Origin: a virus
Direction: 5' to 3' (one strand)
Virus genome (UHGV): UHGV-0072939
Length of the DNA: 55,033 nt
Shown here: piece by piece, positions 1 to 55,033 of the stretch
Layout: the number at the start of each line of letters is the position of its first letter
Position numbering within the stretch: the stretch's first letter is position 1
Program-made: the position numbers and the translations under genes
The notes under the pieces: generated by a model
Database searches by the model: none
Seen by the model: the letters and a program-made list of their open reading frames with translations, nothing else
Told to the model about the DNA's origin: nothing

Positions 1-49
1 AATAAACAGTATTTCATGTACCGTTTTTACCCATTAAAAGGAGTTCACC

Positions 50-289
50 ATGTTCGTCGAACTGGTTTACGACAAACGCAATGTGGCAGGGTTACCTGGG
101 GCAAAGGAAATCATCCTGAATGAGCTGACCAAGCGAGTGCATCATATCTTCCCTGATGCAGAGGTGAGGGTTAAGCCAATGCAGGCGAACGCATTAAACA
201 GCGACTGTACCAAAACAGAAAAGGAACGGTTAAACCGCATGCTGGAGGAAATGTTCGAAGAATCTGATTTTTGGATGGTAGCCGAATAA
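50..289 (+). CDS. dinI: DinI-like DNA-damage-inducible protein
   Basis: 79-aa ORF with AAGGAG Shine-Dalgarno 8 nt upstream of ATG at 50; size and acidic C-terminal tail (EESDFWMVAE) resemble DinI family as recalled from memory. Confidence 0.75.
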   Translation: MFVELVYDKRNVAGLPGAKEIILNELTKRVHHIFPDAEVRVKPMQANALNSDCTKTEKERLNRMLEEMFEESDFWMVAE

Positions 290-412
290 TAAACTTTGTT
301 TTTGCATTGCTGTTTTATAGAATCCGCCGCCAGCCGGATATTTTCAATACTCGCACTATCGATTAAAACTGGCTGGCCGCAGCCCCTCTATATACGGGGA
401 GCTGCGGTATTT

Positions 413-793
413 TCACATTACCGGGCAGTCATCAAATTCATCAGAACGCGCATCGTTGATAATGTAGATCACGACGCCAAAAACACCACTCTCATCAAGT
501 TCTGACAGGTCGTCACACTTCAACGGGTCATCGAGTCTTTCCAGAACAGTGCTCCGGGAAAATCGAATACGGCGCAGAGTAAACTCGCCAGCAATAGCAC
601 AGATCACGATTGAACCTTCACAGGCTCTGACACCAGAGTCCACCACCAGCAACGCATCTTTCATAATACCAGCACGCCAGTACGACTGGCCGGCACGCAT
701 GAAATACGTCGAAGACGGGCTTCTGATAAGCTGTTCGTCCAGTGAAATTCTTCGCTCAACATAGTCCTGCGCTGGCGACGGAAACGGCCCCAT
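413..793 (-). CDS. UmuD'-like S24 peptidase-fold protein, starting at the position of the UmuD cleavage site, with catalytic Lys replaced by Arg
   Basis: 126 aa from ATG 793..791, which overlaps the upstream stop as TAATG; aligns by eye to E. coli UmuD residues ~25-139 (GPFPSPAQDYVE vs GFPSPAADYVE, STYF, LLVVDS, GEFT, VFGVVI); GDSM appears as GQSY and the KK after GEFT as RR. Confidence 0.7.
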   Translation of the reverse strand: MGPFPSPAQDYVERRISLDEQLIRSPSSTYFMRAGQSYWRAGIMKDALLVVDSGVRACEGSIVICAIAGEFTLRRIRFSRSTVLERLDDPLKCDDLSELDESGVFGVVIYIINDARSDEFDDCPVM

Positions 794-1035
794 TACCACA
801 CCCTCCCCATCGCGCGGAGTATCCAGTATCTGTTCTCCGTCTGCTGGGTTGTCTTGTCTGTAAAATCGCCCTGATATCTCTTGATCCAGGCGTTGGCCTC
901 CTTCTCCGTGAAAAACCATCCACGCGATCGTAATTCGCGGATAAAGTCACAGGTCTGCAGGTACTGGTAACCCTTCGGATTGAGCTGCACGGCAGCCATG
1001 AATGCAAACTGAATGTCATTTTCTCTCGGCATGAT
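793..1035 (-). CDS. hypothetical small protein (80 aa), translationally coupled to the UmuD'-like gene
   Basis: ATG at 1035..1033 preceded by GAGGTG; stop TAA 795..793 overlaps downstream ATG; no family recognised. Confidence 0.5.
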   Translation of the reverse strand: MMPRENDIQFAFMAAVQLNPKGYQYLQTCDFIRELRSRGWFFTEKEANAWIKRYQGDFTDKTTQQTENRYWILRAMGRVW

Positions 1036-1249
1036 ACACCTCTCATCAATACTGATTATACATACAGTAGTTTTAACGAGAGAGCAGATCAACCCCTGAT
1101 TTCTGGCTTTCCTGTAACCCGTTATGGGATGAAGATTTTTAGTTTTCCGGGGCAGCCGCTGGTAAACTGCGCGGCGGTTGCCAACGGCATGAACACCCGT
1201 CAACCAGCCGCAGCCCGCTCTGCATACGGCGGGGCTGCGGCGCCACAGT

Positions 1250-1446
1250 CTACTTCGCTACAGCCTCCTCTGGGTCAGGTTCAGCTGGCGCGATGAAGTT
1301 TTCACCATTCCACGCATAGCCTATAGATACTCCCCGCCCCTCGGCCAGGACAAGCTCAAGACCCTCTCCCGGATCATAATCGGTTATACCATCCCATTCG
1401 ATAACATTGACGACGAGACCATTTTGAACAACTGCGTAAATGCTCA
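1250..1446 (-). CDS. hypothetical small phage protein (65 aa); possibly a tail-fibre-assembly remnant
   Basis: internal ATG at 1446..1444 of the 149-aa ORF; the upstream part of that ORF overlaps the acyltransferase gene in another frame; function not recognised. Confidence 0.4.
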
Positions 1447-1509
1447 TATTTTCTCCATATATTAACGAAAAACCCAGCCGGAGCTGGGTTATAGAGCGTT
1501 TAGTTAACG

Positions 1510-2628
1510 TTATGCTACTGCAGGTTTTCTTTCCAGCATCCCTCTTATTGCTTTCCTTGCTGGCACTTCCACGAAGTGGAAAAGCAGCGCTGAGATTGCT
1601 ATGGTTACCAACCAATACATCACGTACATGGTAGTTGGGTTTTCTTTTAGTATATCCCCATGAAATATACGTAAGTAATTCAATATTACCTGATGACACA
1701 TATACACAGAGAAACTGATCTCACCAAGATAAACAAAGTACTTATTTGATAAAAAATTAGATATCATGCCATTTTGACGTGAAAAGACAAAAACAAGAAA
1801 ACCAATAGTAGGGAAACTACCAGCTACAGCAAGCCAGTAAAAAAACGTTGCCATTGGCGAGTTGCTCCAATATCCATATAGTGAGCTAAATGTACATAAC
1901 GACAAAAAAACAAGAATTATGCTAATTAATTCAGCAGACATAAGCCTGCGATTATTTCCTTCAACATTTACAATCTTGTTTTTCATGCTAAATACATACA
2001 TGCCAAACGCAAATTCAGCAAGCCTTGAAACTGGATTTATATACACTAAGTAATACCCATCAACTGAGTCGTTCCCTGAATGCAAGGGTATTGACATTGC
2101 GGCACAGGCAATAGAGATAACTATCGGGAACGAAATGCAAAACAGCAAAACAGAATTCCCATACTTTCTGCCAAGAACCAATAGGAACGGGAACATCGCA
2201 TAGAAAAACAACTCAGTAGACACACTCCACGAAACTGCATTGTATGAAAAATAAAACTTTTGATAAGGAATCCATGATTGCATCAAAACTGAGTTTACTG
2301 AAAACACATCAGAGTAACTCTTCCCACTCTCATAAAAAATGTTAGGACCAAAAACAAAAAGGCATGTTATCAACATAACCAAGTGCAAAGGCCATATCCT
2401 TGCAATCCTGGCAATTAAAAACCTGAGATAGCCACTTTTAATATCCATATTGTAATACGTGAAAGAAAGTATAAATCCAGACAAAACATAAAAGAAAGAA
2501 ACGGCGTTATTTAGTTGAATCGAACCAATTCTAAACACCTCAAAGCCCGGTGCATTCCCCGCATGCCCTATGACAATCATTGCGGCAGCAAAAAAACGAA
2601 TGGAGGTTAACGAATTAATTTTATTCAT
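1510..2628 (-). CDS. acyltransferase family 3 integral membrane protein (O-antigen acetyltransferase-like, serotype-conversion candidate)
   Basis: 372 aa, multiple hydrophobic helices, N-terminal SIRFFAAAMIVIGHAG motif typical of acyltransferase-3/OafA/Oac family; AT-rich composition; directly downstream of tail fibre gene. Confidence 0.8.
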   Translation of the reverse strand: MNKINSLTSIRFFAAAMIVIGHAGNAPGFEVFRIGSIQLNNAVSFFYVLSGFILSFTYYNMDIKSGYLRFLIARIARIWPLHLVMLITCLFVFGPNIFYESGKSYSDVFSVNSVLMQSWIPYQKFYFSYNAVSWSVSTELFFYAMFPFLLVLGRKYGNSVLLFCISFPIVISIACAAMSIPLHSGNDSVDGYYLVYINPVSRLAEFAFGMYVFSMKNKIVNVEGNNRRLMSAELISIILVFLSLCTFSSLYGYWSNSPMATFFYWLAVAGSFPTIGFLVFVFSRQNGMISNFLSNKYFVYLGEISFSVYMCHQVILNYLRIFHGDILKENPTTMYVMYWLVTIAISALLFHFVEVPARKAIRGMLERKPAVA

Positions 2629-2707
2629 GTTTTATCATAACTTGTCTTTGGGATTTTGATGTAAAGTAGATCATGGCATAAATGATTAGTTTATGCCATG
2701 GCGATCA

Positions 2708-3556
2708 TCATGCGTACTCGCAAACTGTCACAAATCCCTTTCCTCCATTGAAACCAGCCCTTGCGGGCTGGTTAATAAGATTGACCAAACCTCCCGCGCC
2801 AGAGCCATTTTCCCCATCACCACCAGTACCACCCGCAGAATACGGAGATGCCGCACCAGTACCAAGGTTTCCTACGGAACCATTCACCACAGTTGACCCA
2901 GCGCCGGCCTTTCCCTTAGTTGAAATAATGTTACCACCTGTAGGTGCAGTAGTTTCTGTGCTGCCCCCTCTGGAAGTTGGAAAAGAGATTGCTGTGCTTC
3001 CTGTAGATCCACCTCCGTTTCCACCAGGGCAAACAATTAAAGACCCGAAACTTGAAGTGCCACCAGTCCCACCATCGCCCCCGCCTGCCGTCCCTGCGGC
3101 ACCACCCACCCCGATAGTGACGGCTTGGGATGAGCCGATTTGCACTGCTGTAAATATCCCCTTCGCATACGCTCCCGACCCACCGGCTCCTGATGCTCCT
3201 ACACTACTGGAGCCCGTTGCAGGCACACCACCACTTCCTCCACCAGCCCCCTGAACCTCTACAATTGAGAACGTCATTCCAGGAGTAGGCGTAAAGTTTG
3301 CTGAAGATGTGAACGTCCTGACGTTAAGAAGACGCCCTGAAATGGGGAGTAGCTTTTTCAGCGCAGTCAGTACCTGGGTCATATTGTTGGGATCCAGCGT
3401 CATTCCCGCCGATTCGACTATGTTTGCCAGCTCCTCCTGCAAAGCATTAAAGGCCGGTGCGCGAAGACGCGTCGCCGGGGTTCCGCCGGCAACGTTGCCA
3501 TCGGTATATTTGCCATCGGATGTGGCAGTAGGCTCAACTTGCCCGATTCTGAGCAT
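2708..3556 (-). CDS. tail fibre protein (Gly-rich, Mu S / Stf-like)
   Basis: 282 aa, GAGGA SD before ATG 3556; long Gly/Ser/Thr-rich stretches (GGGSGG, GGTGGT) typical of side tail fibres; position after the Mu R-like gene. Confidence 0.7.
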   Translation of the reverse strand: MLRIGQVEPTATSDGKYTDGNVAGGTPATRLRAPAFNALQEELANIVESAGMTLDPNNMTQVLTALKKLLPISGRLLNVRTFTSSANFTPTPGMTFSIVEVQGAGGGSGGVPATGSSSVGASGAGGSGAYAKGIFTAVQIGSSQAVTIGVGGAAGTAGGGDGGTGGTSSFGSLIVCPGGNGGGSTGSTAISFPTSRGGSTETTAPTGGNIISTKGKAGAGSTVVNGSVGNLGTGAASPYSAGGTGGDGENGSGAGGLVNLINQPARAGFNGGKGFVTVCEYA

Positions 3557-3610
3557 GGGTCATCCTCACTTGATTAAGCGATTAAAATGAAAGTCATGAT
3601 GTTGTGTCAG

Positions 3611-4204
3611 TTATGCGTAACTGAAAATAAGACGCAGATGCGAGGGCGCAATTTTAGTGATCGCGCACTCGAGTTGTTTATTTCCCCAGGAGGCCAGAGA
3701 ATCACCGCAGTAAGATGCACCTGACAGTGCGTATTTGATGGTGGTTTGCGGGGCGTTAATCTGCCAGGTAAAAGGCCACTCATCGCCGTTCAGGGCATCG
3801 CCGCACGCCGACATACCGCACATCGCGGGGCGAAACTGTGTGATGGTGATGGTATACCCCAGCTCCGCCGCCACGCGGATGTAGTAATCGCGGTTCAGGC
3901 CGCCGGTACTGATGAGCTTTGCCACCACCAGGCGCTGGCGATCGCTGACTCCATCGATTTCACCGATAGTGCAGTCATCCGGCAGACCAAGCGTCGCTTC
4001 CCATTCCGGAAGCATACTGGTCGCAGTGGGCGGAAATGCCCCGGCAATGAGATTTACCGCATCGTCATCCGAACGCTGGAATGCACTTGCCAGGGCGCGC
4101 AGAACCGCCGCCTGTACTGTTTTTGATGCCCGTGGCCATGCCCTGCCGGTGGGCAGCAGCGCACCCAGCGCGCCGGCGTAATCATCTTTCGAAAAGAGGC
4201 TCAT
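3611..4204 (-). CDS. tail protein, YmfQ/DUF2313-like (Mu gp48 position)
   Basis: 197 aa; gene order and recalled similarity to e14 YmfQ / Mu R family. Confidence 0.65.
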   Translation of the reverse strand: MSLFSKDDYAGALGALLPTGRAWPRASKTVQAAVLRALASAFQRSDDDAVNLIAGAFPPTATSMLPEWEATLGLPDDCTIGEIDGVSDRQRLVVAKLISTGGLNRDYYIRVAAELGYTITITQFRPAMCGMSACGDALNGDEWPFTWQINAPQTTIKYALSGASYCGDSLASWGNKQLECAITKIAPSHLRLIFSYA

Positions 4205-5343
4205 ACAAAATGCACCTCACCCAGCACCGGAATTTCACCCACCGCAAACGTAATATTGGCCGTCGGAGAGTTCAGGATATAGCCCGTGGTGCCGTTAACA
4301 TCACCGATGCTCCCGTTGATATCCGAGAGATACACTTTCCCGGAGCCGTCAGGATTGGCCTCATCAAAAAACAGCGTTGTCAGCGCATCCCTGATGCCCT
4401 GTACCGTGGTGCTGTCGGCATTTTTGATCCCCGCAATTTCGACGTCGATGGTTTTCGGGACTGGAGAGCACACAAACACGATGGCTGTGTCAGTCTGCAG
4501 CGGGTAGATGTGATCGGCGACAGCCAGCTGGTCCCCGGTGGCCCTGAGCGCCCCCCAGTCTTCCAGCTGCGATATTCCGTCGGTACCGACAGGAAACCCG
4601 CCGCTGGCGTTCCGGTCACACATGATGTACACCCCGACGGTCCCGGCCCCGTTCAGGCGACGTTTTACCCACGCCCGGGTCACGCCAGGTACCTCGAGCG
4701 CCCATTTTTTATAATCGGTATCGCTGCCTCCCTGTGGCGGATTCTGCCATGCCAGCAGGCCACGGCTGCGAAACTCGTCTTCACTTTCAATGTCCGCCCC
4801 GCCGGTAGCGGCAGACAGCAGCGTCACCTGCGCATCCACCCCGGCAATATTGGCATCCAGTGTCAGAAGGGTCCCGGCATCCGCATTACCGCGGGCACCG
4901 CCCCCGGTCACATCGCTGGTGATATCCGGCAGTATGGCGGTCACGGCAACAGTACCATAGCCATTCGCCTGAATTTTCAGCTCAGCATCCGTGCGATACT
5001 GGTATCCGTCGCCACGGTTCAGGATCGTACCCGGAGGAATGATGCTGTCAGCGGCACCGGAGGCCTGTGCCGATGGCGATTTCGCGGCCATGGCTGGTTT
5101 ACGAAAAACCTGCTTCATGGCCATCCATCCTGCCTGGAACTCATCGGTAGACGTGAACGGGTTCGTCTGCAGGGCTATATAGTCCAGGTAGGCGTAGTGC
5201 AGATGTCCCATCCCGGCATCCATATCGGCGAGCACTTTCAGGTTAGCGAAGCGCAGCAGCGCGCCGACTCCCTCCAGCTCCGCCTGCATAAACTTCCGGT
5301 TTCCGTCACGCAGCTCGCTGAGCGTCGGTCGTTTAAACGGCAT
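4201..5343 (-). CDS. baseplate J-like protein (Mu gp47 / P2 gpJ family)
   Basis: 380 aa; synteny within Mu-like baseplate block; ATGA overlap with neighbours. Confidence 0.8.
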   Translation of the reverse strand: MPFKRPTLSELRDGNRKFMQAELEGVGALLRFANLKVLADMDAGMGHLHYAYLDYIALQTNPFTSTDEFQAGWMAMKQVFRKPAMAAKSPSAQASGAADSIIPPGTILNRGDGYQYRTDAELKIQANGYGTVAVTAILPDITSDVTGGGARGNADAGTLLTLDANIAGVDAQVTLLSAATGGADIESEDEFRSRGLLAWQNPPQGGSDTDYKKWALEVPGVTRAWVKRRLNGAGTVGVYIMCDRNASGGFPVGTDGISQLEDWGALRATGDQLAVADHIYPLQTDTAIVFVCSPVPKTIDVEIAGIKNADSTTVQGIRDALTTLFFDEANPDGSGKVYLSDINGSIGDVNGTTGYILNSPTANITFAVGEIPVLGEVHFV

Positions 5344-5344
5344 A

Positions 5345-5782
5345 TTAACGTTGCTCCCATATCCAGTAAAACCTGAATTCCTGCCAGTCTTTGCCCGGTG
5401 CCAGATACCGGATGATGAGGTTCAGGCGGTTCGGCATGACGATCTGCGCAACGGGGATAACATCGCTGACCACGCCATCATCCTTAAGCCAGGCAAGAGC
5501 CTCGCGCGCATATTCCTCCGCTCTTTTCGCCACGTCGGTCGTCAGTTTCTGCCTCCGGAGTAACCACAACCTTGACCCGAGCTGCGATTCATCACCAGAA
5601 TCCCCCCACCAGCCACGGCGATCGCTGCCTTCATAATCGTCATCCGCGCGCGCCAGCCGGTCGGTAAACAGGCTGTCCAGTATCGCGGTCTGTAAATCGT
5701 ACCCGGTGGTGAGTGCACCCGGGCCTTCCTGCCAGTCGGCAACCATCTCGTCCACGTTCCAGAAAGAGGCAATGTCGCTCAT
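5345..5782 (-). CDS. baseplate protein, Mu gp46-like
   Basis: 145 aa; position between V-like and J-like genes; recalled GP46 family features. Confidence 0.7.
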   Translation of the reverse strand: MSDIASFWNVDEMVADWQEGPGALTTGYDLQTAILDSLFTDRLARADDDYEGSDRRGWWGDSGDESQLGSRLWLLRRQKLTTDVAKRAEEYAREALAWLKDDGVVSDVIPVAQIVMPNRLNLIIRYLAPGKDWQEFRFYWIWEQR

Positions 5783-6363
5783 GTCACCTGCTCCTCGGGT
5801 TGTTCACTGCGGATATCGTCATTGCCTCTCTGGGCATTTTTAACCAGGTGATCGTGGTCGTTGTGTGCATCCCGCAGGTCTTTCAGCGTTCTGCTGTTGG
5901 TGTCGCAATTGTCCACGATGTCGCCGGTACATCTCAGAAGCGGGGTGTTCGCCAGAATCCCCTTGCTGGCGTTAATGGTCACGCTTGTGGCGTTGTTGAC
6001 TTCCACATCCCTGCCTTTTGCATCGACAAATACCCCCTCTTTGGTCAACAGCACCTCCTGCCCCCACTGGCTGTAGATAACGGTTTCGCCGTCTTTCAGC
6101 CCGGTGCGCCGGTACCCCTGATGATTCGTGGCAATGACCACCGGACTTGAACGGTCACCGCCAATAAAGGCCAGGACCACGTCGGTGCCTTTTGGCAGCC
6201 CGGAAGAAAAGCCAAACTCGGCGAGCCGCGGCGCGCTGGCGACCTCAAGCGGCGTCTGGTACTGAACAGTCTGCACAACACCACTGTCTTTCAGCGCAGT
6301 GATCCGGCCAATGCCCAGCATGCTGGCGATGCGGGTGGCGGCGCGCCTGACTAACTGGTTCAT
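5779..6363 (-). CDS. baseplate assembly protein V-like (Mu gp45)
   Basis: 194 aa; synteny; N-terminal OB-like region typical of gpV spike proteins. Confidence 0.7.
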   Translation of the reverse strand: MNQLVRRAATRIASMLGIGRITALKDSGVVQTVQYQTPLEVASAPRLAEFGFSSGLPKGTDVVLAFIGGDRSSPVVIATNHQGYRRTGLKDGETVIYSQWGQEVLLTKEGVFVDAKGRDVEVNNATSVTINASKGILANTPLLRCTGDIVDNCDTNSRTLKDLRDAHNDHDHLVKNAQRGNDDIRSEQPEEQVT

Positions 6364-7445
6364 GTATTTAACCCCGGTATCTGCTGGTAGAAGGCGTAGG
6401 GCTGAACTTCAAACGCTGCCGGCGGCATCAGTGTCATGCGTGCATGCGTCCCGTTGTCATCACGCATGTAGGTGACATCTGCCAGCAGCAGCTCGGTATC
6501 AGGGAGGCGGAACGTCGGCATATTCACCGGAATAAGGGTATTGGGCTCCCACAGATTCCCCGCCTCATCCCGCCAGGAGTCTGTCGTCACAGTCAGCGGC
6601 TTCGAGCGGCCATACCGGCGGTTCATTTCCCAGTCGATAGCGCGCTGCGCCTGTTGCGATGCCATCAGAGTGCTTTCAATAATGGAAATATGCTTTCGGT
6701 AGCGCATGCGGGCGGCTTCTGGATCCCTCGCCGTCGCCAGCGTCACGGCGTCATAGGCCGAATCCGGCGAATAGCCTGCTATCGGGGAAATACCCATAGA
6801 AACACCGACATAGTCAGAAAACCTGTCAGCCATCGATTTACGGTAATAAGCCTGCTCGACGTTCACACCCTCGGCAATACCGCTGGCGGCACGGCGCGTA
6901 CCTACGCGGGTCAGCAGCAGGTTGCCGTCAGGCTGGTCGTAATAAAGCAGGGCTGACCACCGGGCCACCCGCTCTATAATCTCTTGCGGTGACTCCCCCC
7001 AGTTAAGGGTGAACTGGGGAACCTTAATCAGATCGCTTACATCCGTCGAGACGCTGATGCCGTAATACGACGCCAGCCGCGTGGCGATTTCCAGCGCATT
7101 ACCGCCATTGATGACGTTATTGGGCCACTCAGCGGAGCAATCCACCAGATCCTGGCATTTGCTTCTCCCCGTCGCGCGCACCTCGTGGCGGGAGCGCGAT
7201 ATTGACGGCTCCCAGTCATCCACATAGCCCGTCAGTGTCAGGTCATTCCCGATACGGACGGTACAGGGCATCCCTTCTTCCACAAGCTGGCGGTTATCAC
7301 TGCCGGGGAAATAATCCATCAGGCCAAGATCGAAATCTGAGGGGAAACGTTCAATACCGCGGGTCACCCTGACAGAATCCCAGCCCTCAATAATTTTACC
7401 GCCGACCGTCAGCGAGACGGCTTCCTGCTCGCTGTCTGCACTCAT
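6360..7445 (-). CDS. baseplate hub / tail protein, Mu P (gp44)-like, P2 gpD-like
   Basis: 361 aa; synteny between DNA-circulation-like and V-like genes. Confidence 0.7.
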   Translation of the reverse strand: MSADSEQEAVSLTVGGKIIEGWDSVRVTRGIERFPSDFDLGLMDYFPGSDNRQLVEEGMPCTVRIGNDLTLTGYVDDWEPSISRSRHEVRATGRSKCQDLVDCSAEWPNNVINGGNALEIATRLASYYGISVSTDVSDLIKVPQFTLNWGESPQEIIERVARWSALLYYDQPDGNLLLTRVGTRRAASGIAEGVNVEQAYYRKSMADRFSDYVGVSMGISPIAGYSPDSAYDAVTLATARDPEAARMRYRKHISIIESTLMASQQAQRAIDWEMNRRYGRSKPLTVTTDSWRDEAGNLWEPNTLIPVNMPTFRLPDTELLLADVTYMRDDNGTHARMTLMPPAAFEVQPYAFYQQIPGLNT

Positions 7446-8845
7446 TGTCTCAGTACCTTCATGGTTACCGGCATAAACGCCGGATGCGGAACGCGCGCTT
7501 CCTGCACCAGTTCATCCGCACGGGCGGCATCCTGATACAGCCGGTTAGCCAGTGTCAGCGCCGGAAGGGGCTGCGCCATCGTGACCTGAATCAGTTCGCT
7601 CAGCCCGGATGCGCGATCGCTCATTGTGGCTAAAAAGGAAGATCTGATGGCGAGCAGACTGCCATACATACCGTCCTCCGCCCGGTCACCGGCCAGCACC
7701 AGCGCCTTATCCAGCTGAACAGAAACCCGCTGCGTTATCGCTTCAGCCTCATCGCGGCTGGTCGGGCTGGCATCAGCCGCTGCGCGGGTCATGGCCCCCG
7801 TGCACAACACAACGATCAGCGTGTTCATGGTCGCGGATATCGCCTTGCTGCTGTCGGATTGCTGGTATTCCGTGCTGATGGCATTAGCCAGTTTTTCCAG
7901 TGCTGAGATCCGGTCATTCACGCTGCCGGCACTGTCAAGAATGGCATTCACAACATCGGCGACACCCTGCACAAAGTCATCCGGGTTGGTTGAGTTATTC
8001 AGATGATCCACGGTATCGGTGATGTTTTTCCGGTCCATCACCGACTGCGCGGTCACCTGGTCGGCAAGCGCCTGAGTGTCCTCCACGTCGGCAGTCGGCG
8101 TATTGCCTGAAACAGCGGAAGAGCTACCACCGACTGGCCCCTTGCTGTAACGGCCATATTGCGTATTTCCAAACGTGGAATTCAGGACGTTACTGAGGTT
8201 TGTGACTTCGCTGATGGTGCTGTCCACCATATTCGTCCAGAACGTGACGGTACCTTTAATGGTGTTGATCGCCTGCGTAACACCGCGGATTTCACCCTTT
8301 ATCCTGGCGAGCGTACTGGCGACCGTCGTGCTCACCAGTTTCAGGTAGTTGGTGTTTACCGTATCGCCTGCGGTGGTACTGTCCGTGACCGCAAATACTT
8401 TAAGGCCTGACTCAATCGCCATCAGGGTGAACTCAAACACTCGGCCATTTTCTGTCGATCCGGAAATACGCAGACCGTTTTCAGGAATAGAAACCGTTAA
8501 TTCGCCGAGCGTCGGGTGGATCAGGGTACCGCTTCCCTTTGCTTCACAGGCGGCGATCAGCGACTGACGCTGGGTAATGGCATCGCCGCCGCCGTAGACC
8601 TGGCTGTTCTGGATAAGGAACCCGCGAATAATAAACCGCCGGGTGGCGCGGCCGATATCTTCAATCCACGCGGTATCACGCCAGGGGTACTCATGCACGG
8701 CCTGACGACGGCCGTGGCTGCCCTCTTCTGCCACAACGGCAAACGGCACGCCGCGAAACGAGCTGGCGCGCAGCTGGCTCTGCCAGTCATCGCTGGCACC
8801 ACCACCCATCAGGGACGTTATTACATCCTGGATAACTGGCATCAC
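7442..8845 (-). CDS. DNA circulation protein N-like (Mu gp43)
   Basis: 467 aa; position immediately downstream of tape measure; recalled family resemblance. Confidence 0.65.
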   Translation of the reverse strand: MMPVIQDVITSLMGGGASDDWQSQLRASSFRGVPFAVVAEEGSHGRRQAVHEYPWRDTAWIEDIGRATRRFIIRGFLIQNSQVYGGGDAITQRQSLIAACEAKGSGTLIHPTLGELTVSIPENGLRISGSTENGRVFEFTLMAIESGLKVFAVTDSTTAGDTVNTNYLKLVSTTVASTLARIKGEIRGVTQAINTIKGTVTFWTNMVDSTISEVTNLSNVLNSTFGNTQYGRYSKGPVGGSSSAVSGNTPTADVEDTQALADQVTAQSVMDRKNITDTVDHLNNSTNPDDFVQGVADVVNAILDSAGSVNDRISALEKLANAISTEYQQSDSSKAISATMNTLIVVLCTGAMTRAAADASPTSRDEAEAITQRVSVQLDKALVLAGDRAEDGMYGSLLAIRSSFLATMSDRASGLSELIQVTMAQPLPALTLANRLYQDAARADELVQEARVPHPAFMPVTMKVLRQ

Positions 8846-8911
8846 GCCTCCGGAAATAAAAAACCGCCAGAGCGGCGGTTAACATTGCTGATAGCGACCG
8901 GAATTTCTCGG

Positions 8912-10717
8912 TCAGTAAGACATGGGCAGCGTGATCCTGCCACCATCCCGGGTAATGTATTCCTTCCGTTCCCCTTTCCCGTCCACCATAGTGATTTCAA
9001 GCTTCATCTTTTGCTCTTCCATGGCACTTTTAAATGAGCGGGTGAGGTTTTCGGTCAGCACCTGCCCCGAGGCGCCCCCCTGCGATGCTGGCTGGATAAT
9101 GCCGGTTCCGGCCGTTCGCTCCGTCACCGGGGCGTCAGAAAAAACATTGTCAGGCGGATTTTCTGCATTAATGATCCGCTGGTAATGTCCAAGTACCGCG
9201 CCGGGATAGGCCTGATTTTCCTGCCCCCACCGGCGGGTGTCGTAACCGCCGTTGTAATATCGAAGCGCCAGCGGAACATTACCGCCCGAATTCTTCAGGT
9301 TCTCGGACAGAATTTGCGCACCTGCCATGATGTTTTGCCGCGGGTCGGTCCAGTCGGTAACGCCGGTCGACTGGAAATTTGACGGCATGATCTGCATCAG
9401 CCCTTTAGCCCCGGCTTTGCTGACTGCCTGCGGGTTACCTCCGGACTCCTGGGTCATTATGGCCTTCAGCAAGCGGGGATCCACACCGTATTGCTTGCCG
9501 GCTTCATTGAGTAGAACGTCATACTGTCCGCCCTGGTTATACGGTACATAGTTATTGCCGCCGACAGCAGGTCGGGTAATGGCAGCCATATCATCCTGCA
9601 GCTGGTTCGCCGTATCCGTCGCCCGGTAATTCGCATCGTAGCGTTTGCTCACGGCATCCGTCATAAACCCGGCATCCACCATCCCGCGCTCGCTGCGGGG
9701 CAGGCTGTTATAGAGTTCCTTGTCACCCTGAATACGGCGCAGTTTGGCCGCGTCCGCGCTGCTGATAAACCCCAGCGCATGCGACAGGCCGGTGAAATCG
9801 CCGTTGGTAAACAGGTCTGTCACGCCCTCGAGGCCGTCTTTCACCGACCCGTCGGAAAGCAGGCCTTTGAACAGCTTATTCTGCGATCGCTGCTTCAGTC
9901 CATCCCATGAGGCGCCCAGTTCGTTCATCGTGCCGTTGATATCGGACAGTTGTTTATTAAGTTCGGGATCGACCGTCAGCCCAAACGTATCGGATTTCGC
10001 CAGCAGGGTTTTCATGCGCTCGCCTTCACGCATCAGCGCCAGCATTTCAGGGGTAAAACCCATCGCATCAGCGACAGATTTCTGCTGCTCTGGTCGCAAC
10101 GTCGGGAACACGCGCGCGATCTCTTCCATGGTTTTGAGCGTATCGACTGAACCATCCTTGTTTTTCTGGATCTGCACACCAATTTGCGACAACGCGCCAA
10201 GGACCTGACCGTTTGCACCGCTGGCCGCTTCCTTCAGCGTTTTTGCCATCCCTTCAATCGATGCATTTGCGCTTTCGCTGTCAGCCCCCAGAATACGCAT
10301 GGCGCCCGCGAGCCGGGTAAAATCATCAACCCGCATACCGGCGTTTTTCGACGCTGTATCCAGGTTATACGCCTCCCGGGAGGCCTCCCGAAAACCGTAG
10401 GCAACCTGCTGAAGGCCATATCCTGCCGCCCCAACAGCACCGAGCGCACCCAGCTTGCCGGAGATTTCCCCCACCATTTTTAGCGGGGGAACCATATCAC
10501 CGATGAACTGCACGTTATCCCGCGCGCTCTTCGACATATTCTCCAGGCGTGAAATAAAACCGTTCAGCCCGTCGACCGTCTCCTGGCCGCCTAACTGGAG
10601 CCCTTCTTTGGTTTTATTCAGTTTCGGTTCCAGATCGCGGATAGCTTCGTCAATCCGGGTTATCGCGTCACTGACCTGATCGCTGGCCACCAGCTCAAAA
10701 TCAAAAGAATTACTCAT
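8912..10717 (-). CDS. tail tape measure protein with C-terminal lytic transglycosylase (SLT) domain
   Basis: 601 aa; C-terminal LLKAIMTQESGGNPQAVSKAGAKGLMQIMPSNF matches the SLT catalytic motif (ES...GLMQ); position after chaperone pair. Confidence 0.8.
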   Translation of the reverse strand: MSNSFDFELVASDQVSDAITRIDEAIRDLEPKLNKTKEGLQLGGQETVDGLNGFISRLENMSKSARDNVQFIGDMVPPLKMVGEISGKLGALGAVGAAGYGLQQVAYGFREASREAYNLDTASKNAGMRVDDFTRLAGAMRILGADSESANASIEGMAKTLKEAASGANGQVLGALSQIGVQIQKNKDGSVDTLKTMEEIARVFPTLRPEQQKSVADAMGFTPEMLALMREGERMKTLLAKSDTFGLTVDPELNKQLSDINGTMNELGASWDGLKQRSQNKLFKGLLSDGSVKDGLEGVTDLFTNGDFTGLSHALGFISSADAAKLRRIQGDKELYNSLPRSERGMVDAGFMTDAVSKRYDANYRATDTANQLQDDMAAITRPAVGGNNYVPYNQGGQYDVLLNEAGKQYGVDPRLLKAIMTQESGGNPQAVSKAGAKGLMQIMPSNFQSTGVTDWTDPRQNIMAGAQILSENLKNSGGNVPLALRYYNGGYDTRRWGQENQAYPGAVLGHYQRIINAENPPDNVFSDAPVTERTAGTGIIQPASQGGASGQVLTENLTRSFKSAMEEQKMKLEITMVDGKGERKEYITRDGGRITLPMSY

Positions 10718-10901
10718 CGTTGTCAGGGTTCCTGAGTTTGTTAATCCGGGAGGCCTGTGTCACCCACCAGGTCAGCCGGGCGCGGGTCATTCCCCACGCC
10801 CGGTCCTCAGACCAGCGGAAATAGAAGGTGATATCAGCGGCGGCTTCCTGCCAGACGGTCAGGGCTTCCAGGTCAAAAAACCGAGCAGGTACTCCTCGCA
10901 T
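10710..10901 (-). CDS. -1 frame extension of tail assembly chaperone (GT-like frameshift product segment)
   Basis: 63-aa ORF in the -1 frame overlapping the chaperone 3' end by 43 nt; no independent RBS; reading FFDLEALTVWQE directly after slippery TTTTTTG. Confidence 0.55.
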   Translation of the reverse strand: MRGVPARFFDLEALTVWQEAAADITFYFRWSEDRAWGMTRARLTWWVTQASRINKLRNPDNDE

Positions 10902-11137
10902 TTTCGAAAATCGATGAAGTCCATCGGCTGCAGCACGGATTCACGCGTGCCGGACACCAGCGCGATAAGCAGGCGCATCGCCGCCAGTGAGGTGGATGCG
11001 GCCTGTTTTTCATAAAACTGCTCTGCCTGGCTGAGCGTCGGGGCTTTCAGCTCCAGCTGCTCATAGCGGGTTTTCTGCGGCGCATCTTCAAGCGGTACCG
11101 CCAGCGAAATGATTTTTACACGTTCAATTTCTGCCAT
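10859..11137 (-). CDS. tail assembly chaperone (lambda G-like role), zero-frame product
   Basis: 92 aa, GGAG SD before ATG 11137; lies between tail tube and tape measure; ends just after a slippery heptamer. Confidence 0.6.
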   Translation of the reverse strand: MAEIERVKIISLAVPLEDAPQKTRYEQLELKAPTLSQAEQFYEKQAASTSLAAMRLLIALVSGTRESVLQPMDFIDFRKCEEYLLGFLTWKP

Positions 11138-11138
11138 C

Positions 11139-11510
11139 TTAGTTCTCCGTTACTTCACGGCCTTCCCAGCGAACATCAAATACAGCATCTTCGCTTTCCA
11201 CTTCCTGAACATTTACCGTCCAGAGCCCTTCACCAATAATCGTTTTACCATTTGCCAGCTCCGCAACGATGTTGACGTTGGTTTGCTCGTTAAAGCCCAG
11301 AACATTAGTCCCACCGCTATCACGTAAGCGGGCTGAGATGTACGGGGCTACAGGCTTTTCTTTATACCCGTGAACACCATCCATCCCCGTTAATGTCGTC
11401 CGATTAACCTTAGAGGGCTGATATTTAAAAGACCCTTCAACCATCACCGTCACACCGTTAACGGTGACGTACGCGGTCCCCGCCAAGCGGTTAGAAGTAT
11501 CACCTGCCAT
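11139..11510 (-). CDS. tail tube protein (Mu gp40-like)
   Basis: 123 aa; directly downstream of sheath gene. Confidence 0.75.
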   Translation of the reverse strand: MAGDTSNRLAGTAYVTVNGVTVMVEGSFKYQPSKVNRTTLTGMDGVHGYKEKPVAPYISARLRDSGGTNVLGFNEQTNVNIVAELANGKTIIGEGLWTVNVQEVESEDAVFDVRWEGREVTEN

Positions 11511-11513
11511 CGT

Positions 11514-13016
11514 TTACGCTCCTGTTGATTCTGCCCGCGTACGGAACTGGTTGAGTAACGCGAAAACGCGCAGCTGGTTAATAAGAGTTCCCGGCCACAG
11601 CACATCAACGCGGTTAGGGTTTTTGGCGTTCTGCTCAACAATGATGTTTTTGGCAAAGGCCGCCTTGTCCTGGGCATATCCGTTCCACACCAGCTTTCCG
11701 TATTCGGCGATCTGATCTGCTTTGATAATGTTCGGGGTGACAATCGCGGCGCCAGGCGCAAAACGGGTACCGTCAGCCGCCAGCTTCATCCGGCCAAACT
11801 TACTGGTCACCGCCGTGCGCAGGTAACGGGTCACAAACATCAGACTGAAGAGCGTTTCCACCTCGAGGTAGCTGTCATCTTCGTCGCCGTAGCTGTTCTT
11901 CTGGTAAGTGGTGATCAGGTTCTCAATACGCACCGTGCCGTCATCATCCACCGTAAACGTCGAAATGCCGCTGTATAGCAGGTTGTTACGCTCGGTCAGT
12001 TCAAAGCGGTCCTGCAACTCCGGCGCAAGAACCCCCAGGATAGCCAGCGACTGCACCGGGCGCCCCGGATCATTGCGCAGGCTGACCGCCGCCGCGCCGG
12101 TGTACCCGGCAGACCACACCCAGGAGGGCGACGGTGATTTATTCACGCCCATCAGCGTTTCATGCTGGTTGTTTCGCACCTCGCCTTTCGTTCCGAGCTG
12201 CGCATAGGTTCCGGTAGTCGTACCAAAGGAATGACCGTACAACTGCTTATCCCACGCCCAGCGACCGCCGACATCTGAAAGGAACGCCTTCATCGCATCC
12301 AGTGATGCGGTGTCGTCATAGGGGTTAACGATAAAGTCGAACGTCCGGTCCTGCAGGTTGGCCAGCGCGCCGGTGATATCCGGCGCACTGGCACCACCGC
12401 TCATGGCTGTAATGGTCAGTTCCAGGCCTGCAGGTGTCACCTCCCCACCAGGTGATCGGAGGTAGTTCAGGCGAACATCGATACCATTGCCAATGGCGCC
12501 AAGGTTTTTCGCTGTCAGGGTTACTGTATCAGTGGCCGCACTGGCGGTTACCGGCAGCGTGGTTTTTGCGTTAATCGCCGCCGCCAGTGAGGTGGCAATC
12601 GCGGCCGCCGTATCCGTTGCCACAACGGTCAGCTGAATTCGTTCTCCGGCGATGTACAGCGAAATGACCCCGGTTGCTGTGGGCGCGCTGGTCACTTTGA
12701 TAGTGCCGGTTGCGGCAACCATGGAAGCAGGGTCTTCCTCCAGCGGCAGGATCCAGACTTCGGCGGCGGTATCATTGTTCTGATACGCCGTCATCATGGC
12801 CTGCAGGATACTGCCCTTTCCGGCAAGATCGCCGACAGTATCAGCAGAAGAGACGCGTTCAGGAATACCGGCGGTTGCCGAACCGGAAGTCAGCATCCCA
12901 CCGATAAGCAGGGTGCGCTGCGTGGCCGTGGCGTTATTCGCCATCGAGTTATCAAACTCGACGAAGAACAGCCCCACCCGCAGGTTATCGGGGACTCGTG
13001 CGAAGGGTACGGTCAT
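11514..13016 (-). CDS. contractile tail sheath protein (Mu gp39-like)
   Basis: 500 aa; size and position upstream of tube gene; recalled sheath family resemblance. Confidence 0.8.
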   Translation of the reverse strand: MTVPFARVPDNLRVGLFFVEFDNSMANNATATQRTLLIGGMLTSGSATAGIPERVSSADTVGDLAGKGSILQAMMTAYQNNDTAAEVWILPLEEDPASMVAATGTIKVTSAPTATGVISLYIAGERIQLTVVATDTAAAIATSLAAAINAKTTLPVTASAATDTVTLTAKNLGAIGNGIDVRLNYLRSPGGEVTPAGLELTITAMSGGASAPDITGALANLQDRTFDFIVNPYDDTASLDAMKAFLSDVGGRWAWDKQLYGHSFGTTTGTYAQLGTKGEVRNNQHETLMGVNKSPSPSWVWSAGYTGAAAVSLRNDPGRPVQSLAILGVLAPELQDRFELTERNNLLYSGISTFTVDDDGTVRIENLITTYQKNSYGDEDDSYLEVETLFSLMFVTRYLRTAVTSKFGRMKLAADGTRFAPGAAIVTPNIIKADQIAEYGKLVWNGYAQDKAAFAKNIIVEQNAKNPNRVDVLWPGTLINQLRVFALLNQFRTRAESTGA

Positions 13017-13210
13017 TCAGTCTCTCCCTCTTTTTTCAGTGAAACACCTTTCGCTGGCGCGATCGTCTGCAGAGTGGCCGGAACCACATCACCGTCACTC
13101 AGCCGGCGGCGCCAGAAAATATTGGCAGGAACCTCTGCGCCGTCTGGCGGCAAAGGGCTGCCCTTGACGGGACAGCGAACGCTGAGCCCGTCTTTCGGTT
13201 TTACAAACAT
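13013..13210 (-). CDS. small phage protein (Mu gp38 position)
   Basis: 65 aa, ATGA-type overlap with sheath gene. Confidence 0.4.
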   Translation of the reverse strand: MFVKPKDGLSVRCPVKGSPLPPDGAEVPANIFWRRRLSDGDVVPATLQTIAPAKGVSLKKEGETE

Positions 13211-13213
13211 GAT

Positions 13214-13759
13214 TTACTCCTGGAGGTTGAGGCTGATACCAGGCTGTGGCGTACCGTCGGGTACGACAATCGCGATATCCACGCCTTCAAGGGGAACCGC
13301 CTGAACGGGATAAAAGTCTTCCGGCCCCTGATAATGTTCGATGTCGATTTCAAGCAGCAGCTGGCCCATATGCGCTTCACCGTCGGCATCGACATTGATG
13401 GTTGAGCGCACCTCGGCGTATTTCTGGATCTTCCGGGTCAGCTCATAGCTGTTGATGACCGCGCGCTCCACCTGATCCCGCAGCGCTTCCAGCGCCAGCT
13501 CTGCTTTCATCGCGCCATCATCTGTCGTATCGCCGTCGTACTCCTGTACCCGGCCAGTAATTCTGACGGTGGTGATGGTAGTAAACGCCGGGGTGTTCCG
13601 CCCCTGCGACTTTTTTTGCTCAAACGGCGTCTGAACCAGCAGCGCCGGATACAAGTCCACCGATGTTGACCAGTCGCGGGGGGAATACACGCTGCTGCCG
13701 GCGTCCGTGGCGCCGGTCAGCGCCGTGACCACCATCTGTCGTACTGCTGCTGCATTCAT
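13214..13759 (-). CDS. tail completion / neck protein (Mu gp37 position)
   Basis: 181 aa; synteny only. Confidence 0.45.
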   Translation of the reverse strand: MNAAAVRQMVVTALTGATDAGSSVYSPRDWSTSVDLYPALLVQTPFEQKKSQGRNTPAFTTITTVRITGRVQEYDGDTTDDGAMKAELALEALRDQVERAVINSYELTRKIQKYAEVRSTINVDADGEAHMGQLLLEIDIEHYQGPEDFYPVQAVPLEGVDIAIVVPDGTPQPGISLNLQE

Positions 13760-14115
13760 CGTTGTTTCACCACGTTAAGAACGAGTTTTGAGCCGCCATG
13801 GCTGTCCGGTTCGACGTTTGATACCACGAACAACTGATTCACAGGCTTTCCGCCGGCGGTTTTGATAAAGACACGATCGGACACCGCCGGGAGCGGTCTG
13901 CCGGAGTCTGTAAACTCTGCATCGCGCACCCCCAGTACCGGGCTCGTGGTATTTATCGCTGAATCACCGTCCAGATTTTCGGTTACCTGGGCGTAACCGC
14001 GGTCGAAAATGCCGTTTATCAGAAAGGGAGTACCGTTTCGGGGGCGGTACTCTTGCTCGTCGCCGAAGACACCATGCAGCGGACTCAGGAGGTGTAAATC
14101 CCAGTCCACGCCCAT
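13756..14115 (-). CDS. head-tail joining protein (putative)
   Basis: 120 aa from internal ATG 14115..14113 (the upstream part of the 174-aa ORF overlaps the neighbouring gene); synteny. Confidence 0.45.
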   Translation of the reverse strand: MGVDWDLHLLSPLHGVFGDEQEYRPRNGTPFLINGIFDRGYAQVTENLDGDSAINTTSPVLGVRDAEFTDSGRPLPAVSDRVFIKTAGGKPVNQLFVVSNVEPDSHGGSKLVLNVVKQR

Positions 14116-14119
14116 GGCA

Positions 14120-14473
14120 TTACCCCGAAGTGACTGTGACGGAGGGCTGGGCCGCCAGCACGCGCTGACGCAGTACACTGACATCGGCAATAATGCCCGC
14201 CTGCAGCAGGCGCTCTGCATCCTGGCCAGTGACCGGAATGACACTGTTTTCCCGGTAGACTTCGCCGTTGTGGCGGACACTGTTGCCCTTCAGGACAACG
14301 AATTCCGGCCCTTCCCTCTCATCATCGGCCTGAACTTCAGGATCACCTGCCATATTCAAATCATCAACGGATGGTTCTGTGACCAGGTCGGTTCCCCCGG
14401 CATTCAGGTTATCAATCCCAGGGTCTGCATTCAGATCGGCTGCAGGTGCCGGACTGTTTGTTGCTTTCGCCAT
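14120..14473 (-). CDS. hypothetical head-associated protein
   Basis: about 117 aa from ATG 14473..14471; immediately downstream of major capsid gene. Confidence 0.4.
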   Translation of the reverse strand: MAKATNSPAPAADLNADPGIDNLNAGGTDLVTEPSVDDLNMAGDPEVQADDEREGPEFVVLKGNSVRHNGEVYRENSVIPVTGQDAERLLQAGIIADVSVLRQRVLAAQPSVTVTSG

Positions 14474-14474
14474 A

Positions 14475-15524
14475 TCACACCACCGTTGCACAGAGGGACG
14501 CGTTTACCCTGCTCGGGATCACCAGCGGCGCAGACTGCATCATCAGCAGGCGCTGCGCCGGGTCTTCTTTCACCCAGGTTTTCGGGGCAAATGCCAGCGG
14601 GCCATAGTTGAACGCCGGATCCAGAATCACGCCGAATGCGCGGGTTCCCATCAGGTCTGCACCACACATAATCACCGCACCGTCCGGGATTAATGGTTTT
14701 TCCACACCGTCCACCGGATCAATGAACCAGTCGTTGTAGAGCCAGAGGTCGAAGTTACCCCAGCGTCCTTTATAAACGGCCCCCTTCTGAACCTGCGGAT
14801 CGGCGTTAATCTGGTTACCAAACGGGCTCAGCGCCGGGAAAGTGATGGCGTTATCCTTGATGGTGGTATCGAGACGGAACGCTTTCCACGATTTATTGGT
14901 GAACACCAGATCCGTCGGCACCCCACCGGACTCCTTCAGATAGAGGGTCTGCCAGTCTTCGATATCGTCGGAAGGCTGGGTATTGGTGGTACCGGCTGGT
15001 AAGGTCAGAGGCCATTTATCTGACCCACTCAGGGTGATGGTCAAATCCGGAGAACGGCCGAAATCCACCACCTGGGTTTCATAGCCGTCCCCCTGGACTT
15101 TCACCGTCCCGCTGACCAGCGCACTGGCCGCCATCCACTCCAGACGGCGGTTAATCATGTCAATCTGATCAGCCATCTCAAACTGCAGATTCAGCATTTC
15201 ACGCTCAGCAGCGGTGTACTCACCGCCGATACGCTCACCAATCTGGCGGCGAATCGGTTTACGAAGATCCGGCGCGCGCTTGTCCTTGATGTACGCAGGT
15301 TTGAAGGTGTTGGTCTGGTACTTACGGGACTCCACCAGCTTACCTTCCACCAGTGGGGAAACAAACGGCGACATACGACGCAGACCCACGTCAACATCGA
15401 TAGCCACCTCTTCCGTCTCGTAGGTCACCACATTCGGGAAGAAACGGTCCAGAAGCCAGTTCTGGCTGAGCTTCAGATTAGGAACCACCTGTACCAGCAC
15501 ACTGGTATCAAAAATATTATCCAT
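14475..15524 (-). CDS. major capsid protein, lambda gpE-like
   Basis: 349 aa; recalled matches to lambda E (MSPFVSPLVEGKLV vs MALYVSPIVSGEVI; SDDIEDW vs TDDIEAY; MMQSAPLVI vs MIQSAPLML). Confidence 0.8.
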   Translation of the reverse strand: MDNIFDTSVLVQVVPNLKLSQNWLLDRFFPNVVTYETEEVAIDVDVGLRRMSPFVSPLVEGKLVESRKYQTNTFKPAYIKDKRAPDLRKPIRRQIGERIGGEYTAAEREMLNLQFEMADQIDMINRRLEWMAASALVSGTVKVQGDGYETQVVDFGRSPDLTITLSGSDKWPLTLPAGTTNTQPSDDIEDWQTLYLKESGGVPTDLVFTNKSWKAFRLDTTIKDNAITFPALSPFGNQINADPQVQKGAVYKGRWGNFDLWLYNDWFIDPVDGVEKPLIPDGAVIMCGADLMGTRAFGVILDPAFNYGPLAFAPKTWVKEDPAQRLLMMQSAPLVIPSRVNASLCATVV

Positions 15525-15629
15525 AGTCAGTCTCTTGATGATGCCGGACGGTGGCCCGGCAGGAATTTGAAATACGCGATCCCCTGCCGGTTAAAGCACG
15601 GAGAAGGAAATATCCGGGGAAGCGTTAAA

Positions 15630-16031
15630 TCAGGAAACGGGTGCCTGAATGCTGTCGCGCAGGAAAATCGCCAGCGGGCGCAAGGCTGTCTTCAGGTCCG
15701 CAACAGTCCAGGAGGCATCAATAATGATACGGTTCTGGTTGAACTCACCCATCAGGTAAACACCGCCGGACTGATCGCCGTGCGTGGTGGCATCCACATC
15801 ATCCACCAGAATGGCGCAGGGCTTTTCGCTGCCATCGGTGGCAGTTTTCACGCAGGCCGTGTACTTCATGGAAGCCGTAATCTGCCCCAGCACAGTACCG
15901 CGCTTATAAATACCGCCGGTAATGGTGCCGGTATCAGTCACCAGCTGCAGATTACCAGCAACAAGCTGATCCGGCACAAACAGCGAACTTTTCATACCCG
16001 GCGCAAACGGACTTTGACCAAACTGATCCAT
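15630..16031 (-). CDS. head decoration protein, lambda gpD-like
   Basis: 133 aa; lies between scaffold and major capsid genes as in lambda C-Nu3-D-E. Confidence 0.6.
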   Translation of the reverse strand: MDQFGQSPFAPGMKSSLFVPDQLVAGNLQLVTDTGTITGGIYKRGTVLGQITASMKYTACVKTATDGSEKPCAILVDDVDATTHGDQSGGVYLMGEFNQNRIIIDASWTVADLKTALRPLAIFLRDSIQAPVS

Positions 16032-16609
16032 TATTTTTCCCCTTTCACAGAGTTGTAGAGGCTGGTCATCTTGCCCACCAGCGCAGATTTACCAGTCTGT
16101 TTTTCACCGTCCGGGTTCAGGCGCGCCTGGTGACTGGCCTGCATACGTTCATCCAGAGAACGACCGCGCTTAGGCTGCGATGCCGGCGCCTGCGAAGCCA
16201 TGACGTTGATGGCTGCAGCAGAGCTCATGCCGGTATTAAAAGCGAGCGATGCGGCAAGCGCTGGGTTGGCGGCAGCATGCGGGCTACCGAAGATACGGGC
16301 GCAGCGCTTACGCTCTGAAATACGCGCCTGGCGGCCAGACTTACTTTCTTTTCGGTCATCGCCATCATCGTCTTCAGCGTCCGGATCGTCTTCATCATCC
16401 TCTGCATCCGGATCGTCATCTTCGGCGCTTTTATCACGGTCATCGTCTTCCGCATCATCATCGCGCTCATCGTCTTCAGCATCGTCCTCGCGGTCATCTT
16501 CTTCCGCTTTACGTGCCTTCGATTTTTTGGTTTTTTTATCTTCATCTTCTTCTGATGCCGATTTTCCAAAACCCAGCAGGTGAGCAAAACTCGTCGTTTT
16601 CTTTGCCAT
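16031..16609 (-). CDS. scaffold-like protein with long acidic Asp/Glu repeat tract
   Basis: 192 aa; between protease and decoration genes; contains EDDREDDAEDDERDDDAEDDDRD... encoded by short DNA repeats. Confidence 0.5.
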   Translation of the reverse strand: MAKKTTSFAHLLGFGKSASEEDEDKKTKKSKARKAEEDDREDDAEDDERDDDAEDDDRDKSAEDDDPDAEDDEDDPDAEDDDGDDRKESKSGRQARISERKRCARIFGSPHAAANPALAASLAFNTGMSSAAAINVMASQAPASQPKRGRSLDERMQASHQARLNPDGEKQTGKSALVGKMTSLYNSVKGEK

Positions 16610-16610
16610 A

Positions 16611-17480
16611 TCAGGCTCCTGTTACTTGAAGTAAATGTCTGAACGCAGCATCAGGAGGGCATACCTCATCCGCCAGTCCAAGCTCCACACCATCAGCCGC
16701 CATAAAACAGGCCGCCCGCGTATTTTTGATAATCTTTGCGCTGATCCCGCGGTTGCGGGCAACGGTATTCACGAACAGCTCCCCCATGGTGTTGATGTCA
16801 TGCTGTATGGCCGCCAGCGCCTCTTCTGACAACTCACGATACGGAGAGCCCTCCGCCTTCCGGCTGCCGAAAGTAATGATGGTGACCTTCAGACCGTCCT
16901 CTTTAATGCGCTGCGTCCAGTCAAGGTGCATGGTGATGACGCCCACCGACCCCACACCGCCGGTGCGGGGAACAGAAATCCGGTCAGCCGCGCTGGCGAT
17001 GGCGTACGCAGCTGAATACGCGCTTTCCGTCAGAATGGCGTGGACAGGCTTTTCGCCGCGGGCGTTGTAGATTTCGTCCACCAGGTCGAAACATCCCGCC
17101 ACTTCCCCGCCCGGTGAATCGATATCCAGACAGATACCCTTCACATCAGGGTCGGCCAGCGCGGACAAAAACGCCTGGCGGATACCGTCATAGCCCGTCA
17201 TGCCACTGTACGGCCGCAGGCTGCCGAGCTTTTGAACCAGGGTTCCGCAGATGGAGATGACCGCAACACCCGCCACATTGTCATAGCCGGGGTCGCGCCG
17301 GGTTTCCCGCCCGCGGTTGTCGTCGTAGCCGTACCCGTCGTCATCGTCCATCGCCAGTGAGGTTTCAATTCTGGAGATACCGAACCGATCCATGACGGCC
17401 GCCATGATGACTTCGGCTTTGTTCGGGTGGATGGCCAGCGGCGTGTTAAACAGGCGCTGGGCCAGATGAGGTAGATTCAC
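16611..17480 (-). CDS. head maturation protease, S49 family (lambda gpC-like)
   Basis: 289 aa; ClpP/S49-like core; position after portal. Confidence 0.8.
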   Translation of the reverse strand: MNLPHLAQRLFNTPLAIHPNKAEVIMAAVMDRFGISRIETSLAMDDDDGYGYDDNRGRETRRDPGYDNVAGVAVISICGTLVQKLGSLRPYSGMTGYDGIRQAFLSALADPDVKGICLDIDSPGGEVAGCFDLVDEIYNARGEKPVHAILTESAYSAAYAIASAADRISVPRTGGVGSVGVITMHLDWTQRIKEDGLKVTIITFGSRKAEGSPYRELSEEALAAIQHDINTMGELFVNTVARNRGISAKIIKNTRAACFMAADGVELGLADEVCPPDAAFRHLLQVTGA

Positions 17481-19114
17481 TTTTCCTCCGGGTCTTTAAT
17501 CGTTTCGGGGGCGAATACATCCGCCTGCGCCCAGCTGGGTAGCGGCAGCCCGCGTTTCTTACAGGCATCAATTTCACGCTGGCGCTGATCGAGCACTTCT
17601 TCCCAGTCTTCACCGACGTTCTCACCCACCTCAATTTCGAGGGTGGAAAGCCCGGCATCCAGGCCAAGAATGGCGCCTTTCTTCTCTGCAACCGGATCCA
17701 CCCAGCCGCGGCCCGGCCCCATCCAGCGCGCGCGGGAATAGGCTGCTCTGGCGTCAACGAAGTCCGGTGCGCCGGCAGGCAGGGGTAAATCCTCGTTGTC
17801 GTGCACTTCCTCAGCAAAAGCGGTCACCACAGGTTGTGCGGTTCCCATGGCGAAATCGTCGCGGCGCCGGGTCAGCGTCTTCCAGGCCTCCAGCAGCGAA
17901 GAGCGCGCGGAGCTGTAGTTAACGTCAGACCAGTCCTGGGTGACCTGCTGCGGCGATAAGCCGGTACCGGAGGAGAAATTGCGCAGCACGGCAGATTCGA
18001 ACACCTCGAAGTTGCTGTAGGGCCTAGCCGCATTGACCGTGGTGATTTTTTCCCCGGGGTAAAGAATGGGCATACGGGCACCGTTCTGTAGGGTAAGCCG
18101 CCTGTCGTTGTGGAACTCAACACGTCCATCCTGATAAACACCCAGCTCGGATTCGTCATAGGTTTCCCCCATCGCTGCCTGTACCGCTGCCGGGTCATAG
18201 GGTGACTCGATATAGGCTGCAAAAATGGCGTTGAGAATGGCGGCCTCGAGCTCACTCTGGTCGTACTTCACCAGCATTTTCAGGCGCTGGACCACCGGCG
18301 TCAGGATGCCGTTTCCGCGATGCTGCGCACCGCGCTCATGGTCAAAGTCATGTACCACATGCGGGCGTCCCCAGGCCGTCTCGCGCGGGATACGCTGCCA
18401 GGTCATGGTTCTGGCCCCGCTCCACCAGTCACCGATATGGGCCTCCCGGATGTGGTAGGCCACCGGCGCACCGTCGGCGTCAATCTCCACACCGCCACGA
18501 ATATGCGGCATATCGAAATTCTGCTGCGGATTGCTGAGGCGATCAGGATCTACAACCTGCACCGTGGTGGCATAGCGCCCCCGTCCTCGTCCCAGCCGGT
18601 CCGTCCGGTACTGGAGCACCAGCAGCGCATCACCATCGATTAACTTATGGCGAAATGCCAGCCGTAGCATCTGGGGAACCGTCAGCTTGCGCTCGGCATC
18701 GCAGTAGCGCCCGGGGTCATATGCCCAGGTTCGCCAGTGCGCCTCCAGTGCCTTGCCATACTCTTCAGCCCACGTGGCATCGAATGACGGGTTCCCGGTC
18801 ATCATCATGAGTACCCGGTGATCCGGTTTCATAATGGGACGGAAGTTTGCACCGACAGCATTGTCCAGCAGACGGGTCACCGCACCGTTAGCCCAGCCAT
18901 CGTTACGGACCAGGTCCCGCGCGCGGGAGACAATCCGGTCCCGGTAGATGTTGATTTCGTTATCCGGCGACCAGAGCGCCGGTTGCCAGTTCGCCAGCTG
19001 GTCACTGAACGAATCCGCCGCGTCATAGGGCACGCGACTGCCGCCCACAAGCATCGAGGGCCGCGCCGGGCGTACCGGCTGACCGTCCGGCCCCAGTATC
19101 TGTACTTTATTCAT
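17477..19114 (-). CDS. portal protein, lambda gpB family
   Basis: 545 aa; position between gpW-like and protease genes; recalled lambda-type portal features. Confidence 0.85.
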   Translation of the reverse strand: MNKVQILGPDGQPVRPARPSMLVGGSRVPYDAADSFSDQLANWQPALWSPDNEINIYRDRIVSRARDLVRNDGWANGAVTRLLDNAVGANFRPIMKPDHRVLMMMTGNPSFDATWAEEYGKALEAHWRTWAYDPGRYCDAERKLTVPQMLRLAFRHKLIDGDALLVLQYRTDRLGRGRGRYATTVQVVDPDRLSNPQQNFDMPHIRGGVEIDADGAPVAYHIREAHIGDWWSGARTMTWQRIPRETAWGRPHVVHDFDHERGAQHRGNGILTPVVQRLKMLVKYDQSELEAAILNAIFAAYIESPYDPAAVQAAMGETYDESELGVYQDGRVEFHNDRRLTLQNGARMPILYPGEKITTVNAARPYSNFEVFESAVLRNFSSGTGLSPQQVTQDWSDVNYSSARSSLLEAWKTLTRRRDDFAMGTAQPVVTAFAEEVHDNEDLPLPAGAPDFVDARAAYSRARWMGPGRGWVDPVAEKKGAILGLDAGLSTLEIEVGENVGEDWEEVLDQRQREIDACKKRGLPLPSWAQADVFAPETIKDPEEK

Positions 19115-19374
19115 CAGAATCGAAACCTCACTGGTTTCCGTGGACGCACGACGATTCCCAGTTGCGCCTGCAGGAGCTGGATCAGCGCCAGCAGGTCTGC
19201 CAGGGTGCTTTGCTGGTAGGACACGGAGCGGGTGCCGTCTCCCTGGGAATAGGAAAACGAAACACCGTGGCTGCCGGTCGCTAAATCAATGTAGGCCTGC
19301 TGAGCTTTGGCGAGCGCAGCCCTGAGCTGTTCGTCGCTCATGCCAGCCAGCAGGCTGGTGTTCCGGTTAAACAT
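19114..19374 (-). CDS. head-tail joining protein gpW-like
   Basis: 86 aa between terminase large subunit and portal, as in lambda A-W-B. Confidence 0.7.
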   Translation of the reverse strand: MFNRNTSLLAGMSDEQLRAALAKAQQAYIDLATGSHGVSFSYSQGDGTRSVSYQQSTLADLLALIQLLQAQLGIVVRPRKPVRFRF

Positions 19375-19382
19375 ACTTTTCC

Positions 19383-21512
19383 TTATTGCGGCAGGAGTTT
19401 TGACAGTCGCTTACGTTTGACGGGTGCAGGCTCTTCAATAACGGCCCCCGGTAATTCGTAGCTGATGGTTTCTTCCGGTACGGCCGGCGCCAGCAGGAAT
19501 TTATCCGGATTGGCTTCCAGATTCGCGGCGCGCACGTTCAGCTTGAGCCCCATGTGCATCAGGCCACACAGCGCGGCGTAGCTATACACCCGGCAGTCGA
19601 GCGCTTCGTTTGCCCTGCCGGGAATGGCTTCCCAGACGCTGAAGCGCTGCCCGGCAATGACTTTGTACACAAGGCGCTCAGCCAGCAGCTGGTTGAAATA
19701 GCCGATATCCCGATCGTCAGGGAAATGCATATACCCCGGCGCGGCCATACCCGGCGCAGGTGGCTCGATATGCAGCCGCCCGCGGATCACATCCTTCGCG
19801 GAGTTGACCCCCAGAATGATCGGCCGGAACTGCGCCTTGCTCTTCGATGAAGGACGTTTGGTTGGCCAGACCGGATTTCGCTTGCCTCCTTGTGCCGATT
19901 CACCTTTGACAGCCCAGATTCGGCGGTTGAGCCGCTCTTTCGCAAACTCGTAGACCTTCTGGGTATGGTGACCGCCGGAGTCATGGCAGGCCGCCATAAT
20001 GGTCAGTCCCCTGCCATCGTTCCGGCGCCATATCTGCTTCAGGTACGCATCCAGACGCCGCCAGGGTTCATCCGTTTCCAGATCGCCGTAGATGACATCA
20101 TGGGAGACAGACCAGGACTCTTCGTTTTTACCCCAGCCCGTCACTTCGATTTCGAAGCGATCGTCCTGGGTATCAATCCCGGCCGTCAGCAGGGCAACAC
20201 CATCCGGCACTTTCGCCGGAAAGACCTCCCTGCGGGCCAGCAGGATATCCACCGGCAGCTGCTTGCCGTGGTTTGGTCGGTGCGGCAGTCCCATCTGGGT
20301 ATTCCACCAGGCCTGCTCTTTATCCGGGTCTCCCTTCGCTTTGATGTATTTTTCAGCGATGTCAGCGGGTTTATCCTTCTGCCAGGGGCTGAACAACTTG
20401 GACGCCTGGTACCCGGCATGGTGGTTATCGACCGCTTCACGCCCACAGTCAGGACAGATGGCGCGGTAAACCGCATGGCGTTCAGATTCCGACCATCGCC
20501 ATACTTTTTCAATGCTGCCGTCATCCTCTGCCCGCCAGGCCAGATCATAATCCATCAGCGGTGAATGCCTTTCTCCGCAGCACTCGAACGGCCGGGTCTG
20601 ATGCCAGCGAATGGTCTGCAGAGCCCTTAGCCGCTCCCCCTCCGACCAGCCGGCACCACAGCACTCACAGTGGAGCATCGCTGATTTGGTCATGTGTTTA
20701 TCCCCGTCCTTCGGCCACTGGACGTGTTTAAAAAAGTCAGGAAACTGTCGGTGACCACAGTGCGGACACACCACCGAGGCCCGGCGCTGGTCAGATTCGG
20801 CATAGCTGTCGGCAATCCGGCTTTCGTCTTCCACCGTCGGCGAGCAGGCACGAACCGACAGCCAGGTGAGACCAAACGTCGCCGTGCGCTCTTCCGCCAG
20901 CGCAATGGGGTCGCCTTCGCGGGTGATCGGGTATTTATCCACCTCATCCGCCAGCAGGACACGAATCGGACGGCGCGCGAGGTTATCGGGACTACCGGCA
21001 CCCGCCAGCGCCAGAAAGCCGCCGGTGAACGCCTTATAGAGAATGGTTTCTTTCGAGCTCTTCTGCTTTGAGTCGCCGATGATTCTGCGCAGTGCCGGCG
21101 TCACCCTCACCAGCGGGCTGATGCGTTCCTTCGAGAACTGCTCGGCCGCTTCCTCTTTCGGCTGCAGCAGCAGTATCGGGCAGGGATCGAGATGCGCGAA
21201 ATAACCAAACAGGTTTTCCAGCAGCGCGGTTTTCATCAGCTGCGTGCAGCACATCACCGTAATGATGTGAACGCCTGATTCTGTCGCCGCCAGCATCGGG
21301 CCGCGGGCGATCTCCACGGTGGACGTCTCCCAGTTGCCCGACGTACTCCCGGCTTCCTTCGCCAGTTTGCGATAATCATCAGCCCACTGCGGAACGCTGA
21401 TCCTCGGCGGCGGCGTCCAGCCTTTTCGGACGCTCAGCTCAAGACGCTCAATCTTCTGCCGGGGTAAATTCTGGCTCTCCGAGGACTGAGATATGTTTGT
21501 GGACATGTTCAA
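19383..21512 (-). CDS. terminase large subunit, lambda gpA family
   Basis: 709 aa; size, position and recalled GpA family resemblance. Confidence 0.9.
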   Translation of the reverse strand: MNMSTNISQSSESQNLPRQKIERLELSVRKGWTPPPRISVPQWADDYRKLAKEAGSTSGNWETSTVEIARGPMLAATESGVHIITVMCCTQLMKTALLENLFGYFAHLDPCPILLLQPKEEAAEQFSKERISPLVRVTPALRRIIGDSKQKSSKETILYKAFTGGFLALAGAGSPDNLARRPIRVLLADEVDKYPITREGDPIALAEERTATFGLTWLSVRACSPTVEDESRIADSYAESDQRRASVVCPHCGHRQFPDFFKHVQWPKDGDKHMTKSAMLHCECCGAGWSEGERLRALQTIRWHQTRPFECCGERHSPLMDYDLAWRAEDDGSIEKVWRWSESERHAVYRAICPDCGREAVDNHHAGYQASKLFSPWQKDKPADIAEKYIKAKGDPDKEQAWWNTQMGLPHRPNHGKQLPVDILLARREVFPAKVPDGVALLTAGIDTQDDRFEIEVTGWGKNEESWSVSHDVIYGDLETDEPWRRLDAYLKQIWRRNDGRGLTIMAACHDSGGHHTQKVYEFAKERLNRRIWAVKGESAQGGKRNPVWPTKRPSSKSKAQFRPIILGVNSAKDVIRGRLHIEPPAPGMAAPGYMHFPDDRDIGYFNQLLAERLVYKVIAGQRFSVWEAIPGRANEALDCRVYSYAALCGLMHMGLKLNVRAANLEANPDKFLLAPAVPEETISYELPGAVIEEPAPVKRKRLSKLLPQ

Positions 21513-22011
21513 TCAGCACCTCTGTCATCCTGTCCGCCGGTACATCCAGATCAGCGGCCATCAGCGGCGCCACCCTGGACGGCCAGTTGAGCCAGGCATC
21601 ACGCTGCTGGCGAAAGGCGTTGAAAAGAACCTCCTCGGCAACCACCAGCTCAACGAGCTGGCCACTGTCTTTTTCGTACTGCAGTTTGGCCTGCAGGGCC
21701 ATATAGTTTTCGCGGATACGCGCCGCCTCCTCCCGCGAAAGGCCTGCGCCTTCGGTGAGCATTATCTGGCGTACGGTATTCCCGATGTCATCCCCGTCAT
21801 CATCGCTGGCAACAGGGGCTTTCTTTTTCTTCGCGTTCGAAGCGCGCGGGTCTTTGCCATCGCGGTTTTTCTTCAGTGCGGCATCGCTGGCCTGAACATC
21901 AATCAGGTCCCCATCCATCACAATGAAGCGACCCGCTTTAATCCAGCGTCCGATGGTCTTGCGATCGACACCCGAATGTTGTGCGTACTGACTCTGGTTC
22001 ATCGTGGTCAT
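21448..22011 (-). CDS. terminase small subunit, Nu1-like
   Basis: 187 aa; N-terminal HTH-like region (QYAQHSGVDRKTIGRWIKAG); overlaps start of the large subunit; adjacent to a repeat array. Confidence 0.7.
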   Translation of the reverse strand: MTTMNQSQYAQHSGVDRKTIGRWIKAGRFIVMDGDLIDVQASDAALKKNRDGKDPRASNAKKKKAPVASDDDGDDIGNTVRQIMLTEGAGLSREEAARIRENYMALQAKLQYEKDSGQLVELVVAEEVLFNAFRQQRDAWLNWPSRVAPLMAADLDVPADRMTEVLIEHVHKHISVLGEPEFTPAED

Positions 22012-22158
22012 GGGACATCACCTGGGACATTTTCAGGGGTGGGACATTTACCTGGGACATTTTTGCGATGTCCCACCGGAATGTCCCACTGGAATAAACA
22101 GGAATAGCCAGCACTGGTGCGGTGTCAGGCGCGATCGCCCCGGGTGGGACATGGGACA
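22011..22158. repeat. array of 7-8 copies of TGGGACA(T) in both orientations upstream of the terminase small subunit gene; candidate cosB/terminase-binding region
   Basis: copies read directly at 22011, 22023, 22040, 22053, 22145, 22152 (direct) and 22068, 22081 (inverted). Confidence 0.55.
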
Positions 22159-22252
22159 CAAATCTGAAACCTGTAGCTAGGAAAACACCGCGGCGCGCAA
22201 TGCCCGTGCAATATGATCCCCTCAGGAAGGACCCAAACCCACCGGGGTGGGG

Positions 22253-22606
22253 TCACAAGGCATGCTGGAAAAGAAAAATACGCGTGATGCTATCCTGACG
22301 GAAATGGAAACGATCGCGGGCAATGTTTAACAATCCACCCTCCCCGAACCGCTCAAACTCTTCGGCGCAGCGTATGGCGTCATCAAAAACATAAATATCG
22401 GGCGGCGGTAATGTGAGGCTTCTCACGTTGTCTGCGGGGAGAATACGGCCACCAAAGAGACCTGGGCGGATATTATTCACATCACGCATCGTAGGTACGA
22501 TTAATTGCACATGCAGACCAGCTGCTTCAAATCCACTCGCTAATGCCAGTGCGGCGCTTGTCATTCCACTATGGCGCTTAATAAGAATTGTTGCTGTGTT
22601 GCTCAT
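22253..22606 (-). CDS. hypothetical protein (117 aa)
   Basis: GAGGA SD before ATG 22606; no family recognised. Confidence 0.4.
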   Translation of the reverse strand: MSNTATILIKRHSGMTSAALALASGFEAAGLHVQLIVPTMRDVNNIRPGLFGGRILPADNVRSLTLPPPDIYVFDDAIRCAEEFERFGEGGLLNIARDRFHFRQDSITRIFLFQHAL

Positions 22607-22613
22607 GATGTCC

Positions 22614-23255
22614 TCATTTCGCTGTTCGGAGCGCCTCCGCTATAGCCTGATTCAATGCAGACGGTAGCAGCGCGTTGGCCATGGAGTTTGCCCGGTCCAT
22701 ATAGCCCAGCGTGGGTTTTACTGGCAACGCGTCACCAAAGCGGATAAGCAGTTTTGGCGTGCGTTGTTTAACCTTCTCCCGACGCGTTCCATTCGGCGAG
22801 CGTTTCGCCCGCTTCTTCCCTTTCCTGGTCCTGGCCTTTCTGCGCTGCCAGACGGCGTTAACACCACCGACATCACCGATGAAAACATTTGGCTTCGCCT
22901 TAAGCTGAGAAAGCTTGTTACGCGGCAGGTTGCCGAATTTATTCAGCTTAATGTCTTTGGGATTTAGCAGCGCGCTGCCATTGAGCTTATGTTCGCCGCC
23001 AAACTCAAACGGCTCGAGGTAATCCGCGGCAGTATCGCGAACGAACACTTTCGCGCGCAGACTGTTTTTTCGGGCAGCCACAGAGCCGACCGACTTCACG
23101 GTGAAAGGTGTGGGATTGTCCAGATGACGTTCGAACGCCGTTTTCTGAGCCGTTTCTATCTGCCGAACGACCTTTGTCATCGCCTGCGCAGTTGCGAATG
23201 GGATTTGTTTTTGCAGCTGCTGGAGCTGGCGGGATAAATCCTTCAGTGCCGCCAT
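22614..23255 (-). CDS. hypothetical basic protein (213 aa, Lys/Arg-rich centre)
   Basis: ORF with start at 23255..23253; no family recognised. Confidence 0.4.
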   Translation of the reverse strand: MAALKDLSRQLQQLQKQIPFATAQAMTKVVRQIETAQKTAFERHLDNPTPFTVKSVGSVAARKNSLRAKVFVRDTAADYLEPFEFGGEHKLNGSALLNPKDIKLNKFGNLPRNKLSQLKAKPNVFIGDVGGVNAVWQRRKARTRKGKKRAKRSPNGTRREKVKQRTPKLLIRFGDALPVKPTLGYMDRANSMANALLPSALNQAIAEALRTAK

Positions 23256-23256
23256 A

Positions 23257-23685
23257 TCAGATGTCCGGTTTTACAGATAACCCTTCTACCTTGTCGCGGG
23301 CAATGGCGACGCACAGTCGCATCAGAAGTACCACCAGCACATAACACACGGCGGTGAATACCCAGCCGGAGAATGAGAGCAAAGAGGCGATGGCCGCATC
23401 TTCAACCCAGCGCAGCACCCGGAAGAAAATCCCTTTTTTCTTCGTTGCGTCACTGATGGACTCAATCGCTTTTTGTCTGGCGTCTTTGCCCTCAATGCCA
23501 GACGCCCCATAGCTAACAATAAGAATGATGGCGCTGGCAAATAAACCGGCGAACATAATTACCCAATAGGCGGCAGCAGATACACCGATCAGCGACTTAG
23601 CCCCGGTAAATGTCGCATAGCCGAGCAACAATAGAATCCCGTATGAAAAGATGCCGATGATAACCTTGATAAAAAACTTACTCAT
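23257..23685 (-). CDS. hypothetical multi-pass membrane protein (142 aa)
   Basis: several hydrophobic helices; lies just downstream of Rz. Confidence 0.45.
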   Translation of the reverse strand: MSKFFIKVIIGIFSYGILLLLGYATFTGAKSLIGVSAAAYWVIMFAGLFASAIILIVSYGASGIEGKDARQKAIESISDATKKKGIFFRVLRWVEDAAIASLLSFSGWVFTAVCYVLVVLLMRLCVAIARDKVEGLSVKPDI

Positions 23686-23821
23686 GGTATTTCCTTTTAG
23701 GCGTGAGCCTGTCGCATGGCAAAGCCGCCAAGAGCAAACGACTCACCCAGGCTCACCACTGAAAGTCTCTTTTAGGGAATGCGCATGCGAAGCGCATGAA
23801 AAAGCCCCGCATGAGCGAGGC

Positions 23822-24352
23822 TTAATGGTTTTGCAGGGCAGCGTATGCCCTTTGACATGCATCTCCCCTTATTCGGGATTCGTCAGCAATTTCTGCCAGT
23901 CTCTGCGCGCGTTCGTCAGCGCGAGCGTACAACTCGGCGAGCACTCCGGCACCAGGGGTTGTTGCACGGCTTCCGGTGGCAGTGCCGGTATTGCCGGAGG
24001 CGCGACTTTGCTGCAGCTGGCGGGCGTAATCGGCGACCTGCTGGCGCAGGCTGTCAGCGTCAGTACGAGCGTGAGCAGCATCAGCCTGAGCGCGGGTGAG
24101 TTGCTGAGATGCCTGCGCGGCGGCTTTGGCAATACCATTCTGTCTCTCCTGTTCGGTTTGTCTGTTTTTAGCCTGCAGGTCAGCTACCGCCTGTACGTCA
24201 GCAGCATCGCGGGCAGTCCATTTTTCCTGCCAGGCGTTATCAGTGGCTGTAACACCCGCGACATATCGCCAGTGACCAAAGGCCCATAACGACAAAGCCA
24301 CCAGCACGATTAGCGCCAGTGGCTTCCAGTACTTCCCCAGGAGAAGCGTCAC
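23822..24352 (-). CDS. i-spanin Rz-like lysis protein
   Basis: 176 aa; N-terminal TM helix then long Ala/Gln/Arg-rich coiled-coil; ATGA overlap with lysozyme gene. Confidence 0.7.
   Translation of the reverse strand: MTLLLGKYWKPLALIVLVALSLWAFGHWRYVAGVTATDNAWQEKWTARDAADVQAVADLQAKNRQTEQERQNGIAKAAAQASQQLTRAQADAAHARTDADSLRQQVADYARQLQQSRASGNTGTATGSRATTPGAGVLAELYARADERAQRLAEIADESRIRGDACQRAYAALQNH
23869..24081 (-). CDS. o-spanin Rz1-like lipoprotein embedded in Rz in the +1 frame
   Basis: 70 aa from ATG 24081; lipobox LTAC, Pro-rich mature region. Confidence 0.6.
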   Translation of the reverse strand: MLLTLVLTLTACASRSPITPASCSKVAPPAIPALPPEAVQQPLVPECSPSCTLALTNARRDWQKLLTNPE

Positions 24353-24789
24353 GACAAGAACAGAGCGCGCTCTGCCTCACGCCGTTTGACCAGGCCATTA
24401 AGCACTTTACCGCCGGCTTTATTCCATTTCGGAAACTCATCAGCTGCGCCGCGGTAATCGCCAGCGTTCAGCTTCTTCAGCAGCGTGGAGCTTTCAAGTG
24501 CCCCGACGCCGATGTTATATGCGAAGCCCACCAGCGCATCGAACTGGTTCTGGTTCAGCACCACCCTGACCAGACGATTCACGCCGTTTACGTACTGCAC
24601 TACACCGCTCACCAGCAGGTTATCGGCAGTAGCCTGTGTAATAATCATTCCACTACCGACCGGAACACCACCTACAGGCTGCGTCCATCCATAGCCGATG
24701 GTCCATACGCCTACACTGTCCTGATAGGCCGACAGGCGACAGTCCTCGAATTGCTTGATAAGGGAGAGACCCTTTCCACTGATTTGCAT
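24349..24789 (-). CDS. endolysin, glycoside hydrolase family 24 lysozyme
   Basis: 146 aa from ATG 24789 (TAATG overlap with upstream gene); MQISGKGLSLIKQFEDCRLSAYQD and GYGWT motifs typical of T4/P22-type lysozymes. Confidence 0.85.
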   Translation of the reverse strand: MQISGKGLSLIKQFEDCRLSAYQDSVGVWTIGYGWTQPVGGVPVGSGMIITQATADNLLVSGVVQYVNGVNRLVRVVLNQNQFDALVGFAYNIGVGALESSTLLKKLNAGDYRGAADEFPKWNKAGGKVLNGLVKRREAERALFLS

Positions 24790-25064
24790 TACGTTGCCCT
24801 CACAAATTTTGCCAGATTGCCGCCAGCAAGCCACACGGCAATGCATACCGTCACATTGATCATGAATTCGCCGGGGTCAACCTGCATATAATCGCCGTGG
24901 ATGATCCGGAACGCGGTATACCCGGCGGAAAGAATAATCAGGTAGGCAAACACCGAGACGCCCAAGCGGTGAGCTTTTCCGGCTTTATTGAAAAACAGCA
25001 GCCGGAACATAATCAGCAGGCATATCATCGCGTTTGCATGAAGCATCAGGTATTGCCATGTCAT
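24789..25064 (-). CDS. small membrane protein, holin/antiholin-like
   Basis: 91 aa with 2-3 hydrophobic helices, between holin candidate and endolysin. Confidence 0.5.
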   Translation of the reverse strand: MTWQYLMLHANAMICLLIMFRLLFFNKAGKAHRLGVSVFAYLIILSAGYTAFRIIHGDYMQVDPGEFMINVTVCIAVWLAGGNLAKFVRAT

Positions 25065-25459
25065 TCATCACCTCCATCCAGCCCAGGGAGTTTCCCTTTT
25101 TTGGATCTGGCCAGAATGCGAAGCAGAATAGCGACAGAAATGGAGGCAGCAACCAATGCACCGATATTCGGAGATACCTCAATAGTCACCGGCGGTGTTA
25201 ATACGCTCAATGCGGCATTGATCACGGCAGCCAGAATCTTCGCCATCGGTCCTGAGAAGGAAACCCCACCCAGGAACGAGATAACAGCGAATATTGCCTG
25301 TTTCCATATCTGGTGGGGATCAGAGGTCAACACATACAGTGCTGCACCACTCAGAGAGAAAACCATGACTCCTGGTGTCGCCTCCGGAAACCAGGTTGCT
25401 AGCGTCGCACCTACAAACCCGGCAGTTACGCCACCAGCTACAGTTACAGGATCGGACAT
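25061..25459 (-). CDS. putative holin (membrane protein)
   Basis: 132 aa, hydrophobic helices, charged C-terminus (RSKKGKLPGLDGGDE); first gene of lysis cassette. Confidence 0.55.
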   Translation of the reverse strand: MSDPVTVAGGVTAGFVGATLATWFPEATPGVMVFSLSGAALYVLTSDPHQIWKQAIFAVISFLGGVSFSGPMAKILAAVINAALSVLTPPVTIEVSPNIGALVAASISVAILLRILARSKKGKLPGLDGGDE

Positions 25460-25607
25460 TAAGCCCCCTCGTTATTGCTGTGAGTCCTCTCAGAATTGAG
25501 GGGATAAGGAATCAGGCTCGCGGGCTCTTATGTAAAAATGAAGGTAAGGGTGATTCCCGGAGCCTGAAGTGGTTGGTCACCACAGCTACAGGGAGCGTGA
25601 TGATCCG

Positions 25608-26660
25608 TTATGTCTGGTTGAGCGCCTGCAGCTCGCTGACCGTCTGAATAAATCGCTCGGTCTCAAGCTCTACGCCGATCGCCCGGCGCCCAAGCTCCAT
25701 TGCCGCTTTCACGGTGGAACCCGAGCCCATAAAAAAATCGGCTACCGTGTCGCCCGGCCTGCTGCTGGCGCTGATAATCTGCCTGAGCATGTCAGCAGGT
25801 TTTTCGCAGGGATGCTTCCCCGGGTAAAACTGCACAGGCTTGTGGGTCCATACGTCGGTATACGGAACCGAGACGGATACAGAGAAACAGCGCCGGAGAG
25901 TTTTGTATTCCTCCAACAGCGCTGAATATTTCCGGTTGAGCGACTGGTATGTGCCCACCAGCTGGTGGTGTGGATGTTCAAGTTCCTGCCGCTGGTGCTT
26001 TTCTGCCGCGATGCGGGTGAACAGCTGCTGCAGCGTCAGGTAATCATTCTCGTTCGGTAACTGCCACTGGCTGGCGCTAAACCAGTGCGAGACCATATTC
26101 TTTTTGCCCGTGGCGTCGGCGATAGCTTTGCTCGTTACGCCAAGTGCCTCGCGGGCGTTGCGGAAATAGTCAATCAGCGGCGTCATGACATGCTGCTTGA
26201 GCTCGTTGCTTTTGCGGTCGTAACCGTCATCCTTCTCTTTGTATGGTCCCGTGTGATGTTCAGCAAAAAGAATACGCTCGGTTGCCGGGAAGTAAGCGCG
26301 AAGGCTTTCTTTATTACAGCCATTCCAGCGGCCAGAGGGCTTTGCCCAGATAATATGATTCAGGACGTTGAACCGCGCCCGCATCATGATTTCAATATCA
26401 GATGCCAGTCGATGCCCGGAGAACAGATACAGGCAGCCGGCTGGTTTAAGCACTCGCCAGAATTCCGCCAGACATCCGTCAAGCCAGAGCAGGTAGTCCT
26501 CATCCCCTTTCCACTGGTTGTCCCATCCGTCCGGTTTCACTTTGAAGTAAGGCGGATCGGTAACAATCAGGTCAATGGAGTTGTCCGGGAGAGAAGCGAT
26601 GAAATGCAGACAGTCAGCGTTGATTAACTCAACACTGTTTATTTTTACAGTATTTTTCAT
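25608..26660 (-). CDS. orphan DNA methyltransferase, amino-methyltransferase (N6-adenine or N4-cytosine) with DPPY motif
   Basis: 350 aa; DPPY near N-terminus and FFMGSGST (AdoMet-binding) near C-terminus, i.e. beta-class motif order; no adjacent restriction endonuclease gene. Confidence 0.8.
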   Translation of the reverse strand: MKNTVKINSVELINADCLHFIASLPDNSIDLIVTDPPYFKVKPDGWDNQWKGDEDYLLWLDGCLAEFWRVLKPAGCLYLFSGHRLASDIEIMMRARFNVLNHIIWAKPSGRWNGCNKESLRAYFPATERILFAEHHTGPYKEKDDGYDRKSNELKQHVMTPLIDYFRNAREALGVTSKAIADATGKKNMVSHWFSASQWQLPNENDYLTLQQLFTRIAAEKHQRQELEHPHHQLVGTYQSLNRKYSALLEEYKTLRRCFSVSVSVPYTDVWTHKPVQFYPGKHPCEKPADMLRQIISASSRPGDTVADFFMGSGSTVKAAMELGRRAIGVELETERFIQTVSELQALNQT

Positions 26661-27054
26661 AGATCAGTAAGCGTAACTTTGATAGGCTCACTTCGCTTTT
26701 GCGCTAAAGCAATGGGCCCTGGTTAGCTTGTGACCTGAAAGCATGAGCTGATGGCTGGCCGGGTGCGCTAACACCCACCAGCCGCCCATTTTCACAGCAT
26801 CTGAAATCCCACCAATGCAGGATCTGTAATTGTTGCCGCTATAGGTCGTGCGGCGCACCATCTCATTTTTAGGCTACTTACGCGTTAAACCGGGCGCCAA
26901 CCGTAACTCAGTGATGCATTACGCCACCTTTCCCTCACTACGTCGCCGTGGGAACCCGACCGGATTAACACCGTCGTCACGCAGCCTGAACCCAATCAGG
27001 CATCCAATATGAGGTCTGTCCGTTTAGCGGATCATAGTTGCATCCTCCAGAAAG

Positions 27055-27077
27055 CAAAAAACCCCGCCGGGGCGAGG
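27055..27077 (-). terminator. hairpin flanked by A6 on the plus strand (T6 on the minus strand); candidate intrinsic terminator for leftward transcripts (tR'-like)
   Basis: sequence AAAAAACCCCGCCGGGGCGAGGTTT read directly; short GC stem with one mismatch. Confidence 0.35.
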
Positions 27078-27211
27078 TTTAGAAATCGTTTAAGTCCGTG
27101 ACGTAGTAACCACTCTTAACACGTTACTACACTTTTTGCGGACCGCATTAATGTTTTTTATCATTAAAACAGGTATTTTATGGAAAAAAATCAAACCATA
27201 GTGAGCAAATA

Positions 27212-28081
27212 GTGACCAATACTACTTCTTTTCAGATCTTCTATGATGCAGAAGATACTGAATTGGCACAGCATAAAATTGATGCAAAAACACTTAGCAT
27301 TTCCATAGGTTCTATGGCTGATTTGATTTCAGCCGCTGATAAACGGCTTAACGACGGTCAACAAACTGTGAAGTTGATGGTTACAAACCCGGCGGAGGCT
27401 GGCTCTCTCGGCGTATCCTATACGATGATGGAGCTTGTTCCGCATGCAATCAATGTTGCGAAAGTGATCGGATTGACAGGGTTAGCTGGCGCCGCAATTG
27501 GTGCACCTGCATTATCATTAATTCGACAGTTGGGAAGTAAGAAAGTCATTTCCATCACGAAACGAGCTGGTACAGACCAATCCGTTCTTGAGCTCGAAGG
27601 TGAAGAAATTGTTTGTCATGATTCTGTAGCCAAGCTAGTGACTGATCCAGAGATTAGGAATGCTTTAGTGAACGTAGTGCGAGCACCTTTAGACGGGAAA
27701 GAAGGCGCAGTGTTCAAAGTTCTGAATGAAGACGGTGTTGAAGTCGTGCGCTTGGAAGGTGAAGAAACTGAGGAAATAAAACCGCTTCCTAGGGGCACTT
27801 TGCTGGAAAAAGAAGAATCAGTGGAAGAAGTAAACGTAAGATTCGTCCAAATAAACTTCGAAGGAACAAAAGGTTGGAGGATTGAGTACCTCGGAGAGGA
27901 ACACGCTGTTTCGTTTGAGGATCAACTTTTTATACATCAAGTCCAAAATGGGATTGTTAGTTTCACCAAAGAAGATTTGTTTGTAGTTGACCTCAAAACA
28001 ACAAAAACTTTCACTGCACGTAATGCTTCAACCAAGTATGCTATAACCAGAGTTAAGCGAAAACGCCCTGCTGAGGCTTGA
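27212..28081 (+). CDS. hypothetical protein (289 aa), first gene of AT-rich three-gene operon
   Basis: long ORF; GTG at 27212 is the first in-frame start after a stop; a 10-codon upstream ORF (ATG 27180) ends TAG overlapping this GTG; no family recognised. Confidence 0.5.
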   Translation: MTNTTSFQIFYDAEDTELAQHKIDAKTLSISIGSMADLISAADKRLNDGQQTVKLMVTNPAEAGSLGVSYTMMELVPHAINVAKVIGLTGLAGAAIGAPALSLIRQLGSKKVISITKRAGTDQSVLELEGEEIVCHDSVAKLVTDPEIRNALVNVVRAPLDGKEGAVFKVLNEDGVEVVRLEGEETEEIKPLPRGTLLEKEESVEEVNVRFVQINFEGTKGWRIEYLGEEHAVSFEDQLFIHQVQNGIVSFTKEDLFVVDLKTTKTFTARNASTKYAITRVKRKRPAEA

Positions 28082-28137
28082 TTAACGTGGCATTAAACTT
28101 GCAAATAGCGCAACTGATCTTCTGGATAGGAGTGGTT

Positions 28138-28347
28138 ATGATCATTCCTACCTTTAGTCGTTTCTGCTATTCGGCATCTGCTTTGCTATGGCGTCGATTG
28201 TTTCCTACCAGGACCTTTGAGTTCCGGTATCACGATGAAGATACTGGTACAACTAAAACACTCATTGTTAAGGTACCAAGAAAAAACGGGAAAATGCTTA
28301 CCAGTCTTATTGATGAGGCTATTTCGGAGAATTCAAAACAAAAATGA
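28138..28347 (+). CDS. hypothetical small protein (69 aa)
   Basis: ATG 28138 with GGAG SD 7 nt upstream; stop TGA overlaps next ATG (ATGA). Confidence 0.45.
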   Translation: MIIPTFSRFCYSASALLWRRLFPTRTFEFRYHDEDTGTTKTLIVKVPRKNGKMLTSLIDEAISENSKQK

Positions 28348-28766
28348 GTTCTCAAAGTAAAGGGTTAAGTACTGGAAAAGCGACACTTTCCACTGGAGGT
28401 TGGGGAGCAATACTCAGCGTTTTAGTTGGTGCTGTTCTTACCGACCCCAACAGTGTGTGGAGGACGGTTGCTTATGCCCTAGTGCCAGGTGTTGCTGCTG
28501 TCCTTACCTACGTGATGAATTGGTTCATTTCTCGGCATGGGTTTGAATCACCAGAAGATGCAGCTAAACGAGCGAAGTGTAAACGCGATTTAGCAGAGAT
28601 CGAAAAACAGCTACGTTCAGAGCATTTAACCTCTGAAATTGAATCTAGGCTGATGCAGGCAAAGGCCAAGACAATTGAAATACTCGTTTCTATTGGCAGC
28701 GACTCAATCCTTGAGGCCTCATCACGTTCGAGCCAACTACCAGATACTGCCGGGCCCAAAGGCTGA
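28344..28766 (+). CDS. hypothetical membrane protein (140 aa, two predicted TM helices, charged C-terminal half)
   Basis: hydrophobic segments GGWGAILSVLVGAVL and VAYALVPGVAAVLTYVMNWFI; translationally coupled to upstream gene. Confidence 0.55.
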   Translation: MSSQSKGLSTGKATLSTGGWGAILSVLVGAVLTDPNSVWRTVAYALVPGVAAVLTYVMNWFISRHGFESPEDAAKRAKCKRDLAEIEKQLRSEHLTSEIESRLMQAKAKTIEILVSIGSDSILEASSRSSQLPDTAGPKG

Positions 28767-28788
28767 CCGGCAGTCTTGAACTTAACAA

Positions 28789-29154
28789 TCAATTATCCAT
28801 TTCAAGTCGAATATCAAGCATAGCCAAACATCCGTCTATAAATCCTTCTGCCATCTGCATCTCAATTCGGATCAATTTTTCGTCTTTTTTGCGCATCTTT
28901 GCAATCTTGCGTTTTGAAATGCCATAAAGGTAATGAGCTACCAGAAGAGAATGCTCATATGGCTTTCTTTTCTTTAATTGAGCCAAACACCCTTCAATGA
29001 TGAGAGCATCATCATCGGTACAGGACAATCGCGATTTACTACTCTGTGGCAAGAGCCCCTTAAACCCTGCCGCAATTGGTGAATAATCAACGCCAGAGTT
29101 GTCACTGGCCGCCCATCCTCCCCAGCATTCCAGGACTTTTTGCATATCACGCAT
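28789..29154 (-). CDS. late-gene antitermination protein Q-like
   Basis: 121 aa; position upstream of lysis genes; recalled Q-family resemblance. Confidence 0.6.
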   Translation of the reverse strand: MRDMQKVLECWGGWAASDNSGVDYSPIAAGFKGLLPQSSKSRLSCTDDDALIIEGCLAQLKKRKPYEHSLLVAHYLYGISKRKIAKMRKKDEKLIRIEMQMAEGFIDGCLAMLDIRLEMDN

Positions 29155-29169
29155 TTATGTTCTCCATAC

Positions 29170-30231
29170 TTACACTTTAACAATTACGCCGATCGCCAGC
29201 GCCCGATCCAGAACGCGAAACAGCAGCTCCAGCTGCGTGCCGTGCTTCTTCTCGAACGCCGCTACATCGGCATGCAACTCGTCGTGGCACTCTCTGCACA
29301 GAGGGATCACGAAGAGGTCGTGGGCTTTTGTAGCTGTACCGCCCATACCATGCCCGATGATATGGTGCGGGTCGTCTGCCGGACGGCGGCAACCTTCGCA
29401 GGGCTGAACCTTTACCCAGCGGGTGTATTTCTCGTTCTCCCAGCGGCGGCGCTTCGGTCGCAGCATGAATGATTCCGGCGATTCCGGATCGATCCTCAGC
29501 GCCAGCACCGCGGGCTGCTCCTGCACCTCCTGCGGGTTTGTGCTGCTCCTGCACTGTTTTACTGCTCCTGCGGTTGCAGCCTTCTCCTGCAGGATGCTGG
29601 TGGCCGGCGGCATTGGGACAATGTCGCTTTCCCGGTAAAACGGCAGAAACGGCTCATCGGGCATCTGCAGCGCGCGGCGGGCCATCGTTTCAGGGATTGC
29701 ACCGGCGATACCTGCACAGACCGCCCACCAGCACAGCTCACCCAGCGACAGCTCCCGCTCTTTGTTGAAACCCAGCGCCGCGAGCACAGTATCAATCACC
29801 CAGGCGACAACGTTACGGCGCGCCAGCTCCGCCAGCTGCTCTGTCGTCTGCTGGCGCAACTCGTTATCGCAGTGCCAGCACAGCACCATCGCACCGGGCG
29901 GGTGGCGCATAGCAACCAGCTCCTTATGGTGGTAGCCGGAGTGCTGATACTGGCACTGATGCACACGGTGCAGCAGCCAGAACTCGAGACCGGGCAATCC
30001 GCCGGCGGCACGCATAACCCGCTCGTCGGTGAAGAAGGAAACAAGAAGCGGATCATCGGCCAGAGGCTGCCGGGCATCGGGAACACGGCCTGACGGAAGC
30101 GCGGCCATGCTCCTGGGCTCGGATTCCACCAGCACACGGCCGTCACTGAACAGGCGCATCAGGTCTTTACCCGGCTTCAGCAGCACCAGGCCGAGGCGCG
30201 GTACCGTTTCGGCTGTCAACAATGCTCTCAC
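29170..30231 (-). CDS. DUF968-like phage protein with Cys/His-rich C-terminal region
   Basis: 353 aa; C-terminal CEGCRRPADDPHHIIGHGMGGTATKAHDLFVIPLCRECHDELH resembles DUF968 of lambdoid nin regions. Confidence 0.55.
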   Translation of the reverse strand: MRALLTAETVPRLGLVLLKPGKDLMRLFSDGRVLVESEPRSMAALPSGRVPDARQPLADDPLLVSFFTDERVMRAAGGLPGLEFWLLHRVHQCQYQHSGYHHKELVAMRHPPGAMVLCWHCDNELRQQTTEQLAELARRNVVAWVIDTVLAALGFNKERELSLGELCWWAVCAGIAGAIPETMARRALQMPDEPFLPFYRESDIVPMPPATSILQEKAATAGAVKQCRSSTNPQEVQEQPAVLALRIDPESPESFMLRPKRRRWENEKYTRWVKVQPCEGCRRPADDPHHIIGHGMGGTATKAHDLFVIPLCRECHDELHADVAAFEKKHGTQLELLFRVLDRALAIGVIVKV

Positions 30232-30929
30232 GCTGCATGCCCCTTAGCGATATGCGCCGTCCACAGTCCGCCGATCCACTCAACACCTTTTGCGGTAAAG
30301 CGCGCCTGGCTGAATGCATAGTTCGATTCACTGGTGGTCCCGGTTTTTACCTCAAACCGCCCGGCGTTAATGTGCTGGTGCCGCGGAGTCAGTACGCCCC
30401 CGAGGCGGTACATGATGTCGCTGTCGATGAGGAACAGGCGGAAGTCGGTCTCTTTGGCGTTCAGGAGCTTTGCCACCTGGCGAAATGACATTGACCCTTT
30501 CGCGGTACAGTAGCGATCGACAAACTCGACCTTTGGCGCCGCGGCGGCCAGCTGCTGTGTCAGTTGCTCTTTCTGCTCAGCGAGGTCTGCCGCCAGGCGA
30601 AGCGCTTCCGGGAGTGACTGCGGCACACTGACCTGCTGACCGTTCTCCAGCTCAAGCCAGCGATCGATAATGCGTTTACGCAGCACCACGTTGTACCCGG
30701 AGACCAGCGTAAGGCATAAGTCTTTTGGCAGGTGGTAAAGCGGATAGCTGCGCCCGCGGTCGTCCCGGTAATCTCCTAAAAATTCAGGAGATGAAATATT
30801 GAGCTGTTCGAACATATTGCGGATATCGGCCATGACGTTGTCGTGCCGCTTATCACACAGACCTGCAATCTCCAGGCTGCTCATCGCCGGGAAGCCTGGG
30901 ACACTTTTAACGTTAGTTAACTGGGTCAT
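30228..30929 (-). CDS. antirepressor-like protein (Rha-type N-terminal domain plus KilAC/Ant-type C-terminal domain)
   Basis: 233 aa; recalled domain resemblance. Confidence 0.65.
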   Translation of the reverse strand: MTQLTNVKSVPGFPAMSSLEIAGLCDKRHDNVMADIRNMFEQLNISSPEFLGDYRDDRGRSYPLYHLPKDLCLTLVSGYNVVLRKRIIDRWLELENGQQVSVPQSLPEALRLAADLAEQKEQLTQQLAAAAPKVEFVDRYCTAKGSMSFRQVAKLLNAKETDFRLFLIDSDIMYRLGGVLTPRHQHINAGRFEVKTGTTSESNYAFSQARFTAKGVEWIGGLWTAHIAKGHAA

Positions 30930-30943
30930 GCTTTTTCTCCATA

Positions 30944-31330
30944 TCAGGCGGCTGCACCCGCCGGTTCGTATTGGCTGATCGTTATCTCAACCCTGCCTTT
31001 CGTCACCACTGGCCCCCACTCCACCAGCATGCGTTTTACCTGGCTGTCATCCTCCCACACGCCAGCATGTGTCAGCGCGTCAAACAGCGCTTTGTTGTAG
31101 TTGTCCAGATCCCGGCGGCGCGCGTCCGGCGGATACAGGGTGATTTCGACTGCAGCAGGCGCTGTTGATGGCTTCGGCAGCCTGCGCAGCTGCTCAATGA
31201 TCGCCGCGCAGGCCGCGCTCTGGTATTTGCGGCCGTCAGCACTGATAAGATGGCGCCCGGCCAGCGGCCCCTTGTTAGGGGCGCGCCAGTAGGTGTTAAC
31301 GCTCGGAGGAAACGGCAGCACCAGCTTCAT
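30944..31330 (-). CDS. rusA: Holliday junction resolvase RusA-like
   Basis: about 128 aa from ATG 31330 (MKLVLPFPPSVN...), characteristic RusA N-terminus and DxDN-containing core. Confidence 0.8.
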   Translation of the reverse strand: MKLVLPFPPSVNTYWRAPNKGPLAGRHLISADGRKYQSAACAAIIEQLRRLPKPSTAPAAVEITLYPPDARRRDLDNYNKALFDALTHAGVWEDDSQVKRMLVEWGPVVTKGRVEITISQYEPAGAAA

Positions 31331-33366
31331 GCCACCTCCCGCTGCGGATCCGCGCACATCTCAGGTAAGTTTGCCTCCACCAGCGCGCGGGCGAATGGTG
31401 GCGGGACGGCGTTGCCGCAGCGCGCGACCTGCTTATCCTTCGCGTAGCGGTTGCCCCGGTAGTCCTGATCGATAACGTAGCCATCCGGGAAGCCCTGGGC
31501 TTTGTACAACTCATGGGGCTGCAACATACGCATGCCGATATCAACAATCTGGTACTTAACACCCTCGATCGTCACCAGCCATTCGTCTTCGCTTTCCCCG
31601 CAGTAGGTTTCCAGGAATGTCCGAACCTCCCCTACATGCTGGCCGCCGGCGGTGATGGTTGGCATCGGTTCGTCCAGGCGCTGCCCGTCGCGGCATGTTC
31701 CCCTTAATTTGATTAGATGCGACGTCACCATCGCGCTATCAGCTTTTGTAGTCAGGGTTTGAATAGGCTCACTTACATCCCTAGGACGGCTCTGCCCGGC
31801 ACGACCGCCTACACCTACGACCTGTGCACTTACAAGTGCGTGGTGATCGACCGTCGTCACGGAGTGTGCTGGCTCATCCAGACCCACGCCCGGGCCCGTA
31901 TAATTCCCGCCGTAGTGCTTCGCCAGGAATGCGCTCACCGTTGCAAACTTATTGCCACCAGCGGTAACTGTGCCCAACGGGGTATCGATTTTCAGCACGT
32001 GCGGCTGCTGCCCCGGACGCTCACCGTAGCCCATCTGTATCAGGGTTGGTGTAACCAACTGGGATTTACCGCCACCACCCGCTGTGATGGTCGCACTCGG
32101 CTCATCCGCCCGGTGGCCGATACTGGCGCCGAACTGGCGGGCAATCACTGGCGTAACCAGGCAGGCGCGGGATTGCTTCAGGATAGTGTGGGCAGGCTTA
32201 TTCAGCGCGCGCGGCTTCGCCTGGTATTCGCTGCCGCCGTTGCCAGCCAGGAATGGTGTCAGCGCCGCCTCAACAACGCCTAGGGCATGACCATTCCCGC
32301 CCGGACGCGCCGATGTGCCAGCGGTCACCGTAGGAACCGGTTCGGTAACGGGTTGCCCGGTTGCGCCGGTGCGGAATTTAGTCAGGTGCGGTACCGCTAT
32401 CGCGTAGCCGTGGGTTTTGGTGATGGTCTGCAGCGGCGCGCCCAGCTCCTGACCACGAAAACAGTCATAGCTACCTTTCGTCGTGGTGTGGTTACATTTC
32501 ACGATGAACGGCGAGGCGCTCTCGATGACAAACCGCTGGATACCGCGCGCAATACGCTTCAGGGTATTTTCTGCCAGGGGCTTTTTGCGATCGAAGATAG
32601 AAAGCGCCGGGATATTCCAGTCGATACACTCCGCCGCGGTGCGCCACGGCGCCAGCCTGCCGCTCTGCACTTCCAGTGATTTCGGATCCCCGTGGGTCGG
32701 TTCAGGCCAGTGAATGGCTTTACCATCGCAGCGCATGACCATAAAGAAACGGCGACGGATTGTCGGCGCGCCATAGTCGCACGCGCGCAGCTCGCGATAA
32801 TCGACGTCATAGCCGAGCCCGGCAACCAGCTGTTGCGCCTGCCCGCTGCCAGGTTCAATAGAGAGAAATTCGCAGACCTCAGCCAGCGCCGGATGATCTG
32901 CCGGGATCCCCGTTGACAGCATAGCGACAAACGCCGTGAACGTTTCGCCAGCACGCGCAGGATCCGGGCGCATTTCGTCAGCCAGCAGCGGCCCCCACGT
33001 TTTAAACTCTTCGACGTTCTCCAGCATCATTACGCGTGGTCGCTTCGCCAGCGCCCAGCGGATAACTACCCACGCCAGCCCGCGGATTTCCTTCTTCACC
33101 GGCTTCGCGCCTTTCGCCTTTGAAAAATGGCGGCAGTCGGGGCTGAACCATGCCAGGCCAACAGGATGCGCGCCAGTGGCAGCAACCGGATCCACATCAA
33201 ACACCGATTCGCAGTAATGCAGCGTGTCGGGGTGGTTGGTCTTGTGCATGGCGATGGCGTTTTCGTCGTGGTTGATGGCAATATCCACGCTGCGCCCTAT
33301 GGCGAGTTCGATCCCGGTAGAGGCACCGCCGCCGCCGGCGAAGTTATCAACGATAATTTCACGCAC
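31327..33366 (-). CDS. DNA cytosine-5 methyltransferase with long C-terminal extension
   Basis: 679 aa; motif I FAGGGG, motif IV-like SPDCRHFS, motif VI ENV (MLENVEEF). Confidence 0.8.
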   Translation of the reverse strand: MREIIVDNFAGGGGASTGIELAIGRSVDIAINHDENAIAMHKTNHPDTLHYCESVFDVDPVAATGAHPVGLAWFSPDCRHFSKAKGAKPVKKEIRGLAWVVIRWALAKRPRVMMLENVEEFKTWGPLLADEMRPDPARAGETFTAFVAMLSTGIPADHPALAEVCEFLSIEPGSGQAQQLVAGLGYDVDYRELRACDYGAPTIRRRFFMVMRCDGKAIHWPEPTHGDPKSLEVQSGRLAPWRTAAECIDWNIPALSIFDRKKPLAENTLKRIARGIQRFVIESASPFIVKCNHTTTKGSYDCFRGQELGAPLQTITKTHGYAIAVPHLTKFRTGATGQPVTEPVPTVTAGTSARPGGNGHALGVVEAALTPFLAGNGGSEYQAKPRALNKPAHTILKQSRACLVTPVIARQFGASIGHRADEPSATITAGGGGKSQLVTPTLIQMGYGERPGQQPHVLKIDTPLGTVTAGGNKFATVSAFLAKHYGGNYTGPGVGLDEPAHSVTTVDHHALVSAQVVGVGGRAGQSRPRDVSEPIQTLTTKADSAMVTSHLIKLRGTCRDGQRLDEPMPTITAGGQHVGEVRTFLETYCGESEDEWLVTIEGVKYQIVDIGMRMLQPHELYKAQGFPDGYVIDQDYRGNRYAKDKQVARCGNAVPPPFARALVEANLPEMCADPQREVA

Positions 33367-34258
33367 TGGTCACCCCCTGTATGCTGCTGACCAGTCCACC
33401 AGCAACCGTTATGATTTCGCTGGTTGGCATACGCTCGAGCCACAGCTGGTTAATGTTCGCTTTCAGCTTGTTCTGCTGCGATGCATCCAGAGAATCCGCC
33501 CCCTCAACCTGGTTGAACACCAGACCAACCTCAAGCGGCCAGATACGCGAATCCACATCAGGTAATGCTGCTGGCGCTACAATGGGTTCTTCTTGCTCTG
33601 GCGCCGTGGTGGCTGGTGGCTGAACCTTACCCGCGGCAAATTCGACAAGCGCCATGAAAGCCTGGCCTTTAGCCTCCAGCTCTGTGCGGTGGATATAGCT
33701 GAAGCGCTCGCCGCGCCAGGTCTTGTCAAACACAGCGATGGCGCCCGCAAAAAATGCGCTGGTGGGCTGCTGCTTGTCGTCTACAGGTACAAACCATTCC
33801 GGAAGGTCAAAACCGATGCGACCGCGGATGAAAACAATGTGGTCTGCATCTTCCGGCCACCATGTTTCGCTTGGTGCTGCTTTGACCAGAAACACATAGC
33901 GACCGCCCTTCTCTCGCATGGCCATCGTGTGGTTAATGATGTGGGTCATCCCGGTGATTGCCTGCTTTTCGTGGTACTGCGATCGGCTGTATGGCGGGTT
34001 AGCAAACGCGGCGCCGCCGAGTTCCGCCAGGCGCTCAGACCAGTCCTGCGTCAGCGCGTTGTCTTCTGCGGTATACCAGGCAGGGCATTTAGCGTTGCTG
34101 TCGTCGGCAAAGAGGTCCAGCACCAGCGGGCCAAACATCGCATTAATCCCCCAGAACAGCAGCTCCGGCGTGCGCCACTGATCGCCAACTTCTTTCAGCT
34201 TGTGAGCGTTCCTGCTGCGCATTTCCGCCAGCGCCTGGCAGTATTTATTTTCATTCAT
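33359..34258 (-). CDS. phage Dam-type N6-adenine DNA methyltransferase with extra C-terminal domain
   Basis: 299 aa; FANPPYS motif and N-terminal WRTP...DLFA pattern of phage N6A-MTases. Confidence 0.75.
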   Translation of the reverse strand: MNENKYCQALAEMRSRNAHKLKEVGDQWRTPELLFWGINAMFGPLVLDLFADDSNAKCPAWYTAEDNALTQDWSERLAELGGAAFANPPYSRSQYHEKQAITGMTHIINHTMAMREKGGRYVFLVKAAPSETWWPEDADHIVFIRGRIGFDLPEWFVPVDDKQQPTSAFFAGAIAVFDKTWRGERFSYIHRTELEAKGQAFMALVEFAAGKVQPPATTAPEQEEPIVAPAALPDVDSRIWPLEVGLVFNQVEGADSLDASQQNKLKANINQLWLERMPTSEIITVAGGLVSSIQGVTSA

Positions 34259-35115
34259 CCCCTGAACCCCTCAGGAATCTTGGTATCAACTGGCCCGAAC
34301 TTCACAGGATCATGCTTACGAGCTGCATCCCAGTACTGGCGCTCCGGGCGGCCTTTGCTATCCCAGCGGGTAGCGCTGGACAGGTACCCTTCGAACTTTT
34401 TCGGCCCAAACAGGGTTTCAGGACGCATGTACTGGTACTGCTCATCGTTGCCGTTCCAGTGCTCGTGCTTCAGGTCAATAACCAGCTTCAGGTCATTGAC
34501 GCTGTAACCTTCCCGCAGACGGGCGCGGATGTTTTCCAGCGAGGTCCTTGATTTCTGGTAGCGCGATCCGCTGACCTGGTTCAGATGGAGCAAAACTTCA
34601 ATCGCATGGTCAGTAATCACCACTTCCGGGTCGGGTTGCGCAGCAACCGGACAAGAAGGTTTTTTATTTACTGATGGATCAGTAGTTGTATTTACTGACG
34701 GATCCCCGCCAGATCCTGACGGGTGAAAACGCCCCTTTTTGCCGGATTCTGATGCATCAGATTTTGACGGGTCAGATTTTGATGCGTCAGAATTTGACGT
34801 GTCAGAATCTGACAGGTGAGAAAAGGCCGCAGCCTGAAGCTTTGCCACATTCAGCTGGTAAACGTTTGAAGCATTGCGGTTACCGTTGCGGCGTTGTTTG
34901 CGTGACAACCAGCCCTCCTGCTCAAGCTTACCGATGGCGGTACGTACGGTGCTTTCCCCCGCCCCTATCTGCCGGGCAATGGTCCCGATAGACGGCCAGC
35001 ACACGCCCTCGTCACTGCTGAAGTCGGCCAGGCGCGCCATGATGGCAACGCTGGACAGCTTCATGCCAGAAGCGGCGCAAGCGTCCCATACGTAGCCGGT
35101 TAATTTAGTGCTCAT
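34255..35115 (-). CDS. replication initiation protein (lambda O-like role), ori iterons inside the gene
   Basis: 286 aa; N-terminal winged-helix-like region, low-complexity SD-rich linker encoded by iteron-like repeats, conserved C-terminal phage replication domain. Confidence 0.7.
   Translation of the reverse strand: MSTKLTGYVWDACAASGMKLSSVAIMARLADFSSDEGVCWPSIGTIARQIGAGESTVRTAIGKLEQEGWLSRKQRRNGNRNASNVYQLNVAKLQAAAFSHLSDSDTSNSDASKSDPSKSDASESGKKGRFHPSGSGGDPSVNTTTDPSVNKKPSCPVAAQPDPEVVITDHAIEVLLHLNQVSGSRYQKSRTSLENIRARLREGYSVNDLKLVIDLKHEHWNGNDEQYQYMRPETLFGPKKFEGYLSSATRWDSKGRPERQYWDAARKHDPVKFGPVDTKIPEGFRG
34667..34818. repeat. iteron-like direct repeats (about eight copies of a 15-bp unit with core CTGA(C/T)G); candidate replication origin
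   Basis: tandem units TCAGATTTTGACGGG / TCAGATTTTGATGCG / TCAGAATTTGACGTG / TCAGAATCTGACAGG read directly at 34758-34818, with further copies upstream to 34667. Confidence 0.55.
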
Positions 35116-35287
35116 GGTCGTTCTTTATCTCCCTGAACTTGCGCTGAAACTGCTCGAGCGGGCTGAAACATTCACCGTGTTCATAGTCCTCGCGCAGGTA
35201 GATAACGCGCCTCGTTTCTGGCTCCCAGCGAATAACACGGACGGGCACGCCGTGGTGGTCTTTGAACCTTCGGTTAACTTCGCGCAT
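35105..35287 (-). CDS. hypothetical small protein (60 aa)
   Basis: ORF only; overlaps replication gene start. Confidence 0.35.
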   Translation of the reverse strand: MREVNRRFKDHHGVPVRVIRWEPETRRVIYLREDYEHGECFSPLEQFQRKFREIKNDHEH

Positions 35288-35459
35288 AAGCGTTTCGCCT
35301 TCCTGTAGTAAACACCCACAATTGCGGCCGCCCGACTGTGGTTACATGGCACCCAGCGGTTTGATATTCTGCGTTCATACCGAAACAGCGGAGTTCCCTG
35401 CACCGGGATCATCCTCAGTTGCGGTAAACGGTTAAAAGCCGTTAAACTGGTCATGCGGA

Positions 35460-36026
35460 TTATTTCTCCATACACGAAGAGTTGTTCGCCAAGGCGCCCG
35501 GAGCTGCACACTCGCGGGCGTCACTTTTTTCCGGCGCACAAAACACACGAAACAGCAGCGTCAGATGCTCCTGCCACTTCGCCATCACCTGGTAACTGTT
35601 CTCTTCGATTTGCTCACGTTCTGCCGGGTCAATAACGCCGTCAGCGGTCGCCTTGCGCAGGTACTGTGAGTGTCTGCCGATCCATTCGATTGACTCCATC
35701 AGGCGCTGGTTGATGTCACCGTTGTCGACGTCATCAATGTCCACCAGCGGCACAAACACACCACCGCTACGGCGGGCTATCGCATCGGTGACGTACTTAG
35801 TGCCGCTGGCATCCTGCAGCACCATCGCCCACTCAAGCGGGAAAATCTGGTCGCCTTCGCTGCGCAGCCGGTTATAGAGCGCATCGGTTGAAACTTTTCC
35901 GGCGCGATACAGGCCAAGCCATTCAGCAGCTTCGGCATATCCGCCAGGCATTTCGGCGATAGTCCGTTTAATGGCAGCCACCAGCCAGGCGGGCTGTCGT
36001 TCGACTTTCCAGTGTTGTTTATCCAC
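35460..36026 (-). CDS. regulatory protein in the CII position (possibly YdaT-like); start uncertain
   Basis: ORF 35460-36128; GTG at 36026 with AAGGGG SD is the favoured start, to limit overlap with the cro-like gene. Confidence 0.4.
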   Translation of the reverse strand: MDKQHWKVERQPAWLVAAIKRTIAEMPGGYAEAAEWLGLYRAGKVSTDALYNRLRSEGDQIFPLEWAMVLQDASGTKYVTDAIARRSGGVFVPLVDIDDVDNGDINQRLMESIEWIGRHSQYLRKATADGVIDPAEREQIEENSYQVMAKWQEHLTLLFRVFCAPEKSDARECAAPGALANNSSCMEK

Positions 36027-36054
36027 GGTTGTCCCCTTGTTTCTGTGGTATTCG

Positions 36055-36252
36055 TTAAGCGACTGTCTGATTAGACTTTTGATAAAGAACGGAGCTGTAC
36101 TTGAGCTTTCCTTTCGTGATCCGCTCAATCACAAAAGCTTGCTTCTCGGGGATGATCTCCCCCCATCGACAAACTGCTGGATGGGAAATACCTAATGCAT
36201 TAGCAGTTTTGGCTACTCCGCCGAAGTGCTCTATGACTTCAGATTTGCGCAT
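36055..36252 (-). CDS. Cro-like HTH repressor
   Basis: 65 aa, AGGAGG SD, HTH (VAKTANALGISHPAVCRW); divergent from the cI-like gene. Confidence 0.7.
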   Translation of the reverse strand: MRKSEVIEHFGGVAKTANALGISHPAVCRWGEIIPEKQAFVIERITKGKLKYSSVLYQKSNQTVA

Positions 36253-36277
36253 GATTCCTCCTGGTTACCTTACGCAC

Positions 36278-36348
36278 CACAAGGTAACAAAAGGTACATT
36301 AAATAGCAAACAACAGTTACCATCAAAAGAGGTAACATTGGTTACATG
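36278..36348. promoter_or_regulatory. operator-like AGGTA direct-repeat pairs in the cro/cI intergenic region (OR-like)
   Basis: AAGGTAACAAAAGGTACATT and GAGGTAACATTGGTTACATG read directly; same unit recurs downstream of cI. Confidence 0.45.
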
Positions 36349-37005
36349 AAAACAGAGATGAAAGACCGTATTCGTTCGCGTCGAGTCCAGCTCGATATGA
36401 CTCAGCTTACCCTTGCCAAAAAGCTTGGGGTCAGTCGCGTGTCTGTAACGAAATGGGAGAATGGAACAACGAAGCCGGATGGTGAGAATTTACACCAACT
36501 TGCTGGTGTACTTCAGGTAACCCCGGAATGGATTCTCTATGGCAAAGGAGATGCTGACGTTGATGATATCAAATTAGTCCCCTTCCTTAAGCCGCCAACA
36601 GCAGTGCCTATTATATCAGCCGTTCAGGCTGGTTTATGGACAGAAACCTACGCCAGTTCAAGGCTTACAGACGTGATTGCATGGACACAAACTACAGCTA
36701 ATGTATCTGATGAGGTTTTCGGGTTAGTGGTCCGCGGAGAGTCAATGACTAACCCTCATGGATTGCCATCAATTCCAGAAGGTTCCATTGTTATCGTTGA
36801 ACCACATTTCGGGCAAATTGATGATCTTTACGGGAAAATAGTCGTTGCCACACTGGAAGGCTCTACCGAAGCGACTGTAAAAAAATTAGTGTGGGATAGC
36901 CCATTCGCCTATCTCATGCCACTTAACCCAGCTTTCAAGCCTATCCAAATTGACGGAAACTGCCGAATTGTCGGCAAAGTCGTCCAAATAACCCAGAACA
37001 TTTAA
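36346..37005 (+). CDS. CI-like prophage repressor (HTH plus S24 peptidase domain)
   Basis: 219 aa; N-terminal HTH (LTQLTLAKKLGVSRVSVTKWENG), C-terminal GESM...K (VVRGESMTNP, KKL) LexA-type autocleavage domain. Confidence 0.85.
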   Translation: MKTEMKDRIRSRRVQLDMTQLTLAKKLGVSRVSVTKWENGTTKPDGENLHQLAGVLQVTPEWILYGKGDADVDDIKLVPFLKPPTAVPIISAVQAGLWTETYASSRLTDVIAWTQTTANVSDEVFGLVVRGESMTNPHGLPSIPEGSIVIVEPHFGQIDDLYGKIVVATLEGSTEATVKKLVWDSPFAYLMPLNPAFKPIQIDGNCRIVGKVVQITQNI

Positions 37006-37020
37006 CCCCCCAGATATGTA

Positions 37021-37047
37021 GCCAAAGTTACCTTTGGCTATTTTTTT
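37021..37047 (+). terminator. intrinsic terminator downstream of the cI-like gene
   Basis: GCCAAAG-TTAC-CTTTGGC hairpin followed by TATTTTTTT. Confidence 0.7.
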
Positions 37048-37053
37048 ACCCCT

Positions 37054-37109
37054 AAAGGTAACATTAGGTACATTTCACGCTTGACCATCAAGGTAACTAA
37101 AGGTACATT
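37054..37109 (+). promoter_or_regulatory. candidate early rightward promoter with overlapping operator repeats (PL-like)
   Basis: two AGGTAAC-N-AGGTACATT repeat pairs; TTGACC (37081) 17 bp upstream of TACATT (37104). Confidence 0.4.
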
Positions 37110-37847
37110 CAATCCATCAACAGCGAACAGGCAGGACGCCCACGAAGTAGCCGCCGGTGGCATACGAAAAACCGGATGATTCGCTGACAGGTGTCTTCGG
37201 GAGGGGTAACAGGGTCGCGGCCTGATTAACCGCTACTCGTAGTCAAATTCCTACAGCTGGTGGCGATACCCAAGCCAGGAATACCTAAAACCAGCAGGGA
37301 GTGTTAAGGACAAGGGCTAATCATCCCCCTTAGCACCCCGCCCGAAGATCCCTGTTATTGCCAACGACCCTTTCTGGCGGCCCGTGTTTTCCCTTATGTC
37401 CGCGGTCACCGCCAGCTTTTTCAGGGCACAACATGCAAGCGCATTCTATCTAACATCGGTCGTGGGGACTGGTTTGTAACTGAAAGAGTGCGCTTCCAGT
37501 TGTGATGTGCTCAAGCGAGCTGCAGCGCCGGCCGACGCAAAGACCTGTGAATCGGCTTAGCCGCAGTTTCTGGCGGCCAATACCAAAACAGAGCGGCAGG
37601 AAGTAAGCGGGTTAGCGACCCGGTGTCACAACGTTCAATCCCGATAAGCACCCTTGCGAGGATGTTTATCGGGACTGGAAGAGTTACCACTTGGAGACGG
37701 TCCTTATAAATGTCCTGGGAAGTGGCGCTTTGGTCGCGATAACAACCACTCCAGTTGATCCTGGGAGTTATCAGGTCAGTGAGCTGCCAGCACTCTCGAC
37801 GGCAGTGACGGCGGGAAGTAGACCGCTGACAGCTGGGAAAGACCAGC

Positions 37848-37936
37848 ACACAACAGATAAGAGCATCGCCGGGCGACGGGCTCATAACCCAACCCACCCG
37901 GGCGGTTGCAGCCGCAGGTGCTCTTATCTGTTGTGT
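37848..37936 (+). other. perfect 18-bp inverted repeat (ACACAACAGATAAGAGCA / TGCTCTTATCTGTTGTGT) with 53-bp GC-rich spacer in a long untranslated leader
   Basis: read directly; right arm contains boxA-like TGCTCTTA; lies ~50 nt upstream of the first early ORF. Confidence 0.6.
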
Positions 37937-37985
37937 ATGGAGATAACTTACTGGCGGTGGCAGCCGCCGTTACGAGGGTAAACCG

Positions 37986-38357
37986 ATGAGCAATGATCGC
38001 ATGACCATAGTGCCCGATTTCCTGGGCGAACTGGATGCCGGGGTGTTCATGAACAAAATCGCGGCAGCTTTAAACACCACCGCGCTTGGTGTTCTGAATA
38101 ACGGCAGCAAAGGCAAAGTAGTCCTCACCTTTGACTTTGAGCGTATGGGTAACTCCGTCGAGGAGAAGCGCGTCAAGATCAAGCACAAGCTGAACTACAG
38201 CACCCCAACTCCGCGCGGTAAAGCCTCCGAAGAAGACACCACCGAAACACCTATGTGGGTTAACAAAGGTGGCAAGCTGACCATCCTGCAGGAAGATCAG
38301 GGGCAGTTGTTCGGGATCAACGGCGGCGTTGACGGAAAGCTTAAAGCGGCACAGTGA
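37986..38357 (+). CDS. hypothetical early protein (123 aa)
   Basis: GAGGGT SD before ATG 37986; first gene of rightward early operon. Confidence 0.4.
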   Translation: MSNDRMTIVPDFLGELDAGVFMNKIAAALNTTALGVLNNGSKGKVVLTFDFERMGNSVEEKRVKIKHKLNYSTPTPRGKASEEDTTETPMWVNKGGKLTILQEDQGQLFGINGGVDGKLKAAQ

Positions 38358-38410
38358 TCCGCAGCAGACAAATCACTGACATCACTTTGACCACATATTA
38401 AGGAAATTTT

Positions 38411-39241
38411 ATGTCCCAGATTTTAGACGGCAATGCCCTGCAGCAGGTGAAAGACCTGGTTCTTTCCGGTTACCACCTGACTGCTGTTAAAGAAACGGCA
38501 TGCCCTACCGCCCTTCTCCCTGAAGGCGTAAACGTTGAAAGCCTCGAGCGTTTCGACCTGGAGCGTTTTCGTTTCCGCGGCGCCATGACCACAACCAGCA
38601 TTCCTGATTTTGTGCGTTATGCGGCTGGCTACGCCAACGAGGCCGAACCAGCGCGCTGCTTTATCGATGCTGACAACATGACCGCACGCTCCGTCTTTAA
38701 TATCGGTACGCTGGCTAACCCAGGCCATGCTGATAACGTCGCCTCTATCACCCTCAAAAAGACAGCACCATACCGAGCCCTGCTCCAGATTAACGGTGAT
38801 CGTCTGGGTCAGAAAGAAATAGCTGAGTGGCTGGAAGACTGGGCCGACTACCTCACCGCATTTGATGCCGACGGGAATGTATTGTCCATCGCGCAAGCAG
38901 CTGGTGCTGTTCGCCGCGTCAACATTAAACAAGTCTCAGAAGCAGCTCATGAAGACGAAGACTTTGGCGGCAGAAAGTCCCTGATGCAGAGCGTTGAAGC
39001 CAGCAGCAAAGACGTCATGCCGGTGGCCTTTGAGTTCAAATGCGTGCCATATGAAGGCCTGGGCGAACGCCGCTTTAGTCTGCGCAATAGCCTGCTCAAA
39101 AGTGGGGAACCGATATTTGTGCTGCGCATTGTTCAACTGGAAGCCCAGGAAGAAGCTATCGCCAATGAGTTCCGAGATCTGCTGATCGAGAAATTCACCG
39201 ATAAGCCGGTAGAAACCTTCATCGGTAATTTCAAAGCGTAA
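38411..39241 (+). CDS. YfdQ/DUF2303-like early protein
   Basis: 276 aa; recalled resemblance to CPS-53 prophage YfdQ; followed by HD-domain gene as in that prophage. Confidence 0.45.
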   Translation: MSQILDGNALQQVKDLVLSGYHLTAVKETACPTALLPEGVNVESLERFDLERFRFRGAMTTTSIPDFVRYAAGYANEAEPARCFIDADNMTARSVFNIGTLANPGHADNVASITLKKTAPYRALLQINGDRLGQKEIAEWLEDWADYLTAFDADGNVLSIAQAAGAVRRVNIKQVSEAAHEDEDFGGRKSLMQSVEASSKDVMPVAFEFKCVPYEGLGERRFSLRNSLLKSGEPIFVLRIVQLEAQEEAIANEFRDLLIEKFTDKPVETFIGNFKA

Positions 39242-39377
39242 TTGCATTGCCTTAATTGCCCTGCGCGCCGGGGCAATTAGTGAAGCGTAATTCCGTTAAT
39301 TATCGCCACCTGGCGAGGGATTCGCATACCCAAAAACAGCCGCAGGTGCAGCTGCGAAAATATGGAGAAGTACAGCG

Positions 39378-39917
39378 ATGAGCTATATCCAGACACTTTC
39401 TGGCAAGCATTTTGACTACATCAACGCCACCACTGACGATATTGATATCGAAGATATCGCCAACGCGCTTTCTAATATCTGTCGCTTCGCCGGCCACCTG
39501 CCGGAGTTCTACAGCGTCGCCCAGCACTCTGTGCTAGCCAGCCAGATTGTACCGCCTGAGCTTGCCCTGGAAGCGCTGCTGCACGATGCGGCGGAAGCCT
39601 ACTGCCAGGACATTCCGGCGCCGCTGAAAGCCCTGCTGCCGGATTACCGCCGCATTGAAACGGAGGTGGATGACTTGATCCGCAGCAAGTTCAACCTCCC
39701 GATGCACCAGACGGACGTGGTGAAGTATGCCGACCTGATGATGCTGGCCACTGAGCGGCGCGACCTCGAGATCGATGACGGGTCAGTGTGGCCCTGCCTC
39801 GAGGGTATCCCCTGCTCCGATATCGTGCAGATTGTCCCGCTGCGACCGGGCCAGGCGTTTGGTCTTTTCATGAATCGCTTTAACGAGCTGATGGAGATCC
39901 GCAAATGCGCCGCCTGA
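39378..39917 (+). CDS. HD-domain phosphohydrolase (YfdR-like 5'-deoxynucleotidase)
   Basis: 179 aa; H...HD...D metal-binding pattern (AQHSV, LLHDAAEAY). Confidence 0.6.
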   Translation: MSYIQTLSGKHFDYINATTDDIDIEDIANALSNICRFAGHLPEFYSVAQHSVLASQIVPPELALEALLHDAAEAYCQDIPAPLKALLPDYRRIETEVDDLIRSKFNLPMHQTDVVKYADLMMLATERRDLEIDDGSVWPCLEGIPCSDIVQIVPLRPGQAFGLFMNRFNELMEIRKCAA

Positions 39918-40120
39918 AGGTGAAAGAACTTGTCACAGAGGCGCATGCCGCTGTGCCGGGACTACCACCAGCTACAGCAGCGCTGATGCGCGAGATGGCG
40001 ACCAGACTCGATGTCACCTTTACAGCATTGACCGAGTTGATGGATCAGCGGGTGGCGCTTATGGCTGAAATCGAATGTCTGCGTGACAGCAGCAGCGTTA
40101 GTAAGGAGCGTGCAGCGTGA
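39905..40120 (+). CDS. hypothetical small protein (71 aa)
   Basis: ORF overlapping neighbours by a few nt; no family recognised. Confidence 0.35.
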   Translation: MRRLKVKELVTEAHAAVPGLPPATAALMREMATRLDVTFTALTELMDQRVALMAEIECLRDSSSVSKERAA

Positions 40121-40944
40121 CAGTTCATACATTAAGACAATGTCGTCCAGACCAGGAAGAGACAGAGTATTTCTGGAAACTTTTTCATGCTGCGCAGCGT
40201 AATGATGCTCGTTGGCACGGCAGTGAAATCGGCTTTATTGCTGAAGAACTTTCCCGCACGGATTTGGACCGCAACCAGAAGCTCTTTCTCCTGCGCGCCT
40301 GGCAGGTGCTCGTCGATGATAAAGGCGGGTTTGGGCGCTTTATGGGGGCGTTCGATACCTATGTGTTCAATATGCAGGATCCTGATGATGACTGCGTAGC
40401 GTGGAAACCTGAACTGAGCAAGCTGCTACAGGACGGTGATCTGCTGGATGTTGTGCTGGAGGCATATACCGAAGCGCAACGGCGCATCGCCGAGTTGGAA
40501 GCCAGAACGCTGGCAGTGAAGCTGCTAGATGAGTTTTACACCATCGCCGAAAATATCCACACTCAGGACAACCGGATCACTTCAGACCCGATGTTTTGCG
40601 TATACCAAAAGCGTGAAATTGTTGTCGATGCAGACTACGACTATGACCGCATTGTATGGGTTGATGAAGAAGGCAATGAAGCCAGCCCGCACCAGAGCGC
40701 GCGTCTTGAATTACTCCATGAAAACTTTCGCGAGCCGCCTGAAAAATGGCGCAGAATTGCGGTGAAAGAGATTGATGATTTCGTTACCTGCTGCTTTACC
40801 GAGCAGGGTTGCAAAGACTACTTGGCGTGCAATGGCCATAATCTTCGCCTGCCATTTATCTACGTAAAAAGCGGATTCAGGAATGCTGAATACATCGGCC
40901 TTCGAAACTGGTTAGCTGGCATCACTGTAAGCGAGGGAGAGTGA
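40117..40944 (+). CDS. hypothetical early protein (275 aa)
   Basis: ORF with ATGA-type coupling; no family recognised. Confidence 0.4.
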   Translation: MTVHTLRQCRPDQEETEYFWKLFHAAQRNDARWHGSEIGFIAEELSRTDLDRNQKLFLLRAWQVLVDDKGGFGRFMGAFDTYVFNMQDPDDDCVAWKPELSKLLQDGDLLDVVLEAYTEAQRRIAELEARTLAVKLLDEFYTIAENIHTQDNRITSDPMFCVYQKREIVVDADYDYDRIVWVDEEGNEASPHQSARLELLHENFREPPEKWRRIAVKEIDDFVTCCFTEQGCKDYLACNGHNLRLPFIYVKSGFRNAEYIGLRNWLAGITVSEGE

Positions 40945-40945
40945 T

Positions 40946-41365
40946 ATGGCTCTGACCAAAAAACAGCGTGCAGAATTGCGAATGAAGTTCGGCGGTCGCT
41001 GCGCTTATTGTGGTTGCGAATTGCCGGAAAAGGGCTGGCACGCCGATCACGTAGAAGCTGCGTTACGGAAATGGGAATTTGGGGACCGCCAGGCCAATGG
41101 AACACGCCGCACAGTTGCCACTGGAGAATTCTGGAAGCCTGAGAACGATTCTCTAGAAAACCTTTTCCCGGCCTGCGCCCCCTGCAATTTGTTTAAGGCT
41201 ACTTTCAGCATCGCACTATTCCGCCATGAGATAGCGCAGCAGGCGGAGCGTGCCCGCGCATACAGCGTCAATTTCCGCACAGCTGAACGTTTTGGCCTGG
41301 TTGAAGTGATAGAAAAGCCAGTTGTGTTCTGGTTCGAACGGTATCAGGAAGGAGTGCCAGCATGA
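40946..41365 (+). CDS. HNH endonuclease
   Basis: 139 aa; CxxC ... HADH ... CAPCN zinc/HNH motif arrangement. Confidence 0.7.
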   Translation: MALTKKQRAELRMKFGGRCAYCGCELPEKGWHADHVEAALRKWEFGDRQANGTRRTVATGEFWKPENDSLENLFPACAPCNLFKATFSIALFRHEIAQQAERARAYSVNFRTAERFGLVEVIEKPVVFWFERYQEGVPA

Positions 41366-41859
41366 CCAATAACAACCTGACAGAAGAAGAGTTGAACGGC
41401 CTCGCCGAAGAAATGCAGCTGTGCGCCAACCGCTGCCGACACCAGGGCTTGGAGGGTAACGCGCGGGAGTATGACCAAATTATTTGTGCCCTGCGCGAGC
41501 TTCAGCAGCGCCGGAAAGCTGATGAGCTGTCGATCCAGACAGCGCCAGCGCTGTATTCTTTATCAAAAACAGGCGAAGTGCGCTGTAGCAACTATCCGGT
41601 AATTCCGGATGGATACTGCATCATGCCTGTAACGCTGACTGCGGAGAATGGCGCGAAACGTGCTTTATCTGGTGAGTTCAGCATACCCCGTTCCGTTACT
41701 TGTCCTGAGTGTGGCGGCGACGGTTGCAGTGATTGTGATGGGCGCGGCGACTGGAATGAGGATCAGATCATTGACTGGCCGACAATAAAACTCATCTACC
41801 AAAAAGCAGTAGAAGCATGCGCAATAGCCGCAACACAGAAACAGGATAAATCAGCATGA
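41362..41859 (+). CDS. hypothetical Cys-rich protein (CPECGGDGCSDCDGRG zinc-ribbon-like)
   Basis: 165 aa; CxxCxGxG repeats. Confidence 0.4.
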   Translation: MTNNNLTEEELNGLAEEMQLCANRCRHQGLEGNAREYDQIICALRELQQRRKADELSIQTAPALYSLSKTGEVRCSNYPVIPDGYCIMPVTLTAENGAKRALSGEFSIPRSVTCPECGGDGCSDCDGRGDWNEDQIIDWPTIKLIYQKAVEACAIAATQKQDKSA

Positions 41860-42425
41860 ACCACTTAATGATCGACCTCGAAACCATGGGTAACAAGCCA
41901 AAGGCGCCAATTGTCTCCATCGGTGCCGTGTTGTTTGACCCGCAGAGCGGCGCGCTGGGCGAAGAGTTTTACACGGCCGTGCAGCTCGAAAGTGCAATGG
42001 TACAAGGCGCGGTTCCTGACGGTGACACCATCATCTGGTGGATGAAGCAAAGCCCGGAAGCCAGAGCAGCGATTTGCGCTGATGATGCTATGCCTGTAGA
42101 TGCAGCGCTTTCCGAGTTGAGCCACTTCATCAACCGTCACGCGGACAACCCGAAATATTTGAAGGTGTGGGGCAATGGCGCAAACTTCGACAACGTCATT
42201 ATTCGAGGCGCGTACGAGCGTGCCGGCCATATTTGCCCCTGGCAATTCTGGAACGATCAGGACGTGCGCACGATGGTGACCCTCGGTCGCGCTATTGGCT
42301 TCGACCCGAAGCGGGATATGCCGTTTGATGGTGAGGTGCATAACGCGCTGGCCGACGCCCGCCACCAGGCCAAATATGTTTCTGCTATCTGGCAGCGACT
42401 GGTGCCCACCAGCACCGAAGAGTAA
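41856..42425 (+). CDS. DEDDh-type 3'-5' exonuclease
   Basis: 189 aa; IDLETMG (exo I) and HNALADA (exo III) motifs. Confidence 0.75.
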   Translation: MNHLMIDLETMGNKPKAPIVSIGAVLFDPQSGALGEEFYTAVQLESAMVQGAVPDGDTIIWWMKQSPEARAAICADDAMPVDAALSELSHFINRHADNPKYLKVWGNGANFDNVIIRGAYERAGHICPWQFWNDQDVRTMVTLGRAIGFDPKRDMPFDGEVHNALADARHQAKYVSAIWQRLVPTSTEE

Positions 42426-42467
42426 AGGTAAATGCCCGGGTGCAGCCGGGCTGTGTGGAGAAACTAC

Positions 42468-42839
42468 ATGACCAAGTTGATCAACAAAAAAGTATGCGCC
42501 CTTACCGGACGACAGCGACAAGTTCTGGACTTTGTTACCCAGTACATCGCCAGTCACGGTATGCCACCCACTAAATCTGAAATCGCTGTCGGGATGGGAT
42601 TTTGCTCGACAAATGCAGCTGTTGAACACTTACGCGCATTGGAGAAGAAAGGCTTCATAGAGATACGTACTGGTGTTTCGCGCGGGATCATGCCTGTAGC
42701 AAAGCGAGAAATATCGCTACCATCCACCAGCAATGAAGATTACTGGTTTGATGGCACTTTTCAGCATCGGCGCTATGAGCGTGATATATGCAAAGCAGTT
42801 GAAGCGATGGGATTAAAGGTTTTGGGGGGTGGATCATGA
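42468..42839 (+). CDS. LexA N-terminal DNA-binding-domain homologue lacking the peptidase domain
   Basis: about 123 aa from ATG 42468 (GGAG SD); LTGRQRQVLDFVTQYIASHGMPPTKSEIAVGMGFCSTNAAVEHLRALEKKGFIEIRTGVSRGI closely parallels the LexA winged-helix domain; no GDSM/KR domain follows. Confidence 0.7.
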   Translation: MTKLINKKVCALTGRQRQVLDFVTQYIASHGMPPTKSEIAVGMGFCSTNAAVEHLRALEKKGFIEIRTGVSRGIMPVAKREISLPSTSNEDYWFDGTFQHRRYERDICKAVEAMGLKVLGGGS

Positions 42840-43045
42840 ATCTTGAATGCGTACCCATATCAACTTACTGCCGTGACTCCGGCGAGACCGTAGAAGCTGT
42901 TAATAAACGGATACAAAGGGGATTATGGCAGGAAGGGGTCCATATATTAAAGATCGATGGCGTAAAAGAGCGCTGGATTGATTTAACTGAGGTCACGAAA
43001 TGGGCGAGAAAAAACAAGGATCCTTACAGCTCCCACGCGGTATAA
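42836..43045 (+). CDS. excisionase-like protein
   Basis: 69 aa immediately upstream of and overlapping the integrase gene. Confidence 0.5.
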   Translation: MNLECVPISTYCRDSGETVEAVNKRIQRGLWQEGVHILKIDGVKERWIDLTEVTKWARKNKDPYSSHAV

Positions 43046-44175
43046 CCGCGCGCCATCATAAGAACGGCTCAACACTTATTATCACGTTCACATATAAAGG
43101 GGTTCTATGCCGGGAACCCCTTTCCCGTATCGAGCTGAATCCAAAGGGTATAAAATATGCAGAACGCCTCCTGGGAGAGGTTCAGAACAGAATTGCGGAG
43201 GGTGATTTCGATTATGCCAAATACTTCCCAAAATCTAAGAAGTTGGATATTTTTGGGAAAGTTAACCGGACAAAAAACATCAAGTCTTATCTCGATGAAT
43301 ATCTGGAGATCTGCGCAAATCGAAACTTATCGCCATCGACAATTGGAGGGTATGAAAAATGCCTCTCAGCTCTGTCTGATTTACATAAACTACACGTCGC
43401 CGAGCTTACACCGGCAGTATTGAAAAACTGGATCGCCAGCCGGAAAACAAAGCTTAAAACGATACGAAACAACCTCTCATTTTTGCGTAGCGCAATCGAT
43501 GAGGCAGTGACTGATGGGCTGTTGACGATAAACCCGGTTACGCTTGTCAGCGCCAGCCGGTACCACGTGATCGACAGCACGCCGAACCCCGACGATTACG
43601 AGGTGGATCCGTTCACACCTGCAGAGGCCAGCGCCATTTACATGCACTGCAGGTTTCAGGAATGGGAAAACCTGTTCCGCTTTGCATTTAACACCGGGAT
43701 GCGTAGTTCTGAACTGTGCGCGTTGCGCTGGCCTGATATCGACTTTATCGAGAATACTGCTCACGTTCAGGCAGCCAGCGTTGTCGGTGTGCTGAAGGGT
43801 ACCAAGACAAAAGCTGGTACCCGTAAAGTCGAGCTGAATAGCGATGCGCTGTCGGCGCTGCAGGCGCAAAAGCCATTCACCTTTATGAAGAGCGATTTCA
43901 TCTTCAGCGATCCTAAAACAGAGAAACCATGGGCAAACGCTGATGCGATTCGAAAAAAGGCCTGGGTCCCCACGTTGAAGAAAGCAGGAGTTCGGTACCG
44001 AAACCCATATCAAACACGCCATACGTTCGCTACGCGCCACATCAGCCAAGGCGTTAACCTTTTCTGGTTGGCCGGGCAAATGGGGCACAAAGGACCGGAA
44101 ATGTTGTTCCGTCACTATGGTTCCTACCTGGCTGCTTATGATGGGAAAACGGCAATTGAAGCGAGGAAATTTTGA
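43000..44175 (+). CDS. tyrosine integrase (lambda Int family)
   Basis: 391 aa; C-terminal catalytic region with R...HTFATRH...Y pattern (RHTFATRH, HYGSY). Confidence 0.9.
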   Translation: MGEKKQGSLQLPRGITARHHKNGSTLIITFTYKGVLCREPLSRIELNPKGIKYAERLLGEVQNRIAEGDFDYAKYFPKSKKLDIFGKVNRTKNIKSYLDEYLEICANRNLSPSTIGGYEKCLSALSDLHKLHVAELTPAVLKNWIASRKTKLKTIRNNLSFLRSAIDEAVTDGLLTINPVTLVSASRYHVIDSTPNPDDYEVDPFTPAEASAIYMHCRFQEWENLFRFAFNTGMRSSELCALRWPDIDFIENTAHVQAASVVGVLKGTKTKAGTRKVELNSDALSALQAQKPFTFMKSDFIFSDPKTEKPWANADAIRKKAWVPTLKKAGVRYRNPYQTRHTFATRHISQGVNLFWLAGQMGHKGPEMLFRHYGSYLAAYDGKTAIEARKF

Positions 44176-44283
44176 GTCCTTCCTGACGGAGGGAGGACAT
44201 CGCAAGGACATGAAAATGCACGTAAAATGCACTCACAGAGTTTTTAAAAGTTAATTTTGTTATATATCAATACATTAAGATAG

Positions 44284-44319
44284 TTTCGGACACGGGTTCA
44301 ACTCCCGCCAGCTCCACCA
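44284..44319 (+). other. prophage attachment site: partial copy of the tmRNA (ssrA) 3' end
   Basis: TTTCGGACACGGGTTCAACTCCCGCCAGCTCCACCA matches the recalled 3' end of E. coli tmRNA with one mismatch; upstream sequence is not tmRNA, so this is a partial att copy. Confidence 0.7.
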
Positions 44320-44448
44320 ATCATGATTGGACGGTGTAAGGACAACACCAACAAAAACAGGAAGTTAGAAGTCTCAGCAAAACACCGACCAGACGGTGAG
44401 GAGACATAAAAGGATACGCAAAGGAGCCGCGGCTCCTGGTAACATGAA

Positions 44449-44470
44449 AGCCCACAGATGTGGGCTTTTT
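44449..44470 (+). terminator. intrinsic terminator hairpin (bidirectional context)
   Basis: AGCCCAC-AGAT-GTGGGCT followed by TTTTT; lies just past the 3' end of the minus-strand autotransporter gene. Confidence 0.6.
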
Positions 44471-44479
44471 CGTTGATGG

Positions 44480-47400
44480 TCAGAACGACCAGTTCACACC
44501 AGCTACCGCGTTCCACGGGGATTCCACACCGGCACTATGGCTATACCCCACCCCAAGATGCCCGCTTAACGTACTGCTGAATGAGGCTTTAATACCTGCC
44601 TGGTATATTCCACGTCTGCCCGACAAATAATTGACGAAATTACCGTCACTATTCACTTTCACCCGGTTATCATCGACAAATTCTTTGCGCACAGCCGCCT
44701 TCAGCCACGGCTCAACTTCCATACCGTTCCCCAGACGCATGTTGTAACTCAGCGTTGCGCCCAGTTCACGATATATACTGCGGGTATCGACTGATTTCGA
44801 TTTCATGCCATTGGATAAATGATATTCGGGGTTATCAGCGGTGAACCCCGTTAACGATGCATACGGCGTCAGGTTCCAGTTACCATCGGTAAATCGCATC
44901 CCGGTTTCAATGTGACCGCCCAGCCCGTTGCTGTGGTAACTGCCATTGGCGGCTCCACCGCTGCTCATTTTACCTGCTACGTTACTTTTAAAACGGTTCA
45001 GCTTCACGACACCGTCCAGATAGAAACCACTTTCATGTTCCCAACTGGCATAGCCGCCCAGAGAATAACTGCCCACACTGCCATGTCCTCCGCGATCAAA
45101 ACCGATATGTGAATGGGAATAGCCCATAAAAGCGCCTAGCGTGGTAATTCCTTCAGGAATATCATTACGGCTGTCGATCCCCACTGTCATTCCGGTCAGC
45201 GTCTGCTCAAACCCGGCACCCGCATCGGTGGTGACATTATTACGGGTGTTATACGTCGCCCCCCAGACATTATTGTTGTGTGGACTCGCTTTCATTATGT
45301 TCAACCGCTCGCGAATACTGTTTAGCTCAGCATCAAATACCAACGGTAATGTTGCTGCCATATTGAGTACGGCTGCCGTAGAAGGCGTAATGCGTTTCTC
45401 CGGAACGGGTGTCGGCGTTGGATCGGGAGTAGGGTCTGGTTTTGGATTTGGGTCTGGCTTTGGATCGGGTTTTGGGTCTGGCTTTGGATTTGGGATGGGG
45501 TCCGGGTTGGGTTTGACATCATTGGTCAGGTTCCAGTTGCTGTTGCCGTCACTTTTCAGGACATACTCATAGGTCCCAAGATCAACGAAACCGCCGGTAT
45601 TGCCCAGCGTAAACGAAGCATCCCCTCCCCCTGTTTTCACCAGCGTCATCGCGTCGTCAGACTGTGGGCTGACGCCGGTATCCTGAACAAAGATTTTAAA
45701 ATTACCAGTGGCGTTGTTGTTGACGACCAGTTGATCGCCCCGGGAGCCTGCAACGTTGGTATGCAGGTAGAAATTACCGCTACCGGAAAGTTCATTGGTT
45801 GTCAGCGTATTGTAGATACCGTTAGTTGTGGCAGGCGCTGCTGTTTGTGCTGACAAATAAACATCACCGTCGTTGAGTAGCAAACTGTTTACTCTATATT
45901 CGCAGTTGCTGGTACCTGCACAGGAATTATTGCTGTTAAGCCAGACACTGCCCCGGCTGGCAGCCGTCAGGTCGGCAAGCGTGGTATCGACGCCATTTCC
46001 CAGAGTCAATGTCGCGCTATCGGTAATCCGGACCGCCCCTTCGAGTTTAACTGGCGTAACATTATCCCGTGGCGTCATTAACGACAGGCTTCCTGTCGCG
46101 CCACTGACCGATGCATCCGCCAGCGTACCTGCGTAGACGATTGCCGTACCGCCAGCGACCTGGAGATCTTCTGCCCGGGCCAGAGCCTGAAACTCATCTT
46201 TTGACCGCCCAAGGGTATATTGCCCGCCAGAGTTAACCTTTGTGGCGGAGTCCTGACCCAGGTTTTGCATTGCCCCACCCTTGCCAACCGTGGAGTCGCG
46301 AGCTTCGGTACCTGCTAATACCAATAAATTACCGCCATTTTCCAGCAACATATTAGTCGCTAAATTGCCGGAAATGGAAAAAGTACCGTACTGGTGAGTA
46401 CCGCTGATTTCAATACCGTTAGCCGTGCTCGTCTGGAGAGCGGCACCGCTGTTCTGGACGATATCTGTCGCTTTGCCATTATCGTTGACTGTCAGCGTAC
46501 CGCCTTCATTGATCTTTGTTTTTATTGCCTCTCCGTTAGCTGAAACTGTTTGTATTCCGCCGTCGTTAATTGTTGTCTCATTCGCCACACCCTCGACAAT
46601 TTGTTCACCGCCGGTGAGCGTCGTGCCTGTCGCAGTGGCTTTTGTTTTGACGATCTCCCGTCCGCCCATATTGACCTGTGTTTTGTCAGAAGAGGTGTCT
46701 GACTCCACGGTTAACACGCCGCCATTTGCCAGCAGGATATTGTTCGCCGCACCCTGCTCGATGCTGAACGCGACGCCATCCGCGCGTGTTCCTGTGACCC
46801 GCGTCGCCCTGGTGGTTGCAACCAAAGCGCCCTGGCTACTCTGCTGTATCCCCGTTGCGCTGCCTTTCTCCCGCACATCGAGTGTGCCGCCGTCATTAAG
46901 CACCGAGTTTTCAGCCAGACCGCCCTCATTAACTACCTGTGAACCCCCATTAATAATGGAACCTTCCGCTGTCCCGTTTGCCATAATTTGTTGTAGGCCA
47001 GAGACGATATCGGTATTGATTGCCTTACCATAATTCTGAACGGTTTGCGTGCCACCATTGATGTGTGTTTTCTCTGTTGACCCACCATCAACAATTTGTT
47101 CACCACTTTCGATATTTGCTTCAGTGGCTAAACCATATACCGTTTGCTTGCCACCTTTGATATTTGCTTTATCAGAAGTGGCACTGGCATATATTGTTTG
47201 GGTGCCAGCACTATTGAGTACAGTGCCAACATCTTTTCCATAAACATCCATTTTGCCGTTGGCATTAATAATCGTGTCAACTGCGCGGGAACCAGTGACG
47301 ACTGTTAATGAGCCAGCGTTTTCCAGCACTACATTTTTAGCTTCTGAATTCCTGATGTAGAAAGCATCACCATAACTGTTGGTTCCTTCGATAAGTGTTC

Positions 47401-49060
47401 CGGAGGTCGTGGAAGCAATTAATGCGCCGCCGGATTGTTGCTCAACATGCTTAGCCTCACCACCGTCCTGAACCTCCAGAACGCCGCCATTATTAAGTCT
47501 GGTGCTATCTGTTTTAGCCTCCTTCTGGACAATCAGCTTACCGCCAGTATCAATGGTAGTATTTTTCGCCGAGGTTTTAGCCACTACCGTCAGTTCGCCG
47601 GTATTTTCCAGCACAACATAATTAGCCTCCCCTCCGGTAATAGTGAAGTGAGAGAGCTTGTTGTATCCTTCGATATCAGTCCCTGCACCCGTGTTGGCAA
47701 CTAAAGCACTGCCCGTCTCCTGGTTAACCCCATGTGCAATACCGCCGGTATAGACAATCAGCGAGCCTCCGGCGCTAATATTGCTGCCAATTGCCGTACC
47801 ATCTTTCTCAACAACCTGCCGGCTCCCGGAGGATATAATTGTTGTGTCAGCTTTCCCGCCGCTTTTGATATTTTGCGTTCCGCTGTTGATATTGGTGCCT
47901 GTGGCTATGCCATAATTATTAATATTCTGTGTGCCACCATTAATTATGGTATTTGTCGCGTTTCCTGCAACATCCATAACCCCGCCATTATCTATTCGGG
48001 TCGCATCAGCTTTAGCATTGGTTAAAACTGACATTGTTCCTTTATCTTTAATAATCGTCTTGTTTGCCGAACCATATGCGTTTATGTCTAAATGACCACC
48101 GTTTTCCAGCAACACATTGTCTGCCACGTGATTGTGGATGGAGAATGCACCTTCACTATTCGTACCGCTCACCGTCGTACCGTTAGTGTTAGTTTTTAAA
48201 ATTGCACCATCGTGCTGGGTAACATTTGTTGCCGTACCACCACTAACATCAAGCACGCCACCAGAATAAACTTCAATAACATCCGAGGTGCTGGTGTTAT
48301 CAACAATTTGCGTGCCACCAGAATAGATATGCGTATTTTTTGCCGTTGACTTACTATTCAGAGACTGAGTTCCGCCTTCAATCGTCGTGTCCAGCGCACG
48401 GCTCTCATATACTCTTTGCTCACCGCCATTTTTAATGGTTGTTGTTTCTACTGTGCTCTGTTCAACATACTGTCGACCACCATTTATGGTTGTGTTCGTT
48501 GCCAGACTTCCTTGTACTACGTCCTGAGAGCCAGACTTATTTATCGTTGTACCATCAGCATGCCCTTGAACTTTTACTATCTGGCTACCACCATCAATGA
48601 GTATTCCATTCGCACTCCCTCCCTCTACGCGTGAAGCACCGCCCTTAATTGTCGTTCCATTGCTGATACCCCCTTTATAAACGTCCTGATTGCCACTCTC
48701 GATTGTCGTACCTGTGGAAATACCCCCGTCATGAATTGACTGTCTGCCACCGTTAATGGTTGTATTATTAGCCTGCCCCACAAAATTGTTATGACTTCCT
48801 ATATCTTGATATCCACCAGATTCAATAAGACTTCCATTAGATACCCCGCCATGAACATTCTGCTGGCCATGGTTGATAATATGAGTGTTATTTGTTGTAC
48901 CTCGTTCATCCACTTTTTGGTTGCCATCTACAGTCTCATCGTTTACCACACCAATAACATTAGTAGTGAAGGCAGCCATCCCGGGCGGGGCATATATCAA
49001 GGCAGATATCAATAAGGAAAGTACTGAGCGGCGACAATAATAGGGACTGGTCCTGTTCAT
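44480..49060 (-). CDS. ypjA: AIDA-I type autotransporter adhesin (type Va secretion)
   Basis: ORF 44480-49189; favoured start ATG 49060 (GAGG 9 nt upstream) giving MNRTSPYY... signal region; repetitive GG.Q.V passenger repeats, PKPDPKPDP linker, C-terminal beta-barrel ending NWSF; ypjA assignment from memory. Confidence 0.85.
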   Translation of the reverse strand: MNRTSPYYCRRSVLSLLISALIYAPPGMAAFTTNVIGVVNDETVDGNQKVDERGTTNNTHIINHGQQNVHGGVSNGSLIESGGYQDIGSHNNFVGQANNTTINGGRQSIHDGGISTGTTIESGNQDVYKGGISNGTTIKGGASRVEGGSANGILIDGGSQIVKVQGHADGTTINKSGSQDVVQGSLATNTTINGGRQYVEQSTVETTTIKNGGEQRVYESRALDTTIEGGTQSLNSKSTAKNTHIYSGGTQIVDNTSTSDVIEVYSGGVLDVSGGTATNVTQHDGAILKTNTNGTTVSGTNSEGAFSIHNHVADNVLLENGGHLDINAYGSANKTIIKDKGTMSVLTNAKADATRIDNGGVMDVAGNATNTIINGGTQNINNYGIATGTNINSGTQNIKSGGKADTTIISSGSRQVVEKDGTAIGSNISAGGSLIVYTGGIAHGVNQETGSALVANTGAGTDIEGYNKLSHFTITGGEANYVVLENTGELTVVAKTSAKNTTIDTGGKLIVQKEAKTDSTRLNNGGVLEVQDGGEAKHVEQQSGGALIASTTSGTLIEGTNSYGDAFYIRNSEAKNVVLENAGSLTVVTGSRAVDTIINANGKMDVYGKDVGTVLNSAGTQTIYASATSDKANIKGGKQTVYGLATEANIESGEQIVDGGSTEKTHINGGTQTVQNYGKAINTDIVSGLQQIMANGTAEGSIINGGSQVVNEGGLAENSVLNDGGTLDVREKGSATGIQQSSQGALVATTRATRVTGTRADGVAFSIEQGAANNILLANGGVLTVESDTSSDKTQVNMGGREIVKTKATATGTTLTGGEQIVEGVANETTINDGGIQTVSANGEAIKTKINEGGTLTVNDNGKATDIVQNSGAALQTSTANGIEISGTHQYGTFSISGNLATNMLLENGGNLLVLAGTEARDSTVGKGGAMQNLGQDSATKVNSGGQYTLGRSKDEFQALARAEDLQVAGGTAIVYAGTLADASVSGATGSLSLMTPRDNVTPVKLEGAVRITDSATLTLGNGVDTTLADLTAASRGSVWLNSNNSCAGTSNCEYRVNSLLLNDGDVYLSAQTAAPATTNGIYNTLTTNELSGSGNFYLHTNVAGSRGDQLVVNNNATGNFKIFVQDTGVSPQSDDAMTLVKTGGGDASFTLGNTGGFVDLGTYEYVLKSDGNSNWNLTNDVKPNPDPIPNPKPDPKPDPKPDPNPKPDPTPDPTPTPVPEKRITPSTAAVLNMAATLPLVFDAELNSIRERLNIMKASPHNNNVWGATYNTRNNVTTDAGAGFEQTLTGMTVGIDSRNDIPEGITTLGAFMGYSHSHIGFDRGGHGSVGSYSLGGYASWEHESGFYLDGVVKLNRFKSNVAGKMSSGGAANGSYHSNGLGGHIETGMRFTDGNWNLTPYASLTGFTADNPEYHLSNGMKSKSVDTRSIYRELGATLSYNMRLGNGMEVEPWLKAAVRKEFVDDNRVKVNSDGNFVNYLSGRRGIYQAGIKASFSSTLSGHLGVGYSHSAGVESPWNAVAGVNWSF

Positions 49061-49429
49061 AAATTTCATCCTCTGAAAAGTGAATACTGAGTAGCGTTTA
49101 AGCGACCTTAGCTTTGCTGCAACATCAGCCCACAGGCACCAGACCAGGGGATTCATCCTGAAGAGACAGCGCAAGTGTATTGTGTTCACCGCTCATCAAA
49201 GACATCATGATGAAATGATGATATTCCGCATAAGAATGAGGCATTTTTTAAACGCAGTGCGCTGAAGTGTGGTTGGATAAAAAAGTCAATCCATTCAGGA
49301 AATACGGGCGTATTCTTTTCTTTCGACAATGAGGCCGTTGGCAAAATAAAATGATTTACATAATCGTTTCTGATGAATATCTTCTGCTCACATAAAAATC
49401 ACACAATAACTTTGAGATCGCAGATTGTT

Positions 49430-49700
49430 TTACTTTTACAGCATTCGTCCCCCCATTGTTGGGCAAATATAGATTGGGCCAGAGCACGAAAGTTAATACC
49501 ACGTTCGCACAGCTCCTCCAACAGCACGACAAGATGCCACATACTGCGCCCCAGTCGGTTCAGTTTACAGACTAGCAGTGCGTTCCCTGCCGATGATGTC
49601 CTGACCAGTTTTTTCAGTCCGGACCTCCTGCCACGGTTTTACGTTGAAGTGGTAACCCTGAGCACGCAGTTCTTCAGTCAGGCGTGGTGCACCGTAACGC
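49430..49700 (-). pseudogene. remnants of a serine recombinase (invertase/resolvase) and possibly an IS3-family transposase fragment
   Basis: minus-strand translation gives KLNRLGRSMWHLVVLLEELCERGINFRAL (resolvase-like core without N-terminal catalytic Ser) and [15 protein letters not shown] in another frame; no intact ORF. Confidence 0.4.
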
Positions 49701-49971
49701 TGTTATTGCTGGGTAAGATCAAAAAACTTTCAGGCAGCTAAGGAAAGTTGAACCAGACATTAGATGAAATATTTCAACCAATTACAGCACCAATTCAGTC
49801 ACTGCCAGCCCACCAAATAAATCAAGGGGTTACATGAAAACGTAGCCCCTTTTTCTTTGGTAGTGACACTAAAATGGATGTAGTGTGAAGAATAATCCCG
49901 TTTACTCAATCAATAATACATATTGTTTCAATCTACGTTATTATCTCTTTGTAAAAATTGCCATTTATTAA

Positions 49972-50763
49972 TCATTGAAAACTGCTTTTAGAACTTGATA
50001 CAACGGGACTAGTCACAACAGGACTATTCTCAACGGGATCATCCTCAGAGGAACTATCATCAAAGTCATCATCCATAAATAAAATATCATCGAATGGTGC
50101 CACGCCCGTGATGAGTTTTATTTTATTATTACGATCAGTCAATACTCCACTTAAACCGTTTTCGCTCACAGGTTTTAATGATTTTTCATTACTCTTGTTG
50201 TAAGCAGGCGCATTAAAAATACACGGAATATCAACATCAAACAATGACGTTCCCCAGTTCACATATTGAATATCATAGTTACTGAAGTTCTGTCCAGAAA
50301 AGAAGCACCCCTTAAAATCCAATCCACGTAAATTATATAAACCACCCTCTTCTTTTTGGAGAGTAATGTTAATTTTGGCTATCTCCCGGACATCATCGCC
50401 ATTTTTGTATTTGAATACCGTTTCAAGATGTTCTCCAGACAGCTTGACTTCAGGAAATAATTTGAAATCAAAGCCTATATTATTATGTGTCAACGTAGAT
50501 GAACAAAAAATGGAAAAAGCTTGCAGTGCTGAATTATAGCTATCGATTTTATCTTGAGGCTGAGCTCTTGGTAAAAACTTATAGCAACACTCATAAAAAT
50601 TAAACAGAAGCTCTGAAGACCTTGTATTTTTATCAAATAATACCCCCTTGAACTCATTCACAAACGCATCTTTTTTTTCTTGAATATCTATGGGGTGTTC
50701 CTTTGACTCTGACAAAGATGAAATCTCATCTATTTTGTTTTCATATGAATTACGTGATTCCAT
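49972..50763 (-). CDS. hypothetical protein (263 aa), AT-rich
   Basis: long ORF in strongly AT-rich DNA; no family recognised. Confidence 0.5.
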   Translation of the reverse strand: MESRNSYENKIDEISSLSESKEHPIDIQEKKDAFVNEFKGVLFDKNTRSSELLFNFYECCYKFLPRAQPQDKIDSYNSALQAFSIFCSSTLTHNNIGFDFKLFPEVKLSGEHLETVFKYKNGDDVREIAKINITLQKEEGGLYNLRGLDFKGCFFSGQNFSNYDIQYVNWGTSLFDVDIPCIFNAPAYNKSNEKSLKPVSENGLSGVLTDRNNKIKLITGVAPFDDILFMDDDFDDSSSEDDPVENSPVVTSPVVSSSKSSFQ

Positions 50764-50862
50764 ACAGACATTTGGCGGCGTTTCTAAAATAACACTACGC
50801 GTACTACTTGGCTTAAGTAAACCAACATGAAAATCACTTTTTCTTATATTATCGAAAAGGTT

Positions 50863-51345
50863 CTATTCATTTCTTTTAGCGCATTCAAAAAACTGATCGG
50901 CATTATTTTTATTCGATAATTTTTTAGTTTCAGAAAACACATTTTCATTGTTTTCCAGCTTTAGTTTAATGAGAAGATTTTCCCAGACCTGCTTGCTTAA
51001 ACATATTACGTCAGGCTCACCAGAACTAACTAACTCGTGATTATTATTAAAGTGTACGTTGAATACCTTTAAGTTATTTTCACCAACTTCATATTTAATA
51101 CGTTTTAATTGTTCTCCAGTTCCCATAATGACAAAGGCGTTGCCTTCTTGATATATACATTCAGACATCATTTTTTGTAAAGTTTCAAGAGCACCGCGAT
51201 ACGTCTCTGATGCAGCTTCCTTACAAATTAATTTTAAAATACTATGAGCTAGTAGCTCCATGTGTTTAGAAGATTTATTTTCATTATAACTTCCACTACC
51301 CAAAACTGCGCTAGCGTTAAATCCGTTGCTTTTACTAACTAACAT
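50863..51345 (-). CDS. hypothetical protein (160 aa), AT-rich
   Basis: ORF in AT-rich DNA; no family recognised. Confidence 0.45.
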   Translation of the reverse strand: MLVSKSNGFNASAVLGSGSYNENKSSKHMELLAHSILKLICKEAASETYRGALETLQKMMSECIYQEGNAFVIMGTGEQLKRIKYEVGENNLKVFNVHFNNNHELVSSGEPDVICLSKQVWENLLIKLKLENNENVFSETKKLSNKNNADQFFECAKRNE

Positions 51346-52095
51346 TGTCTATTCCTCAATTAATGTCTACATGGCTATTTTTAATGTTATTACTGTTTGT
51401 CACTATAAAAAAACGCTCATTTGAGACAATTACTGACATTAACTGCTTCACTTGCTACGCATGGAACTTTTAATTAAATTAGCACAGGAATGTTAAATTT
51501 AATAAACAAAAGGTTATTTCGCTGTATGATAAAAAAAACCGTTATAATTTATTAGTGAAAATCGTTTTTCAAGTGTTAGAAATTTATATCTCAATAGCGT
51601 TGGTTAATGAGCATAGCCACGCTCCTGTAACGCTCACAAAACTCATCTGCCTGCGGCGGGTGTTCTGGTCAGTAGTAGATGTTTAAGGCGTGGCAGAGAC
51701 ATTTCATCCTTACTCTACGGCATTGTTCTACATACATTGGTTGTGGTACTCACTTATCATCAGTGAGCGAACAGAGAATAGTTCAGTGATTTGAGTAATT
51801 AACCTGATTAAATGAAGGGGTATAATAAATGATAATACTCTGGCTTTATCGTTAATTACTTAATTCCACATGTAAGCAATTTGCCCGCTTGGCATAGCAG
51901 GCATTTTTTCCAGGTACTTTTGAATGAGTACTGATGGATAAATACATTGCAGTGGCGTGCCACGTACCAAAACACCAGCCCTCATTCGAAACCACCCACC
52001 GCACTTCTTCCTTGAAATGGCGTTAGTCATGAAATATAGACCGCCATCGAGTACCCCTTGTACCCTTAACTCTTCCTGATACGTAAATAATGATT

Positions 52096-52171
52096 TGGTG
52101 GCCCTTGCTGGACTTGAACCAGCGACCAAGCGATTATGAGTCGCCTGCTCTAACCACTGAGCTAAAGGGCC
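52096..52171 (-). tRNA. ileY: tRNA with anticodon CAU, tRNA-Ile2 (lysidine) type
   Basis: reverse complement GGCCCTTTAGCTCAGTGGTTAGAGCAGGCGACTCATAATCGCTTGGTCGCTGGTTCAAGTCCAGCAAGGGCCACCA folds as a cloverleaf with GGTTCAAGTCC T-arm and CAU anticodon; matches recalled ileX/ileY. Confidence 0.9.
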
Positions 52172-52730
52172 TTGAGTGTGCAATAACAATACTTATAAAC
52201 CACGCAATAAACATGATGATCATATGATGTAAATAACAGATTTTTATGCGTTCCCATTCACCTTGGGTCGTGATTACACGCGACATAAAACCCGACACCG
52301 CCTCCATTCGCAAAGTCGATACTCGCAGTCAACAAGCAAATGTTAATAATTAGCACTATCTATAGTTATCATCGATTCAATGATACTTTGTAATGATTTT
52401 GTATCTAATAATATAACTTTATTACATTAGCTGAAGAGTTTTCGCATCATTATGATATCTGTTACTTTTCACTCCATAAAAATAAACTTCGTATAGCAAT
52501 ATATTCTTTCATAGATCTTATTCTGCTAATCATTAGTTTCGTATGAGCGATTTTTGACAGTTGCCTCTCCAGACCACATCGATAATTAATAAAACAGATT
52601 TAAGCATTATCCTTTTCCATATAAATATTGGATAAAAGTAGGACATCTGTTTGCAATTACTTTCACAACAATTAAACATTTTTATGTTTCCGTATACATC
52701 ATATTACTCTACCATTAGAGGAACTTTATT

Positions 52731-54983
52731 ATGTTTTCTATAAAACCAGGACCCAGAAATTTACCTATCGACAACCCCACATTGTTATCATGGAACATTA
52801 CTGACGGGGATCTAAATTCCAAATTAAATACATTAGAATATCTAAACTGTATAACAAATATTATTAATTCTTGTGGAGTTTACCCTCAAGGATTAAAAGA
52901 CAGAGAAATTATATCAACTTTTCACGCAGAAAAATTTATTAATGATCTGTTAAAAAACGATTATAAAATTTCCCTTTCTCCAGATACAACTTACCGAGAG
53001 TTGAATAAAGCAGCACAGCGTAGCATTACAGCGCCAGACAGGATAGGAGAAAGAAAAACATAGGTTTATCAACGAGATACAATGATTGAAAGAGGTGATA
53101 ACAGCGGTGTTTATCAGTATGGTCGTGCTGAACATTTCACCCACATTATATCTGACAAACCTTCCCCAAAAGATAAATATGTTGCATATGCTATTAACAT
53201 TCCTGACTATGAGCTGGCAGCCGATGTATATAATATTAACGTGACGTCACCTTCCGGACAGCAAGAAACATTTAAAATATTAATCAATCTAGAACATCTA
53301 CGGCAAACACTTGAGCGTAAATCTCTTACTGCTGTTCAGAAATCACAATGTGAAATCATCACCCCCAAAAAACCTGGCGAAGCGATTCTTCATGCTTTTA
53401 ATGCCACCTACCAGCAGATCAGAGAAAATATGTCTGAATTTGCACGTTGCCATTATGGGTATATACAAATCCCTCCAGTGACAACTTTCCGCGCCGACGG
53501 ACCAGAAACTCCCGAAGAAGAAAAGGGTTACTGGTTTCATGCTTATCAACCCGAAGATCTTTGTACCATCCATAATCCAATGGGAGATTTGCAGGATTTT
53601 ATTGCATTGGTTAAAGATGCTAAAAAATTTGGTATCGATATCATTCCTGATTATACCTTTAACTTTATGGGAATTGGGGGTAGTGGTAAAAATGACCTGG
53701 ATTATCCCTCTGCTGATATACGAGCGAAGATCAGTAAAGATATAGAAGGTGGTATCCCTGGCTATTAGCAAGGTCAGGTTTTGATTCCATTCATTAAAGA
53801 TCCAGTAACAAAAGAACGTAAACAAATCCATCCAGAAGATATACATCTCACTGCAAAAGACTTCGAAGCAAGTAAAGATAACATCTCTAAGGATGAATGG
53901 GAAAACCTCCATGCATTAAAAGAAAAGCGTTTAAATGGAATGCCTAAAACAACACCCAAAAGTGACCAGGTTATTATGTTGCAAAATCAATACGTTCGTG
54001 AAATGCGAAAATATGGCGTACGAGGTTTACGTTATGATGCGGCAAAACACTCAAAACATGAACAAATAGAAAGATCAATAACCCCACCGCTTAAAAATTA
54101 TAATGAGCGGTTACACAATACTAACTTATTTAACCCAAAATATCATAAAAAAGCCGTTATGAATTACATGGAATATCTGGTAACTTGTCAGTTGGATGAA
54201 CAACAAATGTCATCACTGCTTTATGAAAGAGATGATTTAAGCGCCATTGATTTTTCATTGCTCATGAAAACGATAAAAGCCTTTTCATTTGGTGGAGATC
54301 TTCAAACCCTTGCATCAAAACCGGGTTCCACAATCTCAAGTATCCCATCAGAAAGACGGATATTGATTAACATTAACCACGATTTTCCTAACAATGGTAA
54401 TCTTTTCAATGACTTTCTATTTAACCATCAACAAGATGAACAATTAGCAATGGCATATATAGCCGCTCTGCCGTTCAGCAGGCCTTTAGTTTACTGGGAT
54501 GGCCAAGTATTAAAATCAACGACTGAAATTAAAAATTATGATGGGTCCACGCGTGTCGGCGGTGAGGCGTAGCTTAATAAAGGTTGCTCTACCTATCAGC
54601 AGCTCTACAATGAATTCCACGCATTATATATAGATAAAGCAGGAATATGGAGCGCATTTGAGGGTGTATCTGCAACTAAAAACGTTCTGGCCTTTAGTCG
54701 TGGGGATTCTGTGAACATTAATCACTCTCCTCATGATGGACTAGTTATAATAAATAAAGGAAACGAAGAAGTTGAAGGTACCTGGCCTAACAAATTGCAA
54801 CCTGGAATATACAAAAACATGGGGAGTAATAGCGTTAACATTATTATTAATAATACCCGAAAAATTATCCCCCCTGGTAAAGTATTTACGCTTAGAGGCG
54901 GAACTCTAAATATCAATATTCCTGGGCGTAGCGCTCTTCTTTTAGGGAAAACAGGAGAACCGCCGAACTATCTCTATTTATAA
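52731..54983 (+). pseudogene. alpha-amylase-family (GH13-like) reading frame interrupted by three in-frame TAG codons
   Basis: four ORF-track segments (52731-53063, 53082-53768, 53781-54572, 54711-54983) share one frame; separated by TAG at 53061, 53766 and 54570; GLRYDAAKH matches alpha-amylase conserved region II. Confidence 0.6.
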
Positions 54984-55033
54984 TTTAATGTTATATCTGC
55001 CCCGATAAAACGGGGCAGATAATATGTTTAGTT

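Follow-up and report, generated by a model that had tools for sequence, protein, structure and literature searches.

A divergent HumD-family gene with a conserved upstream partner and a DinI-family neighbour at one end of an E. coli prophage

The window analysed here, a 55,033-nt stretch of virus genome UHGV-0072939, carries at the ssrA-proximal end of a prophage two 'moron' units, each behind a predicted LexA box: a DinI-family gene, and an operon of orf79 and humD whose second gene encodes a natural UmuD'-form protein (Table 1). With moderate confidence, we propose that both units are SOS-inducible and that HumD acts as a phage-supplied UmuD'. The first-pass annotation had described SOS-related prophage cargo with a DinI-family gene, which agrees with the LexA boxes located in front of both units. 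It had also presented the module as something unusual, and this view was not sustained: the protein scores above the cut-off of the NCBIfam HumD model, and NCBI already gives the HumD name to exactly this E. coli protein. The 'truncated pseudo-peptidase' that lacks umuC is a HumD, a class known since 1999, and identifying it so far amounts to routine annotation. The only uncharted piece of the module is orf79, whose family almost always lies directly upstream of a HumD-type gene.

Table 1. Features of the module and of its prophage (positions in the window)
Feature	Position	Strand	Basis or remark
dinI LexA box, right half	1-11		locus L005 (1500/1500 identical to window 1-1500)
DinI-family gene (79 aa; AAGGAG ribosome-binding site)	50-289	plus	Pfam PF06183, PHROG 189
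Stable hairpin between the convergent genes	376-408		folding energy compared with shuffles
humD (126 aa, natural UmuD'-form S24 domain)	413-793	minus	NF051876, PHROG 811, UmuD' PDB alignment
orf79 (79 aa, conserved partner)	793-1032	minus	PHROG 3893 (unknown function), E=2e-36
orf79-humD LexA box, TACTGTATGTATAATCAGTA	1050-1069	read on minus	17 nt from orf79 ATG
Probable -35 hexamer, TTGATC	1087-1092	minus	17 nt upstream of TACTGT
Attachment core, CGGGTTCAACTCCCGCCAGCTCCACCA (ssrA 3' end)	44293-44319		just beyond integrase gene 43000-44175

A HumD-family protein that begins at the UmuD cleavage site

Profile searches assigned the humD product to PHROG 811 and gave it 162.7 bits on NCBIfam NF051876 ('HumD family translesion DNA polymerase', an equivalog model with a cut-off of 120), the match covering model positions 2-129 of 129. 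On the same model, P1 HumD, the HK140 protein and N15 gp26 scored 221.5, 221.8 and 204.1 bits, respectively; the window protein lies about 60 bits under P1 HumD and represents the most divergent branch of the family, with at most 59% identity to other members. Alignment with solved UmuD' structures (1umu, 1i4v) was significant at E=2e-22, and the score on the subfamily model of UmuD proper (NCBIfam NF007621) was 92.1 bits, below its cut-off of 110. The Pfam domain Peptidase_S24 (PF00717) was detected at 34.7 bits against a cut-off of 23.3, over profile positions 10-85 of 116 only.

HumD proteins are distinguished from UmuD by a C-terminal extension, INDARSGEFDDCPV, that UmuD lacks. The window protein carries it, with NDARSDEFDDCPVM as its HumD-specific tail and INDARSDEFDDCPVM as its end, and in an alignment of 37 HumD members the tail residues N113, D114, A115, R116, E119, D121, D122 and P124 were invariant. 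An AlphaFold model computed from a 37-sequence alignment was poor (pLDDT 50.8) and unusable for a fold search, so the fold of the protein is assigned by sequence homology alone. The protein belongs, as a divergent member, to a family already known (HumD) and is not a new kind of protein.

The proposal in the first-pass annotation that the 126-aa protein starts at the position where UmuD is cut was confirmed, since Met1-Gly2 aligns in the UmuD' alignment with Cys24-Gly25 of UmuD, the exact cleavage site. A start of this type (M-G/A) was present in all 121 HumD family representatives, and the ribosome-binding site of humD, GGAGG, sits within the 3' end of orf79. A longer, 168-aa version beginning at ATG 919 was rejected because a stop codon interrupts the extension in an 84%-identical relative and because the family starts uniformly at the cleavage site. 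Upstream of the HumD start no conserved coding sequence was found, and the cleavable Ala/Cys-Gly site of an N-terminal arm is absent.

The status of the catalytic residues had likewise been read correctly from the first-pass translation. In the alignment with UmuD, G58-D59-S60-M61 of UmuD corresponds to G-Q-S-Y in the window protein, which keeps the Ser, and V96-K97-K98 corresponds to L-R-R (within TLRR), so that the general base Lys97 is replaced by Arg. Of the features of an active S24 autopeptidase, the protein therefore has neither the Ser-Lys pair nor a cleavable arm. Across the 121 representatives, the Ser position is occupied by T in 102 (84%), S in 17, M in one and A in one, and the Lys position by K in 96 (79%), M in 13 (11%) and R in 12 (10%); six share the S+R combination seen here. 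On this family-wide comparison, a variable dyad and an absent umuC are norms of the HumD family, not signs of a decoy.

Prophage context and predicted LexA control

The host of the prophage is E. coli. A second copy of the attachment core ends an intact ssrA gene about 218 bp to the left of window position 1, and the positions of the two cores put the module right at one end of a prophage of about 44.5 kb. A megablast search of window positions 1-1500 against 5,426 complete E. coli genomes gave no match; look-ups of the exact protein traced the source to draft E. coli assemblies. In the 84%-identical relative (locus L046), all three genes are arranged identically, with dinI convergent downstream, and cassettes of orf79 and a HumD-type gene occur in numerous unrelated prophages (lambdoid, N15-like and Mu-tail) whose immunity regions differ.

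A HumD gene is expected to stand alone on a temperate phage or plasmid without a linked umuC, and this is true of humD inside this ssrA-integrated prophage. In agreement with the first-pass annotation, umuC was found neither in the 55-kb window (tblastn with an E. coli UmuC query; best E 0.61) nor in the 8 kb past its left end, where the genes are ssrA, smpB, ratA, rnfH, bamE, recN, nadK and grpE. E. coli as a species normally carries umuDC. An association of the orf79 family with umuC was considered and discarded: it was seen at one locus only (L038), where umuC is truncated, and P0285, of the same partner subfamily, showed none.

The neighbour of humD matched Pfam PF06183 at 77.9 bits (cut-off 24.2, E=7e-22) and PHROG 189, 'RecA filament binding protein DinI'. 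Since its score on the NCBIfam DinI equivalog was 43 bits, below the cut-off of 111, the gene is a phage DinI paralogue and not an orthologue of chromosomal dinI. The first-pass annotation had rightly placed it on the strand opposite humD, at a distance of 120 bp; the gap is in fact 123 bp (290-412), and the two genes converge across it. The stable hairpin in this gap begins 5 nt past the humD stop codon on the minus strand; on the plus strand, UAUUUUC comes after it. It folds with a minimum free energy of -22.6 kcal/mol on the plus strand (z -2.8 against shuffles) and -20.7 kcal/mol on the minus strand (z -2.6), and it is probably a bidirectional terminator shared by both units.

The first-pass annotation had called for a search for a LexA box upstream of position 1, and one was found straddling the start of the window. 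The complete box, TACTGTTTATTTATACAGTA, has its first 9 nt outside the window and ends at position 11; it is a perfect CTGT-N8-ACAG, 38 nt ahead of the ATG of dinI. The box in front of orf79 is the sole TACTG-N10-CAGTA in the 55-kb window (chance expectation 0.01), and 29 of 30 related loci have a CTG-N10-CAG that precedes the start codon of the partner gene by 14-23 nt. These predicted boxes would place both units under LexA control in vivo. The left half of the orf79-humD box, TACTGT, doubles as a probable -10 element; TTGATC stands 17-18 nt from the box in the upstream sequences checked by eye and recurs in many of the others printed. A generic sigma-70 promoter scan called no promoter at the orf79-humD region, TTGATC/17 nt/TACTGT included, so the putative promoter is proposed solely from comparative conservation.

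The orf79 partner and the function of the cassette

The first-pass annotation had noted that humD overlaps an upstream ORF, which it took to be 80 aa long. The overlap is real and the length is 79 aa: the TAA of orf79 (795-793) and the ATG of humD (793-791) share one base in TAATG, an arrangement which indicates that orf79 is translationally coupled to humD. The coupling extends to the family, since in 38 of 48 orf79-family occurrences a gene of the MGFPSPA type (HumD-type) starts within 2 nt downstream. The family is narrow: about 150 clusters pass E<=0.001 in a set of 1.84 billion representatives, and the searchable literature yielded no description of it. No sequence or profile in PDB, Pfam, NCBIfam or PADLOC matched orf79 significantly; comparison with the window's DinI-family protein gave a BLASTP E of 1.7, and Pfam DinI did not match either. 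The C-terminus of orf79 (ENRYWILRAMGRV) locally resembles the WGR motif of PARP-1 (E=0.065); this was attributed to chance, since it involves 16 residues only and no Pfam family exceeds its cut-off for orf79.

In the explanation that we favour, LexA inactivation would lead to immediate production of a HumD that is already 'cut'. HumD would most likely dimerise and join host UmuC, giving a Pol V-type translesion polymerase without awaiting RecA*-mediated cleavage of UmuD. Because such a protein would never cleave itself, the S24 Ser-Lys dyad would be dispensable and could have drifted, here from Lys to Arg. By binding RecA filaments, the DinI-like protein would dampen co-protease reactions and thereby favour the pre-cut subunit of the phage over host UmuD; it is reasonable to infer that DinI and a pre-cut UmuD' would together uncouple Pol V activation from RecA* processing. 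The product of orf79 would be an accessory protein and is probably a stoichiometric binding partner of HumD. The pairing with UmuC, the interplay with DinI and any contact between orf79 and HumD are what we infer here.

Alternatively, a non-catalytic HumD, together with orf79 and DinI, might bind RecA*, UmuD/UmuD' or UmuC and so restrain Pol V or the cleavage of LexA or CI. Several observations are consistent with a modulator or decoy of this kind: the general base is lost in the window protein, the dedicated partner is missing from P1 and N15, and DinI linkage of the partner cassette is recurrent, being found at 6 of 33 genome loci and in HK140, mEp390 and L046. In addition, 26 of the 48 orf79-family occurrences are coupled to a short form of about 105 aa (PHROG 3469) in which much of the S24 core is missing; this form has no Ser region at all and, at 31.5 bits on NF051876, it is not a HumD by that model. 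However, any pre-cut UmuD' would be expected to lose the dyad, and its loss occurs family-wide. Moreover, the tested member of the HumD family promotes mutagenesis: according to PMC7092418 and PMC4713147, which cite McLenigan et al. 1999, P1 HumD, an already-activated UmuD, is a functional UmuD' homologue and supports SOS mutagenesis together with host UmuC, a role known for P1 HumD only. As far as these citations of the founding member go, the first-pass view that the module acts 'rather than perform mutagenesis' is unsupported, and we regard a restraining role as doubtful.

The partner nevertheless invites a related reading. In P1 and N15, HumD functions, or is at least present, with no orf79 beside it, and the partner therefore implies an additional or different activity; since most partners pair with the short form without the Ser region, the selected function of the pair may not need the UmuD'-like body. 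On this basis we put forward, tentatively and as rather unlikely, that orf79 and the HumD-type protein make up a dedicated two-protein SOS module, selected for something other than activating Pol V, which would act with linked DinI on RecA filaments or on the processing of LexA, CI or UmuD. A non-catalytic, S24-derived scaffold may then have been repurposed and be decaying from the full HumD body to the form of about 105 aa. If this were true, the phage would encode, in this module, a controller of the SOS response of its host.

The predicted structure of orf79 raises the question of whether it is instead a small DNA-binding regulator, either an autoregulator or an Xis-like directionality factor near att, whose coupling to humD is incidental. 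Its AF2 model (pLDDT 89.6) has a winged-helix-like H-E-H-H-E-E topology, its net charge is about +3 by manual count of charged residues, and in HK140 and mEp390 the partner gene adjoins attP. The best fold matches in the PDB, with E>=0.1 and TM of about 0.5, are winged-helix DNA binders (the Fur DNA-binding domain, ArgR, TubR, PadR and ORC winged-helix domains), but Foldseek found nothing in the PDB at E<=0.001, and the sole match in BFVD was the protein's own homologue K7P7N3. In the putative recognition helix (DANAWIERY), conserved residues of acidic or hydrophobic type predominate, the annotation of mEp390 lists an excisionase separately, and the recurrent 1-nt overlap argues for functional coupling. 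We consider a DNA-binding role of this kind improbable.

The same winged-helix-like model, and the position of a LexA box before a small operon at a prophage end with a dinI homologue adjoining, recall LexA-controlled antirepressors such as coliphage 186 Tum and those of the Gifsy phages, in which case DNA damage would lead orf79 and/or HumD to inactivate the repressor of the prophage. Such a role in induction, also raised by the first-pass annotation, is not needed, since the prophage has its own cleavable CI (36346-37005), whose HTH and complete S24 domain (Ala-Gly site, GESM and VKK) should allow it to respond to RecA* by itself. The occurrence of the cassette in prophages with different immunity regions and the lack of an antirepressor family match in the profile searches make this reading very improbable. 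Finally, the loss of the catalytic Lys, the missing umuC and the divergent branch could suggest a dead umuD fragment left after loss of umuC, but decay is barely credible given an intact ORF with ribosome-binding site, LexA box and terminator, an identical protein on 24 contigs (76 blocks of the collection are covered by its index entry), a whole family that starts precisely at the cleavage site, and dN/dS values against L046 of 0.088 for humD and 0.069 for orf79 at a dS of about 1.05, which show that both genes are under purifying selection.

A small follow-up may be warranted for the 79-aa partner, a narrow family of enterobacterial prophages under strong purifying selection, LexA-boxed and almost always joined to a HumD-type gene by a 1-nt overlap. 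If HumD-type proteins need or use this partner, it would matter for the way in which temperate phages adjust host mutagenesis, and hence resistance evolution, during SOS induction.

Comparison with known systems

E. coli UmuD/UmuD' (1UMU, 1I4V, 1AY9) and the window protein share a homologous S24 body with about 41% identity (tblastn), the UmuD' N-terminus GFPSPAxDYVE and the equivalent of Ser60. Unlike UmuD, the window protein has no 24-residue N-terminal arm, cleavage site or overlapping umuC; it also differs in the Arg at Lys97, in a one-residue deletion before the Ser and in its extra acidic C-terminal tail.

The window protein shares membership of NF051876 and PHROG 811 with P1 HumD, N15 gp26 and phiKO2 gp23. 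P1 HumD is 129 aa long, compared with 126 aa here, and 53.8% identical over the full length. Both proteins start at the cleavage site, end in the NDARSxEFDDCPV tail and are carried by temperate phages, and both genes have an upstream LexA box and no adjacent umuC. P1 humD has been described as LexA-regulated (PMC9603915), and its GenBank annotation includes a LexA site. The differences concern the dyad, which is complete in P1 HumD (ADSH / IKR) but has its Lys replaced by Arg in the window protein, and the gene neighbourhood: P1 and N15 have no orf79 partner, and P1 humD is solitary and divergent from lxr.

The order of orf79 and humD resembles that of the impCAB operon of plasmid TP110, in which the small impC gene lies directly upstream of a UmuD-like gene. 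ImpC is DinI-like. In contrast, orf79 is not similar to the window's DinI-family protein and is not matched by Pfam DinI, and impCAB includes a UmuC-like gene whereas the window has no equivalent of impB/umuC. The 'third gene' of this SOS-related mobile-element operon is cited in PMC11541004 and PMC7092418.

The same three gene families are found together in phages HK140 (HK140_027/028) and mEp390 (mEp390_025-026 region), where the cassette genes are annotated as 'hypothetical' and for which no describing paper was found. The partners in these phages are 56-65% identical to orf79. In mEp390, as at most genome loci, the short form of about 105 aa takes the place of the full HumD. The orientation of dinI also differs: in HK140 and mEp390 it diverges from the operon across a shared control region of 85-120 bp, whereas in the window and in L046 the two units converge. 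As in the window, however, the partner gene of both phages overlaps the HumD-type gene by 1 nt, and the cassette occupies the same site, between the tail-fibre genes and att/int.

Layout of the three-gene region and its LexA boxes

Three short genes lie within positions 1–1100 of the window. The DinI-family gene (dinI) and the orf79–humD pair form two convergent units with a gap of 123 bp; the first-pass annotation had placed the DinI-like gene correctly on the other strand, but 120 bp away. It had also noted that the stop codon of the upstream ORF, which encodes 79 rather than 80 aa, overlaps the start of the 126-aa gene. Indeed, the TAA of orf79 and the ATG of humD have one base in common (TAATG), and humD carries its own GGAGG eight bases 5' of its ATG. 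Since the strong hairpin in the gap is followed by a U-run on the plus strand, it is probably a terminator common to both units.

Features of the module and of the prophage that carries it
Feature	Position	Strand	Details
LexA box TACTGTTTATTTATACAGTA	right half at 1–11		crosses window edge; 38 nt upstream of dinI ATG
DinI-family gene (dinI)	50–289	+	79 aa
Hairpin	376–408		between convergent units; -22.6 / -20.7 kcal/mol on the two strands, z about -2.7
humD	793–413	-	126 aa
orf79 (partner gene)	1032–793	-	79 aa
Second LexA box TACTGTATGTATAATCAGTA	1050–1069	read on -	17 nt between box and orf79 ATG
Phage_CP76 (CII-type regulatory protein) gene	35460–36128	-	divergent from CI-type gene
CI-type repressor gene	36346–37005	+	HTH_3 + full Peptidase_S24
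Tyrosine integrase gene	43000–44175
27-bp repeat of ssrA 3' end	44293–44319		just past integrase; marks prophage end

The LexA box that the first-pass annotation had suggested seeking upstream of position 1 is present. The second box, that of orf79, is the only TACTG-N10-CAGTA site in the window (0.01 expected by chance) and departs from CTGT-N8-ACAG at one position (TCAG); TCAG is also found there in functional E. coli boxes such as that of uvrA. Of 30 related loci, 29 have a CTG-N10-CAG box 14–23 nt upstream of the partner ATG. Where loci were checked by eye, TTGATC is conserved 17–18 nt upstream of the box half TACTGT, a spacing at which the box would overlap the -10 element of a candidate promoter. 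Since a generic promoter scan did not call the TTGATC/TACTGT promoter, we count it as inferred. Just upstream of it lies a 65-aa ORF (1250–1447, minus strand; PHROG 14370, unknown function), which is kept in the identical loci L005–L007; a GC-rich hairpin comes after it, at about 1207–1241.

The plus-strand gene belongs to the DinI family (Pfam, 77.9 bits), as had been recognized. Because it falls below the cut-off of the chromosomal DinI equivalog model (43 vs 111 bits), we regard it as a phage DinI paralogue of a common sort. PMC9926225 describes DinI as occupying the same RecA-filament groove as UmuD, LexA and CI.

Identity and proposed role of the 126-aa protein

The 126-aa protein matches Peptidase_S24 and aligns with solved UmuD' structures (E=2e-22). 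Mapping of its residues by the structure alignment and by MAFFT alignments with E. coli UmuD bears out the first-pass assignments: Met1-Gly2 falls on Cys24-Gly25 of UmuD, the RecA*-stimulated cleavage site; GDS60M of UmuD is GQSY, the active-site Ser being retained; and VK97K is LRR, Arg replacing the general-base Lys. A 168-aa in-frame ORF (ATG 919) was rejected because an 84%-identical relative has a stop codon within the extension and because every family member starts, with M-G/A, at the cleavage-site position.

With 162.7 bits against a cut-off of 120, the protein passes the NCBI equivalog model NF051876 'HumD family translesion DNA polymerase'; on the UmuD subfamily model it reaches 92.1 of the 110 bits required. 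It is assigned to PHROG 811, 'UmuD-like'. It is 53.8% identical to phage P1 HumD over its full length and about 51–55% identical to N15 gp26, phiKO2 gp23 and the HK639 and HK140 homologues. At its C-terminus is the tail INDARSxEFDDCPV, specific to HumD and absent from UmuD, and its exact E. coli sequence is already named 'HumD family translesion DNA polymerase' in NCBI and UniRef. The model match, the likeness to P1 HumD, the tail and the existing name therefore identify the 'natively processed UmuD' without umuC' as a rediscovery of a known family. P1 HumD is described as a shorter, already-activated UmuD that aids SOS mutagenesis (PMC7092418 and PMC4713147, both citing McLenigan et al. 1999), and P1 humD is LexA-regulated according to PMC9603915. 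According to the annotation of the P1 record, humD functionally complements E. coli UmuD' and its control region includes a LexA site.

No UmuC-like coding sequence was detected by tblastn in the whole 55-kb window (best E 0.61), in line with the first-pass claim. The flank beyond the window, where a umuC gene was to be looked for, was taken from longer contigs with the exact same protein (one of these loci, L005, is identical to window 1–1500 at 1500/1500 positions). Left of position 1 come a spacer of about 200 bp, the tmRNA gene ssrA and then smpB, ratA, rnfH, bamE, recN, nadK and grpE, with no umuC among them. We conclude that the 126-aa protein is a divergent yet bona fide HumD member in the surroundings typical of the family: on a temperate phage, behind a LexA box and with no umuC.

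Family membership and established SOS biology suggest how the module would act. DNA damage would take LexA off both boxes; the phage DinI paralogue would then be made, as would orf79 and HumD from one mRNA. Pre-cut HumD would dimerise at once and join host UmuC in a Pol V-type translesion polymerase, skipping the slow RecA*-dependent cleavage of UmuD, and DinI would, if anything, restrain processing of host UmuD and so favour the phage subunit. This reading, with LexA-released DinI and orf79–HumD and with HumD supplying UmuD' to host UmuC, is the best supported, and we consider it moderately probable.

The first-pass annotation had read the protein as a truncated pseudo-peptidase in a module that could modulate the SOS response, here the decoy or modulator reading. 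The pseudo-peptidase label is accurate for the window protein, which lacks the Lys of the Ser60–Lys97 dyad. However, when 120 cluster representatives and the window protein were aligned to UmuD, all 121 started at the cleavage site, and the dyad varied throughout: Thr (102), Ser (17), Met (1) or Ala (1) at the Ser60 position, and Lys (96), Met (13) or Arg (12) at the Lys97 position, with the Ser+Arg pairing of the window protein in 6/121. HumD of HK140 and N15 has Thr and Lys, and P1 HumD, unlike the window protein, keeps both Ser and Lys. With no cis cleavage left to perform, a pre-cut UmuD' is expected to be under relaxed constraint at the dyad; dyad loss, being a trait of the family, does not speak for a decoy. 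The position of the window protein as the most divergent HumD branch does leave some room for such a role.

The partner gene and its companions

Partner context was surveyed in 48 occurrences, found in 33 GTDB genome loci, in several phages and on metagenome contigs. A gene starting MGFPSPA lies within 2 nt after the partner in 38 of the 48; seven of these genes are of full HumD length (123–129 aa), 26 are a ~105-aa short form, four are truncated and one runs off the contig end. The short form ('mini-HumD'; PHROG 3469, 'UmuD-like') was seen in comparison loci L008–L034, L004 (mEp390_026), L041 and L042. It keeps the N-terminal GFPSPAxDY and a DDCP-like C-terminal motif, lacks the Ser-containing core and is not a HumD by the NCBIfam model (31.5 bits); it resembles an S24 domain in the course of reduction, yet one still conserved. 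That most partners are coupled to a form without much of the UmuD' body is a further point for a decoy or modulator, which we nevertheless hold to be rather unlikely.

Distant relatives of the partner have the same layout, after tail-fibre genes. The partner depends on a HumD-type gene, and HumD is independent of the partner; this one-way dependence and the 1-nt overlap point to orf79 as a putative accessory or binding partner of the HumD-type protein.

The orf79 protein falls in PHROG 3893 (unknown function; E=2e-36), has no significant match in Pfam, NCBIfam, PADLOC or PDB and is unrelated to the window's DinI-family protein. Its family is narrow: when 1.84 billion representatives were searched with a profile, 150 clusters, nearly all of about 79 aa, had E<=0.001. 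The AlphaFold model, a confident one (pLDDT 89.6; H-E-H-H-E-E), has a winged-helix-like topology; Foldseek matches to winged helices are weak (E>=0.1, TM about 0.5), and among viral models its own homologue is the sole match. A DNA-binding regulator, coupled to humD incidentally, is an explanation that we regard as improbable. Over 16 residues, the C-terminus ENRYWILRAMGRV (residues 64–78; window 793–840) is similar to the WGR-domain motif of PARP-1, ENRYWIFRSWGRV (profile E=0.065); since no Pfam family passes the cut-off for orf79, this likeness is probably due to chance.

In Pantoea anthophila LMG 2558 (L038 4001–4470; NZ_VHIZ01000018.1), a relative of orf79 at 38% identity, itself preceded by a LexA box, overlaps not a humD-type gene but the beginning of a umuC-like one. 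The umuC-like stretch matches residues 1–76 of E. coli UmuC at 73% identity and is broken after 77 codons by an insertion; among the several large ORFs of this insertion, at least one resembles, by eye, a tyrosine recombinase. On an Atlantibacter hermannii contig (L048 1013–3858), TIR-domain and reverse-transcriptase genes lie on the opposite strand directly downstream of the partner/HumD pair and may form a defence island adjoining the cassette.

Prophage setting and comparison with known phages

Because ssrA adjoins the left side and its 3' end is repeated past the integrase gene, the module is the outermost cargo carried by a prophage of roughly 44.5 kb that is integrated in ssrA and has baseplate genes of the Mu type. 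The prophage host is E. coli, all three module proteins being identical in NCBI draft assemblies, and the element was not found in 5,426 complete E. coli genomes. Directly outside the prophage end, window 44480–51345 holds genes for a 1569-aa AIDA/pertactin autotransporter adhesin and DUF5508/DUF5507 proteins, a flank that we take to resemble the ypjA region bordering CP4-57 at the ssrA site in E. coli K-12. An Acyl_transf_3 (OafA/O-antigen acetylase-type) gene (1510–2628, minus strand), placed between the tail-fibre genes and the module, sits in a low-GC island (33–39% GC vs about 52–60% for its neighbours) and probably represents a serotype-converting moron; in Erwinia phage vB_EhrS_59, an O-acetyltransferase occupies the same position, beside that phage's partner/UmuD-like pair. 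A 190-aa Pro-rich ORF (2682–3254, plus strand), antisense to a Gly-rich tail-fibre-like gene (2708–3556, minus strand), is most likely a compositional artefact of GGN/NCC repeats.

The CI-type and Phage_CP76 genes make up the immunity region. A LexA-controlled antirepressor in the module is highly improbable given that the S24 domain of this CI, joined to its HTH, has Ala-Gly, GESM and VKK. A dead relic is hardly credible: comparison with L046, an 84%-identical relative that shares the three-gene layout, gives dN/dS values of 0.088 (humD) and 0.069 (orf79) at dS of about 1.05. Both humD copies keep GQSY and LRR, and humD is not decaying.

Since the start site, the residues, DinI membership and the absence of umuC all check out, the first-pass observation is correct; its interpretation was partly right. 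New here are only the partner gene, conserved and uncharacterised, and the short forms that accompany it; we found no description of either in the literature searched. The partner distinguishes the window from P1 and N15, whose HumD genes have none. In HK140 and mEp390, where the DinI gene is divergent, the cassette lies between a tail-fibre gene and attP/int, and six of the 33 genome loci likewise have a divergent DinI gene immediately upstream of the cassette; in the window and L046, by contrast, dinI is convergent and downstream.

Follow-up and report, generated by a model that had tools for sequence, protein, structure and literature searches.

A predicted AT3-only membrane acyltransferase gene inserted between the genes of a glycine-rich tail fibre and its small partner protein in an Escherichia coli prophage

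Introduction

The closest described counterparts of the locus analysed here are the acyltransferase-3 (AT3) genes of temperate phages. In the Shigella phage Sf6, the oac gene encodes the O-antigen 2-O-acetylase of RhaI, an AT3-only polytopic protein of 333 residues. The gene lies right after the receptor-binding protein gene and near the prophage end, on the opposite strand and with its own annotated promoter. Sf6 itself belongs to the P22-like podoviruses, and its tailspike is enzymatic. In the lambdoid Shigella phage SfII, which has a Mu-like tail, the AT3 gene oacD is responsible for the 6-O-acetylation of GlcNAc and is found between the attachment end and the genes for the fibre and Tfa, just past the latter. 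It is encoded on the opposite strand, the fibre-Tfa pair before it is intact, and gtrABC accompany it. Two temperate E. coli phages of the epsilon15-like podovirus type, the O157 phage phiV10 and TL-2011b, have an AT3 gene directly after the tail fibre or spike gene, and phiV10 Oac is annotated as O-antigen acetylating and with superinfection immunity. The Salmonella enzymes OafA and OafB (GtrC family II) contain in addition an 11th transmembrane helix and a periplasmic SGNH domain, the latter being needed for the transfer. In the lambdoid phages HK97 and HK022, morons are gene-plus-terminator units.

Here we analysed a stretch of 55,033 nucleotides from the virus genome UHGV-0072939, termed the window, in which an AT3 gene had been predicted from the letters of the sequence. 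The original prediction regarded the gene as an O-antigen acetylase-like moron that occupies the place of a tail fibre chaperone and is linked to the fibre specificity of the phage.

Results

The AT3 gene follows the tail fibre gene of a lambdoid prophage

The host of the element is E. coli, and the window contains a lambdoid prophage of roughly 44.6 kb with a Q antiterminator and a Mu-like contractile tail, integrated at ssrA. At the far prophage end, a copy of the ssrA 3' end was found as the att core (44284-44319; 36 nt that match the tmRNA gene of L007 at its 3' end, with 97% identity), beside the integrase gene (43000-44175). The other end, with an intact ssrA and smpB, lies just left of position 1. 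The prophage was found in human-gut metagenomes, and the O-antigen locus lies outside the window. Q is encoded on the minus strand (28789-29154; PF06530, E=2.2e-53) and defines a late operon on that strand, which in the ORF map spans the lysis, head, tail and fibre genes, the AT3 gene and a gene for a 65-residue protein. The AT3 gene and the ssrA end of the prophage are about 1.8 kb apart. The phage type closest to this myovirus-tailed phage is SfII, which has a baseplate J protein 32% identical to that of the window.

The last conserved baseplate gene before the fibre encodes a Mu gp48-like protein (3611-4204, minus strand; PF10076, E=1.8e-31). It is followed by the tail fibre gene (2708-3556, minus strand, 282 residues), whose N-terminus matched many PHROG tail-fibre families and whose C-terminus matched Gly_rich_2 (PF21722) below the cut-off with an E-value of 2.9e-4. 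The fibre consists of a conserved baseplate-attachment part of about residues 1-70 and a glycine-rich C-terminal domain ending in VTVCEYA, and relatives lacking the glycine-rich domain share only residues 1-70. E. coli relatives whose baseplate is 79% identical have a gp53-like fibre, a Tfa and an invertase in place of everything beyond fibre residue 61 or so, and the breakpoint with them lies inside the fibre gene at about position 3372. The AT3 gene (1510-2628, minus strand) begins 79 nt downstream of the fibre gene and was thus confirmed to follow it directly, as in Sf6, SfII and phiV10.

The protein has the predicted fold and the motifs of an AT3-only acyltransferase

The 372-residue product matched the Pfam family PF01757 (Acyl_transf_3) with 94.4 bits at a cut-off of 31 (E=9e-27), and its residues 5-350 cover positions 2-325 of the 326 in the profile. 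It also matched the PHROG family phrog_3333, annotated as O-acetyltransferase, with an E-value of 1.3e-45. Its assignment as a polytopic acyltransferase of the Oac/OafA superfamily was upheld. Neither the AT3 protein nor the fibre or the 65-residue protein had a match in NCBIfam, in PADLOC or among the sequences of the PDB.

The sequence motifs of the family were examined in two alignments, one with 10 and one with 60 sequences. The R/K-X10-H motif of AT3 proteins is located in transmembrane helix 1 and corresponds to Arg14/His25 in OafB (PMC9833829). In the window protein it is represented by R11 and H22, which were invariant in both alignments. The RXXR motif, which in AT3 proteins is placed at the cytoplasmic face in transmembrane helix 3, is R74-I-A-R77 with both arginines invariant. 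Work on Lag1 has defined the motif V-X-X-F-F-X-(I/V/L)-S-G-(F/W/Y) (PMC9558356), and V43-S-F-F46-Y47-V-L49-S50-G51-F52 fits to it with one conservative change, a tyrosine in place of the second phenylalanine; V43, F46, S50 and G51 were invariant. W134 and E139 were conserved in both alignments as well. The invariant motifs are those given as essential in the literature (PMC9833829, PMC9558356), and the essential OafB residues R14/H25 and R71/R74 correspond to R11/H22 and R74/R77 of the window protein (PMC9833829).

An AlphaFold2 model of the protein was all-helical with about ten long transmembrane helices (pLDDT 92.8, pTM 0.92), whereas a crude hydropathy scan gave only 6 strongly hydrophobic segments. 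The top PDB fold match of the model was HGSNAT with a probability of 0.96-0.99 and a TM-score of 0.41-0.51, and the HGSNAT fold has been united with that of AT3 (PMC12423673). The protein is therefore modelled as a ten-helix transmembrane fold with a central cavity, in line with the predicted polytopic topology. An SGNH-fused enzyme of the OafA type was rejected, since the sequence stops after the AT3 domain. With neither the 11th helix nor the SGNH domain of OafA and OafB, the window protein would therefore complete the transfer itself or rely on a partner.

A low-GC cassette separates the fibre gene from an intact partner gene

Downstream of the AT3 gene, the gene of the 65-residue protein was found at 1250-1447 on the minus strand, with a GGAG Shine-Dalgarno sequence at 1453-1456 and the motif VVNVIEWDG. 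The open reading frame had been noted before at 1250-1446; its existence was verified, but its upper coordinate is one base higher. It had also been considered a possible remnant of a fibre assembly chaperone. This was refuted, because the protein is a full-length member of phrog_14370 (E=3.7e-11, positions 2-60 of the 63-position profile) and the usual next-downstream partner of glycine-rich fibres. In 15 unrelated loci (L013, L014, L023, L040, L048, L049 and L052-L060) its homologues start at most 16 nt from the stop codon of such a fibre gene. Stand-alone homologues of 62-73 residues are common in this family of roughly 60-73 residues, and in L013 and L048 the homologue is fused as the N-terminal part to a Caudo_TAP C-terminal domain. 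The 65-residue protein itself matched no family in Pfam or NCBIfam, Caudo_TAP (PF02413) included, and no Caudo_TAP-like sequence was detected anywhere in the window, nor was a fragment found downstream of the gene in any frame. Judged from these sequence relationships, the gene would encode a candidate mini-chaperone or partner of the glycine-rich fibre. Since the protein is full-length and a regular fibre partner, the AT3 protein does not replace a chaperone, and the view that it stands in the chaperone's place had to be abandoned: the AT3 gene is inserted between the fibre gene and its intact partner.

The gap between fibre and partner is 1260 nt in the window compared with the 16 nt or less in the 15 loci. 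This shows that a low-GC cassette of about 1.24 kb, consisting of a hairpin, the AT3 gene and a terminator, was inserted between two otherwise contiguous genes. The AT-rich character of the gene was borne out by its GC content of 36.8% (GC3 37.5%), as compared to 54.8% for the tail fibre gene, 57.9% for the gp48-like gene and 54.6% for the whole prophage. The hairpin at 2672-2700 (minus strand) is an 11-bp stem-loop without a U-tract, starting 8 nt past the fibre stop codon (-13.9 kcal/mol, z=-4.6). The intrinsic terminator at 1465-1490 (minus strand) has the sequence AACCCAGC-tccg-GCTGGGTT followed by U5 and lies 20 nt past the AT3 stop codon (-16 kcal/mol, z=-4.05). An Rfam search of positions 1-5000 gave only sub-threshold chance matches. 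With its foreign GC content, its own terminator and its absence from that slot in relatives, the gene has the anatomy of a moron, as proposed. Like the lambdoid morons, it is a gene of deviant composition that lies between two genes adjacent in relatives and is followed by its own terminator.

The trio of fibre, AT3 and partner genes was found again in two diverged contigs, L062 and L061. The identity of the AT3 protein to that of the window is 75% in L062 and 50% in L061, and for the fibre C-terminus the values are 77% and 47%; the partner of L061 is 43% identical. The three genes thus show a similar degree of divergence. The low GC content of the AT3 gene relative to its surroundings was seen in both contigs. 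The hairpin sequence is identical in L062, and L061 has a different hairpin at the same place. The terminator is kept in both despite the divergence of the AT3 proteins, with a stem one base pair shorter by the deletion of one base per arm. The insertion is old and now lies within a conserved three-gene module, which distinguishes it from the lambdoid morons. The proposed link of the AT3 gene to the fibre specificity is strengthened, as the gene lies within an exchangeable host-range cassette and, in two further lineages, its divergence is close to that of the fibre C-terminus.

Expression signals of the AT3 gene

No GGAG-like Shine-Dalgarno sequence precedes the AT3 start codon at 2628, which agrees with the original prediction. 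A scan with the sigma-70 consensus detected no site in the 79-nt spacer and 4 promoter-like sites overall, compared with a chance expectation of 4.4. When the spacer between fibre and AT3 genes was aligned three ways, no conserved -35/-10 pair emerged. By eye, the best candidate is TTTACA-20 nt-TATGAT, with a spacer that is too long. A convincing promoter, the defining element of the lambdoid morons, was thus not identified by these approaches.

These signals bear on the possibility that the enzyme acts mainly late in the lytic cycle. Expressed with the fibre in a Q-dependent manner, it would modify the receptor by acetylation on dying cells and cell debris, so that released virions are not lost to them, similar to the masking by Llp of T5. 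The gene is co-oriented in the late operon between fibre and partner, Q is present, and the failure to find a convincing promoter fits to such a scheme, as does the missing Shine-Dalgarno sequence, which suggests a low expression. The strong terminator, however, is conserved across 50% protein divergence and would be without a role if only antiterminated transcripts crossed it. In addition, O-antigen modification would affect newly made units, so little change of the surface is expected minutes before lysis, and in the homologous arrangements that have been described, expression takes place from the prophage, with Sf6 oac as the example of an annotated promoter of its own. We consider a mainly late lytic role unlikely. 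The conserved terminator rather suggests that the AT3 gene is also transcribed without antitermination, in the prophage state.

Distribution and conservation of the AT3 gene

The exact AT3 protein is encoded in about 34 E. coli draft-genome contigs, its homologues number more than 2400, and dN/dS of the gene is 0.13 against the 75%-identical homologue. The open reading frame can therefore not be a chance occurrence. For positions 1200-2720, none of 5,426 complete E. coli genomes contained near-identical DNA, nor was any detected in 50,697 phage records, where only the dinI gene had a match, of 81%. Both this rarity and the missing expression signals would suit a passenger that is inactive or hitch-hiking and has no present function. 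Such a passenger is very improbable, as the frame is intact, every catalytic motif is conserved, dN/dS is 0.13, the same protein recurs in the draft contigs and three lineages, with protein sequences up to 50% different, have kept the gene in the same place.

Close AT3 homologues (43-50% identity) adjoin the fibre or Tfa gene in other prophages, and in L011 and L023 the same slot holds unrelated AT3 genes. In contrast, two close homologues were found on plasmid-like contigs away from fibres. In a metagenome scan that covered 80 distant homologues (25-44% identity) and not the close clade, only 1 of the 80 was next to tail genes, and a scan of viral contigs for AT3 gave no pattern match.

Relation to the characterised acetylases and the probable acceptor

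The closest phage homologue is gp49 of TL-2011b, which is 33% identical over the full length (E=2e-42) and is itself uncharacterised. An alignment with Sf6 Oac had been suggested as a check. Similarity was confirmed in the first 100 residues or so, but orthology was not supported, because the match is limited to 102 N-terminal residues with 29% identity (E=9e-6). In the multiple alignment the two proteins are 21% identical and share the R-x10-H, VxxFFxxSG and RxxR motifs. SfII OacD had no significant pairwise similarity to the window protein (E=2.9), and phiV10 Oac was 19% identical in the alignment. On these comparisons, the window protein is orthologous to none of the characterised enzymes Sf6 Oac, SfII OacD and phiV10 Oac. 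The arrangements differ as well. The window gene is co-oriented inside the late operon, unlike Sf6 oac, and it splits a fibre-partner pair that in SfII, with Tfa as the partner, is intact. No gtr genes were seen with the window AT3 gene, in contrast to SfII, and the phages Sf6, phiV10 and TL-2011b are podoviruses, unlike the window phage.

The lack of orthology to any O-antigen acetylase leaves room for another acceptor. The same enzyme could act on a group 1/4 or K capsule, colanic acid, the enterobacterial common antigen (ECA), the LPS core or periplasmic glucans, or the group that it transfers could be a different acyl residue, such as the succinyl of OpgC and IcaC. Klebsiella plasmids carry the closest named homologue. 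The sequence of an AT3 protein does not reveal its substrate. AT3-only proteins are known to take acceptors as different as ECA, EPS, PNAG, Nod factors and legionaminic acid (PMC9558356), and in Klebsiella the acetyltransferases of prophages are reported to be associated with the capsule type (PMC13123978). Against this, the characterised enterobacterial phage AT3 proteins encoded beside a receptor-binding protein, those of Sf6, SfII and phiV10, all modify the O-antigen. The E. coli chromosome, moreover, already encodes AT3 enzymes that serve ECA and OPG, namely WecH and OpgC. Another glycan or acyl group is therefore rather unlikely, and we retain the O-antigen as the probable acceptor.

Discussion

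Taken together, we propose that the gene is a moron in the host-range cassette of the prophage and that its product is a functional transmembrane O-acyltransferase of the AT3-only type, which probably acetylates the O-antigen. We assign to this reading a probability of about 0.6. By analogy with the AT3 family, acetyl-CoA from the cytoplasm would enter the central cavity, where R11, R74 and R77 form the lining, and the acetyl group would be presented near H22 at the periplasmic face. A polysaccharide of the envelope, most likely the O-antigen repeat unit, would then accept it at a hydroxyl group. O-acetylation of the surface glycan might change the serotype and mask the receptor of the phage's own glycine-rich fibre and of similar phages, leading to superinfection exclusion. 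After its insertion, the AT3 gene may have been inherited and exchanged with the fibre and partner genes as one unit, and Q-antiterminated late transcripts would have to cross the cassette for the expression of the 65-residue protein.

More tentatively, and with somewhat less than an even chance in our estimate, the glycine-rich receptor-binding domain, the AT3 protein and the mini-chaperone may form a three-gene host-range cassette that diverges and recombines as a unit. A new receptor specificity would then bring along the matching receptor-masking enzyme, and the 65-residue VVNVIEWDG protein would belong to an uncharacterised, widespread class of fibre partners or chaperones.

Temperate phages are known to alter the cell surface against related phages, and by analogy the AT3 gene of this E. 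coli prophage would be a new example. If the enzyme is active, the prophage represents a previously undescribed serotype-converting element of E. coli, and it may alter O-antigen typing, antibody recognition and the response to therapeutic phages for which the same glycan is the receptor. With the conserved cassette of fibre, AT3 and partner genes, it can be tested in a simple way whether the recognition of a receptor and its masking move together in exchanges. Likewise, the family of the 65-residue protein provides a handle on the assembly of glycine-rich fibres, a type of receptor-binding domain that is widespread but unstudied.

The acyltransferase and its neighbours

The genes considered here lie on the minus strand: a Mu gp48-like baseplate gene (3611-4204, PF10076), a gene for a 282-aa tail fibre (2708-3556), a 79-nt spacer, the acyltransferase (AT3) ORF of 372 residues (1510-2628; PF01757, phrog_3333), a 62-nt spacer and a 65-aa ORF (1250-1447; phrog_14370). 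The original prediction of an AT3 gene after the tail fibre, in AT-rich DNA and with no strong Shine-Dalgarno (SD) sequence, was borne out in every detail save one coordinate, since it had ended the 65-aa ORF at 1446, one base short. The GC content of the AT3 gene is 36.8% (GC3 37.5%) compared with 54.8% for the fibre gene, 57.9% for gp48 and 54.6% for the whole prophage, and the sliding GC profile is below 40% from about 2700 to 1500. No SD sequence was found ahead of the AT3 start codon ATG at 2628 (upstream sequence ..AGTTATGATAAAACATG), whereas GGAG stands five bases upstream of the start of the 65-aa ORF.

The AT3 protein matched nearly the entire Acyl_transf_3 profile of Pfam (PF01757; 94.4 bits, cut-off 31) and phrog_3333, annotated as O-acetyltransferase (E=1.3e-45). 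Essential or highly conserved in this family are R/K-X10-H in transmembrane helix 1, RXXR at transmembrane helix 3 and V-X-X-F-F-X-(I/V/L)-S-G-(F/W/Y) (PMC9833829, PMC9558356). They correspond to R11...H22, R74-I-A-R77 and V43-S-F-F-Y-V-L-S50-G51-F52. In an alignment of 10 sequences that takes in Sf6 Oac, phiV10 Oac and TL-2011b gp49, the residues R11, H22, V43, F46, S50, G51, R74, R77, W134 and Y309 were invariant, and among 60 sequences of its own subfamily 30 columns were invariant, E139 and E354 among them. An AlphaFold2 model built from the latter alignment (pLDDT 92.8, pTM 0.92) predicts only helices, about ten of them long, and no additional domain. In a Foldseek search of the PDB, human HGSNAT structures solved by cryo-EM ranked highest (probability 0.96-0.99, TM-score 0.41-0.51); their fold was united with AT3 in 2025 (PMC12423673). 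Against a 75%-identical homologue dN/dS was 0.13. The low dN/dS, the retained motifs and the confident model show that the gene is intact and under purifying selection. That it is an inert passenger is very improbable.

The 65-aa ORF and the insertion of the cassette

The 65-aa ORF had been put forward as a possible remnant of a tail fibre chaperone whose expected place the AT3 gene occupies. It matched phrog_14370 (function unknown) with E=3.7e-11 over positions 2-60 of the 63-position profile. Related prophages were gathered with the gp48 protein from a genome collection and with the 65-aa protein from viral contigs. At every locus with upstream sequence available, the stop codon of a fibre gene precedes the start of the homologue (consensus ..YA.V..G.VVNVIEWDG..) by 0-16 nt, and these fibres have a glycine-rich C-terminus ending in ..G.V.I.EY(A/L/F/W). 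Such loci are L013 (Citrobacter youngae, homologue at 8604-9008), L014 (Salmonella, ~8581-8766), L023 (Sodalis), L040 (Acetobacter), L048, L049 and L052-L060 (around 5001 in each). Most of the homologues stand alone with 62-73 residues; those of L013 and L048-L050 continue into a fused Caudo_TAP domain at the C-terminus (PF02413, E=9e-21 and 4e-14). No Caudo_TAP-like sequence was detected in any frame of the 55-kb window. The near-complete profile match, the fibre-abutting homologues and the lack of Caudo_TAP in the window rule out the remnant reading, and the ORF is an intact member of a family of fibre partners. This family spans very different phages, with GC contents from about 35% to 70%.

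In the window the fibre and partner genes are 1260 nt apart. An 11-bp hairpin (2700-2672, minus strand; -13.9 kcal/mol, z=-4.6) starts 8 nt past the fibre stop codon, and a canonical intrinsic terminator (1490-1465, minus strand; -16 kcal/mol, z=-4.05) follows the AT3 gene, so that the inserted unit consists of hairpin, AT3 gene and terminator. Because the homologues abut their fibres, the gap here is 1260 nt and the window contains no Caudo_TAP, the AT3 gene was inserted in front of an intact partner and displaced no chaperone.

The prophage and its host

Exact-sequence look-up traced the AT3 and 65-aa proteins, the integrase and the proteins of the chromosomal flank to E. coli, and the exact AT3 protein was found on about 34 contigs. 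Contigs with the identical fibre run on into ssrA (tmRNA), smpB, ratA, bamE, recN, nadK and grpE, and at the other prophage end a 36-nt copy of the ssrA 3' end (44284-44319) adjoins the integrase gene (43000-44175). Since both ends lie at ssrA sequence, a prophage of ~44.6 kb is integrated at ssrA. It is lambdoid with a Q-type late operon: downstream of the Q antiterminator gene (28789-29154, minus strand; PF06530, E=2e-53), and likewise on the minus strand, come the genes for holin, lysozyme, spanin, terminase and head, and those for a contractile tail like that of Mu. Nothing close to region 1200-2720 turned up in 5,426 complete E. coli genomes, nor anything close to region 1-4300 in 50,697 phage records, dinI excepted.

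Two plus-strand ORFs, 27212-28081 (289 aa) and 28344-28766 (140 aa), oppose the late operon between Q and the lysis genes, in the position that toxin genes occupy in Stx phages; Pfam gave no match for either. The ssrA-proximal end carries genes for a DinI-like protein (50-289, plus), a UmuD/peptidase S24-like protein (413-919, minus; 126 aa long as called in public contigs) and a 79-aa protein of phrog_3893, function unknown (793-1032, minus). Similar DinI and S24 genes come after the fibre module in L013, L016, L061 and L151. Beyond the attachment site, the chromosomal flank 44320-55033 (42% GC, with a 1569-aa ORF at 44480-49189, minus) looks like another island beside ssrA.

Neighbourhoods of related AT3 genes

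Where contigs were usable, the closest AT3 relatives belong for the most part to prophages and adjoin a fibre or Tfa gene. P0004 (50% identity) lies in the fibre-AT3-partner trio treated in the next section. P0015 of Yersinia enterocolitica (43%) follows gp48, fibre and Tfa at the prophage end; P0009 (44%) stands between a Gly_rich_2 fibre with Tfa and a second AT3 gene with lysis genes; P0008 of Pseudomonas (44%) lies after tail genes and Tfa, with lysis genes and another AT3 gene downstream; and P0005 (48%) is found where two AT3 genes lie between DinI genes. P0006 (Klebsiella) and P0010 are on plasmid-like contigs. Tail genes adjoined only one of 80 more distant metagenome homologues; therefore the phage association belongs to the close clade and not to the wider subfamily. 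The gp48-related prophages L011 (Edwardsiella) and L023 hold unrelated AT3 genes (23-26% identity) in the same slot.

In L150 (5001-7395), L064 (5337-9137) and L151 (1528-4017), two different AT3 genes are adjacent or only a short distance apart in the vicinity of fibre or lysis genes, which suggests that a single phage may alter the surface in more than one way. Nearest among sequenced phages is Citrobacter phage phiNP (L065; 59% identity in the baseplate J protein). There the slot beyond fibre and Tfa (8256-9448) holds a gene annotated as serine acetyltransferase, and a HicAB toxin-antitoxin pair and then a DinI-like gene come next; the cargo of the slot therefore varies.

A sister prophage with baseplate genes 79% identical to those of the window was present in 33 of the 5,426 complete E. 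coli genomes. Its similarity ends at ~3372 (fibre residue ~61), beyond which it has a gp53-like fibre, two Tfa genes and an invertase. Most relatives found with gp48 likewise share only fibre residues 1-70. These breaks within the fibre gene place the AT3 gene inside an exchangeable host-range module. The sister prophage is integrated elsewhere, beside tonB/yciI; in L067 (E. coli 2022CK-00450, 3409-6185) a Mu-like invertible segment comprises a gp53-like fibre, two opposed Tfa genes and a recombinase. In an 8774-bp Yersinia pekkanenii contig (L021, 2328-8772), baseplate J, gp48 and the fibre N-terminus occur in three tandem copies with a period of about 2.29 kb, either a real amplification or an assembly artefact.

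Evolution of the trio

Two contigs, L062 and L061, share with the window the order of glycine-rich fibre, hairpin, low-GC AT3 gene, terminator, SD sequence and partner. L062 is 75% identical in AT3 and 77% in the fibre C-terminus; L061, whose baseplate module is unlike that of the window, is 50% identical in AT3, 47% in the fibre C-terminus and 43% in the partner. Fibre, AT3 and partner have thus changed by comparable amounts. The trio is old and appears to travel with the fibre specificity.

The terminator-SD segment is kept in all three sequences with 48 invariant columns. Between L061 and L062 it is ~95% identical, compared with 56.6% for their AT3 genes at the DNA level, and both AT3 proteins end in ..SRRQVTA. 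Such a contrast is a sign of recombination at the borders of the cassette and suggests a breakpoint at the 3' border between these two contigs. The ~95%-identical stretch (L061 6325-6405, L062 1829-1913) also covers the partner start and the last AT3 codons.

Expression and comparison with serotype-converting phages

A consensus scan detected no promoter in the fibre-AT3 spacer, and its 4 promoter-like sites compare with 4.4 expected by chance. The partner gene is on the far side of the terminator, so late transcripts modified by Q have to pass through the cassette to reach it. That AT3 serves chiefly in the late lytic phase is nevertheless unlikely in our estimate: the terminator was kept while the protein diverged to 50% identity, which argues for entry of non-antiterminated transcription into the AT3 gene as well. 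A moron expressed from the prophage would need such transcription.

Serotype-converting phages classically carry an AT3 gene directly behind the gene for the receptor-binding protein. Like the window, Sf6 has this order (tailspike, oac, int), as has phiV10 (tail fibre, oac), whose oac is annotated 'acetylates the host O-antigen; functions in superinfection immunity'. The order in SfII, also lambdoid with a Mu-like tail, is fibre, Tfa, oacD, gtrABC, int, and in TL-2011b it is gp48, gp49. The window protein is AT3-only, as is Oac; the SGNH domain found in OafA and OafB is missing. Among the compared phage enzymes the uncharacterised TL-2011b gp49 was closest (33% over the full length, E=2e-42); Sf6 Oac matched only in its N-terminal 102 residues (29%) and SfII OacD not at all (E=2.9). 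By these comparisons the window protein is an analogue and superfamily member and not an orthologue of the characterised enzymes.

From family knowledge, acetyl-CoA would be the acyl donor, transfer would occur at the periplasmic face near H22, and the acceptor would be a surface glycan, most likely the O-antigen; a different glycan is a less probable acceptor, at about one chance in four. Modification of the O-antigen would change the serotype and block adsorption. The proposal of a surface-modifying moron tied to the fibre is supported as far as sequence analysis reaches, with an intact AT3, foreign GC content, its own terminator and a position inside the host-range module.

The AT3 itself is of a well-known kind, and the conserved fibre-AT3-partner cassette is the one mildly new feature. 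A by-product of some interest is the uncharacterised 65-aa partner family with the VVNVIEWDG motif, which is probably a hitherto undescribed dedicated partner or chaperone of glycine-rich fibres.

Follow-up and report, generated by a model that had tools for sequence, protein, structure and literature searches.

A probable P2-type programmed -1 ribosomal frameshift in the tail assembly chaperone gene of an Escherichia coli prophage

An integrated E. coli prophage whose head is lambda-like and whose contractile tail is Mu-like very probably carries, in the gene for its tail assembly chaperone, a programmed -1 ribosomal frameshift of the P2 E/E+E' type. The site lies on the minus strand of the window, by which we mean the whole stretch of 55,033 nucleotides analysed here. 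Gene order, a Phage_TAC_7 domain, selection restricted to one reading frame, the lack of a usable start for the extension and homology to phage P2 all support the frameshift. A previous sequence-only reading had proposed that such a shift yields G-like and G-T-like products, a proposal that the comparative evidence and the P2 homology support; on the same comparative grounds, and by the P2 precedent, the fusion is probably translated in this prophage.

The genes around the site are arranged in the order sheath, tube, chaperone, -1 extension and tape measure, all on the minus strand, so that the chaperone pair does lie between the tube and tape-measure genes, as had been claimed. The tail sheath protein (500 aa, positions 11514-13016) was recognized by its matches to Pfam Phage_sheath_1 (E=9.5e-23) and Phage_sheath_1C, and the tail tube protein (123 aa, 11139-11510), encoded directly upstream of the chaperone, by its match to PF10618 Tail_tube (E=1.1e-36). 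The tape measure protein (601 aa, 8912-10717), the presumed ligand of the chaperone, was assigned by gene order and by a C-terminal SLT lytic transglycosylase domain (Pfam SLT, E=1.5e-27), and its homologues in phiNP and BZS1 are labelled 'tape measure protein'.

The zero-frame chaperone ORF, which would encode the P2 gpE-like 'G' product, spans positions 10859-11137 (minus strand) and specifies 92 aa, with its TGA at 10859-10861. The slippery heptamer T_TTT_TTG occupies 10874-10880 (minus strand; CAAAAAA on the plus strand, as previously located) and comprises codons Phe87-Leu88 and the preceding T of the Gly86 codon GGT. Its first T is at ORF offset 257 (257 mod 3 = 2), which gives the reading GG[T TTT TTG] in the canonical X_XXY_YYZ register. 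The ORF ends, as the sequence-only reading had it, four sense codons beyond the heptamer (ACC TGG AAG CCC, then TGA). From the heptamer the -1 frame is open down to 10710, and the 'T'/E'-like extension (10710-10874, minus strand; TAA at 10710-10712) contributes 54 aa (DLEAL...DNDE). The predicted frameshift fusion therefore has 88 + 54 = 142 aa over a span of 428 nt (10710-11137, minus strand), and the earlier estimate of roughly 135 aa has to be corrected. The residues given earlier for the stretch after the heptamer, FFDLEAL, are right as a plain -1-frame reading; the junction expected after tandem slippage is instead ...LLGFL followed by DLEALTVWQE, with CEEYLLGFLDLEALTVWQEAAADITFYFR as the predicted tryptic junction peptide. 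The extension stop and the tape-measure start overlap by 8 nt as ATGAGTAA (10710-10717, minus strand), a sequence that is invariant in the close clade.

The 63-aa ORF of the mechanical listing was correctly placed in the -1 frame, at 10710-10901 (minus strand). Its opening ATG (10899-10901, minus strand) is not conserved as a start, and no GGAG, GAGG or AGGA occurs within the 30 nt upstream of it, in agreement with the view that this ORF has no ribosome binding site of its own. TTTTTTG is the sole in-register heptamer within the chaperone ORF. Since the window contains 19 copies of TTTTTTG, with 13.1 +/- 3.7 expected, the heptamer by itself is within chance; its register, position and conservation are beyond chance.

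Domain searches showed that the chaperone ORF matches Pfam PF10109 Phage_TAC_7 (E=2.7e-8; 34.2 bits against a cut-off of 25) over profile positions 4-78 of 79, and also phrog_166, 'tail protein' (E=1.7e-26). The extension matches phrog_10636 (E=7.9e-21), which is listed in PHROGs as a 44-aa family of unknown function. No NCBIfam model matched the chaperone part or the extension part, and a PDB sequence search with the fusion returned no relevant match.

We compared 98 close loci, representing 52 unique sequences, and 44 loci from two distant clades of about 47% identity. The distant loci were found by separate scans with BZS1 and Xenorhabdus proteins; an alignment-based scan for them gave back the same close clade. 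At every one of the 98 close loci TTTTTTG stands in register, and 42 of the 44 distant ones likewise have T_TTT_TT(G/A); no slip-prone motif other than TTTTTTG is kept in all 52 unique sequences. The 22 nt from the heptamer through the zero-frame stop are almost invariant, and in the distant comparison the position of this stop varies (4, 10, 11 or 14 codons past the heptamer). The relatives differ substantially at synonymous sites (pS = 0.47), and the extension protein is conserved down to the clades of about 47% identity.

The distribution of substitutions follows the two frames. Before the site, variable columns at codon positions 1/2/3 number 35/20/79 in frame 0, and after it 23/18/39 in frame -1. 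The dN/dS of the chaperone ORF in frame 0 is 0.089. For the 48 codons of the extension past the zero-frame stop, frame -1 gave a dN/dS of 0.137 with 0 stops among the 52 unique sequences; the +1 frame gave 1.95 with 224 stops, and the remaining frame 1.37 with 149 stops. The extension is thus under purifying selection in the -1 frame only. Two sequences that had appeared to be natural in-frame G-T fusions were rejected as assembly artefacts: P0001 (Raoultella, 134 aa), which has seven T's and a second indel, and L102, in which N's are inserted beside homopolymers.

Analysis of the sequences flanking the heptamer did not reveal the downstream stem-loop or pseudoknot for which a search had been suggested. 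Single-sequence folds of 54 and 94 nt were no better than shuffles (z = -0.47 and -0.33). RNAalifold on 16 diverse sequences gave -12.6 kcal/mol with a covariation term of -0.41 and a consensus structure that pairs the heptamer itself; Rfam returned no frameshift-element match, only a sub-threshold match on the opposite strand. The co-occurring CTG>CTA and CAG>CAA changes downstream are synonymous, not compensatory. With folds at shuffle level, negative covariation and no Rfam match, a downstream structure was rejected. Upstream, GAGGAG (10892-10897, minus strand), 11 nt 5' of the heptamer, is a candidate Shine-Dalgarno (SD)-like stimulator. All 52 unique close sequences carry GAGG, and 30 of 34 unique distant ones carry an SD-like motif, at a distance of 13-15 nt and over a background of 14%; of the 85 third codon positions only 6 never vary, among them that of the GAG codon. 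Judged by criteria taken from PMC4066793, the window has the upstream SD-like element of SD-stimulated bacterial -1 frameshift signals of the dnaX and IS911 type, and it is plausible that the conserved GAGG(AG) acts as such a stimulator. The likeness to E. coli dnaX and to IS911 and the IS3 family is confined to this candidate element, as the window lacks the hairpin or pseudoknot 4-10 nt past the motif and has no Rfam frameshift-element match. U_UUU_UUG is absent from the list of the most efficient E. coli motifs (PMC4066793), so the slip efficiency may be low.

The closest precedent is found in phage P2, whose genes E and E+E' are joined by a -1 frameshift at TTTTTTG (Christie et al. 2002, Xu et al. 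2004, summarised in PMC3091744); the P2 facts used here were drawn from PMC3091744 and the GenBank annotation. In both P2 and the window the heptamer falls on identical Gly-Phe-Leu codons, GGT TTT TTG, in a gene between the tube and tape-measure genes. The products measure 91 and 142 aa in P2 and 92 and 142 aa in the window, with a span of 428 nt in each. The extension stop overlaps the tape-measure start as the same ATGAGTAA, the tape measure begins MSN, SD-like purines lie upstream, and there is no downstream RNA structure in either. The N-terminal part belongs to Pfam Phage_TAC_7 in both, with 47.8 bits for P2 E and 34.2 for the window. The two systems also differ. The zero-frame stop lies 4 codons past the site in the window and 6 in P2, and the SD-like element lies at 13-15 nt in the window clade and 6-7 nt in P2. 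The neighbouring tail genes of the window are Mu-like and its head is lambda-like, not P2-like.

The P2 and window proteins are of low sequence identity: a BLASTP alignment of the two fusions that crosses the junction has 24% over 67 aa, at E=4e-4. An hhalign comparison of the extension with P2 E' gave E=7.3e-5 with a probability of only 62%, aligning columns 97-131 with 101-135, which are equivalent positions. Pfam PF06528 Phage_P2_GpE, to which P2 E' scores 2.1e-22, had no match at E up to 10 in the window, Xenorhabdus or BZS1 extensions, and the window extension is a putative relative of P2 E' at profile level only. On these sequence features, the window site and the verified E/E+E' site of P2 are homologous in position.

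The tail module itself is homologous to that of phage Mu, and the chaperone occupies the same position in it (Mup38-like DUF2635, sheath L, tube M, chaperone, tape measure, N, P, gp45-48). Mu gp41 also matches Phage_TAC_7, weakly (24.7 bits). In contrast to the -1 shift of the window, the Mu shift has been verified as -2 (annotation; PMC5009743), and an extension in the -2 (= +1) frame, as in Mu, is ruled out in the window clade by the 224 stops in 52 sequences and the dN/dS of 1.95. Mu gp41 has 144 aa and matches PF23746 Gp41_Mu (9.1e-35), whereas the window ORF does not match PF23746 (only PF10109 was found at E <= 0.01), and BLASTP against Mu gp41 and its extension detected no similarity for either part (E = 6.1 and 36). 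In lambda, translation from a single start yields the short chaperone gpG and, less often, gpGT, which is extended at its C-terminus; how often ribosomes slip determines the ratio of the two. The tape measure is bound by G and the tube protein by T, and virions contain neither protein (PMC5009743). The window resembles lambda in gene position and in the logic of short and long chaperones. Lambda differs in having the heptamer G_GGA_AAG, a non-contractile tail and no detectable sequence similarity to the window, and the function in the window is assigned by analogy only. A low slip rate is also what the lambda model would lead one to expect. The features described by Xu, Hendrix and Duda (2004) for the conserved chaperone frameshift of dsDNA tailed phages, namely gene position, an overlap without its own start and a slippery register, are all present in the window. 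For a further feature of that group, the making of both a short and a long product and a need for both in tail assembly, the purifying selection on the extension in frame -1 is indirect support.

The fusion could also arise if RNA polymerase stuttered on the six T's and added one extra U to some mRNAs, in which case the junction would read GFF-DLEAL. The T6 homopolymer is kept in 98/98 close and 42/44 distant loci, and the database protein P0001, with seven T's, shows that one added T does give the fused frame. Bacterial RNA polymerase slippage generally requires runs of about 8-9 or more. A slip by the ribosome rather than by the polymerase is favoured by one relative, L207, which retains the arrangement with four T's only: it has the canonical heptamer G_GGT_TTT (G_GGU_UUU in the mRNA) at the homologous codons, and the conserved extension follows in the -1 frame. 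Wherever the motif occurs at these loci, its register is that of tRNA slippage, and for P2 the corresponding frameshift is recorded as translational (GenBank annotation; PMC3091744). We consider transcriptional slippage improbable.

Independent translation of the 63-aa ORF as a small gene from its own ATG at 10901 is less probable still, although this ATG is present in the window and in 12/52 unique relatives and PHROGs holds a family of separately called small ORFs (phrog_10636). No SD sequence precedes the ATG, which derives from the zero-frame codons AAA TGC (Lys-Cys); 28/52 relatives have the synonymous TGT, which creates a -1-frame TGA right behind the ATG position, and in another 2/52 a TAG abuts the heptamer. 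As a result, in 30/52 unique relatives the stretch from the last -1-frame stop to the heptamer contains no ATG, GTG or TTG, and the check for an independent start, which the sequence-only reading had named as a refuting observation, found none possible upstream of the heptamer in these 30. The codon periodicity of frame -1 begins directly after the overlap, well ahead of the next conserved ATG (codon +30). It could finally be argued that the heptamer and the open -1 frame coincide by chance and that the 141 nt before the tape-measure gene are a non-coding spacer, as TTTTTTG is not rare in the window (19 against 13 expected) and annotators have left the stretch empty. The dN/dS of 0.137 and the absence of stops in 52 unique sequences, in frame -1 only, contradict a spacer; the extension protein is conserved down to the distant clades and resembles P2 E', and with pS = 0.47 the relatives are not mere non-independent copies. 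Chance overlap has a negligible probability.

Under programmed -1 ribosomal frameshifting, the majority of ribosomes would translate 10859-11137 and stop at the TGA, releasing the 92-aa chaperone. A minority would slip with Phe-tRNA and Leu-tRNA on the UUU-UUG of U_UUU_UUG; both tRNAs would re-pair one base 5' (UUU-UUU), and reading would resume at GAC in the -1 frame and continue to the TAA at 10710. The slipped product would have 142 aa, with the N-terminus of the 92-aa form and a C-terminal domain of 54 aa. If the roles follow those of lambda gpG and gpGT, the common part would coat the tape-measure protein while the extension recruits the tube protein; the ratio of the short to the long product would be set by the low frequency of slipping, and neither would be expected to end up in the virion. 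We infer the ribosomal nature of the slip, its efficiency and the roles of both products.

A more speculative proposal, which we regard as rather unlikely, combines two elements: the invariant upstream GAGG(AG) would stimulate the shift by pairing with the anti-SD sequence, and ATGAGTAA together with the 22-nt block would couple initiation of the tape measure to frameshifted, terminating ribosomes. If the coupling were true, the relative amounts of chaperone, chaperone-extension and tape measure would all follow from one recoding event. To our knowledge, coupling of tape-measure synthesis to frameshifted ribosomes has not been demonstrated.

The mechanism is the same as that of the well-known P2 E/E+E' pair, real but ordinary, and unannotated in this lineage; the finding opens no long-standing question. 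It also places a P2-type -1 site in a tail module of the Mu kind, whereas Mu itself uses a -2 site, an illustration that the cassette for the chaperone, together with its mode of recoding, is exchanged or evolves separately from the remaining tail. The chief value of the result lies in annotation. The 142-aa fusion is missing from the annotated relatives examined (phiNP, BZS1 and three RefSeq E. coli genomes); the records of this widespread lineage of enterobacterial prophages show a 141-nt 'gap' ahead of the tape-measure gene. Relatives are present in 51/5,426 complete E. coli genomes, and also in Citrobacter, Klebsiella, Kluyvera, Edwardsiella, Salmonella, Serratia and Xenorhabdus.

Reading of the minus strand over 10500-11400, the ORF listing and a script check placed a 92-aa ORF at 11137 to 10859, a 63-aa ORF in the -1 frame at 10901 to 10710 and the heptamer TTTTTTG at 10880-10874. 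Since the first T of the heptamer lies at ORF offset 257, and 257 mod 3 is 2, the zero frame reads GG[T TTT TTG], the canonical X_XXY_YYZ register, with four sense codons (ACC TGG AAG CCC) before the TGA. All statements of the sequence-only reading on the ORFs, the heptamer, its register and the distance to the stop were thus borne out. The heptamer by itself is statistically unremarkable, with 19 copies in the window against 13.1 +/- 3.7 expected, so the case depends on position, register and conservation. TTTTTTG is the only in-register heptamer within the 92-aa ORF, and the slip-prone tetramers inside it are the only ones kept in all 52 unique sequences of the close relatives.

The minus-strand order is sheath (11514-13016; Phage_sheath_1), tube (11139-11510; PF10618, E=1e-36), the 92-aa ORF, the -1 ORF, a 601-aa protein with an SLT domain at the tape-measure position (8912-10717), Mu N-like and P-like proteins and, farther on, Mu gp45-, gp46- and gp48-like proteins, the Mu-like ones assigned by domain search. 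The 92-aa ORF matches PF10109 (Phage_TAC_7, 'E, or 41 or 14'; 34.2 bits, cut-off 25) and the 'tail protein' family phrog_166 (E=2e-26) of PHROGs. The C-terminal 44 residues of the -1 ORF fall into phrog_10636 (E=8e-21), a family without assigned function, which means that the extension had already been called by others as an orphan small ORF.

The close set comprised 98 loci from genome and viral collections, with 52 unique 428-nt sequences that are 72-100% identical to the window. TTTTTTG is in register four codons before the stop in 98/98 loci. In the unique sequences, the variable columns at codon positions 1/2/3 number 35/20/79 upstream of the site in frame 0 and 23/18/39 after the zero-frame stop in frame -1. 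The dN/dS of the extension is 0.137 in frame -1 (0 stops), 1.37 in frame 0 (149 stops) and 1.95 in frame +1 (224 stops). The codon-position variation, dN/dS and stop counts together point to translation of the extension in the -1 frame. The stretch from the heptamer to the stop (10859-10873 after the site) varies in just 4 of 22 columns, against near-saturation of the third positions that flank it, and the stop is kept through TGA>TAA changes. Dual coding accounts for part of this low variation; the 3' context or the position of the stop may also play a role in slip efficiency.

Two distant clades, Serratia BZS1-like and Xenorhabdus-like (44 loci, about 47% identity to the window), carry T_TTT_TTG or T_TTT_TTA in register in 42 loci, with the zero-frame stop shifted to 10, 11 or 14 codons downstream. 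In both, the -1 frame still encodes the extension motif W-Q-x-x-A-A-[DE]-V-T...W...A-W...R-L-x-[WF]-W...Q-A-x-R. The Xenorhabdus contig IMGVR_UViG_2718218031_000006 has two copies of the tail chaperone cassette, L209 and L215. In L209, which matches the compared locus L015, the chaperone frame is lost at an A8 run, and similarity of the extension ends about 30 residues in; this copy has the look of a prophage in decay or of a tailocin-like remnant.

The closest known system is that of P2, in which E has 91 aa and E+E' 142 aa over a 428-nt span, with the -1 site placed where TTTTTTG ends (record annotation; PMC3091744). The P2 site is GTC GGT TTT TTG (V-G-F-L) and that of the window CTC GGT TTT TTG (L-G-F-L). 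BLASTP aligns both fusion proteins over the junction (E=4e-4), and in an alignment with a 12-sequence profile, equivalent positions of the extension and of P2 E' were paired (E=7.3e-5, probability 62%). PF06528 (GpE) did not match the extension, which would therefore be at best a divergent relative of P2 E'. Mu, after which the surrounding tail genes are named, differs in its verified -2 shift (PMC5009743; record annotation), in its gp41 being PF23746 and in the lack of BLASTP similarity of either the chaperone or the extension to the Mu counterparts. In lambda, the G portion covers the tape measure and the T portion brings in the tube protein, the product ratio is fixed by slip efficiency and virions lack both products (PMC5009743); by analogy, the two predicted products of the window may have similar roles.

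Register, conservation, selection in the -1 frame and the P2 likeness make it very probable that this is a programmed -1 ribosomal frameshift, as the sequence-only reading had proposed for the tail chaperone pair, and one of the P2 E/E+E' type. In the simplest scheme, the Phe- and Leu-tRNAs would undergo a tandem -1 slip from UUU-UUG to UUU-UUU, and reading would resume at GAC. The predicted fusion thus has 88 + 54 = 142 aa instead of the roughly 135 aa estimated earlier; the FFDLEAL reported after the heptamer is correct as a plain -1-frame reading, but the expected junction is ...LLGFL followed by DLEALTVWQE.

The T6 run could also yield the fusion by transcriptional slippage. This is improbable, because one compared locus (L207) has GAG GGT TTT ACC at the homologous Gly-Phe codons, with only four T's in a canonical G_GGU_UUU heptamer that again puts the conserved extension in the -1 frame. 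Initiation within the -1 ORF itself is more improbable still: no Shine-Dalgarno-like sequence precedes its ATG, in line with the earlier remark that it has no RBS of its own, and a synonymous Cys codon TGT creates a -1-frame TGA right after the ATG position of the window in 28/52 unique sequences, while a TAG abuts the heptamer in 2/52. These 30 sequences consequently lack any ATG, GTG or TTG from the last -1-frame stop to the heptamer, which excludes an own start in most relatives. A chance origin of the heptamer and the open -1 frame has a negligible probability.

The downstream stem-loop or pseudoknot envisaged earlier as a stimulator of this frameshift was not found by fold z-scores (-0.47 and -0.33), consensus folding (covariation term -0.41) or Rfam at the frameshift region; P2 and its relatives are likewise reported to have no downstream stimulatory structure (PMC3091744). 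A sub-threshold Rfam hit to Termite-leu RNA on the opposite strand within the extension (10771-10827, plus; E=0.03), with 22.2 bits where the gathering score is 51, is almost certainly due to chance. The upstream GAGGAG (10892-10897, minus; 11 nt 5' of the heptamer) is a candidate stimulator whose sequence and distance agree with what PMC4066793 gives for SD-like elements that stimulate frameshifting. GAGG occurs in 52/52 unique close sequences and an SD-like motif in 30/34 unique distant ones, at a spacing of 13-15 nt and against a background of 14%. The element survives amino acid changes at its codon pair (CEE, CQE, CRE, CKD), and its GAG codon ends in one of just 6 invariant third positions among 85, three of which belong to ATG. 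The P2 counterpart is AGGTG/GGTGG at 6-7 nt.

The extension ends in both phages with the octamer ATGAGTAA (window 10710-10717; 851-858 in the P2 record, L100), where its stop overlaps the start of the tape-measure gene (Met-Ser-Asn). The octamer is identical in the clade of the window and P2 though protein identity is only about 24%, and the tape-measure ATG is preceded, 12 nt upstream, by a weak AGGA only. Together these hint that translation of the tape measure is coupled to frameshifted ribosomes. A speculative and rather doubtful extension of this idea would join the SD-like element, the ATGAGTAA overlap and the near-invariant block behind the heptamer into one composite signal that also couples tape-measure initiation to such ribosomes.

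Relatives were found in 51 of 5,426 complete E. coli genomes. Citrobacter phage phiNP, Serratia phage BZS1 and three RefSeq E. coli genomes are annotated with the 92-96-aa chaperone only, and about 120-141 nt before the tape-measure gene are left blank. When the fusion was used as a protein query, about 120 clusters were retrieved, nearly every one of them with the 92-aa product alone ('phage tail assembly protein'). The probable frameshift is of a well-known kind, so far unannotated in this lineage. Two apparent single-ORF fusions were artefacts: the database protein P0001 (locus L101, 2501-2905) comes from an assembly with 7 T's for 6 and a second indel, and the viral contig L102 (1201-1563) has N's inserted beside homopolymers. 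Such entries in public databases could mislead searches for natural fusions.

The minus-strand structural genes span 3611-21512. Domain searches identified a lambda-like terminase gpA (19383-21512, minus), a lambda-family portal (17477-19114, minus), an S49 protease (16611-17480, minus), capsid protein E (14475-15524, minus) and a tyrosine integrase (43000-44175). The flank 44480-55033 encodes an AIDA/pertactin autotransporter of 1569 aa (44480-49189) and a DUF5508 protein (49972-50763). Within it, 49300-55033 matches E. coli chromosomes at 100% identity, where their annotation lists alpha-amylase-family, ypjC-like, recombinase and tRNA-Ile features. The identity and content of the flank indicate an E. 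coli host and an approximate prophage boundary; with the head genes and the integrase, they mark the element as an E. coli prophage that is integrated and non-transposable, its head being lambda-like and its contractile tail Mu-like. The prophage (1-44200) is a mosaic in which the lambda-like head module is joined to Mu-like tail genes (gp48-, gp46-, gp45-, P- and N-like, sheath and tube); no Mu transposase was noticed in it, and the tyrosine integrase is present. It also carries two DNA methyltransferases, one of the N6/N4 type (25608-26660, 350 aa) and a 679-aa protein (31327-33366) with a C5-cytosine methylase at its N-terminus, the other ~550 residues having no Pfam match. At the tail-fibre end lie a 168-aa S24 peptidase (413-919; LexA/UmuD/repressor-like) and a 372-aa Acyl_transf_3 membrane acyltransferase (1510-2628), which could be an O-antigen-modifying lysogenic-conversion gene.

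Follow-up and report, generated by a model that had tools for sequence, protein, structure and literature searches.

Eight copies of a heptamer beside a predicted cosN form the probable cosB of a lambda-type cos in a temperate myovirus-type prophage

Introduction

Directly in front of the terminase small subunit gene (terS) of a prophage lies a dense array of the heptamer TGGGACA, which raises the question of whether these repeats belong to the site at which DNA packaging begins. A preliminary description of the locus had counted eight heptamers (six direct and two inverted) in approximately 150 bp from the terS start codon, had read the array as a cosB-like terminase recognition region, and had expected cosN within about 100 bp to its right (22160-22250). 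All positions given here are those of the window, that is, the whole 55,033-bp stretch of DNA that was analysed. The window contains a prophage of approximately 44 kb encoding an integrase, a CI-like repressor, a tail sheath and an E-type capsid protein, and the genes relevant here all lie on its minus strand.

Results and Discussion

Organization of the heptamer array

TGGGACA occurs 13 times on the two strands of the window, compared to 6.7 copies expected from dinucleotide-preserving shuffles, and 8 of the 13 exact copies fall within the 148 bp from 22011 to 22158, where approximately 0.02 would be expected. The number, orientation and positions of the repeats given in the preliminary description were thereby confirmed (Table 1). 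A repeat search independently returned the same TGGGACA families, and seven of the eight array copies share the longer form TGGGACAT. No copies with one mismatch were found within or beside the array, the sole one in 21301-22700 being located at 21326, inside terL; the array copies are therefore sharp rather than degenerate. The array is not uniform in its layout. Read in terS sense (minus strand), the order of elements is cosQ, 24 nt, cosN, a 33-nt conserved segment, a doublet of abutting heptamers, a 56-bp spacer, two inverted copies, four direct copies proximal to the gene, and the terS ATG, with the last base of the final heptamer (22011-22017) serving as the A of that ATG. The distal doublet keeps a fixed distance to cosN in every heptamer class found among the relatives described below, many of which have a short cosB with the doublet as its sole repeat.

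Table 1. Predicted cos elements, heptamer copies and terminase genes in the window
Feature	Position	Strand	Details
terL, 709 aa, lambda gpA type	19383..21512	-	Pfam GpA_ATPase E 7e-65, GpA_nuclease E 1e-77
terS, 187 aa	21448..22011	-	PHROG_57 terminase small subunit, E 1e-35
TGGGACA, plus-strand copies	22011, 22023, 22040, 22053, 22145, 22152	+	exact-match scan
TGGGACA, minus-strand copies	22069, 22082	-	exact-match scan
Four direct heptamers, spacing 13, 17, 12 bp	22011..22059	-	TGTCCCA in terS sense
Inverted heptamer pair, 13 bp apart	22069..22088	-	TGGGACA in terS sense; R2-like orientation
Spacer, 56 bp	22089..22144	.	includes palindrome GGCGCGATCGCCCC (22128-22141)
Distal doublet TGTCCCATGTCCCA	22145..22158	-	bp 46-59 from the cohesive end, equal to the lambda R3 position
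I2-like conserved segment GCGGTGTTTTCCTAGCTACAGGTTTCAGATTTG, 33 nt	22159..22191	-	aligns with lambda CGCGGGTTTTCGCTATTTATGAAAATTTT
cosN, predicted 12-nt 5' cohesive end GCATTGCGCGCC	22192..22203	-	identity to BZS1 cosL
cosQ-like heptamer GGGTCCT	22228..22234	-	within GGGTCCTTCC (22225-22234); same sequence as lambda cosQ

Predicted location of cosN and cosQ

The 12-mer GCATTGCGCGCC occurs once in the window and stands, in terS sense, in a conserved block with CACGG directly before it and GCGG directly after it; the same flanks border it in Serratia phage vB_SspM_BZS1 (BZS1). The 5' cohesive ends of BZS1, with the overhang GCATTGCGCGCC, were determined with PhageTerm and confirmed by a PCR product across the prophage cos compared to the virion DNA ends (PMC7556043), and bases 1-12 of the BZS1 sequence record are annotated as the left cohesive end. 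Because the window has the exact BZS1 cohesive-end 12-mer together with identical flanks, cosN can be placed at 22192-22203, inside the interval that the preliminary description had proposed for it. For comparison with lambda, the two ends of NC_001416 were joined and the resulting cos was aligned with the window and its relatives. This alignment would put the nicks 1 nt further left than the BZS1 annotation does, which would give the shifted 12-mer GGCATTGCGCGC; in the BZS1 register, cosQ is separated from the cohesive end by 24 nt, compared to 23 nt in lambda, in an alignment that is free of gaps. The I2-like segment on the other side of cosN is kept across loci with different heptamers, those of betaproteobacteria included.

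Ends of metagenomic contigs were considered as a proxy for virion ends, and none of the contigs among the relatives ends at cosN. One (L011) breaks just before the doublet, and other metagenomic contigs of relatives end 300-770 bp upstream.

Terminase genes and their neighbourhood

Both domain matches of the large terminase subunit (TerL) exceed the curated cut-offs, which identifies it as a gpA-type enzyme, and by this protein the closest isolated phages are BZS1 and Citrobacter phage phiNP, at approximately 50% identity. Genes for a head-tail adaptor and a portal protein of the lambda family come after the two terminase genes, which are preceded, in the sense of transcription, by lysis genes, a conserved gene for a 213-aa protein (PHROG_1924) and a 117-aa ORF.

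Almost every source record lists the small subunit (TerS) as a "hypothetical protein", and it gave no significant match in sequence searches of Pfam, NCBIfam and PDB. It has no match to Pfam Phage_Nu1, and its similarity to lambda Nu1 is marginal, with a BLASTP E-value of 0.044 over the N-terminal 31 aa and an hhalign probability of 5.7%, so that by sequence it does not group with Nu1-type proteins. An AlphaFold2 model built from a 20-sequence alignment reached moderate confidence (mean pLDDT 67, approximately 78 in the N-domain) and has a beta-alpha-alpha-beta-beta-alpha N-domain, a disordered linker at residues 57-73 and a helical C-terminal part. The modelled N-domain is a winged helix-turn-helix of the MerR- or excisionase-like kind, and it matches the DNA-binding domains of terminase small subunits, that of lambda TerS among them. 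As modelled, the N-domain of TerS is thus a Nu1-type winged helix-turn-helix by fold and not by sequence; because the sequence searches and the profile comparison are unconvincing, it is from the fold that homology between TerS and Nu1 is argued.

Several further genes of the window are worth recording. The gene for the 213-aa protein (22614-23255, minus strand; PHROG_1924, 'minor tail protein') is always the final conserved one ahead of cos, whether the relative is enterobacterial or betaproteobacterial, and it stands apart from the other structural genes; the same placement has been noted for p72 of BZS1 (PMC7556043). The 117-aa ORF (22253-22606, minus strand), which lies between this gene and cosQ, has no match in Pfam, PHROGs, NCBIfam or PADLOC. 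In loci L009 and L012, the end of the 213-aa gene is 30-60 nt away from cosQ, and L001 and BZS1 have other small inserts at this place, which has the look of a slot for moron insertion at the right end of the genome. Two DNA methyltransferase genes are present on the minus strand (25608-26660 and 31327-33366), one of the N6/N4 type and one of the C5-cytosine type, the latter with a long extension (679 aa) fused to its C-terminus. Directly outside the integrase end of the prophage, a gene for a 1569-aa autotransporter of the AIDA/pertactin type is located at 44480-49189 (minus strand).

Conservation of the cos region and covariation of heptamer and TerS

Relatives were collected by TerS scans, with a yield of 42 loci in genomes and 80 in viral contigs, and by a second survey anchored on a 17-mer around cosN rather than on TerS, which gave 119 further loci. 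Five of the latter (L145, L180, L196, L204 and L217) have neither the conserved flank nor a heptamer array nor a downstream TerS-like ORF, and were therefore set aside as chance matches. A megablast search of 21400-22700 against the phage collection returned no match, and phiNP was found only by blastn with the cos block. One relative, L003 (NZ_JBQPOM010000071.1), has a TerS 92% identical to that of the window and the same cos region as the enterobacterial prophages on a 226-kb contig; since the record is named 'Vagococcus sp. WN89Y', a Firmicute, the assembly is probably mislabelled or contaminated.

The TGTCCCA array is retained in all relatives whose TerS is at least 66% identical. Over 55 distinct related sequences, identity to the window reaches 98.6% in heptamer columns, compared to 74.4% in spacer columns (Mann-Whitney p = 1e-14), and cosQ and cosN are conserved at 100% and 99.8%, respectively, with 66% for the stretch between them. 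Further relatives carry other heptamers, and the type of heptamer follows the helix-turn-helix of TerS. All 62 distinct upstream regions belonging to TerS proteins with the helix-turn-helix GVDRKT[IV] contain at least five TGTCCCA and no GGTAACA, while all 37 belonging to proteins with [GN]VSRKT[VI]T contain at least two GGTAACA and no TGTCCCA. The N-terminus of TerS reads MNQSDFAKLHGVSRKTVTMWKSRGW in the GGTAACA class versus MTTMNQSQYAQHSGVDRKTIGRWIKAGRF in the window. Other pairs of helix and heptamer are CSDTLVRRA with GTTCGCA, SDTLVHRA with GTTTGCA, SRQAVLNW with CTTGACA, and SHTAVAKW with GTTTCA; when they are put in register, nnTnnCA is common to the heptamers. The large subunit, cosQ and cosN remain constant across the heptamer classes. 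As a prospective check, two TerS proteins with the DRKTI helix but only 57% and 61% identity overall were fetched afterwards, and both of their loci carry TGTCCCA arrays; the heptamer therefore tracks the helix class and not overall divergence.

Two side observations concern such pairs. SDTLVHRA with GTTTGCA (L033) and SDTLVRRA with GTTCGCA (L029 and L038) differ by one Arg/His change in the protein that is paired with one C/T change in the site. In addition, viral contig 3300029954_000144 (L197) represents a further class, with CDEKQVRRAIAAGKL in the TerS N-terminus and GTCCGCA repeats, of which five copies on either strand are found within approximately 310 nt after cosN and at least one more inside terS.

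Loci of the GGTAACA class from Raoultella, Edwardsiella, Xenorhabdus and Providencia, with TerS proteins 53-59% identical to that of the window, share the layout of the array: the cosN is the same, the doublet is equally far from it, and an AT-rich spacer, an inverted pair and a set of three or four direct copies follow. Compared to the proteins of this class, the window's TerS is 51% identical over residues 1-45 and approximately 80% identical over residues 85-187, and the latter value exceeds the C-terminal identity to several proteins with DRKT-type helices. The contrast is sharpest for an Edwardsiella prophage (L012) whose TerL is 96% identical and whose cosN block is 90% identical at the nucleotide level: between 22167 and 21640, which covers cosB and TerS residues 1 to approximately 124, nucleotide identity is 27-60%, whereas it is 90-100% beyond these limits. 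Judged by this alignment, the difference between the two prophages is a swapped cassette consisting of cosB and the N-terminal part of TerS.

A shorter arrangement, with the doublet alone or together with one more copy directly before the ATG, is found in many betaproteobacterial relatives and in BZS1 and phiNP. Two loci with a short BZS1-like cosB of three GGTAACA copies (L188 and L194) also have one inverted TGTTACC inside terS, approximately 215 nt after cosN. No intragenic copy of the heptamer was found in the terS of the window.

Interpretation of the locus and alternative explanations

We conclude that 22011-22234 is very probably the cos of a temperate myovirus-type prophage of approximately 44 kb related to BZS1 and phiNP, with the heptamers as its predicted TerS-binding cosB. 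The 12-mer and flanks at cosN are identical to an experimentally determined phage end, it is preceded by a cosQ heptamer at nearly the lambda distance of about 23 nt, and the repeats have the layout of a lambda-type cosB, being located between cosN and terS, having an inverted middle element and covarying with the TerS helix-turn-helix. The reading of the array as a cosB-like terminase recognition region is accordingly strengthened by the identity of cosN, the cosQ and flank that align with lambda, the covariation of heptamer and TerS, and the gpA-type TerL.

Other explanations for the heptamers were weighed against this one. It is improbable that they are operators through which another DNA-binding protein, for example a late-gene regulator of the phage or a factor of the host, controls transcription into the packaging and head operon. 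The last copy does sit between a Shine-Dalgarno-like AGGTGA and the terS ATG, and the repeat search showed that the four central copies make up an operator-like imperfect palindrome of 22 nt; however, no sigma-70-like promoter or terminator was found in 21800-22700, the doublet stays at a fixed distance from cosN that corresponds to lambda R3, and the motif changes exactly with the N-domain of TerS while cosN, cosQ, the C-terminal part of TerS, TerL and the 213-aa gene are conserved. An RNA role, in which the inverted copies would form a hairpin in the late transcript upstream of terS and control terS translation or transcript stability, is very unlikely. Although the predicted structure has a hairpin of two helices in which inverted copies pair with direct ones, the 171-nt repeat region folds no better than shuffled sequences (z = -1.2, with 22 of 200 shuffles folding as well), and the Rfam scan of the region gave no family at threshold and one sub-threshold chance match. 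Moreover, pairing cannot be the core function because many relatives have the direct doublet, with or without one more copy, and no inverted copy at all.

The repeats could also be imagined as a functionless product of local duplication or slippage that hitchhikes with the 5' end of terS, to which we give very little weight. Since the array adjoins the region coding for the TerS N-terminal part, linkage contributes to the co-inheritance of heptamer and TerS type; it could mimic functional covariation, and could alone account for co-inheritance of repeats that do nothing. Against this stand the much stronger conservation of heptamers (98.6%) than of spacers (74%), the recurrence of the layout of doublet, spacer, inverted pair and direct copies in another class, where it is made of a different heptamer, and the existence of at least six independent pairs of heptamer and helix-turn-helix, two of which differ from each other by a single residue and a single base pair. 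That the array is a pac site used for headful packaging, and not part of a cos, is the least probable of all: multi-copy TerS-binding repeats are typical of some pac sites, but TerL is of the gpA type, cosQ is conserved, and BZS1 has defined 12-nt 5' cohesive ends of identical sequence.

Proposed packaging mechanism

If the locus is a cos, the N-terminal winged helix-turn-helix of TerS would bind the eight cosB heptamers, and the heptamer-bound TerS would bring the gpA-type large subunit into place for nicking at cosN, approximately 45 bp away. Nicking would produce 12-nt 5' cohesive ends, although the exact nick positions in the prophage are taken from the comparisons above; packaging would then proceed from cosN through terS and terL, and cosQ (22228-22234) would function in ending packaging when the next cos is reached. 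The orientations would follow the logic of lambda, where R3 and R1 point one way and R2 the other, built here from multi-copy units of 7-8 bp. The stoichiometry of the complex and any bending or wrapping of DNA by TerS are conjectural.

The IHF consensus WATCAANNNNTTR was searched for in the window spacer, where the best match has three mismatches, and in the spacers of 11 relatives, where the best matches have two or three; in both cases these are no better than in shuffled sequences. The scan covered the window and these 11 relatives, and L128 was left out since no exact inverted copy marks the limit of a spacer there. A palindrome directly follows the distal doublet (GGCGCGATCGCCCC in the window, GTGCATAnnTATGCAC at the same place in other TGTCCCA-class loci, L008-L010 and L129), and a bending factor that replaces IHF may act there. 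A tentative proposal is that the multi-copy heptamer cosB represents an IHF-independent way of building the packaging-initiation complex, in which several TerS winged-helix domains would bind head-to-tail and head-to-head on short repeats, both direct and inverted, with the DNA wrapped or looped around a TerS oligomer. The MerR-like protein BldC binds direct repeats and offers a model for head-to-tail binding of TerS.

Novelty and implications

The kind of element described here, a lambda-type cos, is ordinary, and it is the architecture of its cosB that appears undescribed. What sets the locus apart is the combination of eight sites of 7-8 bp, no recognisable IHF site, and a TerS family that matches PHROG_57 and lies outside Pfam and NCBIfam. 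An eight-site heptamer cosB was not found by full-text literature searches or by a term search of the BZS1 paper.

These results locate the origin of packaging, and probably the ends of the genome, in a family of enterobacterial prophages that is widespread and almost unannotated. They also show that the principle known from lambda and phage 21 reaches well beyond lambdoid siphoviruses, with cosB and the DNA-binding domain of TerS exchanged as a unit in a myovirus lineage of Enterobacterales and Burkholderiales. The way in which lambda TerS reads DNA has been hard to study biochemically, and the natural specificity variants found here are a resource for understanding how a small terminase does so. 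In practice, cos sites can be annotated by means of the conserved block from cosQ to cosN and the heptamers specific to each class, and both also allow predictions of possible cross-packaging among prophages or of satellites. Should the IHF-independent reading hold, the at least six pairs of heptamer and recognition helix, including the change of R to H that goes with C to T, would be a ready system for decoding TerS-DNA recognition and a series for engineering packaging specificity.

Comparison with known systems

Lambda has the same order of cosQ, cosN, conserved flank, cosB, terS and terL, with an identical cosQ (GGGTCCT), and the two sequences align without gaps from cosQ through the right flank, which is CGCGGGTTTTCGCTA in lambda and CGCGGTGTTTTCCTAGCTA in the window. 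The cohesive end itself is unrelated, as GGGCGGCGACCT of lambda and either GCATTGCGCGCC or GGCATTGCGCGC of the window agree at approximately 3 of 12 positions; at that level of agreement, the prophage falls outside the 'lambda-like phages' in the sense of Feiss (PMC4669245), whose cohesive ends are similar to lambda's. In lambda, bp 56, 58 and 59 are the critical positions of R3, and R2 is oriented opposite to R3 and R1 (PMC4669245). The window resembles lambda in having its first repeat element at the R3 position and a middle element inverted relative to the distal and proximal ones, and differs from it in having eight sites of 7-8 bp in place of three sites of approximately 16 bp. In addition, lambda has the IHF site I1 between R3 and R2, and no recognisable counterpart of this site was found in the window. 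The large subunits of both belong to the gpA family, and the modelled N-domain of the window's TerS has the fold of lambda TerS; however, the window phage has a contractile tail, and its TerS matches no Nu1 sequence model.

BZS1 and phiNP are closer relatives, with identical cosN 12-mers and flanks, the same cosQ and I2-like segment, and the 213-aa gene upstream of cos in both. They differ from the window in the heptamer (GGTAACA), in a short cosB of three copies (the doublet and one before the ATG), and in the class of the TerS N-domain. In a term search of the BZS1 paper, 'cos' was found three times, each time for the cos site, and no mention of a cosB or a repeat array was found (PMC7556043). 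A further parallel is provided by N15, which has a simple cosB with an rR2 element inside terS, compared to the complex cosB of lambda (PMC4669245). The simple form parallels the relatives that have the R3-position element alone, some of them with an inverted copy inside terS, and the window corresponds to the complex form.

Lambda and phage 21 have cosQ and cosN in common and differ in cosB and in the recognition helix of TerS (PMC4669245). The same modular exchange distinguishes the window from the Edwardsiella prophage, which share cosN, cosQ and TerL and have different heptamers and different N-terminal parts of TerS. The present case differs in that at least six classes are recognised, from their sequences, across Enterobacterales and Burkholderiales.

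Follow-up and report, generated by a model that had tools for sequence, protein, structure and literature searches.

The window, i.e. the whole stretch of 55,033 nucleotides that was analysed, carries an integrated temperate prophage that combines lambda-type packaging and head genes with a Mu-type contractile tail. Its integrated state is evident from an integrase gene at 43000-44175 which is followed by a host AIDA-type autotransporter gene. The three genes in focus here, A, B and C, are located between the lysis cassette and the cos site. They are listed below together with the features needed for their interpretation, following the direction of late transcription.

23822-24352, minus strand: Rz i-spanin (PF10721, E 5e-26; phrog_312, E 3e-49)
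23869-24138, minus strand: Rz1, an open reading frame with a lipobox embedded in Rz; the lysis cassette ends with Rz/Rz1, upstream of A
23802-23823, minus strand: terminator-like stem-loop with a 9-bp stem and UUUUU, directly 3' of the Rz stop codon, between the lysis cassette and A
23257-23685, minus strand: gene A, 142 aa, multi-pass membrane protein, remote member of the P2 LysA family
22614-23255, minus strand: gene B, 213 aa, strongly basic, predicted tail completion protein (TCP/Ne1; fold of lambda gpZ, HK97 gp10 and 80alpha gp51), away from the neck cluster
22253-22606, minus strand: gene C, 117 aa, soluble near-orphan between B and cos
22192-22203, minus strand: predicted cosN with the 12-nt cohesive end GCATTGCGCGCC, placed by exact identity over 21 nt with the joined ends of BZS1
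22011-22152, no strand assigned: TGGGACAT / ATGTCCCA repeats forming a cosB-like array just ahead of terS, candidate sites for TerS binding
21448-22011, minus strand: terS, small terminase (phrog_57, E 1e-35), the first gene past cos
13756-14280: FII-like head-closure gene of the neck cluster
13214-13759, minus strand: 181-aa neck-slot protein (phrog_6774), between the FII-like head-closure gene and DUF2635/sheath

Upstream of A, the same strand carries a complete lysis cassette, made up of two holin-family genes (25061-25459 and 24789-25064), a Phage_lysozyme endolysin gene and Rz with the embedded Rz1. Downstream of C, terS is followed by a GpA-type terL, gpW, a lambda-type portal and a protease, and farther on by the Mu-like tail genes for DUF2635, sheath, tube (11139-11510) and chaperone. 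This gene architecture is shared with Serratia phage BZS1 and Citrobacter phage phiNP. A megablast search of the region returned short stretches only, with phages matching at query positions 75-218 over Rz and complete E. coli genomes at the cos-to-terS end. A sequence-only reading of this DNA had described three ORFs tightly packed on the late strand, between the spanin genes and the cos/terminase region, and had called A a multi-pass membrane protein and B strongly basic. All of this was confirmed. The coordinates and sizes (142, 213 and 117 aa) were exact, the spacing is tight, A has three to four strongly hydrophobic segments (Kyte-Doolittle maximum 2.5), and B has a pI of 11.2 with 43 lysine and arginine residues against 15 aspartate and glutamate residues.

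Only 1 nt separates the stop codon of A from the start of B, and 7 nt lie between the stop of B and the start of C, with Shine-Dalgarno motifs (AGGA/GAGGA) ahead of A and C. The terminator-like stem-loop after Rz has a folding energy of -24.2 kcal/mol and a z-score of -4.8 (folding of 23775-23830), and it was not flagged in a consensus terminator scan. In comparisons with homologous loci, dN/dS was 0.07-0.09 for B and 0.10 for C, and A was matched to one phage protein family across many phages. The low dN/dS values of B and C and the family match of A indicate that the three ORFs are coding and did not arise by chance.

The position of the cos site is based on BZS1, for which the overhang was mapped experimentally by PhageTerm and PCR (PMC7556043). 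In the window, the predicted overhang lies 49 nt beyond the stop codon of C, and the alignment of related loci shows that the predicted cosN sequence is kept. Seven of the nine copies of TGGGACAT in the window fall within the 142 bp between cosN and terS that form the cosB-like array (22011-22152). The expectation for the whole window is 1.7 copies, and nine copies were reached in none of 100 shuffles. With cosN placed at 22192-22203, the virion chromosome ends with A, B and C as its last genes.

Over the segment that runs from inside B (position 23220) through the head genes, L099 and L100, two contigs with an identical or near-identical C, match the window at 93-96%. Upstream of 23220, they have only short patches in common with the window and they carry no A. 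This pattern indicates that the slots on either side of B are exchanged independently, and therefore that A, B and C are not a functional unit. Each of them is an independent late gene, and together they occupy the far right end of the chromosome that is packaged at cos.

The family assignment of B is based on profile searches. B matched phrog_1924 ("minor tail protein") over its full length with an E-value of 7e-62, and phrog_27 ("tail completion or Neck1") weakly with an E-value of 1.5e-4. For B itself, no match was obtained in Pfam at E<=1 and none in NCBIfam, while 14 of 101 B-family representatives matched PF06763 (Minor_tail_Z) with a best E-value of 2.4e-7. In return, lambda gpZ matched phrog_1924 with an E-value of 1.9e-4, and the B-family HMM scored 18.6 bits against gpZ over the N-terminal 70 residues, corresponding to the N-terminal helix. 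Comparisons of the B family with single sequences by hhalign were weak (27% probability for gpZ and 1% for gp10), and a search of the B-family profile against PDB sequences gave no match. The family itself is large, with 1084 relatives in a 90%-clustered database, some of them 100% identical in E. coli and Kluyvera, and 1294 clusters at 50% identity.

An AlphaFold (AF2) model of B, built from the 101-member alignment, reached a mean pLDDT of 94 and a pTM of 0.82. It consists of a 43-residue N-terminal helix, a mixed region of beta strands and short helices, a basic loop of lower confidence and a 28-residue C-terminal helix. The model thereby shows the long N-terminal helix, the beta-hairpin/loop apex and the C-terminal helix that characterize the TCP fold. 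The same topology is found in 80alpha gp51 and is common to lambda gpZ, HK97 gp10 and SPP1 gp16.1, with an extra beta insert in gpZ (PMC11661146). The larger beta insert of the B model agrees with this published description of gpZ. A Foldseek search with the model did not give a significant hit (E 4.3). In B, the residues 141-160 carry a net charge of +9. Across the family, the sequence of the loop is variable and its positive charge is kept, with a median of +6 and a charge of at least +4 in 93% of the members. The charge of the whole protein has a median of +22.

Based on these results, B is very probably a tail completion protein. By analogy with the solved 80alpha neck, one to a few copies of B would be located inside the tail lumen at the neck. 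In this position, B would contact the tape measure protein (8912-10717) at its end, and the terminus of the packaged DNA would be bound by the conserved, positively charged loop of B (residues 138-168).

The genomic position of B differs from that of other TCP genes, which are usually found between the head-closure and tail-terminator genes (PMC11784142). B is encoded between Rz/Rz1 and cosN, with about 8.3 kb of prophage sequence between it and the FII-like gene, and thus outside the customary neck position. Here, the canonical slot contains four genes, encoding a 123-aa protein, the FII-like head-closure protein, the unrelated 181-aa protein and DUF2635. None of the other ORFs in the window matched the B-family HMM, gpZ, gp10, gpS or gpG, in agreement with one TCP per genome. 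Since there is no second TCP-like ORF in the window, B would be the sole TCP of this phage, encoded at a displaced position. The 181-aa neck-slot protein was considered as an alternative TCP and rejected, as hhalign against the B family gave a probability of 0.1%. A phmmer search of this protein against the PDB returned noise only. By its position, it (phrog_6774) is presumed to be the tail terminator, and its BZS1 homologue p11 is present in virions (PMC7556043).

This displaced position is conserved. In about 70 of 80 close IMG/VR loci, terS is located 174-862 bp downstream of the B homologue. Of the more distant loci (27-39% identity), 18 extend far enough beyond the B homologue, and in 17 of these the start of a GpA-type TerL follows at a distance of 0.5-1.6 kb. 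A scan with the distant B-family member P0158 returned no matches. The arrangement of B with cos and the terminase genes is also present in phiNP, BZS1, Acetobacter phage phiAP1 and Rhodobacter phage RcCronus. In phiAP1, B is followed by terS, terL and portal in this order, and the linear genome of RcCronus, a cos siphophage, starts with terS and ends with the B homologue. The neck position of TCP genes is a custom and not a biochemical requirement. As the last conserved gene before cosN, B would directly precede terS in a late transcript that runs across cos. The linkage of B to cos and the terminase genes is the one mildly unusual feature, and it would be compatible with a functional coupling with the DNA end.

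The same linkage could be explained in a different way. B might be a basic DNA-binding accessory of the cos/terminase machinery, e.g. a cos-bending or end-protecting packaging cofactor, and not a virion protein; its gene would then be locked to cos, terS and TerL because B serves the packaging machinery. This would fit the adjacency to cos, terS and the GpA-type TerL, which is very conserved in close and distant relatives, as well as the net charge of about +22 across the family. Moreover, p72, the BZS1 homologue of B, was not among the 13 virion proteins detected by mass spectrometry of gel bands; however, the portal, adaptor and head-closure proteins were also missed, which shows the low sensitivity of this experiment (PMC7556043). 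An accessory role outside the virion is regarded as very unlikely. Another possibility, regarded as quite unlikely, is that the B-family TCP has become part of a packaging-specificity module and recognizes the specific cohesive end that comes to rest in the tail, as was once proposed for lambda gpZ, and that C is a novel late protein with a function at cos or in countering host defence. Recognition of this end would explain why, across siphophages and myophages of Alpha-, Beta- and Gammaproteobacteria, the B gene is locked to cosN, cosB, terS and the GpA-type TerL, and TCP, cos and terminase would have to be inherited together.

In contrast to B, gene A has few homologues, with only three clusters among 5.8 billion proteins, and PF28015 is attached to these homologues in the protein database. 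In the hydropathy profile of A, TM1 falls at about residues 5-25 and TM2 at about 32-58, and residues 98-134 form a hydrophobic stretch of 37 residues that could be one or two further TMs. A matched phrog_162 with an E-value of 1e-7 over residues 14-136 of 142, and its closer relatives matched the same family at 1e-10 to 1e-13. This family is defined by P2 LysA (1.8e-67), and its PHROG label "endolysin" is misleading. A comparison of the A family with P2 LysA by hhalign gave a probability of 96% and an E-value of 5e-9 over residues 86-137 in both proteins; the significant likeness is confined to these 52 columns in the C-terminal half. BLASTP showed 43% identity to P2 LysA over residues 106-135, and a multiple alignment of A with LysA is collinear and contains a conserved GW(V/I)FTA motif. 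By these alignments, A is a distant relative of P2 LysA.

The evidence for an antiholin role of P2 LysA itself comes from old genetics, which weakens the case for a lysis role of A. The annotation of the P2 LysA record describes it as non-essential and affecting lysis timing. P2 LysA is reported as an antiholin with four TMs that delays lysis (PMC3091744). The copy of A in Hafnia phage Pocitis76 is annotated as a putative antiholin. Relatives of A with 25-45% identity were found in 34 IMG/VR loci, where the upstream genes are mostly spanins and endolysins, with some Ant/Rha genes, and the downstream genes are terminases. A itself starts 136 bp after Rz and is thus located beside the lysis cassette, as expected for this family. 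Taking these observations together, a role of A in lysis timing is slightly favoured, in which A, as a LysA-like inner-membrane protein, would modulate holin triggering.

Alternatively, A may be a moron-type membrane protein outside lysis control, involved for instance in superinfection exclusion or membrane stress, that resides in a recombination-prone slot between the spanin and terminase genes. Between Rz and A lie 136 bp and the terminator-like hairpin, and the cassette already contains two holin-family genes. The slot is mosaic, since related loci contain Ant/Rha genes and other cargo and the near-identical phages L099 and L100 lack A. In addition, one relative of A is encoded among early genes, beside the primase, in the lytic Serratia phage MTx. 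Nevertheless, the homology between A and P2 LysA is remote but significant, the two proteins are collinear and of the same length, and most relatives of A directly follow spanin or endolysin genes. For this reason, a moron-type function is considered somewhat unlikely, and a role in lysis timing remains the preferred explanation for A.

Gene C encodes a neutral, soluble protein with a very narrow distribution. Its homologues comprise only four clusters with 64-98% identity among 5.8 billion proteins, in addition to two IMG/VR contigs. C had no match in Pfam, PHROGs, NCBIfam or PADLOC, or by profile search against the PDB. It was also absent from phage and plasmid records (tblastn), from 185,579 species-representative genomes (two scans) and from JGI metagenomes. 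The AF2 model of C has a pLDDT of 56, and the fold is therefore unreliable. C is nevertheless a genuine gene. The possibility that it has no function, being a frame that arose by chance or what is left of a larger, decaying P-loop/Rossmann-type gene, could be suggested by its rarity and the low-confidence structure model, together with an N-terminus that resembles, by eye only, a degenerate deviant Walker A/B pattern (KRHSGMTS ... DIYVFDD). This is extremely improbable, as dN/dS is 0.10 at a dS of 0.89, the full-length frame is intact in all copies at 64-98% identity across the four clusters, and a strong RBS places the start 7 nt past the stop codon of B. The more specific idea of a degenerate ParA/MinD-like P-loop fragment was rejected because it came from inspection by eye and had no support from any tool.

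All copies of C are located between a B homologue and cos. In about 30 loci, B is directly followed by the 242-bp cos region, and alignment with these empty loci shows that C and the 7-nt spacer form an exact insertion of 361 bp. This presence or absence at a fixed site in collinear phages is typical of a moron, as is the deviant composition of C, with a GC3 of 0.47 compared to 0.61-0.70 in B, terS, terL and portal. In 41 other loci, the slot between B and cos is occupied by a gene for a secreted protein on the reverse strand. The promoter and terminator of its own that a moron would be expected to have were not found for C: no sigma-70-like promoter was detected in 21400-24400, and the hairpin after C is no better than shuffles (z -0.9). 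As no promoter was detected, C is probably expressed with the late operon. C would be a small cytoplasmic protein, rare and acquired horizontally, whose gene was inserted between B and cos; a guess at its role is that of a dispensable accessory factor.

A more specific role of C as a late-expressed counter-defence or host-takeover protein, or as an exclusion factor, acquired as a moron, would be consistent with its insertion relative to sister genomes, its deviant GC3, its very narrow distribution and the purifying selection acting on it. It would also be consistent with the different cargo that the slot between B and cos holds in the 41 loci mentioned above. However, C shows no similarity to any PADLOC, Pfam or PHROG family, its fold prediction is unreliable, and expression during lysogeny, which an exclusion factor needs, is unsupported because no own promoter was found. 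Such a specific role is regarded as unlikely.

Considering the three genes jointly, the best explanation, which we regard as probable, is that B is a TCP, A a LysA-like lysis-timing protein and C a rare acquired accessory gene. The sequence-only reading had stated that none of the three proteins matches a known family. This holds for C only, since A matches phrog_162 and B has the TCP fold and matches phrog_1924. By its own criterion for refutation, clear homology to known structural proteins, its label "unassigned" no longer applies to B. Its list of possible roles, namely lysis regulators, virion proteins or exclusion factors, gained support for the first two, from the remote LysA homology of A and the virion TCP fold of B. 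The view of a bor-like accessory block or a related trio has to be abandoned, as B is a conserved core morphogenetic gene.

With these assignments, a spurious "unknown" can be removed from the annotation of many enterobacterial prophages. The label "hypothetical protein" is carried by hundreds of B homologues, those of Citrobacter phage phiNP and Serratia phage BZS1 among them. Structures that resolve where TCPs are located and what they do became available only in 2024-25. Rules based on genome position for the identification of neck proteins miss a large TCP subfamily that is encoded immediately upstream of cos. Since this subfamily is genetically tied to cos-type terminases, it could be used to ask whether the DNA end is read by TCPs. 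As a well-defined orphan on which purifying selection acts, C would be a reasonable choice for functional screens. The locus is otherwise ordinary, its only special features being the conserved displacement of the TCP gene and the orphan C, and current understanding is not overturned by any of these results.

Compared to known systems, the interval between Rz and cos is the one that contains bor and other morons in lambda, and its cargo varies between sister phages. Lambda Bor is homologous to none of A, B and C. Unlike bor, C encodes no signal peptide or lipobox, is a late-strand gene and lacks a recognizable promoter of its own, and B is a core gene and not an accessory one. P2 LysA resembles A in its length (141 compared to 142 aa), its multi-pass topology and a C-terminal half with GW(V/I)FTA...R..R(D/Q) at identical positions. 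The two proteins share about 24% identity, and the holins of the two phages belong to different families. P2 lysA lies between the endolysin gene K and the spanin gene lysB, whereas A follows the spanins and the hairpin.

For B, the identity to 80alpha gp51 (HK97 gp10 family; PDB 9mu2 chain P) is only 11%. The 80alpha protein has half the length of B and lacks both its additional beta insert and its highly basic loop of 30 residues, and in contrast to gp51, B is encoded outside the neck cluster. The phage encoding B is a cos-packaging myophage, whereas 80alpha is a headful siphophage. The closest sequence family is that of lambda gpZ (PF06763; phrog_27), with reciprocal weak profile matches and an alignment of the N-terminal helix. 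Like B, gpZ has an Arg/Lys-rich central loop and belongs to a cos phage with a GpA-type terminase. However, B remains below the Pfam threshold, lambda Z is located between FII and U and B between the lysis genes and cos, and the tail of the phage encoding B is contractile and Mu-like, unlike that of lambda. For Mu gpG (gp31) and P2 gpS, the predicted fold is listed as for other TCPs (PMC11784142). Neither shows detectable sequence similarity to B, and both are encoded at other genomic locations. Mu G also lies away from the neck genes, between gp30 (F), which follows the portal gene, and the protease gene I, so that a TCP gene outside its usual place is already known from a Mu-type tail system.

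The family phrog_162 is labelled 'endolysin', and P2 LysA (1510-1935 in L013, the P2 locus) hence carries this term as its product name in RefSeq. This label is misleading: LysA is a multi-pass membrane protein with an effect on lysis timing. It will spread misleading annotation to relatives such as gene A of the prophage. The end of the lysis cassette, upstream of A, is followed by a structural element:

23779-23823, - strand: two stable hairpins, immediately 3' of the Rz stop codon

The first hairpin after the stop codon is followed by UUUUU, and both together reach -24.2 kcal/mol (z -4.8). They are a terminator-like element within the late operon; a consensus terminator scan gave no call for them.

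A low-GC island at 27-29 kb (GC about 0.43) contains a further ORF:

27212-28081, + strand: 289-aa ORF matching PADLOC PDC-S42

This ORF lies on the strand opposite to the late genes, with a dam methylase downstream. Its match to PDC-S42, a candidate defence gene, is full-length, with an E-value of 2e-31; Pfam gives no match. It is likely an anti-phage defence moron carried by the prophage. No match was found for the neighbouring 140-aa ORF (28344-28766).

Two further genes are located towards the edges of the window:

1510-2628, - strand: Acyl_transf_3 acyltransferase gene, adjoining the tail-fibre region
44480-49189, - strand: AIDA/pertactin-type autotransporter (1569 aa), beyond the integrase gene (43000-44175)

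The acyltransferase may be a lysogenic conversion gene modifying the O-antigen. Low-GC genes encoding DUF5507 and DUF5508 also lie past the integrase; they and the autotransporter are part of the host genome or of a different island.

One gene occupies the neck slot:

13214-13759, - strand: 181-aa protein of phrog_6774, a function-unknown family, flanked by the genes for FII-like head closure and DUF2635/sheath

Its genomic position matches that of Mu gp37, and it is presumably the tail terminator. The homologue in Serratia phage BZS1 was detected in virions and is annotated as 'ATP-binding tail sheath protein'.

The cos region comprises two elements:

22192-22203: cosN, 12-nt GCATTGCGCGCC
within 22011-22203, both orientations: cosB-like array of seven repeats TGGGACAT/ATGTCCCA, after cosN and immediately upstream of terS

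The cosN assignment is based on identity to the cohesive end mapped experimentally in BZS1, and the sequence is kept in many IMG/VR relatives. Roughly half of the phages related to this one have a reverse-strand gene in place of C between the B homologue and cos. It was found in 41 IMG/VR loci, L014 and L050 among them, at about 5640-6360 (locus coordinates), and its product has a signal peptide and is secreted or lipoprotein-like. Both the position and the orientation of this gene parallel those of lambda bor.
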